Positions 1 to 32,000 of a stretch of 32,000 bases of DNA are shown in pieces. The position numbers and the translations under genes were made by a program. The stretch covers positions 240,001 through 272,000 of the forward strand of contig OZ245819.1 in the NCBI GenBank assembly GCA_965228485.1, written 5' to 3'. A model generated the notes under the pieces. That model was not told the origin of the DNA and ran no database searches. It saw only the letters and a program-made list of their open reading frames with translations. The number at the start of each line of letters is the position of its first letter. The stretch's first letter is position 1. This stretch comes from Candidatus Saccharimonadota bacterium. GTDB taxonomy: Bacteria; Patescibacteriota; Gracilibacteria; UBA4473.

Positions 1-2
1 TG

Positions 3-182
3 TATTGGGAAGGAAAGAAGTATATTTATCGAATAAAACACTCTGAAGTTGTGAAACCAACACAGGTAGAAGTTCTAAATCAGCCAAAAGATAGGTTTTT
101 GATTACACTAATGACCTGTACGCCAGTGGGGACAAACAAAAATAGACTTATTCTTACTGGAGAACTTCGTCGACAGGAATAG
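3..182 (+). CDS. Sortase, C-terminal fragment (5' end lies outside the window)
   Basis: Frame-3 translation YWEGKKYIYRIKHSEVVKPTQVEVLNQPKDRFLITLMTCTPVGTNKNRLILTGELRRQE* contains the sortase catalytic TLxTC motif (LITLMTCTP) and a downstream conserved Arg. TAG stop at 180-182. Absent from the ORF track because there is no in-window start. Confidence 0.75.
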   Translation, partial: YWEGKKYIYRIKHSEVVKPTQVEVLNQPKDRFLITLMTCTPVGTNKNRLILTGELRRQE

Positions 183-294
183 TTATATCAAATAATCTTT
201 CAATCCAATAGAGTGTAAACTCAAAGTTTGTCACAACAAATATTGTGGGAATAGTGAGAAAATAATAAGTGGTAACCTTTTTTTCTTAAGCCAT

Positions 295-819
295 TTATTG
301 AGTGGCAATCAAAGCGTTCTTAGGGCTGACAAATTTTTGCCAACATCGAACAACTCCTTCATCATATAAGAATCCTGAAAGCCACTCGTGGTCATTGGTC
401 TCAACATAGTAAAAATCACCAGCAATAAAGATTTTTTGCGCCTCTATAGACACGAAATCCTCTGATTCAGAGTCTTTCAAAAAGGAGACTTCATAATTAG
501 CCGTTTCTACAAATGTAAAATTAGTGTGTCCTAGTGCTTCTTGTATTTCATTTTTAAGACTCTCATCAATCGATTCATCTTCAACTTCTCCAGCCATTAA
601 ATTTAGATGTTTCTGTGCCAGGTGCTTTGCAGCTTCCATGTTGTCGACAATAAAAGGACCTGCGACTCTTTCCCACAGAGGATTTCCTTCATCATCTTTA
701 AGGTCTTCATTCCAATAATAAACAATCGATTCAAAGCGAGCTGGAGTTTCTTCTGTTTCAAATATTGCAGCCTTGTAATTAAGACTATTAGACATAATCT
801 CTTCTAGTGGTTTACTCAT
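295..819 (-). CDS. Hypothetical acidic cytoplasmic protein
   Basis: The ORF runs 295-855. I prefer the internal ATG (MSKPLEEIM...) at 819, which sits 2 nt after the stop of the upstream gene (824-826) instead of overlapping it by 32 nt. No recognisable family motif. Confidence 0.5.
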   Translation of the reverse strand: MSKPLEEIMSNSLNYKAAIFETEETPARFESIVYYWNEDLKDDEGNPLWERVAGPFIVDNMEAAKHLAQKHLNLMAGEVEDESIDESLKNEIQEALGHTNFTFVETANYEVSFLKDSESEDFVSIEAQKIFIAGDFYYVETNDHEWLSGFLYDEGVVRCWQKFVSPKNALIATQ

Positions 820-823
820 TGCG

Positions 824-1213
824 CTAACCATACAAAAATATTCCAGCCACGACAAATGATTGGACTAAAATACAAAAGGTATAGATAAAGACAATTGGTT
901 TTTCTTCGTGTAAAACCCCATAGATAAACCAAAAACAAGATATAAATAAGTAGGCACTAAAAGTATAAACCGAAACTCCACCAGCTTCTTTTTCTACCCA
1001 TATATTCCAAAGCTGAGGTAGTGTTGCTATTGGTCCCAAAACCCCAACATAATAAATACATCTATCAATAAATTGTTTTATATTATCAGGATGAGGGTAA
1101 TCTTCTAGATAGTGATGAACTCTCTTTCGTACATGGAAATGATGCATGGCATCACTGTGTTGATTCTTTTTTATCTTTTTCTTTTTACGGAATATTTTTT
1201 TCAAAAATGCCAT
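824..1213 (-). CDS. SemiSWEET / PQ-loop sugar transporter with a basic, His-rich N-terminal extension
   Basis: The C-terminal ~85 aa (GVLGPIATLPQLWNIWVEKEAGGVSVYTFSAYLFISCFWFIYGVLHEEKPIVFIYTF...) matches the 3-TM SemiSWEET pattern: LPQ in TM1, GxS loop, W..YG in TM2. The N-terminal ~45 aa are Lys/His-rich. Confidence 0.65.
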   Translation of the reverse strand: MAFLKKIFRKKKKIKKNQHSDAMHHFHVRKRVHHYLEDYPHPDNIKQFIDRCIYYVGVLGPIATLPQLWNIWVEKEAGGVSVYTFSAYLFISCFWFIYGVLHEEKPIVFIYTFCILVQSFVVAGIFLYG

Positions 1214-1259
1214 TCTTTATTACTAATAAGCTTCTTAAATAAATATAACATAAAAAGTT

Positions 1260-1287
1260 TTGCAGGCTCTAAAAAAATGGCTATATT
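1260..1287 (+). promoter_or_regulatory. Putative sigma70-type promoter for tRNA-Val
   Basis: TTGCAG (1260-1265), 16-nt spacer, TATATT (1282-1287). This sits ~17 nt upstream of the tRNA 5' end. Confidence 0.4.
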
Positions 1288-1304
1288 CTCCCAGCATTTA
1301 TTGC

Positions 1305-1381
1305 GAGCGCGTAGCTCAGTTGGCTAGAGCATCTGGTTTACACCCAGGAGGTCGCGGGTTCGAATCCCTCCGCGCTCACCA
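1305..1381 (+). tRNA. tRNA-Val (anticodon UAC), CCA encoded
   Basis: Manual cloverleaf. Acceptor GAGCGCG/CGCGCTC. D arm GCTC-AGTTGGCTA-GAGC. Anticodon arm TCTGG-TTTACAC-CCAGG, giving anticodon TAC. Variable loop AGGTC. T arm GCGGG-TTCGAAT-CCCTC with one C-U mismatch. Discriminator A followed by CCA. Confidence 0.9.
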
Positions 1382-1382
1382 G

Positions 1383-1427
1383 AAAAACTCTTTAGATCTT
1401 GCTGGTCTGAAGAGTTTTTCTTTAGTA
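1383..1427 (+). terminator. Rho-independent terminator after tRNA-Val
   Basis: Stem AAAAACTCTT (1383-1392) pairs with AAGAGTTTTT (1410-1419) and is extendable with a U-G wobble. It is followed by TTTTTCTTT. Confidence 0.7.
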
Positions 1428-1440
1428 TTATTTTATTTGT

Positions 1441-2601
1441 ATGGAAGGAATCAAATGGCTTGAGAGTTTATACACCGAAAGGGCTTTCTTTCGTGACAAA
1501 CAAGTCCCTGATATCAAACCCTTTAAAGCATTGTTAGAAGCTCTCAGAAATCCTGATAAACAATTCGAATTAAGAGTTATTATTGGAGGAAGTGCGGGCA
1601 AGGGGACTGTTTGTCGCTATATAGAGCAAGTACTACTTTCGAAGGGCAAGAAAGTAACATTGATTACCTCGCCTCATGTTCAAGTAATTAATGAACGGAT
1701 TAGAATTAATGGCTGCTTAATTTCTGATAAAAGCTTAAACGAAACCTTATTGATCATAAAAAAAGCTTCTGATGAAATAGGTATTGTTCCGACACTTTAT
1801 GAAGCTATGGTTTTAGTTGGACTGGTAAAAGGTTCTAAGGTTAGTGATGTTTTAGTTGGAGAGATTGGCTTGGGCGGGGAGTGGGATGCCCTAAACTGTG
1901 TTAAGGGAAAAAGAATTTCGGGGCTCACATTTATCGGCTCTGATCATCTCGATATCCTTGGTCCAAAATTAGAAGATATAGCCAAAACCAAGGCTGGTAT
2001 TTTTACAAAAGATTGTATTTTTGGTTTTTCTTATGATAAAAATTTTTGTTCAATAATTAATAATTATTCAAATTGTGAAATTAATTATATAAAAGGTCTA
2101 AATAATAAATTGAATAAAAAATTAGCTCGAAAAATATGTGAACAAATTTTAAATTCAAATGATTTTTTGATGCAGAAACCAAAACTTCCATGTCGATGGG
2201 AAAAAATTGGTGATACTGTCATTTTAGAGGGCGCACATTCTGCTCCAAGATTTGAGTACATTTCATCAAAAATCAAAAAATCTAAATCGCCAAGAATCGC
2301 TTTGGTTGGAATGACCCAAAATCACAAATATGAAGATTTTGAAATCATTGCTCATTACTTTGATGAAATCATTTGGACTCAAGTTCCAGGGAAAGATTGT
2401 TGGTCTCCTAAGGAATTACAGTGTCATTTTAAGACTGGGATTATTAAAAATAACCCACTTGAGGGGTTTGAATTACTCAAGAAAAACGCCGAAGGTAAAA
2501 ACTTTGTTCTTGGGAGCTTTTATCTTTGTGGATATATTAGAGAACAATTTTATGCCCCAGAAGATATTGTTGTACAGCAAACAGAATTTCCACAGGATTA
2601 A
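1441..2601 (+). CDS. folC: Folylpolyglutamate synthase / dihydrofolate synthase-like Mur-ligase family protein
   Basis: N-terminal layout is typical of FolC: P-loop IGGSAGKGT (cf. GTNGKGS), then ITSPH...ERI.ING, and later GLGGEWDA and D.LG....IA..KAGI. Confidence 0.65.
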   Translation: MEGIKWLESLYTERAFFRDKQVPDIKPFKALLEALRNPDKQFELRVIIGGSAGKGTVCRYIEQVLLSKGKKVTLITSPHVQVINERIRINGCLISDKSLNETLLIIKKASDEIGIVPTLYEAMVLVGLVKGSKVSDVLVGEIGLGGEWDALNCVKGKRISGLTFIGSDHLDILGPKLEDIAKTKAGIFTKDCIFGFSYDKNFCSIINNYSNCEINYIKGLNNKLNKKLARKICEQILNSNDFLMQKPKLPCRWEKIGDTVILEGAHSAPRFEYISSKIKKSKSPRIALVGMTQNHKYEDFEIIAHYFDEIIWTQVPGKDCWSPKELQCHFKTGIIKNNPLEGFELLKKNAEGKNFVLGSFYLCGYIREQFYAPEDIVVQQTEFPQD

Positions 2602-3101
2602 AATAGACTAGTCTGCATTTGATCATCACTAAGATTTTCGCTGTCTTCAATTAAGCGTTCTATATCCCAGCTAGCACTTCCGTTGGCGAGCTCATCAGCT
2701 CTTTCATTTCCTTTATTTCCAGCATGCCCCTTAACCCATTGCCAAGTGACATCGAGTTCTTGATTTAGTTCGTAAGCAGTCTTAAATAGATCTAAGTTTT
2801 CAATTTTTTTACTTCCTGAGGTATTTCGTTTCCAGCCAAGAGCTTTCCATTTATGTCCCCAATTGGTAACACTTTCCATGACGTACTTACTGTCGGTAAA
2901 AAGAGTCACCGATGAAAGACCTTTTTCTTTAATCTTTTCTAAAGCGTAGATACAAGCACGATATTCCATGCGATTGTTGGTTGTTTCTCTATAGCCACAA
3001 GCATATTCATGGATAATTTTATCATTTTCCATAAAAACCACCCCGACTCCACCAGGTCCTGGATTGCCTAAACAACCGCCGTCGGTATAAATCTTAATCA
3101 T
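2598..3101 (-). CDS. rnhA: Ribonuclease HI
   Basis: IYTDGGCLGNPGPGG..., TNNRMEYRA, LFTDSKYV and GHAGNKGNERADELA match the RNase H DEDD motifs. The 3' end overlaps the convergent folC-like gene by 4 nt. Confidence 0.9.
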   Translation of the reverse strand: MIKIYTDGGCLGNPGPGGVGVVFMENDKIIHEYACGYRETTNNRMEYRACIYALEKIKEKGLSSVTLFTDSKYVMESVTNWGHKWKALGWKRNTSGSKKIENLDLFKTAYELNQELDVTWQWVKGHAGNKGNERADELANGSASWDIERLIEDSENLSDDQMQTSLF

Positions 3102-3145
3102 ATCGTGTCTAGTTTAGTATTAGACTTTCAAAAATCTATATTTTA

Positions 3146-3154
3146 TGCTATAAT
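3146..3154 (+). promoter_or_regulatory. Extended -10 promoter element (TGcTATAAT)
   Basis: TGcTATAAT at 3146-3154 lies 22 nt upstream of the ATG at 3177. This supports the 3177 start over the GTG at 3105. Confidence 0.45.
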
Positions 3155-3176
3155 TCTTAGATTTATTAAATTCATC

Positions 3177-5288
3177 ATGAAATTTCTTCATTCAAAGCAT
3201 TCAAATCTCAACTATCGTTTCATTTATTTTGCTGCTCCTGAGGCGGCGGAAGGCCCCTTTAGCGCTGAAAAACATGTTGTAGAAGAAAAGAGAAGTGATG
3301 AAGACATCAAAAAAGGACTTGCAGAACTTAATACTAAATTTGGGAATCAAGTAAAAGCGGATGACATTCCTAAGTATATCAAAGAAATAGATGGAGAGGG
3401 AGCTGATGAATATATTGATGATATCAAAGATATTCAAGCTCTTGCAGAGAAGCTAGAGAAAATATTTAGCACTAATGGATCCATTGAAGAGTTAGGCTTA
3501 GAAAATCTGACTAAAGAAGAGATGGAGAAAGTTAAAGCTAACATTGGAAAACTAAAAGGAGAATTAGATGAACATTTTAAAGGAAAAGATGTTGATCCAA
3601 ACCTTATTGAATCTTCAATGAATGAAGCTTTAAAAGAGAAAGGGAAAGAAAATCTTATGAATGAAACCTTCGTAATGGGGGTTAAAGATGAAGTTGTTGC
3701 CAAAATTGAACAATCGGCCCTACCTGCAACCGTAAAATTAGCTCAGCAAAAATTTCCAAATGCTACTCCAGAACAGCAAAAAGCTATCGGACAAGCCATT
3801 GGACAACTAGATAATAAGATTCTTGATGCCCTTCGGAAAAATGATGAGCCTATTCCAGGAATAAGTAGCGATCATATTGATCCCCGAATTACAAAAAAAG
3901 TTGAAGAAAAAATCAACGCATTGGTTGATACGCTAAAGGACAAAAAGCCAGAAGAAGTTCTTTCAGCCCTAGATTCCGGAAGTGATGCAATCGTCAAGGC
4001 TATCTTAGAAGATCCAATCTTGCAAACTATCAAAGAAGAAAGAGAAAAAGCTTATACAGATAAAAGTTTGAGTAACGAGTCTTTAGCAACAGGAGTTGTT
4101 AAAGAAAATCCTGAAGATGGAGAATCACCATTGGATCTTCGAGAAGGAAGTATTTATAAAGTTGAAGATCTTAATGTTGGTCCACCAGCTCAAGATATCA
4201 AATTTCCAAATTCAGAAGATCTCAAAACAATTGGGGCCGGGGACTTATACCCACCAGAAGTTAGAGCTATTAGCATTAATGGTAAAACCGCAACAAGAGA
4301 AGGAGTTGGTGGTGGATTTTTCTATGAAAACGGAGAATATGCAAAAATTGTTGATGGAGATAAAGTTGAAGTTAGTAAATTAGCAAGCACGGAAACAGAA
4401 GAAGGTAAAGCCCTTATGAGAGAGCTAAACGAAATGCGAGAATCTCAAGCTAAAGCAAGTGAAGAATTTAAATTTGAATACCGAGGTGAAGACAGAGAAA
4501 TTGAAGTCGCTCCAGGGCAAAAGTTTAAAACTTCTGAACTAGTGGCTCAAATGTCAGAACGATACGGTATAGACCCAAATCTACTTATGGAAAGAGCTGG
4601 GGAGATTAGCTCCCAAGGAACTGAATATCTGAAAGATTTGAATATGACAGCTCGAGCGATCCAAAAATCGCTAATAAGCTCTGGAGTACCAAAAGAAGAA
4701 TGGTATGTGACTCAAAATGGGAGAAGATATATGAATCCTAAACTTCTTCGAGGTTTTGTAGGAGGAAATGAAGAAGCCGTTGATCGATACGTAGAAAGTA
4801 GCGGTGCTCAATATACAGAAGACGAAATCAAAGAATTAAAAGAGGCTTTCCCAGGACTTGATGGTCTGGATGGAGCGGATAGATTAAGTGATGCCCAAGT
4901 GAGAGCTGCTTTAGGAAGTAAGTTTAATATTAAGTCAGGCGCACACCTCGAAGGGTACAGAGCTTCTGCTACTCAAGGACTTTTACTCTTGCATGAATGG
5001 GTTAATAGTAAAAACGGCGGGAATGCCCCGAAAGGAACTATTACTGATTTAACCAATACAGGAAATCTTGGTGGCGGTGTTCGCCATGCAGGAGGTACGT
5101 ATTCTCACGGAAACGGATATAAGGCAGACTTACGTTCTTGGGATGAATTTGGTAAAGCTCTAGCTAACGCTACAGGGTTACACCGAAACGGTAGCATGAC
5201 CATTACAAGTATTCCTGGATATCAAATTAAGGTTTTACGTCATAGAGGGACTGGTGATCACTTTGATGTACAGTTTAAGCCTGCTTAA
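3177..5288 (+). CDS. Large acidic Lys/Glu-rich protein with a C-terminal LAS/peptidase-M15-like zinc-hydrolase signature (putative cell-wall hydrolase)
   Basis: The ORF is open from 3105 (GTG). The ATG at 3177 is preferred because the promoter lies inside 3105-3176. The first ~450 aa are low-complexity and E/K-rich. The C-terminus carries SHGNGYKAD, i.e. H-x6-D (H at 5106-5108, D at 5127-5129), plus GDHFD (H at 5259-5261) 44 aa later. That geometry is seen in VanX/VanY, hedgehog and DD-carboxypeptidase folds. Confidence 0.4.
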   Translation: MKFLHSKHSNLNYRFIYFAAPEAAEGPFSAEKHVVEEKRSDEDIKKGLAELNTKFGNQVKADDIPKYIKEIDGEGADEYIDDIKDIQALAEKLEKIFSTNGSIEELGLENLTKEEMEKVKANIGKLKGELDEHFKGKDVDPNLIESSMNEALKEKGKENLMNETFVMGVKDEVVAKIEQSALPATVKLAQQKFPNATPEQQKAIGQAIGQLDNKILDALRKNDEPIPGISSDHIDPRITKKVEEKINALVDTLKDKKPEEVLSALDSGSDAIVKAILEDPILQTIKEEREKAYTDKSLSNESLATGVVKENPEDGESPLDLREGSIYKVEDLNVGPPAQDIKFPNSEDLKTIGAGDLYPPEVRAISINGKTATREGVGGGFFYENGEYAKIVDGDKVEVSKLASTETEEGKALMRELNEMRESQAKASEEFKFEYRGEDREIEVAPGQKFKTSELVAQMSERYGIDPNLLMERAGEISSQGTEYLKDLNMTARAIQKSLISSGVPKEEWYVTQNGRRYMNPKLLRGFVGGNEEAVDRYVESSGAQYTEDEIKELKEAFPGLDGLDGADRLSDAQVRAALGSKFNIKSGAHLEGYRASATQGLLLLHEWVNSKNGGNAPKGTITDLTNTGNLGGGVRHAGGTYSHGNGYKADLRSWDEFGKALANATGLHRNGSMTITSIPGYQIKVLRHRGTGDHFDVQFKPA

Positions 5289-6984
5289 CAACTTCAAGTA
5301 ATTGATCTTCGGAAATTATTTTCTTATTTTCAAGGTCTTTTCGAGCAACTACTTCCAACTCGTTATTTTCTAGAAGTTTTTCTGAAACAACTACTCTAAA
5401 AGGAATTCCAAGAAGTTCATGGTTTCCAAATTTTTGACCTGGACCTGATTTTTTATCTTGTCGATCATCATATAAAACCTCAATTCCAGCTGACAATAAT
5501 TCTTTGTAAAGTTCATCAGCTTTATCAAAAACAGTTTGAGATTTACCAATTGGGGCTAAGTAAACCTGGAATGGGGCAATGTTTTCTGGCCAAATAATTC
5601 CTTTTTCATCTCTATGGATTTCAACAACGGTCGCCATGGTTCTTCCTAGTCCAATTCCATAACATCCCATGTAATAAGGAACTCCTTTCCCCTGTTCATC
5701 GATATACACCGCATCTTTCATTTTATCGGTGTAGTGAGTTCCCAATTGAAAAATATTCCCAACTTCAACCCCTGTTTTTTCAATTAGTTTTTGTCCATTT
5801 GGAGCGGTTGCACCATCATAAGCAATAGCAAGATCGGCTAAAAATTCACACTCAAAGTCTCTTCCATAATTAACATTTCGGGTATCGGTAGTATCTTCTT
5901 TTTGTCCTCCAATGAAGTTTTTAACGGATGTTAGCGACGTATCTCCAATATACCTTGCCTTATGCCCCCAAGAATGAACATACCCGGGTTTAGTTCCCAG
6001 GGCTGCCAGGTCTTCTTCGGTTGCAGGCTCTAATTGTCCAGTAGCATTAAGAACCTTTTCAACTTTTGTTTTATTCACTTCTAAATCGCCTCTAATAGTT
6101 ACAATTATAATTTCTTCTGTAGTAATGTTTTTGAACACTACATTTTTCAAAAACCTAGAAGCTGGAAGTTTATAGTGTTTTTCATTGTCTTCCATTGTTT
6201 TAACCCATTGAGGTTGCTCAATGACTTCTAACGGCAAGACCTCATCATCAGGGTTGATTTCATCTCTCACAAATTCTGCAACATCTTCATGGGCACAATA
6301 ACTTCCATCTAAAGTTTCAAAGAAGGTTCCTTCTCCAATAGGTGTTTCTACCTGGTATTCATGACAATAATCTCCACCAATATAACCACCATCTGCTTCA
6401 ACTTTTTTAGTTTCTAGGCCTAAATCTTTAAAAATATCGGTATAGGTATCCGCCATTTCATCATAGGTTTGAGAAAAAGCTTTTTCGTCCACATCAAAAC
6501 TATAAGCATCTTTCATAACGAACTCTCTCACCCTCAATAGCCCCCCTCTAGCACGAGCTTCGTCTCGAAATTTAGTAGAAAATTGATAAATATTAAATGG
6601 TAGTTCTTTGTAGCTAACCTGCCGTTTTCTGACTACATCTACCATCATTTCTTCAGCGGTTCCTCCAAGAGCAAAATCTGCTCCTCTGCGATCCTGAACT
6701 GTCATGAGTTCAAAACCCGTAGTACTAGTCCTGTTGGTTTCCTCCCAGAGCTCTAGAGGATGTAAAGTTGGGGTAATCATTTCCTGAGCACCTGCCGCAT
6801 CCATTCGAGCTTTAATAACCGCTTTAATTTTATCATGAACCCGCCATCCTAGAGGCAAGAAAAAATACCTCCCGGCTACAGATTCTGCAATAAATCCTCC
6901 TTTAAGTAATAATTGGTGACTGACCATCTCTGATCCAGACTGCGATTCTTTAACTGGTTTTCCGAATAATTTTGTATATTTCAT
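5275..6984 (-). CDS. proS: Prolyl-tRNA synthetase (bacterial type, with an insertion/editing-domain region)
   Basis: Length and motifs match ProRS: SHQLLLKGGFI, GRYFFLPLGWRV, a class II core (FRDE.RARGGLLRVREF.MKDAYSF) and a C-terminal anticodon-binding domain. Confidence 0.9.
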   Translation of the reverse strand: MKYTKLFGKPVKESQSGSEMVSHQLLLKGGFIAESVAGRYFFLPLGWRVHDKIKAVIKARMDAAGAQEMITPTLHPLELWEETNRTSTTGFELMTVQDRRGADFALGGTAEEMMVDVVRKRQVSYKELPFNIYQFSTKFRDEARARGGLLRVREFVMKDAYSFDVDEKAFSQTYDEMADTYTDIFKDLGLETKKVEADGGYIGGDYCHEYQVETPIGEGTFFETLDGSYCAHEDVAEFVRDEINPDDEVLPLEVIEQPQWVKTMEDNEKHYKLPASRFLKNVVFKNITTEEIIIVTIRGDLEVNKTKVEKVLNATGQLEPATEEDLAALGTKPGYVHSWGHKARYIGDTSLTSVKNFIGGQKEDTTDTRNVNYGRDFECEFLADLAIAYDGATAPNGQKLIEKTGVEVGNIFQLGTHYTDKMKDAVYIDEQGKGVPYYMGCYGIGLGRTMATVVEIHRDEKGIIWPENIAPFQVYLAPIGKSQTVFDKADELYKELLSAGIEVLYDDRQDKKSGPGQKFGNHELLGIPFRVVVSEKLLENNELEVVARKDLENKKIISEDQLLEVVKQA

Positions 6985-7027
6985 TTCTTATCCATCTTAT
7001 TAATTTTTGATTTTTTAAAAATTCAAA

Positions 7028-7055
7028 TTGACGCCTTTTTTATGATGCATAATTT
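7028..7055 (+). promoter_or_regulatory. Putative promoter immediately upstream of ATG 7063
   Basis: TTGACG (7028-7033) and TGcATAATT (7046-7054). The -10 element ends 8 nt before the ATG, so the transcript may be leaderless. Confidence 0.35.
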
Positions 7056-7062
7056 AAGCTAA

Positions 7063-7650
7063 ATGGAAGCTTATGATTTACGTGACGTTCTACAAAAAGA
7101 ACCCGAAGTACTAGAAACTTCGATTGGACGAAAACAAGCAGAATTTATCTGTGCACAAACAAATCGTCGAATATTGATTGTTACTTCTGGAATAGAAGCA
7201 CGAACTGCAGCGTTTGTCAGAAAAGGGGAGAGTGCTTTACACCTGAATGAAAATCTAGCCGCCAATGATAACCCATCAATTTCCCATGTAATAAAGCATG
7301 AAGAAAATCACTTCAAACTTCCTTGGGAGTTAAATTTTAGCTCTTTCCCTCATAATAAGGCTTGCATTTTGGCTCAGCACCTAGGTATTAGCCCTGAAGA
7401 AGTACTTGAGGATCGTTTTTGGATAGAAGGGGCCGTGGAGGCCAAGACTATCGGCGAAAAGGGAATTGATCATAATGTAGCTTATTTACATAGAGAGGTG
7501 CCAGTTTTTGAGCACCTAAATCAACTTTTTATGAAACATACAGGAAAAAGTTTTAAAGCTTTATTTATTAAAGGAAAGGAAGAAGAAATTGTTCAAAGTA
7601 TGCTGGATTTGGCCAATATTCTAGAATTAAAAGCCCAATTAGCAGCCTAG
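7063..7650 (+). CDS. Hypothetical protein
   Basis: 195-aa ORF with no family recognised. Its stop (TAG 7648-7650) directly abuts the stop of the convergent gene (7651-7653). Confidence 0.5.
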   Translation: MEAYDLRDVLQKEPEVLETSIGRKQAEFICAQTNRRILIVTSGIEARTAAFVRKGESALHLNENLAANDNPSISHVIKHEENHFKLPWELNFSSFPHNKACILAQHLGISPEEVLEDRFWIEGAVEAKTIGEKGIDHNVAYLHREVPVFEHLNQLFMKHTGKSFKALFIKGKEEEIVQSMLDLANILELKAQLAA

Positions 7651-8784
7651 CTATTTAGTTTTTATAAATCCCGCCTTTATAGCCGCTTCTTCGCTTTCGA
7701 AACACTTTTCATATTCGATTCTTTTATACCAACCAGAAAGGGGAGTGTGATAGGTTTTTACTGGATTCTTCTTGCTTCCAGAAATATTCCCTTTAATTCT
7801 ACAATCCTCATCGTAATCTTTAACTTTTTTCATTACGGTCTCCTTATGCACTATAGAGTCTAGGCACTCCTTCCAAGCGCTTGGTAATGTTCTAAAAGTA
7901 GAGTTACCACTAACTCTAAACGCTCTATTATATTTTTTATCTAGAGTATTTTTATCAAAGAACATAAGCCCCATACTTATAAATTCATTTGAAACGAGAC
8001 TATTACGGTTTGGTAAAACTCTCCAAACATGTCGGACTATAGTTTTACGTTCTAAACTTTCTGTAACATCCGGTTCTAATATAACCTTTCTTCCTTTGAT
8101 GTTTTTATTAAGCCATTCAATTCTTTTGGAATTCAAACATCGATCTAATTCTACTTTACTCGTATTAATGGAGCTTGCTGTTGCGATGTTTATAATTGTA
8201 TCATCGTGTGCCAAAAGTCTGTTTTCATCAATCACATCTTTTATCCAGGTTACTCCCGTTCCCTTCGATATGATAGAATTTTGTCTATCCAAAATCAGTT
8301 TTGCTTTGTTTAATTCATTATAGATATAACAACTGCCCCAAACTCCCAACTTACTTTTCATAGCTTGGCTTTGTAATAATAATTTTTTCTTCTCATTCCC
8401 TAAATACTTTGCCCAGCCCTGCTCTATAAAAAACTTTTTGAGATCAGTTCTCCCTTTTTTTAATTTTATATTTCCATAAATATAAAACGGACGATTTCGA
8501 ACTCTTTTGTGTTTCTTTTCTACTTCAATAAACACTGTTTGATTCTTTATATTTTGATTTACGAAATATTTTACCTGTTCCTTAAAACAGTTGGTTTCAA
8601 GATTTTCATTTGTAAAATCGACCATCTCTAAATCGTTGAAAATAAATATTTGGCCATTGTAAAGCTGCCATTTATCAGCATTAATAATGGATCTCACTTT
8701 ATAGGAATTAAAATCAGCTTCTATTTGAAAGCTTGGAAACAGGAGTAAAAAAAGGATTGTCAAAGGTGTTTTTTTTCTTAGCAT
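7651..8784 (-). CDS. Secreted protein with two degenerate thermonuclease (SNase)-like domains and a C-terminal KGNI..YH.P...Y...E.CF.SEEAA..AGF domain
   Basis: N-terminal signal peptide MLRKKTPLTILFLLLFPSFQIEA. Two regions end in SNase-like strings (FIEQGWAKY...AMKSKLGVW; EFISMGLMFF). The last 50 aa (7654-7803), CRIKGNISGSKKNPVKTYHTPLSGWYKRIEYEKCFESEEAAIKAGFIKTK, resemble the conserved C-terminal module found on many secreted nucleases. Confidence 0.45.
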   Translation of the reverse strand: MLRKKTPLTILFLLLFPSFQIEADFNSYKVRSIINADKWQLYNGQIFIFNDLEMVDFTNENLETNCFKEQVKYFVNQNIKNQTVFIEVEKKHKRVRNRPFYIYGNIKLKKGRTDLKKFFIEQGWAKYLGNEKKKLLLQSQAMKSKLGVWGSCYIYNELNKAKLILDRQNSIISKGTGVTWIKDVIDENRLLAHDDTIINIATASSINTSKVELDRCLNSKRIEWLNKNIKGRKVILEPDVTESLERKTIVRHVWRVLPNRNSLVSNEFISMGLMFFDKNTLDKKYNRAFRVSGNSTFRTLPSAWKECLDSIVHKETVMKKVKDYDEDCRIKGNISGSKKNPVKTYHTPLSGWYKRIEYEKCFESEEAAIKAGFIKTK

Positions 8785-8808
8785 GCGGCCGATTTTTTAA
8801 AAATACCT

Positions 8809-10077
8809 ATGGCTAATTACAAGACACTTCCTAAATCAAAAGTTAATTTCACCCTTAAAGTGGATAAAACTGCTATCGAAAATGCTCGAAAAACAGTTAT
8901 TCAGCACATGAAAAACCAAATTTCTATCAAAGGCTTCAGAAAGGGACACGCTCCAGATGACTACGTAGTGGCTCAAGTTGGAGTTCAGAAAATTGCTTTT
9001 GAAGCTATGAATCAGGCTATTGACAAGGCTTATGCTAACTTTATAAAAGAAAATAATCTGCAAGTTATTTCTCAGCCAGAAGTAGATATCCCGTCACCAG
9101 ATAGTGATCCTATTGAAGTAAAATGTGAGGTAGAGATTTACCCAGAGATTACCGTAGGAGATTACAAGAAAATTAAAGTTAAAAAAGAAAAAATTGAAGT
9201 TGAAACCAAAGAAATTGAAGATGTTCTTATGACCGTTTGTGCCCAAATGGAGGCAGGAGAAGAGGTAAAAAGGGCTGCAAAGAAAAATGACCTTGTAGAA
9301 GTAGATTTTGCTGGAATTGATGACAAAGGGAAAGAAATTCCAAATACAGCAGGGAAAAATATGACATTTAGATTGGGACAAGGACACTACCTTCCTGATC
9401 TCGAAAAAGCTTTTGAAGGCATGAAAGCTGGAGAAGAAAAGAAAGCTGTAAAAGTAAAATTCCCGAAAGATTATCACTCAGAGGACTTTGCAGGAAAAAT
9501 AGTCAACTTTGATGTAGCCGTTCACAAGGTAAGTGAAATTAATCCAAATAAGCTTACAAAAGAACAAATCCAACAGATCTCAGGGAAAGAACAAAGTCTG
9601 GATGAGCTTAAAGAAAGCATCAAAAAAACCATCACTCAAAATAAGACTCAAGCCAAAGAACAAGAATGGATTGCTGATTATTCAACTCAACTTGCAAAAC
9701 TTGTAAAGGCGGACCTCCCACAGAGCTGGTTAGACAGAGAAGTAAGCTCTAGGCTTGCAAGATTAAAACAAAACCCTCAGTTTCAATCCAATCCAGAACA
9801 ATTCTGGAAAGCTATGGGGAAAGATGAAGAAGTCTTTAAAAAAGAACTAGCCTCAGAGGGGGAAAAAGACCTAAAAGTTTTCCTTGGACTCTCTGAAATC
9901 GTTAAAACTGAAGGTATTACCTTAGATAAAGATGAAAAAACACAAGCACATCACATAGCACGGCAGAACATAGGTCATGATCACCATCATGGACACTCTC
10001 ATGACGTCGAAGTTGAAAAAGCTGAATTAAACCTAAAAATTGACAAATTCCTTCGCTCGACTATAATAGAAGGATAG
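8809..10077 (+). CDS. tig: Trigger factor
   Basis: N-terminal ribosome-binding signature GFRKGHAP, a central FKBP-type PPIase region (DFAG.DDKG...F.LGQG...P.LE.A..GMKAGE) and a C-terminal arm. Unusual His-rich segment GHDHHHGHSHD near the C-terminus. Confidence 0.9.
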   Translation: MANYKTLPKSKVNFTLKVDKTAIENARKTVIQHMKNQISIKGFRKGHAPDDYVVAQVGVQKIAFEAMNQAIDKAYANFIKENNLQVISQPEVDIPSPDSDPIEVKCEVEIYPEITVGDYKKIKVKKEKIEVETKEIEDVLMTVCAQMEAGEEVKRAAKKNDLVEVDFAGIDDKGKEIPNTAGKNMTFRLGQGHYLPDLEKAFEGMKAGEEKKAVKVKFPKDYHSEDFAGKIVNFDVAVHKVSEINPNKLTKEQIQQISGKEQSLDELKESIKKTITQNKTQAKEQEWIADYSTQLAKLVKADLPQSWLDREVSSRLARLKQNPQFQSNPEQFWKAMGKDEEVFKKELASEGEKDLKVFLGLSEIVKTEGITLDKDEKTQAHHIARQNIGHDHHHGHSHDVEVEKAELNLKIDKFLRSTIIEG

Positions 10078-10093
10078 AAAAACAAAAAAATAA

Positions 10094-10333
10094 ATGAAAT
10101 ACATCTACCTGGGTTTAATGACGGTTGTGGGAATCTTAGGGCTTATTGTATGCTTTGAGAACATAATGTTGCAGTCTCCTGGAATGATGATATTTTTTGA
10201 GACTATGACTGGGAGTATGTTTTGGCCTTTATTATTCATCCTCATTATGGGATTTATTTCTGGTACATTTTTTGGACTCGCATTAATGTCTGGAAAAAGT
10301 AAGAATGAAGATTTTGATGAAATTGATATTTAA
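10094..10333 (+). CDS. Small two-TM membrane protein (LapA/DUF1049-like)
   Basis: 79 aa with two hydrophobic helices separated by a short loop and an acidic tail. It starts 16 nt after the tig stop and a terminator follows. Confidence 0.5.
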   Translation: MKYIYLGLMTVVGILGLIVCFENIMLQSPGMMIFFETMTGSMFWPLLFILIMGFISGTFFGLALMSGKSKNEDFDEIDI

Positions 10334-10358
10334 TCAGTTTTAATTTTCAATGTTATAG

Positions 10359-10386
10359 AAAACCTCTTAGCCAAGAGGTTTTTTTG
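10359..10386 (+). terminator. Rho-independent terminator
   Basis: AACCTCTT (10361-10368), loop AGCC, AAGAGGTT (10373-10380), running into a T tract that ends at 10385. Confidence 0.8.
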
Positions 10387-10429
10387 TGCTTTTATTTATG
10401 AATAAAAAATTTGAACAAGATAAATACAT

Positions 10430-10450
10430 TTGAATAATTTTTTTATTCAA
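10430..10450. promoter_or_regulatory. Perfect 8-bp inverted repeat TTGAATAA-N5-TTATTCAA (candidate operator)
   Basis: TTGAATAA 10430-10437, TTTTT spacer, TTATTCAA 10443-10450. The half-site recurs at 10587-10594 and as aTGAATAA at 10398-10405, all upstream of a wHTH regulator gene. Confidence 0.3.
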
Positions 10451-10540
10451 GATGATAAAAAAATAGGTTCATGTCTATTTTTTTTAATCAACTAAAAGCT
10501 TATATTAAAAGGGTTTTCTGCATTTGTTAATAAAAAAATA

Positions 10541-10569
10541 TTGACATAAAACCCGAAATCGAATAAGTT
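10541..10569 (+). promoter_or_regulatory. Putative promoter for the wHTH regulator gene
   Basis: Consensus -35 TTGACA (10541-10546), 17-nt spacer, weak -10 TAAGTT (10564-10569). Confidence 0.3.
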
Positions 10570-10599
10570 TTTTGTACTGTTAGATTTTGAATAAAAATA

Positions 10600-11172
10600 A
10601 TGCTCAAAAAGTTGTTTGGTTCCGGAGCAAGAGTAAAACTCCTCAAACAGTTCCTCCTCAACCCAGAAGAAGAATTTTTCATTCGAGAACTCACGAGAAT
10701 TCTCGATGAACAAATTAACTCTCTAAGACGAGAACTTGAAAACCTAGAGTCAGTAGGAATGCTCAAGTCTCGAGAAAAGAACAGAAGAAAATACTATAGA
10801 GTAAATCCTCACTTTTTACTTTTGCACGAATTTACATCTATTGTTCGTAAAACGGATGAAAGCAACGATGCCCTTCTTAAAAAACTATCTAAACTTGGCG
10901 ATATAGATTTATGTATATTATCAGGTCGATTTGTAGATACTAAATCTGATATCGATCTATTTGTTGTAGGAAGCATATCGGCCAAAGATCTTGAGAATTT
11001 CGTAAATGAATATTTTTCAGGTGAATCAATTAAATCAGGAGCTATGACCAAAGAAGACTTTCTTTATAGAATCACCCTTAAAGATAAGTTTGTAATGGGA
11101 TTGTTTGCCGACAAAGATAACCTTATCTTAAAAAACAAATTAAAAAAGGATACTGAAGCCCTCGTTTCTTAA
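10600..11172 (+). CDS. Winged-helix (ArsR/MarR-like) transcriptional regulator with a C-terminal nucleotidyltransferase-like domain
   Basis: The N-terminus FGSGARVKLLKQFLLNPEEEFFIRELTRILDEQINSLRRELENLESVGMLKSREKNRRKYYRVN fits the wHTH pattern (helix-turn-helix plus a beta wing ending YY.vN). The C-terminal half contains SGRFV....SDIDLFVVG, resembling a minimal NTase motif. Confidence 0.6.
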   Translation: MLKKLFGSGARVKLLKQFLLNPEEEFFIRELTRILDEQINSLRRELENLESVGMLKSREKNRRKYYRVNPHFLLLHEFTSIVRKTDESNDALLKKLSKLGDIDLCILSGRFVDTKSDIDLFVVGSISAKDLENFVNEYFSGESIKSGAMTKEDFLYRITLKDKFVMGLFADKDNLILKNKLKKDTEALVS

Positions 11173-11181
11173 TAAAAAAAT

Positions 11182-11209
11182 TTGCGTTAAGAAACGTTCC
11201 TTTTATAAT
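11182..11209 (+). promoter_or_regulatory. Putative promoter for rplS
   Basis: TTGCGT (11182-11187), 16-nt spacer, consensus TATAAT (11204-11209). It lies 24 nt upstream of the ATG. Confidence 0.45.
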
Positions 11210-11233
11210 CCGCTTCGATTAATTTAGAATATT

Positions 11234-11671
11234 ATGTCAAAAGTCATTCAAGATTTTGGTTCTCAGTTTTGCAAAGAGTCTGTTCCAGACCTTAAACCAG
11301 GATTTTTGGTAGCTGTTCACCAAAAAATTAAAGAAGGGAACAAAGAGAGGGTTCAGGTCTTCCAGGGGACCGTTATCAAAACTAATGCAGGACACGGTGT
11401 GGATAGTACATTTACTGTTCGAAAGATTTCTGAAGGAATTGGGGTTGAAAAAATCTTCCCGATTCATTCTCCAACAATTGTGAAAATTGATGTTCTTCGA
11501 GCTCACAAGGTTCGACGAGCAAAACTACGATACCTACGAGACCTAAGCGGAAAAGCTCTAAGAATGAAGGAAATTCCTCTTAAACTTCGAGAAAAAACCT
11601 TTGCTAAGCCAGTAGTAAAAACTGAAGAAGCTCCATCAGAGGAAACAAAAAACGAAGAAAAAGAAGCTTAG
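11234..11671 (+). CDS. rplS: 50S ribosomal protein L19 with an acidic/lysine-rich C-terminal extension
   Basis: PDLKPGFLVAVHQKIKEGNKERVQVFQGTVI...FTVRKIS.GIGVEKIFP.HSP.I..I.V.R...VRRAKLRYLR is the L19 signature. Confidence 0.9.
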   Translation: MSKVIQDFGSQFCKESVPDLKPGFLVAVHQKIKEGNKERVQVFQGTVIKTNAGHGVDSTFTVRKISEGIGVEKIFPIHSPTIVKIDVLRAHKVRRAKLRYLRDLSGKALRMKEIPLKLREKTFAKPVVKTEEAPSEETKNEEKEA

Positions 11672-11694
11672 TAGAAATATTCTAGATACTAAAT

Positions 11695-11724
11695 AAAAAA
11701 CTCTGAAATCTTTCAGAGTTTTTT
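11695..11724. terminator. Bidirectional rho-independent terminator shared by rplS (+) and carB-N (-)
   Basis: A6 tract (11695-11700), stem CTCTGA (11701-11706) pairing with TCAGAG (11713-11718), T6 tract (11719-11724). It lies between convergent gene ends. Confidence 0.75.
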
Positions 11725-11738
11725 ATTATCTAAAGAGC

Positions 11739-13382
11739 CTAAACGTCGTTCTTTTCTCCTAAATAGGTAGTATATAAATAATTTGTTTGAGCTGGAAATT
11801 CCGCAGCCAGTGTATCTATCTGTTTTGTTACTGGCTTAATATCCGCTTTTTTTCTTAATTCATAGACTTCCTTAAAGCTTTTTTTAGTAAGGCGACCAAT
11901 TTCTTGATCAGAAAAACCTAGATTTTTAGCTTCCAGTAAATTGGTATCATTTAATCCTTCTCTTTCTAGTTTTTGAGCAAAGTCAGTAATTCGTTTAACT
12001 TGAGATAAAAACCAATGATCAATTTTAGTTAAGTCAAATATCTCTTCGGTGGTAAAATAGTTTTGATAGAGAGCCTCTGCTACAGCAAATAATCGTCTTG
12101 GAGAAGCCGTTTTAAGATTCTTTTCAATTTCTTTTTTTGAATCAAAAGAAATAGGGGAGTCAAGAATCCCATGACTTCCGATTCCGAGCATTCGAACCGC
12201 TTTTTGTACCACTTCTGGAAAATTCCGGCCTAAAGCCATAACCTCACCAACAGACTTCATTTCCGTTGCAATTTCATGACTCACTTTTCTAAATTTTCCA
12301 AGATCCCATCGAGGGATTTTCAATGCCACATAGTCTAGTGCTGGCTCAAAATAAGCCGTTGTAACTTTTGTAATGGCGTTTGGAATTTCATACAGATCTT
12401 TACCAAGCATAATCTCAGCGGCAACGGCAGCTAAAGGATATCCAGTAGCCTTAGAAGCTAAGGCAGAACTTCGACTTAGTCGAGGATTAACTTCAATCAC
12501 TCTATATTCTTCTGGATCATTAGGATTTAGGGCGTACTGGATATTACATTCTCCAATGATTCTAAGGTGTCGAATAGTTTTTATAGCAACGGTTCTGAGT
12601 AGTTGCCATTCCTGATTTGAAAGTGTCATAGAAGGAGATACAACAATAGATTCTCCTGTATGGATCCCTAATGGATCAAAATTCTCCATATTCACAACCG
12701 TGATTACATTATCACTCCCATCTCGAACGACTTCATATTCAAGCTCTTTCCACCCTCTAAGGTCTTCCTCAACCAATACTTGAGGAGAGAAGGCAAAAGC
12801 ATCTCTTACCATTCCTTCAAATTTATCAGGGGTTTCACAAAAACCAGATCCTTGCCCTCCCAATGTAAACCCTGCACGCATAATTAATGGAAATCCTATC
12901 TCTTTTGCGGCAGCTTTGGCCTCCTCCATAGAACGTGCAGCGATTGAACGAGGTGTTTTCACTTCTATTTCGGTACATTTTTGCACAAAAATCTCTCGAT
13001 CCTCAGTAGCACGAATTGTTTCTACGCTGGTCCCTAATACTTTAATTTTATGTTTTTTAAGTATTCCAGCTTCTTCAAGGTCCAATCCACAATTCAGAGC
13101 TGTTTGTCCTCCAAAGGAAAGGGCTAGAGCATCAGGTTTTTCTTTAATAATAATTCTCTCAACAAATTCTGGCGTAACGGGTAAAAAGTAAACCTTATCA
13201 GCATGAACACTCCCTGGAGAAAAAGCTTCAGGATCGGTTTGAACCGTAGCAATATTAGGATTAATCAGCACGACTTCATGACCGTCTGCCTTAAAGGTCT
13301 TAATAGCTTGAGACCCTGAATAATCAAATTCGCCAGCTTGACCAATCTTAAGTGCTCCAGAACCGAGTAATAATATTTTCAT
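11739..13382 (-). CDS. carB: Carbamoyl-phosphate synthase large subunit, N-terminal half only (carboxyphosphate plus oligomerisation domains)
   Basis: ILLLGSGALKIGQAGEFDYSGSQA, the ATP-grasp core, EVNPRLSRSSALASKATGYPLA and MKSVGEVMALGR are collinear with E. coli CarB residues ~1-555. The ORF ends at ...AAEFPAQTNYLYTTYLGEKNDV*, exactly the boundary before the second ATP-grasp half. Confidence 0.85.
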   Translation of the reverse strand: MKILLLGSGALKIGQAGEFDYSGSQAIKTFKADGHEVVLINPNIATVQTDPEAFSPGSVHADKVYFLPVTPEFVERIIIKEKPDALALSFGGQTALNCGLDLEEAGILKKHKIKVLGTSVETIRATEDREIFVQKCTEIEVKTPRSIAARSMEEAKAAAKEIGFPLIMRAGFTLGGQGSGFCETPDKFEGMVRDAFAFSPQVLVEEDLRGWKELEYEVVRDGSDNVITVVNMENFDPLGIHTGESIVVSPSMTLSNQEWQLLRTVAIKTIRHLRIIGECNIQYALNPNDPEEYRVIEVNPRLSRSSALASKATGYPLAAVAAEIMLGKDLYEIPNAITKVTTAYFEPALDYVALKIPRWDLGKFRKVSHEIATEMKSVGEVMALGRNFPEVVQKAVRMLGIGSHGILDSPISFDSKKEIEKNLKTASPRRLFAVAEALYQNYFTTEEIFDLTKIDHWFLSQVKRITDFAQKLEREGLNDTNLLEAKNLGFSDQEIGRLTKKSFKEVYELRKKADIKPVTKQIDTLAAEFPAQTNYLYTTYLGEKNDV

Positions 13383-13392
13383 AATTAGAAAT

Positions 13393-14157
13393 TTACTGTT
13401 TTAATCGCCAACCTGTTCGGAAAGCCCAAATATTTAGTGTAAAAAACACAACAAAAATAATAAAAGATGTTCCAAAACTTAACCTTGGATCTACTTCGGC
13501 AATGCCAAGGAAGCTCCATCGTAAACCATCAGCTAGATAAAAGAAAGGGTTAACCTGTGATAATTTTTGAGCTAAAGGAGGAAGCATCTCTAGACTATAA
13601 AATATCGCCCCTAAAAACCCCATTGGAGTAATCACAAAAGTGGATATACCCGAGGTTTGATCAAAGGTTTTAGCCCAAATACCAACAAGAGTTCCGGCCG
13701 CGCTAAAAATACCATTAGCTATAAAGACCATAGCGACAAAAGGAAACCAATGTTCTGGAAAAAATTTTCCTGTAAAAAATCCTGCTACCAAGAAAATTAA
13801 GAGTGAGACTAATACTCCGCGAATAACTCCTCCAAGTAGAAAACCAAGTGTTTTCTCCATTGGCGTAAGTGGCGGTAGTAATAAGTCAGAGAGCGTCCCT
13901 GAATACTTTGCAATAATAATAGAACTTGAAGGATTCATAAAAGCATTAGTTGTCGATTGCAATAGTACCAAACCAGGAATAATAAATACGGGATACGGCA
14001 CTCCATTAATTTCTTCAATTTGTGTTCCTAGTGCTCCTCCAAAAACAGCAAAATACATAACCGCAATAATCACCGGCGACATAAGAGTCTGCAACCAGAC
14101 TTTTAGAAACCGATGAGTCTCTTTCCAGGTTAGAGTATAGAGTCTAATTAAATTCAT
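13393..14157 (-). CDS. ABC-2 type transporter permease
   Basis: 254 aa with ~6 predicted TM helices. The start overlaps the upstream ATPase stop (TAATG), which suggests translational coupling. Confidence 0.75.
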   Translation of the reverse strand: MNLIRLYTLTWKETHRFLKVWLQTLMSPVIIAVMYFAVFGGALGTQIEEINGVPYPVFIIPGLVLLQSTTNAFMNPSSSIIIAKYSGTLSDLLLPPLTPMEKTLGFLLGGVIRGVLVSLLIFLVAGFFTGKFFPEHWFPFVAMVFIANGIFSAAGTLVGIWAKTFDQTSGISTFVITPMGFLGAIFYSLEMLPPLAQKLSQVNPFFYLADGLRWSFLGIAEVDPRLSFGTSFIIFVVFFTLNIWAFRTGWRLKQ

Positions 14158-15008
14158 TATTTCTTGGTCACTTCTAAGAATATATCTTCCAATTTTGGCT
14201 CTTTAATTCGAATATTTTTTACTCGAGGGTAGTCTGAAACAAGCTTTTTGAGATTTACATCCGTATCAGATATTTCAATCTCCTCAGTAGCGCCATCACA
14301 ACTTTCTATTTCTAATATTCTTTTTTGCTTTCGAAGGAGGGTTTCTTTTGATTCGCAAATTAAAATTTCACCAATATTTTGAATAGCAATCGTTTCGGCC
14401 AGTAATTGAGCTTCTTCTAAATAATGAGTTGTAAGTAGAATTGTCATTTTTTTCTTTTCCTGAAGCTCTCTCAAGAAAGTATAAAGGCTTTGCCTCAATT
14501 CTATGTCGACCCCAGCCGTCGGCTCATCTAATACCAAAATCTCTGGCTCGTGAGCTAGTGCTTTAGCAATCATCAACCGTCGTTTCATTCCTCCAGACAG
14601 ATTTCTTGCACGACTATTTTTCTTGTCGGTTAAATTTAGTTTTTCCAGTAGCCAGAGAAGATATTCTTCATTTGGCTTCATACCAAAAAGCCCTCTTCTT
14701 AATCGCAAAATCTCCAAAGGCGTAAAAAAGGGATCAAATACTAACTCCTGCTCAACAATTCCAAGCTTCATTTTAGTAAATTCAGAATTTACTGCTGGGT
14801 CTTGTCCAAGTACTTCTATAGTTCCACTGGTTCTATCGGTAATTCCATTAAGACAGTTAATCAATGTTGTTTTTCCAGCCCCGTTTGGCCCCAAAAGAGC
14901 AAAAAATTCACCTTTTTTTACCTCAAAGGAAATATCTTTTAAAGCCACAAAATCATCATATTTCTTATGAACCTTGTTAAACTTTAGAGCAATTTCTTTC
15001 TGAGACAT
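14157..15008 (-). CDS. ABC transporter ATP-binding protein
   Basis: Walker A GPNGAGKTT, ABC signature LSGGMKRR, Walker B ILVLDEPTAGVD, H-loop TTHY. Confidence 0.9.
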   Translation of the reverse strand: MSQKEIALKFNKVHKKYDDFVALKDISFEVKKGEFFALLGPNGAGKTTLINCLNGITDRTSGTIEVLGQDPAVNSEFTKMKLGIVEQELVFDPFFTPLEILRLRRGLFGMKPNEEYLLWLLEKLNLTDKKNSRARNLSGGMKRRLMIAKALAHEPEILVLDEPTAGVDIELRQSLYTFLRELQEKKKMTILLTTHYLEEAQLLAETIAIQNIGEILICESKETLLRKQKRILEIESCDGATEEIEISDTDVNLKKLVSDYPRVKNIRIKEPKLEDIFLEVTKK

Positions 15009-15011
15009 TAA

Positions 15012-16082
15012 TTATAAAGTGCTAATAAATTCATCAAATAAATATTCGGCATCTTCTGGTCCTGCACAAGCTTCTGGATGAAATTGTACTGCAAAAATTG
15101 GTTTTGTCTTATGTTTAATCCCTTCTACAGAATTATCATTTAAATTTTTAAACCAAACCTCAAACCCTTCTGGTAAAGATTCTTCTTCCACAACGTAACC
15201 ATGATTTTGAGTAGTCACGATACAATGCTGAGTTTCAACATCTTGTACTGGTTGATTCACTCCTCGATGTCCATATTTCATTTTTACTGTTTTCCCTCCT
15301 GCTGCCAACCCCAACATTTGATTCCCTAAACAAATTCCAAAAATTGGAATCTCTTTCTCAAGTGCAATTTTCATAGTATCAATTGTCTCGTGTACAGTTT
15401 CTGGGTCTCCTGGACCATTAGAGAAGAAAATCCCATCAAAATCCTCACCAGAATCAAAAGGGTTCGCATCGAATGGGTAGCGAATAACTTTAACGCCTCG
15501 TTCTAAGAAGTTTCGGAATATACCATTCTTTGCTCCACAATCAACAAAAGCAACCGTCTTACCGATCGGATTTTCTGGTTCAATAATAGTGGTTTCAGTT
15601 GGAGAAACTGCTGGAACATATCTTCCTGCGAGCTGGTCTGTGAAATCAGTAGCTGGGGAATTGCCTATGTTTCCCATAATACAACCTCGTTCACGAAGCA
15701 CTTGAGTTAGGCTTCTAGTATCAACATTCGCTAATCCTGGGATATTATTTTTTTCTAGCCAGTCTGAAAAATTTTGAAAAGCTTGGCAGTGAGAAAATTC
15801 CTCTGACCACTCGGTCAAAATCACACCTTTAACCCAAATTTTTTGAGATTCATACGTTTCATCTATGTCTGGCGCCATTTGTTTCGGGTCAAATACACCA
15901 TAATTCCCAATGAGAGGAAAAGTAAATACGACTATTTGTCCATAATAACTCGGATCTGTTAGAGTTTCTAAATACCCTGTCATCCCTGTCGTAAAAACAA
16001 CCTCACCAAGGGTATCTGCATTCGCACCAAAACTAACCCCAGTAAAGTTTTCACTGGATTCTAGAAATAATTTCTTTGACAT
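15012..16082 (-). CDS. carA: Carbamoyl-phosphate synthase small (glutamine amidotransferase) subunit
   Basis: The N-terminal CPSase small-chain domain (GEVVFTTGMTGY.E.LTDPSY.GQI) is followed by a class I GATase with GICLGNQ, HRG.NQPV and FAVQFHPEA. Confidence 0.9.
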   Translation of the reverse strand: MSKKLFLESSENFTGVSFGANADTLGEVVFTTGMTGYLETLTDPSYYGQIVVFTFPLIGNYGVFDPKQMAPDIDETYESQKIWVKGVILTEWSEEFSHCQAFQNFSDWLEKNNIPGLANVDTRSLTQVLRERGCIMGNIGNSPATDFTDQLAGRYVPAVSPTETTIIEPENPIGKTVAFVDCGAKNGIFRNFLERGVKVIRYPFDANPFDSGEDFDGIFFSNGPGDPETVHETIDTMKIALEKEIPIFGICLGNQMLGLAAGGKTVKMKYGHRGVNQPVQDVETQHCIVTTQNHGYVVEEESLPEGFEVWFKNLNDNSVEGIKHKTKPIFAVQFHPEACAGPEDAEYLFDEFISTL

Positions 16083-16124
16083 CTGGAGGATTCTAATAGT
16101 GGTTAATAAATTTTCAAAATGTTT

Positions 16125-17558
16125 TTATGACTTTGTCGCCTTAAACAATTGATGACTAATATTGAGTAGTCGGTCTTCCGTAAATGCTGGACTCAATAGT
16201 TGAACTCCAATTGGCAAATTATCTTTCGAAGTGGCGAAAGGAGCTGAAATCCCTGCAATGCCAGCCAAACTCGCTGGAATTGTTAGAGCATCTTCTAAAT
16301 ACATTTTGATAGGATCATCGCTATTTTGACCAATCTCAAAAGCTGGAGTAGGGGATACTGGAGCTAAAATAACATCTACGTCATCAAAAGCTTGTTTAAA
16401 ATCTTCAATCACCAATGTTCTTACTTTTTGAGCTTTTCGGTAATAATCATCATAATACCCAGCACTTAATGCATAAGTTCCTAGCATTATTCGACGTTTA
16501 AGCTCATCACCAAAACCCTGTTCCCGTGTTTCGGTATAAATTTTCTCTAAATTTTCTTCACTTACGCCGCTCCCAAATCTAATACCATCAAAACGGGCCA
16601 TGTTGGCAGAAATTTCGGACGGAGCCACAATATAGTATGTAGCCACTCCATATTGGGTATTTGGCAATGATATATCTACAATTTTAGCCCCCTGAGAGGT
16701 AAATATAGCTTTAGCAGAGTCGATAGCAGCTACCAATTCTGAATCAATCCCATCTACAAAGTACTCTTTTGGAATACCAATCTTTACACCACTTAAGCTA
16801 GCGTCTAAGTTTTTTGTATAACTTGGTACTTCTTTTTTTGGTGTGGTACTATCTTTTTTATCATTTCCAGCAATAATCTGCAAAATCATAGCACAGTCTT
16901 CAGGAGTTTTTGCCAATGGACCTACGGTATCTAGGCTTGAGGCCATGGGAATAGTTCCCCAACGAGAGACTCTCCCATAAGAGACTTTTAAGCCTGTACA
17001 GCCACAAAAATGTGCTGGTTGACGAATAGATCCTCCTGTATCGGTCCCAATACTAGCTGTACAAAAATTGGCTGCTACAGCCGCTGCAGACCCCCCTGAA
17101 GAACCTCCCGAAACACGATTCAAATCGTGGGGATTTTTTGTTACCCCAAAAGCAGAAGTTTCTGTTGAGGCTCCCATGGTAAATTCGTCTGTATTAACTT
17201 TTCCGAGTAAAACCACTCCAGCCTCTTTAAGCTTTTGCCAAACCGTCGCGTTATATGGTGGAACAAAATCTTTTAGTACATTTGAACTAGCCGTCGTACG
17301 AACCCCTTCTGTACAAACCACGTCTTTTAATGTGATAGGCATCCCATCGATCGGAGAGAGGAGTTCTCCAGCCTTATAACGACTATCTGCGGCATCGGCC
17401 ATCTCCCTTGCTAGATCAAACGTTGTCGTAACAAAAGCATTTATATCGTTATCTTTCGCTTCAATTTCACTAATAAAGGCTTCCGTGATTTCACGAGAAG
17501 TAGCTTCACCGTTTTTGAACATTTGACTCAATTCTGCGAGGGTTTTGGTAATCAGCAT
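16125..17558 (-). CDS. gatA: Glutamyl/aspartyl-tRNA(Gln/Asn) amidotransferase subunit A
   Basis: Amidase signature GGSSGGSAAAVAA...GTDTGGSIRQPA plus overall GatA collinearity. The gene follows gatC with a 2-nt gap. Confidence 0.92.
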   Translation of the reverse strand: MLITKTLAELSQMFKNGEATSREITEAFISEIEAKDNDINAFVTTTFDLAREMADAADSRYKAGELLSPIDGMPITLKDVVCTEGVRTTASSNVLKDFVPPYNATVWQKLKEAGVVLLGKVNTDEFTMGASTETSAFGVTKNPHDLNRVSGGSSGGSAAAVAANFCTASIGTDTGGSIRQPAHFCGCTGLKVSYGRVSRWGTIPMASSLDTVGPLAKTPEDCAMILQIIAGNDKKDSTTPKKEVPSYTKNLDASLSGVKIGIPKEYFVDGIDSELVAAIDSAKAIFTSQGAKIVDISLPNTQYGVATYYIVAPSEISANMARFDGIRFGSGVSEENLEKIYTETREQGFGDELKRRIMLGTYALSAGYYDDYYRKAQKVRTLVIEDFKQAFDDVDVILAPVSPTPAFEIGQNSDDPIKMYLEDALTIPASLAGIAGISAPFATSKDNLPIGVQLLSPAFTEDRLLNISHQLFKATKS

Positions 17559-17560
17559 TA

Positions 17561-17845
17561 TTACATTATTTTAGGAATTCTAACACAATGGTCTTCTATA
17601 GAATGAGGGGTACACTCAAGCAGGTCATCCTCATTCCCATCTACTTCTACTAAATCCTCTCTGACTACTTTTTCCAGCCCTGTTACCTGAGAGGTTTCAG
17701 CCACTCCATCTGTAGGAGCTGATTCCAGTACTGCAAAAAAGTCTAAAATCTTAGATAACTCCCCTTGAAACTTAGTCACTTCTGCTTCACTGAGCTTAAT
17801 TTTGGCTAATTTAGCGATGTGTAGAACGTCTTCTTGCGTTAACAT
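17561..17845 (-). CDS. gatC: Glutamyl/aspartyl-tRNA amidotransferase subunit C
   Basis: 94 aa. V.HIAKLAKIKLSE.E...F...L..IL.F...L and the position immediately upstream of gatA support the call. Confidence 0.85.
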   Translation of the reverse strand: MLTQEDVLHIAKLAKIKLSEAEVTKFQGELSKILDFFAVLESAPTDGVAETSQVTGLEKVVREDLVEVDGNEDDLLECTPHSIEDHCVRIPKIM

Positions 17846-17920
17846 GTAAATTTTTTATTTTTCGCGCCGTATTATAGAAGAAAAAATACAGGAATCCAGC
17901 TTAACTTGAGATAAATTTAG

Positions 17921-17929
17921 TGGTACAAT
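17921..17929 (+). promoter_or_regulatory. Extended -10 element (TGgTACAAT) abutting the start codon of the 755-aa ORF
   Basis: TGgTACAAT at 17921-17929. ATGs at 17933 and 17936 lie 3 and 6 nt downstream, implying a leaderless or near-leaderless mRNA. Confidence 0.4.
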
Positions 17930-17932
17930 GAT

Positions 17933-20200
17933 ATGATGCAATTGCGCGATGAAAGTGAATATTTAGAGATAGTGCCAGAGCGTTTTTTGGAAACCTGCAG
18001 AGTATTAGTTATAAAACCCTCAAAAGAAGGAAAAACTCAAATACTTACCTGTTCAAATCAGAGCAACTTGGGGAATCGGAAAGGAAAAGATGAAGATAAA
18101 AAAGGAAAGACAGAGCTCCCTGGGGGAAAGGTTTTTGATAATGATGAAGAACAAAGACTATTCTTAGAAAAAAACCCAGACCAACAAGAGGTGGATCGAG
18201 TCTTTACCGCCGCAAATGAACTAGAACAAGAAACTGGGCTCTATATCAACCCAAATAGATTTAAACGAATTAACTCTGTAGATCGAAAGATGATAGGGAG
18301 GTTTGAAAAAATTCCAGGAGTTGATCATATAAGGACTAACTTCTATCTTGTAGTATTAAACCCCGAGGAATATGAAAAGCCCCCCCAAAACTGGACCGCT
18401 CAAGAACATAGTGACGATAGGCATGAGAGGACTGCTTGGGAAGAGCTTGATTTACAAGACTTCTCTTCAGGAGGATCTTTAGACTGGTTTATTGCAAAAA
18501 ATAGTCTCTTAGAAGAAGATACTGTCGAACAGGCTGAAGCTGCCATCGCAGAACAGTTATCGGACACACGTGCAAAAGTTACACAAGTGGCTACTACTCA
18601 TAATTCCATTATCAGAGGGGCAGAAGTAACCACCTCTGATACTTATTCAAAAACAAGAGAGAAAGGAACTCAAAAGGCATCAGCCATTGACTTCAATAGA
18701 GATCAGCCACTTGATTATGAAGAATTTTGCGAAGCTTACCGCGTTCATTTTGGAACCGCTCTTGATGTTCAGGAAGTGAATAGAAATATAAAACATATTC
18801 TACAAAATTACTGCATTCCACAAGTAAGTCGCCGAGTAGCGTTTATGCAAGAGTATTCAGAAGCAAGAGGCCAAAACCCTATAGAAAATTCAAAAAGAGT
18901 TAAAAGGCATTTACAAACAATTGTTGAGAGACTCCAAACCCCCAAAGGCTTTTATCGTTTTTATACCCGAGCCAATAAATCAAAACTTGGACGTCGCCTT
19001 ATGAAATCTTTTTTTGGGTTTGGTAAGATATCCCAACTTCCATACTTTGATTATATTAATGCTTACTCTTCCCAATTTAATGGAGCCTTATCGGCTGAAA
19101 CAGAAAAAGACAATCAAACAGGACGAACTATGATTCGTGGTTTTACTCATGGAGAAAAGTGTTTCCTTGAGTTAGATTCTAATACAAAAACTACAGAGCG
19201 AATGGCCAGTAAATCTACCACAAAAGTAGAAATTGATCCTTATGATATTAAAGATATTTATCGAGCGAGAATTGTGGTCGATAGTGAGAAAAACATTGAT
19301 GAAGTCATAACTTTTCTTTGTACTAAATTTGGGAAAAAAGATAGCCAAAAATCAAATTCTTGGAAACTCGAAGTCAAACAAACCGAACGCACAAATGTAA
19401 ATGCTGATACTTCTCGAAAAGAGGTTAAAGTTTTGGGGTCATTCCCATTACCAGGCAACCCAAAGATCAGAATTCCAATCGAGATACAGATTATGACCCA
19501 AGAAAACTTTGATCAAAATGAAGCTGGGGCCAATCATCATGATGTTTATGTAGCTATTCAAACACTTGTCGAAGACTCTAGACCGACTGAAGCGATAGAT
19601 AAGGGAAGTTATGAAAGCATTATCAAAGAACTGGTAAATACGCCGAATGTTTATCGATCTTATCCTGATTACACAGAAAGAAAAAAAAGAAAATTTCAAT
19701 CACGTTTGGAACAAGAAATCAGAGAGCGAATGAGAAATTATTTTTTTGAAAGAAAGGATGGTTATTACGCCTACCAACATGTTGTAAGACTCCGAAATAT
19801 CTCTGATGTAGTAAAAAGAGAAGATGAAGCATTTCGATACATGACCGAAAAACTCAATATTGACTGCGGAACGAAACTTCATGCCCAAGACTGGAAAATG
19901 CTATTTGATAATCCAGAACAGCTAAGCCCTCAAATCACTTTTGAACGAATCGGCATGAATATTTTCAAATGGGCTGAGCGAATTTCAGAAATTAAATGGG
20001 ACGTAGATTTTGATCCAGAAATAATTATTAAATCTTTTGTTCTGCACTTGAATACTCGTTTTGTTATGGCTGATAGAGCTTTTTGGAACAAAGTTATTCA
20101 GGGCACAAAATTAAACACTAAATCGGAAAAAGGTCAATATAGGAACCTTCTTAAAGACTCTGATTTCAAAAAGATTCATGGATATAGAGGCAGATCTTAG
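17933..20200 (+). CDS. Multidomain protein: atypical Nudix-like N-terminal domain, degenerate RelA/SpoT (RSH)-like nucleotidyltransferase core, unknown C-terminal ~200 aa
   Basis: Nudix-like region (aa ~20-185): CRVLVIKP, ELPGGKV and AANELEQETGL (18215-18241; cf. REUxEExGU). RSH-like region (aa ~400-545): DIKDIYRARIVVD (19253-; cf. DxxGxRii), IPIEIQIMT (19481-19498; cf. EIQIRT) and HHDVY (19535-; cf. HxxYK). Confidence 0.45.
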   Translation: MMQLRDESEYLEIVPERFLETCRVLVIKPSKEGKTQILTCSNQSNLGNRKGKDEDKKGKTELPGGKVFDNDEEQRLFLEKNPDQQEVDRVFTAANELEQETGLYINPNRFKRINSVDRKMIGRFEKIPGVDHIRTNFYLVVLNPEEYEKPPQNWTAQEHSDDRHERTAWEELDLQDFSSGGSLDWFIAKNSLLEEDTVEQAEAAIAEQLSDTRAKVTQVATTHNSIIRGAEVTTSDTYSKTREKGTQKASAIDFNRDQPLDYEEFCEAYRVHFGTALDVQEVNRNIKHILQNYCIPQVSRRVAFMQEYSEARGQNPIENSKRVKRHLQTIVERLQTPKGFYRFYTRANKSKLGRRLMKSFFGFGKISQLPYFDYINAYSSQFNGALSAETEKDNQTGRTMIRGFTHGEKCFLELDSNTKTTERMASKSTTKVEIDPYDIKDIYRARIVVDSEKNIDEVITFLCTKFGKKDSQKSNSWKLEVKQTERTNVNADTSRKEVKVLGSFPLPGNPKIRIPIEIQIMTQENFDQNEAGANHHDVYVAIQTLVEDSRPTEAIDKGSYESIIKELVNTPNVYRSYPDYTERKKRKFQSRLEQEIRERMRNYFFERKDGYYAYQHVVRLRNISDVVKREDEAFRYMTEKLNIDCGTKLHAQDWKMLFDNPEQLSPQITFERIGMNIFKWAERISEIKWDVDFDPEIIIKSFVLHLNTRFVMADRAFWNKVIQGTKLNTKSEKGQYRNLLKDSDFKKIHGYRGRS

Positions 20201-20213
20201 TTAGAATTACTTC

Positions 20214-20606
20214 GTGAAAACACTTATTGCTGGAACCTTCGACAACTTTCATATTGGTCATCAATGGCTTCTTTGGCATGGAGTTGCGCAAAGTTCACAT
20301 CTTACGATTATTGTGGCCCGAGATATTACCGTTGAGAAAATCAAGAAAAACACACCAAAAAACACCGAACATGAAAGATTAAAACGGATACAAGAAGAAA
20401 TAAAATACATTTCTCACGTTAAAGTAAAACTTGGACGAGATGATGGTAATTTTGAGAAAACTATCACGGAAATTTCTCCTCATAAAATTATCTTGGGGTA
20501 TGATCAAGAACTTCCTGAAAAATTTATTCAGAAACACAAGGACTCAATAATTATTGAACGCCACACAGCCTTTCATCCACAGTTTTTTAAAAGTTCAAAG
20601 TTTTAA
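20214..20606 (+). CDS. Cytidylyltransferase-family (HxGH) nucleotidyltransferase, TagD/RibL/PPAT-like
   Basis: GTG start. The N-terminal AGTFDNFHIGH is the (T/H)xGH nucleotidyltransferase signature, and the ~130-aa size is typical of minimal members. It starts 13 nt after the preceding ORF, and its 3' end overlaps convergent mutL by 4 nt. Confidence 0.6.
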   Translation: MKTLIAGTFDNFHIGHQWLLWHGVAQSSHLTIIVARDITVEKIKKNTPKNTEHERLKRIQEEIKYISHVKVKLGRDDGNFEKTITEISPHKIILGYDQELPEKFIQKHKDSIIIERHTAFHPQFFKSSKF

Positions 20607-22378
20607 CGGTGAAATTTTTTATCTAAATCAGAAAAAGGTATAAACCAGTGATTTGGTCTTCCATGGGGACAAAGCAATTTCCAATCAGTTCGATCAAAAT
20701 CCAAGATCAACTTTTCCATTTCAGCACGATCAAGTTTATCTCCAAACATAACAGCGCCTCTACAAGATTTATATTCAAGAAGTTTTCGCATGAGTTGATC
20801 CAAAACATTTTGTCCAACCTGATCTTCTTCAAAAAATTTAATCATTTTTTCAAACACTTGCTCCAAGGGCTCCTCTGAGAGTAGTAATGGCATTGCTAAT
20901 ACTTCAATTGTCGTGTCGGTTGGAAATAACAATTTGACTCCTAAGTTTTCTAGCACTTTTTTGGATTCAGCTAGTAATATTATTTCTTCTTCTGAAAAAG
21001 TGAGTGTTTGTGGAATGAGTAGGTCTTGAGAATGAATATCTTGTGCCTTGTACTCCTTCCAAAACTGCTCAAATCGCTGTCTTTCATGTAGAGCATGCTG
21101 ATCAAAAAAGTAAACACCATTAGTACCTTGAGCAAGAATGTATTTGTTGTCTACTTGTCCGATAACCAACAACTCTGAATTAGTATCAACTGCTTCAACG
21201 AGAGATTCGTTGAGATCGTCAACCGGAATATCTATGTTCGTATTTCTTTCTAAATTTCTATCCGAGAAACTGAGATTTGATTTGAGTAGCGAAAATGCTG
21301 ATTGATTATTACTTCTAGGAGGGAGGGATGTTTGTGACAAAAAACTTGGTGCAAATGATCCAAGCTCTCTTGAGACACCCTCAATAGAAGAAATTACTTC
21401 CAAAGATTTAATAACCGCTTGCTTGATCCCCATAAACACTTCTCCTGGTTCAGCGAACTTTACCTCAAGTTTTCGAGGATGAACATTTACATCAACCAGT
21501 ATTGGGTCTATATCTATTTTTAATACAAAAACTGGATGCAAGTGCTTCTCTATTCCAGCACTCTGCACATACCCTTCTCTTACGGCAAAGGCGAGGCGAT
21601 GATCTTCAATACGACGATTATTCACTAATAAATATTGGTTGTTTTTATTAGCAACACCTGCCCCTGGCACACAAATAAATCCCGACACCTTAAAACCTCG
21701 AAATTCTTGTGCTACGGGTATTAAATCTGAATGAAATTTTTTTAAAACTCGTTTTACTCTCGACTCAAAATCTACATCAGCTGGATAATCTAAAGTCAGT
21801 TTTTCATCTTTATAGACTTTAAATCCCACATCAAAATGACTTAAAGCAAAACCATAAATTTCTTTTAGAATATTTTTATATTCTGTAGCTTCATTTTTTA
21901 AATACTGCAGCCTCGCTGGAGTGGGGTAAAACAAATCTTTAATCGCTACCGTTGTTCCCGTATTATGACTGGCTATTTCTAGTGCTTCAGCTTCACCAGC
22001 TTTTATTTTTATTTGATAGGCTTTATCAAATGAACGCTGCTTAGAGATCATTGTAAAATCTGAAACCGAAGACATTGCCGCCAGGGCTTCTCCTCGAAAA
22101 CCAAAACTCTGAATAGTAAACAGATCATCAACAGAATTTATTTTTGAGGTTGCATGACGAAGAGGGGCTTTTTCTAAATCTTCTTTACTTAAGCCTTGCC
22201 CATTATCCACCACCTTTATCAATCTCTTTCCTCCATTTTCTATGAATATTTCCATTTCTGTTGCTCCAGCATCAATTGAATTTTCAACCAATTCTTTTAC
22301 CACAGAAGCTGGTCGCTCAACCACTTCTCCTGCCGCAATTTGATTGCTGATTTCAGAGCTTAGTATCTTGATAACCAT
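20603..22378 (-). CDS. mutL: DNA mismatch repair protein MutL (endonuclease-type)
   Basis: N-terminal GHKL ATPase (IAAGEVVERPASVVKELVENSIDAGAT...V.DNG.G). The C-terminal endonuclease motifs are DQHALHERQRFE (DQHAx2Ex4E), SCRGAVMFGD and CPHGRP. Confidence 0.9.
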   Translation of the reverse strand: MVIKILSSEISNQIAAGEVVERPASVVKELVENSIDAGATEMEIFIENGGKRLIKVVDNGQGLSKEDLEKAPLRHATSKINSVDDLFTIQSFGFRGEALAAMSSVSDFTMISKQRSFDKAYQIKIKAGEAEALEIASHNTGTTVAIKDLFYPTPARLQYLKNEATEYKNILKEIYGFALSHFDVGFKVYKDEKLTLDYPADVDFESRVKRVLKKFHSDLIPVAQEFRGFKVSGFICVPGAGVANKNNQYLLVNNRRIEDHRLAFAVREGYVQSAGIEKHLHPVFVLKIDIDPILVDVNVHPRKLEVKFAEPGEVFMGIKQAVIKSLEVISSIEGVSRELGSFAPSFLSQTSLPPRSNNQSAFSLLKSNLSFSDRNLERNTNIDIPVDDLNESLVEAVDTNSELLVIGQVDNKYILAQGTNGVYFFDQHALHERQRFEQFWKEYKAQDIHSQDLLIPQTLTFSEEEIILLAESKKVLENLGVKLLFPTDTTIEVLAMPLLLSEEPLEQVFEKMIKFFEEDQVGQNVLDQLMRKLLEYKSCRGAVMFGDKLDRAEMEKLILDFDRTDWKLLCPHGRPNHWFIPFSDLDKKFHR

Positions 22379-22467
22379 GTATGGTGAGCATAAGAATCTT
22401 TTATATTTTCGCTAGTAAAGCTTCACAAAATTTGTTTTTTACCTATTTATCCTTGAGAATCTAAATC

Positions 22468-23862
22468 ATGATAAAAAAAGAAAGCATTATCGAATCTACT
22501 GTTACGGATCTTGCCTTTGGAGGAAGGGGAATTGTTAAAATAGATGGTTTTCCAATTTTTGTAGACGGAGCTCTTCCTGGACAAGAAATTAAGCTTAAGA
22601 TAACTACAAAAAAGAGAAGATACGCTGAAGCCAAGTTATTGAAGGTATTAAAAAAGTCAGATTTAGAAATTGAAATTCCTTACCAAAATACCCCAGGGGC
22701 TCCCTGGGCAAATCTCCCAATAGAGCTTCAGAAAAAGCATAAGCAAGCACAAGTTGAAGGTCTTTTTTCTAAATTTGCCCATACAGATCTTAAACCAATA
22801 TTCGATACCTATATTGAATCTCCATTGATCTGGGAATACCGAAACAAGATGGATTATTCATTTGGTCCGACCGAAGAAACCCAAAATGAAGAAGGGGAGT
22901 GGCAACATACAGGTTTTGGTCTGGGCTCTAAAAAAAGAGGACAATTTTGGCTTGTTGAAAATTTAGAAAAAGCCTCTGGGATGTTTGATCAAGAATTTGA
23001 AGCAAAATTAAAAGATTTTAGAATATTTTGTGAAACCCTAAATTCCTCTGTTTATAACGCGAGAAAGGGGAGTGGCTTTTGGCGACAACTCGTCGTTAAA
23101 AAAAGCTTTCATGAAAATAAATTTCTTATCAACATCATTACCAATATTGATGAAGAAAATACCTTCAACTCAGAAAGTGCTATTAATTTCTTCATTCAAA
23201 ATTTCCCCGACAAAATAAAGGGCATCTATTGGACTCAAAGTGATGATCTGGGAAATGCTAATGATAAATATAAAAGTAGAGATTTACTATGGGGAGAAGA
23301 GGTTTTAGTAGAGAAAATTAATGACTTAGTATTTCAGTTAAGTATTGATTCTTTTTTCCAAACCAATCCACGCTCTGCTGAAGAATTGTATAAAAAAGCT
23401 CTCAGTTATATCGACAATAAATCTGCAATTTTAGAGCTTTTTGCCGGCACTGGAACCATTAGTCAGATAATCGCTCAAAATAATCCCGAATCCAATATTA
23501 CGAGTGTTGAGATTATTGAATCAGCGGTTCTAGACGCGAAAAAAAATGCTCAACGAAATAACATTAATCATATCAATTTTATTTGTGATGATGTAAATAA
23601 ATTCATGAAAACCTACTCTGGTAATCCACCAACCGTTGTACTAGATCCTCCAAGAGCTGGAATATCTCCAAAGGCGTTACAACGTATTGCTGATTTTTCC
23701 CCTCAAGAAATTATTTATATTTCCTGTAATCCAGCCACGCTTGCAAGAGACGCAGAAATATTGCAAAAAAATAATTTTGTGTTAGAAAAAATATCGCTCG
23801 TAGATCAATTTCCACACACAAGTCATGTTGAGTGCGTCACCAAGTTCAGACTCCAGAATTAA
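22468..23862 (+). CDS. RlmD/RumA/TrmA-family RNA (uracil-C5)-methyltransferase with a TRAM domain and no Fe-S cluster cysteines
   Basis: TRAM-like N-terminus (VTDLAFGGRGIVKIDGFPIFVDGALPGQEI), FFQTN, a SAM-binding region (ELFAGTGT), DPPRAG and the catalytic ISCNPATLARD. The positions of the RumA [4Fe-4S] cysteines are occupied by non-Cys residues (YQNTPGAPWANL). Confidence 0.8.
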   Translation: MIKKESIIESTVTDLAFGGRGIVKIDGFPIFVDGALPGQEIKLKITTKKRRYAEAKLLKVLKKSDLEIEIPYQNTPGAPWANLPIELQKKHKQAQVEGLFSKFAHTDLKPIFDTYIESPLIWEYRNKMDYSFGPTEETQNEEGEWQHTGFGLGSKKRGQFWLVENLEKASGMFDQEFEAKLKDFRIFCETLNSSVYNARKGSGFWRQLVVKKSFHENKFLINIITNIDEENTFNSESAINFFIQNFPDKIKGIYWTQSDDLGNANDKYKSRDLLWGEEVLVEKINDLVFQLSIDSFFQTNPRSAEELYKKALSYIDNKSAILELFAGTGTISQIIAQNNPESNITSVEIIESAVLDAKKNAQRNNINHINFICDDVNKFMKTYSGNPPTVVLDPPRAGISPKALQRIADFSPQEIIYISCNPATLARDAEILQKNNFVLEKISLVDQFPHTSHVECVTKFRLQN

Positions 23863-24322
23863 TTTTCAAAATATTGAAGAGGGGAGTTTAGAAAGCTATA
23901 AAATTGGAGATCTCGTCACTAGAGCAAATTTTACTTCTTTTTTTATTGTAGCAGCAGGTATTGGTCGAGGTATATCTACGCCTCAGAAGTTTTTTTTAGA
24001 ATGGGTTATAGCCCAGGGACATGTTTCTAGAGAAGTCCTACAGGATCTTGATCTCAATAGCCTTAATGAGTCAGAACAGGAAATGATTTTAAATAGTTTT
24101 AGAGGAGTAAAAAAACATGCAGAATTTTGCATTCCAGAAACATTAGAAGTCATTGAAGAAGAGTTTAAACGGATTCTTAACGAGGTAGAGTTTTCTGGTT
24201 TTAATAACTTTTGTGAAGCAGAGTTATTTCATCGAACTGGCTGGGATACTGCACGAAGAATGAAAAAATTAGTTGGAGATCTTATTAAAGAGGCTCGATC
24301 TAAACCACGTATTCTACGTTAA
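23825..24322 (+). CDS. Hypothetical protein
   Basis: 165-aa ORF. The only canonical start (ATG 23825) overlaps the methyltransferase gene by 38 nt, and the 3' end overlaps the convergent antiporter gene by 9 nt. No motif recognised. Confidence 0.4.
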   Translation: MLSASPSSDSRINFQNIEEGSLESYKIGDLVTRANFTSFFIVAAGIGRGISTPQKFFLEWVIAQGHVSREVLQDLDLNSLNESEQEMILNSFRGVKKHAEFCIPETLEVIEEEFKRILNEVEFSGFNNFCEAELFHRTGWDTARRMKKLVGDLIKEARSKPRILR

Positions 24323-25270
24323 AAAGATAAAGAATGCCCCAAGGTAAAAAGCCACTAGAATGGCCGCATTCGCTCGATTCATTTTACCATGCACGTAAAA
24401 AATCGTCATGGCAGATAAGCTGGCCACAAACCAAATTGGAATCGCTGTAAATAATAAGAAATCTGAAACTTTATATCCATGAGCCAAAACTGCCCCAATC
24501 CCAAGAGAAAATAGCGGATCGGTTATATTTGACCCTAAAAGATTTCCCAGAGATATCCCCTGTGATCGACGAATAAGCGCCATCATTGAAATTGATAACT
24601 CCGGAATGGAAGTTCCTATTCCAGAAAACAATCCTATGACGCCCTGATCAACTCCTGCTTGTTCTCCGGCATTAATCCCAATACTGAGGAGAATTTCGGC
24701 AGAAAACCAAACTAAAGCGCCTCCAAACAAAAAAGCGAGAACATTCAAGGGTAGGCTGGAAATACTTTTTCGAACGTGCCATTCTTTTCGATTCGCCACT
24801 AACAAGTAGTAGGTATAGAAAACATAAGCAAAAATGAGTAGTAATGCTTCTCCTGTCGCTACCGTTCCATCCATTCCAATCAAAAACAGAGCGATAATTG
24901 CCCCCAAAACCATTAGTGCATCTCTTTTGAATTCTTTTTTATCCCTTTTCATCACTCCTCCCACAAGAACACAAAGCCCCAAAATAAAAGAGATTTGCAC
25001 AAAACAACTTCCGACAATATTTCCCACCCCAATATCATCTACTCCACGAAGACCGGCAGAAATATTCACAAAGATTTCTGGTAAACTTGAACCAATAGAC
25101 ACAATGGTTAAACCGATAATAAGCTCTGATATACCAAACTTTCGGGCAATTCTCTTTACGCCCCAAATCACGTTTTCTGAGCCATACCACAAACCAACAA
25201 TAGCTATGACTGCGGCTAATGCCTGCATAAACCAAGGCAAAGAAAGAAGGTAATTAAAAAAAGGTTCCAT
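24314..25270 (-). CDS. Ca2+/cation antiporter (CaCA family, YrbG-like)
   Basis: ~10 TM helices with the two alpha-repeat signatures GSSLPEIFV and GTSIPELSIS. Confidence 0.85.
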   Translation of the reverse strand: MEPFFNYLLSLPWFMQALAAVIAIVGLWYGSENVIWGVKRIARKFGISELIIGLTIVSIGSSLPEIFVNISAGLRGVDDIGVGNIVGSCFVQISFILGLCVLVGGVMKRDKKEFKRDALMVLGAIIALFLIGMDGTVATGEALLLIFAYVFYTYYLLVANRKEWHVRKSISSLPLNVLAFLFGGALVWFSAEILLSIGINAGEQAGVDQGVIGLFSGIGTSIPELSISMMALIRRSQGISLGNLLGSNITDPLFSLGIGAVLAHGYKVSDFLLFTAIPIWFVASLSAMTIFYVHGKMNRANAAILVAFYLGAFFIFLT

Positions 25271-25833
25271 TATTTGATAGTATCAAGAAGTTGTTTAGAA
25301 GATTTTGCGGCCAAAATAGCAGGAGAAACTACAGGTCCATAGTTGTCACTAATATTTTCCAAGGAAACTCCACGAGATTGGAGCAAAAGCACCAAATCAT
25401 TAGGTGTACCACAAAATGTTTTTGGATCATCATCTTTTAGAGCTGAGGCAAATTGCTGCCAAGTACTATCTACAACAATCGGTCCATCTGAAGTATAAAT
25501 AGCCGTGTAACAATGATAATTTCCGCCTCGATGCTGTCCAATCTGTCTATCATGAGCGGTTACTCCATTTTCTTCTAAAAATTTGGTATTAGCCATCCCA
25601 AATTGCCTACAGAGATTAGCACGATGATAATCTTTTGTATTCATTCTGTGTCTATTCATTTTCCACCACTTTGGATCATCTATTAGCTCCGTATTTATTA
25701 GCATCATTTCCACTCTTCTTGATTCTCCTTCGTCAAGCATAGTCTGTACTTTGGGAATAAGCTCTTCTCTCGGTTGATCCAACCCCAGATAAGCATCATC
25801 TACGAATTCTTTTGGTCTTAATATCTTATTCAT
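25270..25833 (-). CDS. Hypothetical protein with a transglutaminase-like / papain-fold Cys-His-Asp arrangement
   Basis: NLC75RQFG, then NYH107CYTAIY, then VVD122STW. The spacing (C-32-H-15-D) and flanking residues resemble the transglutaminase-core pattern G.C..f...(30-45)...HaW.ev...(15)...D. Codons checked at 25609-25611, 25513-25515 and 25468-25470. Confidence 0.35.
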   Translation of the reverse strand: MNKILRPKEFVDDAYLGLDQPREELIPKVQTMLDEGESRRVEMMLINTELIDDPKWWKMNRHRMNTKDYHRANLCRQFGMANTKFLEENGVTAHDRQIGQHRGGNYHCYTAIYTSDGPIVVDSTWQQFASALKDDDPKTFCGTPNDLVLLLQSRGVSLENISDNYGPVVSPAILAAKSSKQLLDTIK

Positions 25834-26487
25834 CTACTTAAAAATTTTAAAAATTCTAGGGTTTATAGGGTCGTAAATAATTTTAACCTCCCTATTTTTT
25901 GGAATTGAATACTGATTAAAGCAGTAGTAAAAAGGCTTAACTTTAAAAGTATTTCCTTGAATATTAACTAAGTTATTACTATCAATCATAGCTTTGGCAA
26001 TAATACCATTTCGCTTAAGGCGAATATCGTAATACTTTTCTTTAATATATAGAGGTACAAATAGGGATAACAGAACAATATAATATCCAAATCTATCAAT
26101 AACTTGCTTTGGAAATGCCAATATATTTTCTAGATACCCAACTATAAAGGAAATTAAAATTAAAAAAATAAGAATCGGAAAGACTACTTTACTAGCCTCT
26201 AAGAAGTCATTATTAACACTTGAGACACAATGCTTTTTGTCATGACTCATTGATGGCTTCAAATAATTTTTATAAAGGTTATAGATAATATTTACAAAAA
26301 AAGCACAAAATAGTAACACCCAGGCTTTACCACTTACTTCTATAATATCATATTTTAAGATTAAAGAACTTTTAAATATCCTGGGATATAAGATTAATAT
26401 AAACGGATATAAAATCGAAAGATAAAAAACTGATAGCCAAAACATCCCTATATTACCCTTTCCTAAAAGCTTTTCGTACTTATTCAT
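25834..26487 (-). CDS. Integral membrane protein with a DUF3592-like C-terminal domain
   Basis: Four or five hydrophobic helices. The C-terminal soluble part ends in ...EVKIIYDPINPRIFKI, resembling the v.YdP.nP motif of DUF3592. Confidence 0.4.
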   Translation of the reverse strand: MNKYEKLLGKGNIGMFWLSVFYLSILYPFILILYPRIFKSSLILKYDIIEVSGKAWVLLFCAFFVNIIYNLYKNYLKPSMSHDKKHCVSSVNNDFLEASKVVFPILIFLILISFIVGYLENILAFPKQVIDRFGYYIVLLSLFVPLYIKEKYYDIRLKRNGIIAKAMIDSNNLVNIQGNTFKVKPFYYCFNQYSIPKNREVKIIYDPINPRIFKIFK

Positions 26488-28563
26488 CTAAATCAGGATT
26501 TTAAAATCTACACACACTGCTCGATCATCCGTAACCATTACTGGATTTGCATCGATGGAGACTATTTCTGGATAATCTAATACCAACTGCTGCATCTTTT
26601 TCATAACCTCAATAAGTGGTTCTATGGCTTTGGGCGACTCTCCTCTCACGCCCTTCAAAATTTTTCCAATTCGTGTCTCATCAATCATCGCATCCAAATT
26701 CTCACAGGGAAGTACTCGAACAGCTGTGTCTCGATAAACTTCTGTATAAATTCCTCCAGACCCAAAAAGCATAGTATGTCCAAAATTAGGATCTTTTGTA
26801 ACTCCCATGATCACTTCTGTACCTTGAGGAACCTGTTCTTGCACCTGAATATGCGCTTCTTTAAATTGTGCTACTTTAATAGAGTGTTGAAGAGCTTTCC
26901 AGGCTTCTTGAAATTTTTCTTCAGTATCAACATTGAGAATCACCCCTTTGACATCTGTTTTATGTAAAGCGCCTGGGGCTGAGATTTTCATGACCACCGG
27001 ATTGGGAAAAAAACGTTGTGCACACTCAAGTCCTAAGTCCTTATCGTTATATCCACAATTTTTTGGAAAATCAAAATCGTATGATTCCAATATTTGATTA
27101 ACTAAATCTTGAGGAAGAGAAGGAAAGTCCTGTGATTTGGCTTTTAGAATCTCTTTTACAATAGTTTTATTTCTTTTTGACTCTAGAACAGGAGTCTTCT
27201 GATTTGCCTTATCTTGATGATTTACATTTAAAAGTCCTAAAACTTTTGTAGCATCAACTGGAAATTCAAAATGTGGAATATTGTACTGTGCTAAAATCGG
27301 AAGCCCTAGGTGTGTTCGTGTTCCGCCGATAAAACTTGCAACAATATTTTTATCTGTCTTTTGGTTAATTTCTCCAATAACTTTAGCTGTTTCTTCAACT
27401 TCTGTAGTTCTTTGCGGTGTTAACAATACCAAAATTTGATCAACACTATCATCTTTGATAACAATTTCTAATGCCGTACGGTATCGATCAGCCTTTGCAT
27501 CTCCAATAATATCTACTGGATTTTTAGTGTTTGCCTCAAGAGGAAGGCTTTGAGCTAATTGATTCAATGTTTTTTCTTCAAATTGAGCCAGTTTTAGGTG
27601 AGCACTTTCGGTTAAGTCTGTTGTTAAAACTCCTACACCTCCAGCATTTGTTATAACCGCCAAATTTTTACCAATATTTTTATGAGGATTAAACGTTAAG
27701 GTTTCAAGTAATCCAAACATTGCCCGCATTGAGAATACTTGAATGGCACCTGATTGTTGGTAAGCCATTTCTAGAATTCTTGAGTTTGGTGCGAGCGAGC
27801 CAGTATGACTCGAAGCCGCTTCTGCAGCTTTTTCGGATTTCCCTGGTTCTAGAATAATAATTGGTTTCTTAGGAGAAATCTTCTTAATTAGGTCTAAAAA
27901 CCTCTTCCCATTACTGAGTGACTCAAGATAGAAAGCAAATATTTCCACATTGTCATCATCAGCAAGGTGTTCTAAGATTTCTACCTCAGAAACGTCTGAC
28001 TTATTCCCCAGTGAAATAAAATGAGAAAATCCAATTTCTTTTTCAGCCGCCCAATCAAGCATTGCTGTACAAAACGCTCCTGATTGACTGACAAAGCATA
28101 TTTTCCCTTTCTCTGGATAACCATCAGCAAAACTAGCATTTAGGCCGGAGTAGGGGAAAATTGTTCCTAGACAATTTGGCCCGAGTAGATTGATGCCATT
28201 GTCTTTACATTTTTTTTCCATAGACTGTTCCAAGTCCACATTTCCAATTTCTGAAAATCCCGCAGAGATAATTACTACATTTTTTGATTTATTTTCTACA
28301 CAATCATCTACGACGGCTTCAACAAATTTTCCTGGAACCACAATCACCACCATGTCCAACTCCACAGGTATCTCTGCTATACTACTAAAGCAATCATAGC
28401 CTTGCTTTTTTTGTCCGGCTAACTTTGGATTAACTCCGTAGAGCTGACCAGAAAAATTAGCCTCAATAATATTTTGAAAAATAACTGATCCTAACTTGGT
28501 ATTTTCTTCTGATACACCAACTACTGCCAAAGATTGAGGATTGAAAAACGAGGACAAAGACAT
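26488..28563 (-). CDS. ADP-forming acetyl-CoA synthetase (acetate--CoA ligase, fused alpha/beta; NDP-forming acyl-CoA synthetase family)
   Basis: N-terminal CoA-binding domain (FNPQSLAVVGVSEENTKLGSVIFQNI), a succinyl-CoA-synthetase-like ligase domain (SQSGAF, with the catalytic His context AASSHTGSLA) and a C-terminal ATP-grasp domain. The 691-aa size matches fused ACDs. Confidence 0.85.
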   Translation of the reverse strand: MSLSSFFNPQSLAVVGVSEENTKLGSVIFQNIIEANFSGQLYGVNPKLAGQKKQGYDCFSSIAEIPVELDMVVIVVPGKFVEAVVDDCVENKSKNVVIISAGFSEIGNVDLEQSMEKKCKDNGINLLGPNCLGTIFPYSGLNASFADGYPEKGKICFVSQSGAFCTAMLDWAAEKEIGFSHFISLGNKSDVSEVEILEHLADDDNVEIFAFYLESLSNGKRFLDLIKKISPKKPIIILEPGKSEKAAEAASSHTGSLAPNSRILEMAYQQSGAIQVFSMRAMFGLLETLTFNPHKNIGKNLAVITNAGGVGVLTTDLTESAHLKLAQFEEKTLNQLAQSLPLEANTKNPVDIIGDAKADRYRTALEIVIKDDSVDQILVLLTPQRTTEVEETAKVIGEINQKTDKNIVASFIGGTRTHLGLPILAQYNIPHFEFPVDATKVLGLLNVNHQDKANQKTPVLESKRNKTIVKEILKAKSQDFPSLPQDLVNQILESYDFDFPKNCGYNDKDLGLECAQRFFPNPVVMKISAPGALHKTDVKGVILNVDTEEKFQEAWKALQHSIKVAQFKEAHIQVQEQVPQGTEVIMGVTKDPNFGHTMLFGSGGIYTEVYRDTAVRVLPCENLDAMIDETRIGKILKGVRGESPKAIEPLIEVMKKMQQLVLDYPEIVSIDANPVMVTDDRAVCVDFKILI

Positions 28564-28635
28564 CGGTATGAATTAAAAATCCTTTAATTATACCTAATTT
28601 GAGCCAAAAATTCAATTTTCTTAATCACTTTTTTG

Positions 28636-28644
28636 TGGTATAAT
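28636..28644 (+). promoter_or_regulatory. Extended -10 promoter element (TGgTATAAT)
   Basis: TGgTATAAT at 28636-28644, 15 nt upstream of ATG 28660. Confidence 0.45.
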
Positions 28645-28659
28645 TACTAGATTTATTTC

Positions 28660-29958
28660 ATGAAAAAAGTCTTAACAAAACACTGGTTACAGATATTTCT
28701 TATTTTAACACTCTTTAGTGGGTGGGGAATTATTGAAACCAATAAAGTAAAGGCTTATAGTTTTAGCTACCAATACGGTCATTACGAACCAATAGGGGAG
28801 TATTACTGGTTTTCAAATAGTTTATATTATTTCCCTAATCCACCGACCGTTAATCCTTTTCCTGTACCAGATAATAATGGTTGCCCTTATCCTAAATTAC
28901 CAAAGTGTAAGGATGGCTATCTAGAATCGCTTGGTTATCAAGGAAAATGTTTTTTAGGTTTTAGGTGTGATAAGAGTGGAATAAAAAATTGTCCTAAAGT
29001 TGAAATCCCTACCTGTGAAGTTGGAATCCTTAAATTCTTAGGCTATGACAATAATGGGTGTTCAACTGGGTATAGATGTGAACCAAGTAAATATTGCGGG
29101 AGCAAACCTCTGCCTCGATGTCCAGGAGGGCGCTACATTCACAAAGGCTACGATACAAAAGGTTGTAGTTTGGGGTATGAATGTAAAAAACTTTCTTCTT
29201 GTCCAAGAGTAATTATTCCAGAATGTCCTCGTGGAAAACTCGTCAACCTTGGATACAGTAATGGGTGTTTTAATGGATATCGATGTGAGCCAGCACCACA
29301 ATGTCCAAAAATAGAAATTCCGTTCTGCACAGGAGGCAAATTAGTATCCAAAGGATATAAAGATGGTTGCTTTCAGGGATATTCTTGTGAAAATATTAGT
29401 CAATGCCCAAAGATAACATTCCCAAACTGTCCAAATGGGCGATTAGTTTCTAAGGGCTACGAAAATGGATGTAATCTTGGTTATACTTGCCAAACCATTG
29501 CTCAGTGCCCAAGGATAAACATTCCTCAATGTTCAGGTGGAAGACTTGTCTCTAAAGGCTATGAAAACGGATGCCATCTTGGTTATGAATGTCAACAAAG
29601 CAATCGCTGTGGTGAACGGAGTATTCCAAGCTGTCCCAATGGAAGACTTGTCTCTAAAGGTTATAGTAACGGATGTCATTTAGGGTACGAATGTAAAGCT
29701 ATTAAACAGTGTAATCCGGTAATCCCACAATGTCCTGGGGGGAGGCTGGTAAGCCTCGGCTATAAAGATGGGTGTTTTCTTGGTTATCAATGCAGCTTTA
29801 AAGATGGAAGAGGGTATGGCGGTGAGTTTCACTCAAGTGCACCAGTAGATGAGAATATTGATAAGAAAGTTTCAAAACCTTCACGAGTTTTCAGTCGTAA
29901 ACCACTTCAGTACAAATCACATTCTTACTGGATAAAGGTTAAACCAAGACAAAAGTAA
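28660..29958 (+). CDS. Secreted or membrane-anchored cysteine-rich protein with nine tandem ~34-aa 4-Cys repeats
   Basis: N-terminal hydrophobic signal/anchor (HWLQIFLILTLFSGWGII), an aromatic/Pro-rich linker, nine units of consensus CP+I.IP.CPGG+LVSKGY.NGC.LGY.C..... and a basic C-terminal tail. Confidence 0.7.
   Translation: MKKVLTKHWLQIFLILTLFSGWGIIETNKVKAYSFSYQYGHYEPIGEYYWFSNSLYYFPNPPTVNPFPVPDNNGCPYPKLPKCKDGYLESLGYQGKCFLGFRCDKSGIKNCPKVEIPTCEVGILKFLGYDNNGCSTGYRCEPSKYCGSKPLPRCPGGRYIHKGYDTKGCSLGYECKKLSSCPRVIIPECPRGKLVNLGYSNGCFNGYRCEPAPQCPKIEIPFCTGGKLVSKGYKDGCFQGYSCENISQCPKITFPNCPNGRLVSKGYENGCNLGYTCQTIAQCPRINIPQCSGGRLVSKGYENGCHLGYECQQSNRCGERSIPSCPNGRLVSKGYSNGCHLGYECKAIKQCNPVIPQCPGGRLVSLGYKDGCFLGYQCSFKDGRGYGGEFHSSAPVDENIDKKVSKPSRVFSRKPLQYKSHSYWIKVKPRQK
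28882..29808 (+). repeat. In-frame tandem repeat array, nine units of 99-108 bp, inside the Cys-rich CDS
   Basis: Unit boundaries were set at the first Cys of each module (aa 75-383). Units 7 and 8 share long near-identical DNA stretches (ggaagacttgtctctaaaggctatgaaaacggatgccatcttggttatgaatgtcaa vs ggaagacttgtctctaaaggttatagtaacggatgtcatttagggtacgaatgtaaa). Confidence 0.8.
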
Positions 29959-29964
29959 TAATCT

Positions 29965-31440
29965 TTAGAGGGATTTTTTATCGGAGAGAATCCAGCTTAC
30001 TCCAATCATTACTGTCATAGGAAACCATCCCCACCACATGATCATTTCATTGCTGTATCCTTCATAGTTTTCGGCCAGCTCTTTTGGTAGTGTTTGCCAA
30101 TACAAAATTAAAAATACTGCAGGCGCTAAAAATTTTACCAAGTAATCAAAGAGTATTCCTAAGTCAATGTCTGACACGTGAGCAATAAAAATTCTCAGTC
30201 GCTCAATTGGTAATAACCATCCAATAACGATTAACTGTAATAGAATTGTCCAGTAAAATAAGTGTCCAAAAACAAAGTGATCAAGAATATCGAGATGGTA
30301 CAATCCATTTCCACCAGCAAAACACAGAGACCAAAAAAAGAAAATCATACACAAGAATGCCGTCCATTTTTCACGAGGGATATTTTGCAAATGAGAAAAC
30401 TGACGTCTTACAGCTTCCGAAATAGTTTCAATCATCGCAAAGAGGGAATCTATAGCGAGCGTTAAAATTGATATAAAAAATATCAATGCAAAGATTTTTG
30501 CCCCAATGGGCAGAAGGGCTAAGGCCGTCGGGAAGGTTACAAAAGCGAGTGTTGGCCCAGAAGTAACTACTTCAGAAATAAGCTGTGAATTTTCTTTCGC
30601 CATCCAACCAAGGGTTCCAAACATAGCCAATCCTGCCACTAAACTCACTAATGCATCCCCAAAGGCAATTAAAACTCCACTCTGAATAACTTTTTGCCGT
30701 TGAGCATTGAAACTCGCATAAAGAATCGTCAATCCCATACCAATATTCATGGAGAAAAAAGCCTGAGTAATAGCATTTTTCCAGAGTGTAACATTAGACA
30801 ACTGAGACCAGTCTGGAACTAAAAAATAAGCAAAACCAGTTTCTGCTCCTGGAAGAAATAAACTGTTGATAAATAAAATAAATAACAACACAAAGGGCAG
30901 GGGAACAGACCATTTTACAACGGCTCCAACAGATTTTAAGCCCTTAAAGATGCAAAAATAAACCAAGGTATAAGTCAGTATAAGACCAAGAATTACCGGC
31001 CAGGAAAATCCGCCAAACACTTCTGGTTTATCTGATAAATTTAAGATTCTTTCATGAAAAAATGAAGTCGCATCATTCCCCCAGGCAAGGGTAGGACTCG
31101 CTAATAAGAAATCCATTCCCCAGGCAATAATTGCCGCATAATATCCCGCAACCAAAGTTAATACTGAAATCACCAACCATCCCACAAAGCGTCCAAAACG
31201 ACCAGCTGTGTGAGAAAAAGCCTGTACAACTTCTGTTTGAGCTCTTTGTCCAAAAGCCACTTCCATAATGACAAGTGGTAATCCAAAGGCGAATAATATA
31301 ACAAGATAGGCAAACAAAAAAGCTCCTCCACCATTTTCATAAACCATATAAGGAAACCTCCAAAGATTACCAAGCCCTGCAGCAGCACCAATGGCTGCAA
31401 GAATGAAAACCCATTTTGATGACCATACCTGTTTGTACAT
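29965..31440 (-). CDS. Sodium-dependent transporter, neurotransmitter:sodium symporter (NSS/SNF) family
   Basis: The N-terminal signature GLGNLWRFPY...NGGGAF, ~12 TM helices and the 491-aa size are typical of bacterial NSS (LeuT/MhsT-like) transporters. Confidence 0.88.
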   Translation of the reverse strand: MYKQVWSSKWVFILAAIGAAAGLGNLWRFPYMVYENGGGAFLFAYLVILFAFGLPLVIMEVAFGQRAQTEVVQAFSHTAGRFGRFVGWLVISVLTLVAGYYAAIIAWGMDFLLASPTLAWGNDATSFFHERILNLSDKPEVFGGFSWPVILGLILTYTLVYFCIFKGLKSVGAVVKWSVPLPFVLLFILFINSLFLPGAETGFAYFLVPDWSQLSNVTLWKNAITQAFFSMNIGMGLTILYASFNAQRQKVIQSGVLIAFGDALVSLVAGLAMFGTLGWMAKENSQLISEVVTSGPTLAFVTFPTALALLPIGAKIFALIFFISILTLAIDSLFAMIETISEAVRRQFSHLQNIPREKWTAFLCMIFFFWSLCFAGGNGLYHLDILDHFVFGHLFYWTILLQLIVIGWLLPIERLRIFIAHVSDIDLGILFDYLVKFLAPAVFLILYWQTLPKELAENYEGYSNEMIMWWGWFPMTVMIGVSWILSDKKSL

Positions 31441-31507
31441 TTTTGATAGAAGTTAAAAACAAAAAAACTCTCAGGTTAATATGAGGAGCTTTGTGTATTT
31501 ATTTTTT

Positions 31508-31521
31508 GAAAGTTAACTTTC
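31508..31521. promoter_or_regulatory. Perfect 14-bp palindrome GAAAGTTAACTTTC in a divergent intergenic region (candidate operator)
   Basis: Read directly at 31508-31521. It lies 68 nt upstream of the NSS transporter start (minus strand) and 93 nt upstream of rsmI. Confidence 0.3.
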
Positions 31522-31613
31522 ATTCTTCATAGTTTGTAATAAAAGGCAAATTTTTATTAATTACACATTCATAAACGTCTAGGTTTTATAAAGAAATAGT
31601 ATACAATAATCAT

Positions 31614-32000
31614 ATGGAAAAACTGTATATTGTAGCAACTCCAATTGGGAATCTTAACGATATAACGTTTAGAGCTATCGAAACGCTAAAAGAAGTTTCT
31701 TTTGTGGCGGCAGAAGATACTCGACAAACAAGAAAACTTTTTGATAAGTATGAAATTGATACCCCCCTTTTGTCTTTTCACGCTCAAACATCTGACCAGA
31801 AAACAAATCAAATTATAGATCGTATAGCAAAAGGAGAGTCTGCGGCTCTTGTTAGCGATGCTGGAACCCCTTGTATATCAGACCCGGGTTTTAGGCTGGT
31901 AAAACTAGCCAATCAAAAAAATATTACCGTTATCCCTATTCCGGGAGCATCAGCGCTAACAACACTCATCTCTGCTAGTGGTTTTCCGGTCGACACCTTT
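31614..32000 (+). CDS. rsmI: 16S rRNA (cytidine1402-2'-O)-methyltransferase RsmI, N-terminal part (3' end outside window)
   Basis: LYIVATPIGNLNDITFRAIETLKEVSFVAAEDTRQTRKLF...SDAGTPCISDPGFRLV...IPGASA matches the tetrapyrrole-methylase-fold RsmI signature. TACAAT (31602-31607) lies 6 nt upstream of the ATG. Confidence 0.88.
   Translation, partial: MEKLYIVATPIGNLNDITFRAIETLKEVSFVAAEDTRQTRKLFDKYEIDTPLLSFHAQTSDQKTNQIIDRIAKGESAALVSDAGTPCISDPGFRLVKLANQKNITVIPIPGASALTTLISASGFPVDTF

Follow-up and report, generated by a model that had tools for sequence, protein, structure and literature searches.

The window analysed here is a stretch of 32,000 nucleotides. The ORF listing of the window gave an ATG-initiated ORF of 755 amino acids (17933..20200, plus strand), followed after a gap of 13 nt by a GTG-initiated ORF of 130 amino acids (20214..20606, plus strand) with an HxGH motif. 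No terminator-like site was found between the two ORFs on the plus strand, and the stop of mutL is overlapped by 4 nt by the 130-aa ORF. A promoter-like site with an extended -10 element, recognised by consensus match only, lies at 17901-17929, directly before the ATG of the 755-aa ORF. The window neighbours of this ORF, i.e., gatCA, an FAD-synthetase-like gene, mutL, and a rumA-like gene, are housekeeping genes. The features of the locus are listed below.

16125..17845, minus strand: gatC-gatA, conserved divergent neighbour and synteny anchor, outside the enzyme
17846..17932, no strand: divergent intergenic region of 87 bp, common to the 755-aa ORF and gatC
17933..20200, plus strand: 755-aa ORF with predicted Nudix domain, helical domain, RSH (SYNTH-like) core, and C-terminal helical domain (ORF call, homologues, AlphaFold model)
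17972..18502, plus strand: predicted Nudix-fold domain, aa ~14-190 (Foldseek, family profile, Pfam NUDIX in relatives)
18113..18241, plus strand: atypical Nudix box (motif positions, family alignment)
18668..19162, plus strand: family-specific region, aa 246-410, with the S-x-[LI]-D motif and a basic helical domain leading into the RSH core (conservation, pLDDT)
19163..19582, plus strand: RSH synthetase-like catalytic core, aa 411-550 (Pfam RelA_SpoT, Foldseek, conservation)
19583..20197, plus strand: C-terminal helical domain, aa 551-755 (alignment, AlphaFold model, Foldseek)
20214..20606, plus strand: 130-aa HxGH nucleotidyltransferase (NTase), RibL/FAD-synthetase-like (PF01467, TIGR00125, 3glv)

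Both ORFs and all the motifs quoted in the initial annotation were recovered in place. On the Nudix side of the 755-aa ORF, these are CRVLVIKP (aa 22-29), ELPGGKV (aa 61-67), AANELEQETGL (aa 93-103), FYLVVL (aa 137-142), and ERTAWEEL (aa 165-172); on the RSH side, DIYRARIVV (aa 441-449), IEIQIMT (aa 516-522), and HHDVY (aa 535-539). GTFDNFHIGH occupies aa 7-16 of the 130-aa ORF. UGA recoding in the organism of the window was considered as an explanation and rejected, since the ORFs are intact under table 11.

When the AlphaFold model of the full 755-aa protein (pLDDT 86.5, pTM 0.87) was compared with the PDB by Foldseek, the best 50 matches were all Nudix hydrolases (E 1e-5 to 2e-3), and the best sequence match of the family profile was the Ap4A hydrolase 5cfi, with an E of 5.5e-5. 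The Pfam NUDIX model (PF00293; cut-off 21.1 bits) had no match in the window protein itself at E up to 10; it was matched by two of the three closest family members (E up to 4e-4), and its cut-off was passed by two more distant relatives, P0016 with 38.5 bits and P0008 with 24.9 bits. The fold comparison and these relatives uphold the Nudix fold that had been proposed from the motifs. An insertion of about 16 residues, with an extra helix at aa 71-79, lies between ELPGGKV and NELEQETGL in the window protein. The spacing before the Nudix helix is therefore approximately 22 residues compared to the canonical 7 (GX5EX7REUXEEXGU), which agrees with the long distance between the GGK loop and the helix remarked on earlier. 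Moreover, compared with REUxEExGU, the window box has N for R and Q for the first E of the EE pair. The insertion is common to most relatives and absent in P0008, which has the canonical spacing; canonical helices are found in P0003 (RELEEEIGM) and P0007 (RELEEETGM). E96 and E100 of the Nudix helix are kept in the eight closest members. The Nudix domain is missing in about half of the family members and is degenerate in P0012, P0017, and P0028.

The Pfam RelA_SpoT model (PF04607; cut-off 27 bits) matched aa 418-539 of the window protein with 23.7 bits and an E of 6e-5, covering profile positions 3-108 of 113. Taken alone, the window protein is thus below the Pfam thresholds for both NUDIX and RelA_SpoT. 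However, RelA_SpoT was matched by all three close family members, and its cut-off was passed by P0012 (35.4 bits), the L012 protein (31 bits), P0014 (29.3 bits), and P0016 (28.6 bits). A model of aa 240-755 (pLDDT 87.2) was then compared with the PDB by Foldseek, and the best 37 matches were all RSH synthetases, as expected of a SYNTH fold, with a best E of 1.4e-3; the similarity is modest (E 1e-3 to 0.4, target TM ~0.4, rmsd ~10 A). In the viral structure library, the top matches of the same model were RelA/SpoT proteins of phages. The family profile searched against the PDB matched RelP (E 0.01), the putative GTP pyrophosphokinase 3l9d (0.022), and RelSeq (0.07). The RSH fold spans aa ~340-570. 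The RelA/SpoT assignment of the initial annotation is therefore supported by the Pfam match, by the relatives above the cut-off, and by the structural matches of the model, and a coincidental occurrence of Nudix and RSH motifs was rejected on the fold and profile evidence. From these models, a Nudix fold and a RelA/SpoT-type fold are very probably joined in one chain, in a very rare unnamed family.

Within the core (aa 411-550), the motifs follow the order NxKxxxRxxxKxxxK, DIYRAR, N488...R495, IEIQIMT, and HHDVY. Conservation was analysed over 25 family members with a mean identity of approximately 20%. Six columns were invariant in all 25 sequences (D253, K419, R423, K427, D441, and E517), and five of them, all except D253, are located on the RSH ATP-donor and catalytic motifs. 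N488, H536, and Y539 were nearly invariant, and Q519 and R446 were mostly conserved; five members carry S, E, M, K, or Q in place of R446 of the DxxxxR motif. The donor site and the Mg2+ ligands of FaRel2 comprise R64, K66, S70, K74, R77, D90, G93, R95, E145, and Q147 (PMC11782079). By motif alignment, these residues map, in order, to N417, K419, R423, K427, K431, D441, R444, R446, E517, and Q519. The ATP-donor and Mg2+ residues of SYNTH, namely the basic helix K...K, the Asp of DxxGxR, and the Glu/Gln of ExQ, are thus present. However, the acceptor-side residues of (p)ppGpp synthetases, i.e., the G-loop Tyr (GYxSxH), the EIQIRT Arg, and the HxxYK Lys, are substituted across the family. In the alignment to RelP 6fgk, R495 stands opposite the G-loop Tyr. 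All members have M, L, or I instead of the EIQIRT Arg, and V, A, S, and others are found instead of the HxxYK Lys. The Gly of DxxGxR is Arg throughout the family. The substitutions of G to R and of R to M at catalytic positions, already noticed in the window protein, are thus a property of the whole family.

The two regions flanking the core are helical and basic. The S-x-[LI]-D motif, which contains D253, opens the helical domain upstream of the core. The aa 246-410 region has a pI of 9.6, is predicted mostly with pLDDT >90, and is conserved family-wide, including the members without a Nudix domain. Therefore, the stretch described at first as an interdomain linker of about 200 aa is not a linker but a confidently predicted, family-conserved helical domain. 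Variation within the family is greatest in the C-terminal domain (aa 551-755; pI 9.4). No recognisable relative of this domain was found in the family alignment or by Foldseek against the PDB and the viral library, in line with the earlier remark that the last 200 residues or so resemble nothing recognised.

Word-indexed homologue searches, started from the single protein or from a three-sequence profile, reached only 3 proteins, whereas an exhaustive HMMER search of 1.84 billion representatives found 28 clusters. Every member whose context was usable belongs to a Gracilibacteria/Altimarinota-type CPR genome, and the host genomes are 1.0-1.3 Mb in size. The same slot is occupied by four or more architectural subtypes, which range from 458 to 769 aa in length and may or may not include the Nudix domain. 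A scan of GTDB genomes with the pattern IPIE[IF]QIM, which is blind to IPVE variants, found no members; no search pattern could be derived from the 25 aligned sequences because of their divergence, and GatA was used as the synteny anchor instead. A metagenome scan added one partial locus (L095). NCBIfam gave weak recurrent matches (E ~1e-3) to the uncharacterised models TIGR04552/TIGR04562, and no HD, TGS, ZFD, or ACT domain was detected in the 755-aa protein by Pfam or NCBIfam at E up to 10. Among the sources and libraries searched, no named family has this architecture, and nothing relevant was found in the literature on a Nudix-RelA/SpoT fusion or on ppGpp in Gracilibacteria/CPR; the view that the architecture is not a described family has thus held.

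The 130-aa ORF passed PF01467 (29 bits; cut-off 21) and TIGR00125 (37.7 bits; cut-off 27.7), with FHIGH at aa 12-16, which confirms it as an HxGH enzyme of the cytidylyltransferase family. Its best solved relative is 3glv (E 7.9e-10 over 106 residues), presumably a member of the RibL clade, and JGI lists two homologues as FAD synthetase; no NCBIfam equivalog passed for it. The NTase lies 3' of the RSH-like gene in 10 distinct loci, at a distance of -4 to +47 nt. In L093, it lies 3' of a distant 657-aa RSH-like relative in a different context, with truB as a neighbour. However, it also occurs beside gatC without an RSH-like gene in three related genomes (L010, L015, and L090), and in the more distant members L096, L097, and L008 the RSH-like gene has no downstream NTase. 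Compared with the window copies, the identity of the NTase is constant at 48-56%, a rate of divergence equal to that of the housekeeping neighbours. The RSH-like gene, at 24-47% identity, is by far the fastest-evolving gene of the conserved syntenic block, whose other genes show 48-82%. An obligate module of the two genes was rejected on their separate occurrence, and the functional module proposed in the initial annotation is not supported, given in addition the housekeeping rate of the NTase and its FAD synthetase relatives. The NTase is a syntenic, probably co-transcribed neighbour of the 755-aa ORF rather than an obligate partner, and to judge from its sequence it looks like an ordinary housekeeping FAD synthetase/FMN adenylyltransferase of the RibL type.

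Based on these observations, we propose that the 755-aa ORF encodes a four-part cytoplasmic enzyme, in which a catalytically active pyrophosphokinase of the RSH fold, using a non-canonical acceptor, is combined with an accessory Nudix hydrolase in cis; we rate this functional reading at about an even chance. The RSH domain would act as an ATP-dependent pyrophosphokinase. Since the acceptor pocket appears remodelled family-wide, with Arg495 for the G-loop Tyr and neither the EIQIRT Arg nor the HxxYK Lys, the acceptor is probably bound unlike GDP/GTP in Rel, RelP, and RelQ, and the product may thus be an RNA 3' end or a different 3'-pyrophosphorylated nucleotide. Because E96, E100, and most of the box are kept, the N-terminal Nudix domain most likely hydrolyses the product of the RSH domain, or a related nucleotide, in cis. 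This domain would be accessory, since half of the family is without it. The resulting hydrolase-synthetase-regulatory layout would be analogous to that of the long RSHs, with the basic helical domains as candidate regulatory or RNA-binding parts. The 130-aa enzyme would be a housekeeping RibL-type FMN adenylyltransferase that shares the transcript by synteny and is no functional partner. Degradation of (p)ppGpp by Nudix enzymes has been described for Thermus and E. coli (PMC6606846; PMC3153485). By analogy, a Nudix domain in place of HD as the built-in antagonist is plausible. Nevertheless, this idea is weakened because approximately half of the family lacks the Nudix domain and some boxes are degenerate, so a make-and-break pair cannot apply to all members. 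A more far-reaching version, which we regard as unlikely, is a new class of RSH-fold pyrophosphokinase, in which a pocket formed by N488/R495 and the D253 motif would recognise an acceptor other than GDP/GTP/ATP or a tRNA CCA end. Together with the fused Nudix domain, such an enzyme would make and erase a novel 3'-pyrophosphorylated nucleotide signal or RNA-end mark, and the signal would replace or supplement the stringent response in genome-reduced, episymbiotic Gracilibacteria.

Three other explanations were weighed. The protein could be a conflict enzyme of the toxSAS or CapRel kind, in which a trigger such as a phage would release tRNA 3'-end pyrophosphorylation or synthesis of a toxic (pp)pApp-type nucleotide, the variable C-terminal domain would be sensor or auto-inhibitor, and the Nudix domain would be the cis antidote. 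The gene evolves much faster than its neighbours, and three related genomes lack it at this locus, a pattern that fits a conflict or accessory function better than it fits a core enzyme of the stringent response. The architectural subtypes sharing one slot, CapRel 9erv among the structural matches, and the phage proteins at the top of the viral matches point in the same direction, as do basic flanking domains that would suit RNA binding and the tRNA-related conserved neighbours (gatCA, and truB in L093). However, PADLOC yielded nothing beyond a match of E ~1e-3 to a candidate model, and no pZFD, small antitoxin-like gene, mobile element, or defence island was found at the locus, the neighbours being housekeeping genes. 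Furthermore, the G-loop Tyr kept in tRNA-modifying toxSAS (Y128 of FaRel2; PMC11782079) is missing here, and members without a Nudix domain would lack the antidote. This explanation is, on balance, doubtful.

A two-gene nucleotide pathway appears quite improbable. In such a pathway, the HxGH enzyme would make an adenylylated compound (FAD-, dephospho-CoA-, or NAD-like), the RSH domain would pyrophosphorylate its adenosine 3'-OH, and the Nudix domain would cleave the product. The recurrent order of the two genes, even next to the distant relative in L093, would fit, and bifunctional NMNAT/Nudix enzymes exist, with 2qjt and 2r5w among the fold matches of the full model; nevertheless, the separate occurrence of each gene, their unequal divergence, and the housekeeping annotation of the NTase relatives speak against it. 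We consider it equally improbable that the protein is non-catalytic, with both folds serving as degenerate ligand sensors or scaffolds, comparable to the NrtR Nudix domain. Both domains depart from the canonical motifs at several residues, the NrtR Nudix domain 3gz8 was the third-best fold match, and the window protein falls under the Pfam thresholds. However, a decayed RSH domain would lose its donor and catalytic positions at 20% identity, and here, in a family that has diverged strongly, these positions account for five of the six invariant columns; the alternative of degenerate sensors, raised in the initial annotation, is therefore disfavoured for the RSH domain. E96 and E100, kept in the eight closest members, argue against it on the Nudix side.

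RSH enzymes are central to bacterial stress signalling and, as toxSAS, act in growth arrest. To our knowledge, the product-removal partners of RSH enzymes known so far are HD-domain hydrolases. SYNTH and Nudix in one chain, as favoured here, would add a new type of built-in hydrolase, and probably a new acceptor substrate, to the superfamily. With the ATP donor kept, the acceptor side rewritten, and a distribution confined to CPR, the family could offer a handle on growth regulation in ultra-small symbiotic bacteria. In addition, a hypervariable gene in a rigid housekeeping block is a candidate conflict or adaptation locus, of which almost none are known in such organisms.

Compared with known systems, the 130-aa ORF resembles archaeal-type RibL/3glv in the HxGH motif and in size (about 130-150 aa). 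However, archaeal RibL has two conserved Cys (PMC11423594), whereas the NTase of the window is bacterial (CPR) and contains no Cys. The Nudix domain shares the fold and most of the box with the (p)ppGpp, Ap4A, and RNA pyrophosphohydrolases (Thermus Ndx8, E. coli MutT/NudG, RppH, and 5cfi), but differs from them in the box insertion, in the R to N and E to Q changes of the window protein, and in its fusion to an RSH domain. In toxSAS, fused CapRel, and FaRel2, an RSH fold likewise carries extra N- or C-terminal elements for control or RNA binding, with corresponding donor residues (PMC11782079), and the present family shares their fast evolution and patchy occurrence. However, it lacks the acceptor G-loop Tyr, the pZFD, the antitoxin gene, and the defence-island context; neither an SAH or Tis1-like antitoxin nor defence or mobile elements were seen at the window locus. 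The long RSHs (Rel/RelA/SpoT; HD-SYNTH-TGS-helical-ZFD-ACT) follow the same logic of an N-terminal hydrolase, a SYNTH domain, and a C-terminal non-catalytic region, and RelSeq, Mtb Rel, RelA, and SpoT were among the fold matches of the aa 240-755 model; here, the hydrolase fold is a Nudix fold, unrelated to HD, and no HD, TGS, ZFD, or ACT domain was detected. Small alarmone synthetases (SAS) are single-domain tetramers of about 200-250 aa. Both in structure and in sequence, the central domain is closest to the SAS RelQ/RelP (SAS1/SAS2; 2be3, 5ded, 6ewz, and 6fgk), with the same motif order of a basic helix (xKxxxxxxxK), a D-x-x-x-x-R strand, an E-x-Q strand, and an H-x-x-Y helix. Compared with RelQ/RelP, the 755-aa protein has added Nudix, helical, and C-terminal domains, the three acceptor-side residues are replaced, Arg423 takes the place of the Ser of RxKxxxS, and an additional motif with the invariant Asp253 lies upstream of the core.

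The 755-aa RSH-like protein and the adjacent 130-aa HxGH nucleotidyltransferase (NTase) are encoded as follows, with the start codons of both taken from the ORF listing.

17933-20200, plus strand: RSH-like ORF, 755 aa, ATG start
20214-20606, plus strand: NTase ORF, 130 aa, GTG start
20603-22378, minus strand: mutL, convergent with the NTase

Each motif quoted for the two ORFs by the initial annotation was found at its residue. The window protein matched the Pfam RelA_SpoT profile below threshold (23.7 bits, E 6e-5, cut-off 27) over nearly its whole length (aa 418-539), and it had no match to Pfam NUDIX. Among the close homologues, RelA_SpoT was matched in 3/3 and NUDIX in 2/3. The curated RelA_SpoT threshold was passed by the more distant family members P0012 (35.4 bits), P0014 (29.3), P0016 (28.6) and the protein of locus L012 (31), and the NUDIX one by P0016 (38.5) and P0008 (24.9). 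When a 25-member profile was searched against solved structures, it retrieved the Ap4A Nudix hydrolase 5cfi (E 5.5e-5) and MutT proteins and, on the RSH side, RelP 6fgk (E 0.01), the putative GTP pyrophosphokinase 3l9d (0.022) and RelSeq 1vj7 (0.07). An AlphaFold2 model of the whole protein, built from the 25-member alignment, had a pLDDT of 86.5 and a pTM of 0.87, and the best 50 Foldseek matches of this model in the PDB were all Nudix proteins. For a second model, covering aa 240-755 (pLDDT 87.2), the best 37 PDB matches were all RSH synthetases, with modest scores (best E 1.4e-3, target TM ~0.4); the structures matched were RelQ, RelP, SAS1, RelA, RelSeq, Mtb Rel, CapRel, SpoT and exported SAS. 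RelA/SpoT proteins were also the top matches of this model in a viral structure library. The proposed presence of Nudix and RSH folds in one ORF was thus confirmed by the family Pfam matches, the profile search and the Foldseek results, and pure coincidence of the motifs was excluded. The protein has a Nudix fold whose box is non-canonical, and its RSH domain is a distant and structurally diverged RSH member. Weak recurrent matches (E about 1e-3 to 1e-4) to TIGR04552 and TIGR04562, two uncharacterised NCBIfam "TIGR04552 family protein" models, were seen at aa ~497-544 of the window protein (the EIQI...HHxVY region) and likewise in P0003, P0008 and P0016; these may represent another distant RSH-like family.

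Conservation was computed over 25 aligned members (mean identity 20%), all of which share a common core of four parts.

Part 1: S-x-[LI]-D motif with the invariant D253
Part 2: basic helical domain, aa ~260-410, pI 9.6
Part 3: RSH core, aa 411-550
Part 4: C-terminal helical domain, basic (pI 9.4) and variable

The ~200 residues between the two domains, earlier regarded as a linker, therefore turned out to hold a conserved structured domain (helical at aa ~260-410) in all 25. D253, K419, R423, K427, D441 and E517 were invariant, and N488, H536 and Y539 nearly so. In FaRel2, the donor ATP and Mg2+ are bound by R64, K66, S70, K74, R77, D90, G93, R95, E145 and Q147, and the acceptor base by the G-loop Y128 (PMC11782079). 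By motif alignment via RelP and the family columns, the donor/Mg2+ ligands correspond to N417, K419, R423, K427, K431, D441, R444, R446, E517 and Q519, so that the donor side and the catalytic Asp/Glu are kept in the family. The G-loop Tyr position is occupied by R495, and the motif around it, N-x3-D-x2-R-x-E, is specific to the family. Every member has M, L or I in place of the EIQIRT Arg, and the HxxYK Lys is lost as well. The acceptor side of the RSH site is thus not kept.

The Nudix domain was present in approximately half of the members, being absent from P0013, P0015, P0018-P0026, P0030 and the proteins of loci L011 and L091, and the family can do without it. In the window protein, the Nudix box consists of ELPGGKV, a ~16-residue insertion (an extra helix at aa 71-79 in the model) and NELEQETGL. 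The helix reads KELEEETGV, RELEEEIGM, EELEEESGL or RELEEETGM in relatives, and P0008 has canonical spacing without the insertion. Since E96 and E100 are invariant across the eight closest members, in the window's subgroup the domain looks competent for catalysis; the box is degenerate in P0012, P0017 and P0028. P0025 of the representative search is a stand-alone 224-aa Nudix protein, apparently from a high-GC organism, with the same kind of in-box insertion (LPGGKVFDRHEQYEPFRENPDAVEQACRVAAARELRQETGL), so this insert-bearing Nudix type also exists outside the RSH fusion.

The family is very rare. Three proteins were found in a word-indexed set of 5.8 billion proteins, 28 clusters when 1.84 billion representatives were searched exhaustively with HMMER, and one further locus in 241 million scanned JGI metagenome records. 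Its taxonomic attribution was made from neighbouring genes and record labels. The window GatA shared 63-75% identity with its counterparts in MAGs labelled Candidatus Gracilibacteria, Candidatus Altimarinota (a phylum of the Patescibacteria group) and Patescibacteria UBA4473, versus ~50% to all other GatA. P0007, P0009 and P0010 carry Trp at positions where the family has invariant Gly (e.g., FPWGKVY). The P0007 gene (L005, 5234-7420) has 18 in-frame TGA codons at those positions, and table 25 restores FPGGKVY. Since the conserved glycines are restored, these three proteins derive from Gracilibacteria or Absconditabacteria that read UGA as Gly (code 25), and code 4 was used for their translation. 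The window organism is read correctly with table 11. Among the 28 window ORFs of 94 aa or more, the stops are TAA in 18, TAG in 10 and TGA in 0, and none contains an in-frame TGA; in related loci, TGA makes up roughly 10-40% of stops. In this small sample, TGA looks strongly avoided in a genome whose relatives reassigned it. In locus L001 (ENA ctg24340_2x_l), a long-read contig of low coverage, many genes are broken (e.g., at 8001-10278): gatA, carA and the cation ATPase gene are split, and the RSH-like gene is divided into a 605-aa ORF and a 195-aa ORF in a different frame. Frameshift errors have thus made two fragments, P0002 (605 aa) and P0011 (141 aa), out of one gene.

In the window, the 755-aa ORF and the NTase ORF are separated by 13 nt, with no terminator-like site found between them on the plus strand, and the last 4 nt of the NTase ORF overlap the stop of mutL. 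Upstream, gatC-gatA-carA and an ABC transporter lie divergently on the minus strand, 87 bp of intergenic sequence separating the gatC side from the 755-aa ORF. The sole promoter-like site upstream of this ORF is an extended -10 site at 17901-17929 (TG-extended TACAAT at 17924-17929), a consensus match alone, which ends 3 nt before the ATG (ATGATG at 17933). Use of this site would imply either a leaderless mRNA or a start further downstream. A Shine-Dalgarno motif was not evident before the ORF. The remaining genes are housekeeping ones, encoding RNase H, ProRS, trigger factor, L19, half-size CarB, a RumA-type methyltransferase, a Na/Ca exchanger, an ADP-forming acyl-CoA synthetase and an SNF symporter, and the window contains no gene of a phage or mobile element. 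The carbamoyl-phosphate synthetase large subunit at 11739-13382 (minus strand) has 547 aa and one ATP-grasp half (CPSase_L_D1, D2, D3), and the same half-size gene (548 aa) also occurs in L003; the CarB encoded in the window may be split or half-size. A 727-aa ORF at 3105-5288 (plus strand) and six smaller ORFs (295-855, 7063-7650, 7651-8784, 23825-24322, 25270-25833 and 25834-26487) matched nothing in Pfam at E up to 1e-3.

The gene orders at the compared loci (L numbers) were as follows.

gatC (divergent), RSH-like gene, NTase: window, L001, L002, L003/L014, L004, L006/7, L011, L012, L013, L091/92
truB, distant 657-aa relative (hhalign probability 75%, E 2.5e-5), NTase: L093/94
NTase adjoining gatC, RSH-like gene absent: L010, L015, L090
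RSH-like gene without NTase: L008 (gatC-divergent); L096 and L097 (murB-divergent)

Identity to the window copy was nearly constant for GatA (71-77%), GatC (53-61%), NTase (48-56%) and MutL (52-57%). CarA ranged from 54 to 82%, or 70-82% except at two loci where carA is partial or frameshifted. Identity of the RSH-like protein spanned 24-47%, accompanied by gain and loss of domains. Across the window and L003, L008, L010, L011, L012, L015, L090 and L091, the slot beside gatC (17846-20213 in the window) held either no RSH-like gene or very different versions (458-769 aa, some with Nudix and some lacking it, 24-47% identical), while the divergence of the flanking genes was constant. The slot is a hypervariable locus within a rigid housekeeping block. 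The NTase passes PF01467 and TIGR00125. Among solved structures its best relative is 3glv, a Thermoplasma protein of 143 aa (E 7.9e-10), which we take to be a member of the RibL clade of archaeal FAD synthetases. Two homologues, 43-57% identical, are named "FAD synthetase" by JGI; unlike archaeal RibL, the NTase has zero cysteines. Our conclusion is that the NTase gene has a housekeeping role; in one sub-lineage it lies at the same locus as the RSH-like gene, where the two are probably on one transcript.

The most likely reading, to which we give about an even chance, is that the protein is an RSH-fold ATP-dependent pyrophosphokinase. The acceptor of its RSH domain would be non-canonical, the basic helical domains on either side would serve regulation or targeting, and in the window's subgroup the fused Nudix hydrolase would clear the product. 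Since the Nudix enzymes Thermus Ndx8 and E. coli MutT and NudG degrade (p)ppGpp (cited in PMC3153485, PMC6606846), a role of the Nudix domain as a putative cis hydrolase of the RSH product would be reasonable. A toxSAS/CapRel-like conflict enzyme would agree with a hypervariable, patchy gene inside a rigid block; however, the neighbours are housekeeping genes, the G-loop Tyr is missing and no PADLOC hits were obtained, and we regard this explanation as unlikely. Still less probable is a pathway shared by the RSH-like protein and the NTase. The gene orders and the steady NTase identity indicate that the NTase is not an obligate partner, and its earlier proposed role as a functional module partner was not borne out, since each gene occurs without the other (L010, L015, L090; L008, L096, L097). 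We likewise place little weight on the Nudix and RSH domains being non-catalytic sensors: for the RSH domain, a kept donor side with a changed acceptor side favours an active pyrophosphokinase with an altered acceptor over a decayed domain.

By fold and donor-site residues, the window protein belongs to the RSH superfamily, although it lacks the features that mark the acceptor site of (p)ppGpp synthetases. The suggestion that its architecture corresponds to no described family held up in the literature, NCBIfam and the source names searched: no Nudix-SYNTH fusion (SYNTH, the RSH synthetase domain) was found described, no NCBIfam model exists for the family, and no family name was attached to any member in any source searched. 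In a 2011 survey, small RSHs were generally single-domain, the exception being DUF429 fusions in actRel, and Nudix was mentioned solely as a separate ppGpp hydrolase (PMC3153485); a 2020 update lists 30 SAS subfamilies and mentions neither Nudix nor CPR (PMC7229694). The Nudix-SYNTH-C-terminal layout of the window protein parallels the HD-SYNTH-CTD layout of long RSHs.

Follow-up and report, generated by a model that had tools for sequence, protein, structure and literature searches.

Nine tandem four-cysteine modules in a predicted exported protein of a Gracilibacteria-class bacterium

What kind of protein is built almost entirely around regularly spaced cysteines, and what might it do for the small bacterium that makes it? 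This is the question raised by a gene on the forward strand (28660..29958) of the stretch of DNA analysed here, which is 32 kb long and is referred to throughout as the window. [quoted passage not shown] A neighbour of the gene is 66–68% identical to its counterpart in a 'Candidatus Gracilibacteria' metagenome-assembled genome (MAG), and the contig of the sister genome, ctg340501 of ENA ERZ25074695, measures 1.33 Mb, in keeping with the reduced organism supposed in an earlier sequence-only reading of the window.

The gene and the layout of its product

The gene is a complete open reading frame (ORF) of 432 codons plus TAA, with an ATG start, and its product is referred to here as Q. An extended −10 promoter-like element, TGGTATAAT, can be read directly 15 nt 5' of the ATG (28636..28644, forward strand), and was not listed by a consensus promoter scan owing to its poor −35. 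There is no Shine–Dalgarno motif between this element and the ATG, which is usual in the source genome, as SD-like motifs are missing from 26 of the window's 27 genes. The ORF is also free of in-frame TGA and so reads identically under codes 11 and 25. An alternative code with TGA as glycine, as used by the BD1-5 Gracilibacteria, was considered since no gene ends in TGA, and was rejected because in-frame TGA is missing as well and relatives occasionally stop at TGA. The source genome is most simply read with the standard code and rare TGA, and the Q ORF is unaffected.

Q has 432 residues, of which 36 (8.3%) are cysteines, and is otherwise rich in Tyr, Lys and Gly. On sequence and hydropathy, its first 32 residues (28660..28755) form a signal peptide, with an n-region MKKVLTKH, a hydrophobic core of 17 residues, WLQIFLILTLFSGWGII, and the segment ETNKVKA before Y, giving a cleavage-type site between VKA and YS. 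The hydropathy peak lies at aa 9–27 and the most hydrophobic 15-residue windows begin at aa 9–13. Signal peptidase I is predicted, by the −3/−1 rule, to cut after VKA, an uncleaved membrane anchor being a possible alternative, and Q is almost certainly exported. The signal peptide is followed by a Tyr/Pro-rich acidic linker or tip (aa 33–72; 28756..28875) with 10 Tyr and a pI of 4.1, so that the signal or anchor helix and Tyr/Pro-rich linker of the sequence-only reading are both recovered. The closest homolog, P0006, has a Tyr/Asp-rich segment of similar composition, with no detectable sequence similarity to this linker.

The 36 cysteines, the first of which is aa 75, build nine contiguous modules spanning aa 75–378, all on the forward strand and each scored here in bits against a profile built without Q. 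Module 1 (aa 73–108; 28876..28983; 26.0 bits) is the most divergent and has the spacing C-x7-C-x13-C-x5-C. Modules 2 (aa 109–143; 28984..29088; 49.3 bits) and 3 (aa 144–178; 29089..29193; 38.1 bits) are spaced x7/x14/x5. The spacing is x7/x13/x5 in modules 4 (aa 179–212; 29194..29295; 42.7 bits), 5 (aa 213–246; 29296..29397; 42.1 bits), 6 (aa 247–280; 29398..29499; 49.0 bits), 7 (aa 281–314; 29500..29601; 51.1 bits) and 8 (aa 315–348; 29602..29703; 43.6 bits), and x6/x13/x5 in module 9 (aa 349–381; 29704..29802; 35.5 bits). Four cysteines per module had been reported earlier at a fixed spacing of x7/x12–13/x5; the count holds throughout, while the middle gap is really x13 in seven modules and x14 in modules 2 and 3. 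The length of 34 aa given for repeats 4–9 likewise applies to modules 4–8 and fails at module 9, which has 33 aa and a shortened first gap. The cysteine motif matches nine times in Q, whereas 20,000 shuffles averaged 0.09 matches and peaked at 3; nine was never reached (0/20,000), and the periodicity is therefore far beyond chance.

Behind the modules lies a C-terminal tail (aa 382–432; 29803..29955; pI 10.1) without a hydrophobic or sorting motif. Its last 27 residues (29875–29955) have a pI of 11.2, with nine K/R and no D/E, and thus match the strongly basic tail described before; basic tails of unrelated sequence also close P0006, P0002 and P0022.

Searches for anchoring and other motifs were negative in Q for LPxTG (in agreement with the sequence-only reading), for a lipobox near the N-terminus, for PEP or CxxC motifs, for a C-terminal hydrophobic segment and for the pattern [LIVN]P.[TSA][GASN], the maximum hydropathy across the last 60 residues being −0.31. 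The sole lipobox-like match is at aa 178, within module 3, and Q was rejected as a lipoprotein because its signal peptide does not end in a lipobox. A sortase gene had been placed in the window, and this claim has to be withdrawn: Pfam, searched with all ORFs of at least 100 aa and the partial genes at the window ends, returned none even at E≤1, and NCBIfam, searched with Q and the seven ORFs without Pfam annotation, also returned none. The LPXTG sortase-anchored proteins of monoderm bacteria resemble Q in being exported and repetitive with a positively charged tail, but they have the motif and a C-terminal hydrophobic segment, whereas Q has neither and the window has no sortase gene, and Q was rejected as a substrate of this kind. 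Since Q has no recognised anchoring motif, its retention at the surface is conjectural, and it might be released instead.

The module family and its predicted fold

Word-indexed homology searches gave just 2, 5 and 5 matches and missed P0006, so that an exhaustive profile search was required. The family was defined by profiles A1/A2 and its members were gathered by this search, which found the module in 147 representative proteins (about 150 clusters at 50% identity); Q is thus no orphan. A profile built with Q left out matches all nine modules, with individual scores of 26–51 bits, a sum of 327.5 bits and E=3.6e-95 at library size. Together with the ORF, its 36 cysteines and the shuffles, this upholds the earlier description of 28660–29958 as an ORF of nine four-cysteine modules.

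The hallmarks of the family are four cysteines at about x7/x13–15/x5, a P before C2, a G after C2, G-C at C3 and G-[YF]-x-C at C4, and the modules of Q share this spacing together with the conserved P, G, G-C and G-[YF]-x-C. The spacing is conserved family-wide. Among 464 module matches, CCCC is found in 253 fully aligned ones and a single substitution in one, and truncated alignments account for all others. A signal-like N-terminus, as in Q, is found by a simple heuristic in 113 of 148 family proteins, and PG_binding_1 and PKD domains occur in 32 and 19, respectively, of 87 module proteins, figures which together mark the module family as extracytoplasmic. Domains co-occurring with the module also include Somatomedin B and, in isolated members, antistasin and Kazal. 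In several members the modules are C-terminal instead of being flanked by an anchor and a distal domain, so that a 'spacer' role is not universal.

Within this family Q holds the largest clean array found in this analysis. The envelope proteins that combine the module with PG_binding_1 and PKD (P0003, P0004, P0005, P0010) are true module homologs, exported, with the same four cysteines, P/G positions and L-G-Y-x-C. They have 2–5 modules with x14 spacing and the consensus N-G-T-L-V-S-x-G-T-D alongside recognisable wall-binding and Ig-like domains, whereas Q has nine modules, mainly x13, and no other recognisable domain.

The sequence-only reading could not place the repeat in a known family, and wider searches lead to the same result. 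Q matched no NCBIfam family at E≤10 and no PHROGs family, passed no Pfam gathering threshold, and had no tblastn match among phage and plasmid sequences; over the 87 module relatives no Pfam family covers the module. The curated families without a match include the Myxococcus cysteine-rich repeat, Kazal, antistasin, EGF, Sushi, hevein/CBM18 and TIL. A Pfam match to Cutinase (25.6 bits, cut-off 25.9) was rejected as spurious, since it covers 20 of 173 profile positions and rests on a GYSxG stretch that recurs in several modules. Against PDB sequences the best phmmer match had E=0.57, and the best matches of profiles A2 and A3 had E=0.029 (fragmentary) and 0.24. No description of the module was found in the literature. 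The repeat-profile search suggested earlier therefore yields 147 proteins and no curated, characterised family.

Structure prediction, also suggested at that stage, gave a confident module without a significant PDB or viral fold match. AlphaFold2 modelled module 7 alone with a pLDDT of 88.1 and three modules, beginning with module 5, with a pLDDT of 87.9 and a pTM of 0.38. The predicted module consists of an irregular Pro-rich N-terminal segment and a beta-hairpin that is the same in all modelled modules. The low pTM suggests an uncertain orientation between modules in the model, like beads on a string, and with the high pLDDT it fits the structure of that kind put forward before. The best Foldseek matches in the PDB had E=0.33 (three modules, TM≤0.23) and 2.1 (one module), and the best in BFVD E=0.27, in a method that performs weakly on 34-residue domains. 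The top, non-significant neighbours of the three-module model (E≥0.33, TM≤0.23) are CCP/Sushi, EGF-like and TNFR cysteine-rich domains. These resemble the module in being small, disulfide-stabilised and beta-rich and in forming linear extracellular stalks, CCP also having four cysteines per module. CCP modules are, however, about 60 aa long, and EGF and TNFR domains have six cysteines, against 34 aa and four cysteines in Q, with no Pfam match or evidence of homology.

Proposed function and its rivals

As no catalytic or other domain was detected, a structural role is suggested for Q. We give about even credence to the reading that it is a Sec-exported, non-enzymatic structural protein of the surface or extracellular space, a disulfide-stapled rod for attachment or spacing. 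With the signal peptide removed, the mature protein would comprise an acidic Tyr-rich N-terminal part, nine independently folded 34-residue modules and a basic, unstructured tail. In each module the Pro-containing segment C-P-x5-P-x-C would pack on a beta-hairpin whose G-Y-x-N-G-C turn is tight, and the four invariant cysteines would hold the whole together, most likely through two intramodule disulfides. Disulfides are favoured by the lack of CxxC in Q, which speaks against zinc knuckles or redox motifs; no paired loss of cysteines that would reveal their pairing was seen in the family. Placed end to end, the modules could form a stiff rod, resistant to proteases and heat, with an estimated length of ~20–27 nm. 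The basic tail would probably be the end held electrostatically on anionic envelope polymers or membranes, and the rod would expose its far end, together with its repeated Tyr/Lys-rich surfaces, to a partner, either a cell or a surface. The recurrence of basic tails, unrelated in sequence, in the four closest relatives argues for a structural or attachment protein, and at the cell surface it would most likely serve in multivalent attachment or in spacing. The two disulfides per module and the adhesin role put forward in the sequence-only reading are plausible.

The modules might instead be small lectin-like units, in which the conserved G-Y aromatic binds peptidoglycan or a polysaccharide of the envelope or host and the array decorates or cross-braces the cell's own wall. 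This would suit the frequent fusion to PG_binding_1, the Tyr-, Lys- and Gly-rich composition of Q, and the aromatic of L-G-Y-x-C, which is almost invariant in the family and is joined by a second G-Y in Q-type modules. However, fusion to a dedicated peptidoglycan-binding domain suggests that wall binding is not the module's own task, the conserved Tyr could be there just to pack against a disulfide, and no hevein/CBM18, LysM, SH3b or other carbohydrate-binding family resembles the module, so that we consider glycan binding rather unlikely.

It seems very unlikely that the four cysteines of each module coordinate one Zn or Fe in the manner of rubredoxin or a zinc ribbon, attractive as this would be for an anoxic habitat and a putative lack of quinone-dependent disulfide machinery. 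Exactly four cysteines are invariant per module, and no DsbA, DsbB, VKOR or thioredoxin-fold gene was found within the window; two inserted ORFs beside the ACS gene were rejected as DsbB/VKOR, having neither CxxC nor a family match. The best single-module Foldseek matches are small ribosomal proteins, which may be zinc binders, but these matches are non-significant (E>2). The zinc-ribbon or rubredoxin-type Cys4 class requires two CxxC (or Cx2–4C) knuckles and was rejected for Q, in which neither CxxC nor CPxC occurs and the 7/13/5 spacing is atypical of Cys4 metal sites. Moreover, the family is exported and co-occurs with Somatomedin B, antistasin and Kazal, classic disulfide domains, and a gene for a disulfide-forming protein is on record in a related lineage (Anantharaman et al. 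2016, PMC4736985).

We regard as equally improbable a multi-headed inhibitor or effector comparable to tandem Kazal or antistasin domains or to bivalent toxins, in which each module would bind a host protease, channel or receptor and avidity would come from the ninefold repetition. The module resembles small inhibitor and toxin domains in size and cysteine density, Kazal or antistasin is also present in isolated members of the family, and high avidity is indeed achieved by the tandem Cys-rich domains of characterised secreted cysteine-rich repeat proteins, or SCREPs (Maxwell et al. 2018, PMC6262176). Against this, no sequence or fold similarity to inhibitor or toxin families was found (the best toxin match, the SCREP member DkTx, has a non-significant E=0.24), the co-occurrence is limited to 2–3 of 87 proteins, and there is no evident hypervariable 'reactive loop', the loop residues being among the most conserved.

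History of the locus and its wider meaning

The gene for Q is inserted between the ACS and SNF genes. At the same site the sister genome has two paralogs, with 5 and 4 modules, and two further relatives have none; this is the comparison of repeat number across related assemblies that had been proposed, with nine modules in Q. Identity is 38–41% for Q, against 52–79% for its neighbours, and the gene is a fast-evolving, lineage-specific insertion. Such fast change, with presence, absence and duplication among close relatives, is usual for proteins of the surface and of interactions. A fusion of the two paralogs (5+4=9) was rejected, since all modules of Q resemble those of P0006 at least as well as those of P0002, while the tails show no relationship; the best view of Q is as the P0006 ortholog with a different number of modules. 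The proteins of the sister genome were all singleton clusters. A metagenome scan with the Q protein gave no match, and one with the ACS neighbour found only the Crystal Geyser organism.

In DNA the units of Q are pairwise 50–68% identical, with identical stretches of at most 21 nt, and Tandem Repeats Finder reports no DNA array in the gene. Units 7 and 8, which the sequence-only reading held to be nearly identical in DNA, are 62% identical over the full 102 nt and 50% at third positions; their best 75-nt core is 76% identical, and they share no identical run longer than 21 nt (29538–29558 and 29640–29660). With third positions near saturation and no long identical stretches, the recent expansion by unequal recombination and the likely variation in copy number that were also proposed find no support, and the units are anciently diverged; we would expect nine modules throughout the population. 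That the ORF is spurious, or that a repeat was collapsed or expanded in assembly to give an artefactual array, is effectively refuted: the exact Q protein is missing from a collection of 15 billion proteins, but a 432-codon ORF stands in a genome of 36% GC, syntenic homologs keep the cysteine pattern though their DNA has diverged, units so dissimilar leave nothing for an assembler to mis-join, and the profile built independently of Q matches all nine modules.

Cysteine-rich exported proteins are less uncommon in bacteria than the sequence-only reading supposed: the SCREP survey contains many bacterial examples (PMC6262176), and others are found in the Peribacteria (PMC4736985). Q has the SCREP architecture of a signal peptide and self-aligning tandem Cys-rich domains, which is an architectural class and not a homologous family. 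This class is described as frequent in both bacteria and eukaryotes, and avidity is its functional theme (PMC6262176). The characterised SCREPs, which are animal toxins or inhibitors, consist of two domains with at least three disulfides each, as against nine modules with putatively two each in Q, which shows no similarity to those domains. The Cys-rich exported proteins of the Peribacteria (Peregrinibacteria, CPR), whose genomes also encode the disulfide-forming protein mentioned above, have been proposed to provide rigidity and attachment (PMC4736985). By their described properties they are like Q in coming from Gracilibacteria-class CPR bacteria, in having a signal peptide and a cysteine content of 7.2 ± 2.4% (8.3% in Q), in lacking functional annotation and in varying between strains or lineages (PMC4736985). 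They differ in being far larger (1,655 ± 751 aa, against 432 aa), in lying partly in a 14-gene cluster, and in their weak similarity to Myxococcus Cys-rich repeats (PMC4736985), which Q does not share (NCBIfam).

Current views are therefore not overturned, as Cys-rich exported proteins were already known from a related CPR lineage. Host attachment in CPR/Patescibacteria is largely mysterious, and their surface proteins are mostly without annotation. The compact, confidently modelled module, which has no counterpart in Pfam, NCBIfam or the PDB, lends itself to curation as a new domain family, and its 34 aa put it within reach of NMR, chemical synthesis and disulfide mapping. A further question is how quinone-poor CPR bacteria oxidise Cys-dense exported proteins since, to our knowledge, CPR bacteria generally lack quinones. 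We think it unlikely that the 34-residue unit will prove to be a new extracellular fold forming a ~25-nm disulfide-stapled attachment fibril in a CPR episymbiont, with 18 disulfides made without a quinone-dependent DsbB/VKOR; if true, an undescribed oxidative-folding pathway, or oxidation driven by the host or the environment, would have to be at work in quinone-less CPR bacteria.

The repeat protein and its gene

The four-cysteine repeat protein, here Q, is encoded on the forward strand by an open reading frame at 28660..29958, which runs from ATG to TAA and specifies 432 residues, exactly where the sequence-only reading had placed it. The protein begins with a predicted signal peptide (aa 1-32), in which a basic n-region precedes 17 hydrophobic core residues and a putative signal peptidase I site, VKA↓YS, consistent with the -3/-1 rule; alternatively, this segment may be retained as an uncleaved anchor. 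The Tyr/Pro-rich linker and basic tail described earlier are both present, as an acidic stretch at aa 33-72 (pI 4.1, 10 Tyr and several Pro) and as aa 382-432, of which the last 27 residues have a pI of 11.2 with nine Lys/Arg and no acidic residues. Between them lie nine modules (aa 73-381), and the mature protein is composed of 12.5% Gly, 9.2% Pro, 9.0% Cys, 8.8% Lys and 8.0% Tyr. A motif scan of Q finds no LPxTG-like motif, in agreement with the earlier reading, and no signal-peptide lipobox, CxxC or C-terminal hydrophobic segment. The sortase gene that had been ascribed to the window was not recovered: no sortase model matched when Pfam was run on every ORF of at least 100 aa and on the genes cut off by the window ends (that at the 3' end encodes an RsmI-type methylase), when seven Pfam-unannotated ORFs and one with a weak match were rescanned at E≤1, or when the seven were compared with NCBIfam.

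Upstream, 15 nt separate the ATG from an extended -10 element, TGGTATAAT, and downstream the gene is convergent with that of the SNF transporter, leaving a 6-bp gap. No Shine-Dalgarno motif precedes the gene, which is normal here because 26 of the 27 window genes lack one; a motif of this kind occurs within 20 nt upstream of a single gene, and translation initiation in this organism appears to be Shine-Dalgarno-independent.

All 36 cysteines of Q fall within aa 75-378 as nine consecutive groups of four, bearing out the nine contiguous modules originally proposed. The proposed spacing of C-x7-C-x12/13-C-x5-C holds for the last gap and, in modules 1-8, for the first (x6 in module 9), but is off by one in the middle, which is x13 except for x14 in modules 2 and 3. 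Similarly, the 34-aa length ascribed to units 4-9 is exact for units 4-8, unit 9 having 33 aa. The pattern C-x6/7-C-x13/14-C-x5-C occurs nine times, compared with a mean of 0.09 and a maximum of three when the residues of the mature protein were shuffled 20,000 times. Each of the nine matches a profile HMM trained solely on modules from outside Q (26-51 bits each), with a total of 327.5 bits on Q (E=3.6e-95, scaled to 1.8 billion sequences). The repeat is thus real and not a chance pattern.

The modules have diverged considerably at the DNA level. Full 102-nt units are 50-68% identical pairwise and third codon positions 35-53%, close to saturation, Tandem Repeats Finder reports no DNA array at the repeat, and nowhere in the gene does an identical stretch exceed 21 nt (29538 and 29640), so the duplications are old. 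Units 7 and 8, previously considered near-identical in DNA, share 62% identity across their full length, rising to 76% in the best-matching 75 nt. Recent expansion by unequal recombination, and the strain-level copy-number variation that might follow from it, are therefore not upheld, since such low identity leaves little substrate for unequal homologous recombination; it also makes an assembly artefact very unlikely.

The module family and its predicted fold

A word-indexed search returned only two relatives. Running the module profile exhaustively through 1.84 billion cluster representatives with HMMER yielded 147 proteins at E≤1e-3, of which 36 also reach E≤1e-10 and six E≤1e-30; the module is no orphan, and no other protein that cleanly matches its canonical form scores as high in total, or has as many copies, as Q. 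Exactly four cysteines are present in 184 of 192 full-length modules gathered from family proteins, where 7/14/5 is the commonest spacing (86) and the 7/13/5 of Q is rarer (13). When 464 module matches were aligned, 253 retained the CCCC pattern and all fully aligned modules but one kept four cysteines, the other non-CCCC rows being alignment truncations. The family consensus is xxCPxxxxPxCxxGTLVSxGxDxNGCxLGYxC.

A signal-like N-terminus is found in 113 of 148 family proteins. Among the 87 members scanned with Pfam, 32 contain PG_binding_1 and 19 PKD, with lone members carrying Kazal, antistasin plus Somatomedin B, or sialate esterase domains, and in none does a Pfam family cover the module region. 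The module extends beyond the CPR, since the one named member is a Labilithrix sp. (Myxococcota) hypothetical protein. The widespread module form (P0003-P0012 and others) has the consensus C-P-N-G-T-L-V-S-N-G-T-D-x-N-G-C, giving two N-G-T (N-x-T) sequons per module, which may be glycosylation sites or purely structural; the modules of Q have none, and a single N-x-S occurs at aa 245. Some long members (P0017, P0023 and P0040) with 8-11 matched module stretches, or 5-6 by a stricter local HMM search, start with a lipoprotein-type signal ending in F-Q-N-C, given which the arrays in these lineages would be lipid-anchored.

Q belongs to no curated or structurally solved homologous family. It has no NCBIfam match at E≤10, none in PHROGs and nothing significant among PDB sequences (best E=0.57). 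Profiles of one and three modules, applied to PDB sequences, gave fragmentary 10-residue matches (E=0.029) and a double-knot spider toxin (E=0.24). A Pfam Cutinase match to Q (25.6 bits, below the 25.9 cut-off) covers 20 of 173 profile positions on a GYSxG motif and was judged spurious. The repeat HMM thus hits no characterised domain family, an outcome that the earlier reading had named as grounds for refuting it.

The structure prediction also proposed earlier was made with AlphaFold2 for modules 5-7, using a 24-row alignment of three-module segments, and gave a mean pLDDT of 87.9 with no residue below 70 and a pTM of 0.38; a single module (102 aligned modules) reached a pLDDT of 88.1. High local and low global confidence together describe well-defined beads whose mutual orientation the model does not fix. 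Predicted secondary structure is identical in every module: an irregular N-terminal region of ~13 residues with C1, two prolines and C2, a first strand (residues 14-18, xLVSx), a tight turn with bridges at 21-22 and 25-26 (G-Y-x-N-G-C, holding C3) and a second strand (residues 29-33, Y-x-C-x, holding C4). Foldseek, which has little power on a 34-residue domain, found nothing significant in the PDB for three modules (best E=0.33, TM≤0.23) or one (best E=2.1), or in the viral BFVD (best E=0.27). Its top matches, CCP/Sushi arrays, TNFR1 and the VWF C domain, have only a generic beads-on-a-string shape in common with Q. The module fold is possibly new.

History of the locus

The window has ordinary housekeeping genes, ~93% coding density and a GC content of 30.5-41% per kb (~36% overall). 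Counterparts of the ADP-forming acetyl-CoA synthetase (ACS) encoded beside Q share 71% identity with it in a sister genome (L001, an ENA/NCBI contig of 1.33 Mb), in which gene order is conserved from RelA/SpoT to RsmI, 68% in a MAG labelled 'Candidatus Gracilibacteria bacterium' (L004) and 66% in a MAG from Crystal Geyser (L005; L006 and L007 represent this organism too). The genes for ACS and the SNF transporter are direct neighbours in both MAGs (gap ~110-250 bp), with no module-encoding sequence in 22 kb. At the Q position L001 has two tandem module genes, 6999-7910 and 8001-9392. The first encodes P0006 (303 aa), with a signal peptide, a Tyr/Asp-rich acidic linker, five modules and a short basic tail; the second encodes P0002 (463 aa), with a signal peptide, a PKD-like N-domain (DFGDGNS motif), four modules and a Lys/Arg/Thr-rich basic tail of 174 aa (pI 11.1). 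The PKD, module and basic-tail layout of P0002 recurs in P0022, from another source.

Q is closest to P0006, with which it shares its architecture and 38-41% identity (E about 1e-46), and each Q module is nearer another Q module (50-72%) than any of P0006 (41-60%). Housekeeping neighbours are 52-79% identical between the window and L001. Being variable at this locus and less conserved than its neighbours, the Q gene is a lineage-specific, fast-evolving insertion, and the copy and module numbers of such genes have come to differ between related lineages over long periods, rather than among strains by recent recombination. A collection of 15 billion proteins lacks the exact protein, and neither this collection nor JGI metagenome contigs contain relatives above about 50% identity.

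Other features of the window deserve mention. Two reverse-strand ORFs between the Na/Ca exchanger and ACS genes, 25270-25833 (187 aa) and 25834-26487 (217 aa, resembling a multi-pass membrane protein), have no family match, are not Dsb/VKOR-like and are absent from L001, where the flanking genes abut. The 377-aa protein of 7651-8784 (-) has no Pfam match and carries a 'sunset domain' at its C-terminus (NCBIfam NF051437, E=3e-11), which in other NCBIfam models extends the C-termini of ribosomal proteins L17, S2, L20 and L4, and a 727-aa ORF with a GTG start, 3105-5288 (+), matches neither Pfam nor NCBIfam. The 755-aa protein of 17933-20200 (+), conserved in position in L001, has a sub-threshold RelA/SpoT match (23.7 bits, cut-off 27), also faint there, and is possibly a divergent (p)ppGpp synthetase/hydrolase. 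The 27 long ORFs end in TAA (17) or TAG (10), never TGA, and none has an in-frame TGA; of 16 genes in L001, one has a TGA stop. The class Gracilibacteria, to which the label of the nearest named relative points, includes code-25 (TGA=Gly) lineages, and TGA seems strongly avoided rather than reassigned.

Proposed role and significance

The evidence supports Q as a non-enzymatic, exported, modular structural protein, and we give roughly even credence to its being a surface attachment or spacer rod. Since the four invariant cysteines sit in exported proteins with extracellular domains, they would most simply mean two disulfides per module, and nine stapled hairpins would form an extended, stable rod, perhaps 20-27 nm long, taking EGF and CCP modules as a guide. 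The Tyr-rich acidic N-terminus and basic C-terminus are compositionally conserved between Q and P0006, which would suggest 'sticky' ends of two kinds, the basic tail being of a type that could bind anionic envelope polymers or membranes electrostatically. A related CPR lineage encodes one disulfide-forming protein as well as many exported proteins rich in Cys, the latter interpreted as giving rigidity and attachment (PMC4736985), and in characterised cases tandem small Cys-rich domains confer avidity (PMC6262176).

A wall- or glycan-binding repeat is an unlikely, though not negligible, alternative to the attachment rod. Metal binding through the four cysteines is improbable: the lack of CxxC knuckles in Q speaks against classical Cys4 metal sites, yet the idea keeps some weight, chiefly because the window has no Dsb/VKOR gene. 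Quinones are not generally known from CPR bacteria. We consider a multi-headed inhibitor or effector just as doubtful, and that Q is an artefact scarcely credible.

Q has the architecture of a bacterial SCREP and a biological parallel in the Cys-rich exported proteins previously described in Peribacteria; its module is an undescribed small domain family within this recognised class of cysteine-rich exported repeat proteins. Taken alone the finding neither answers nor opens a major question, and the module is worth curating as a domain family and studying structurally on a small scale.
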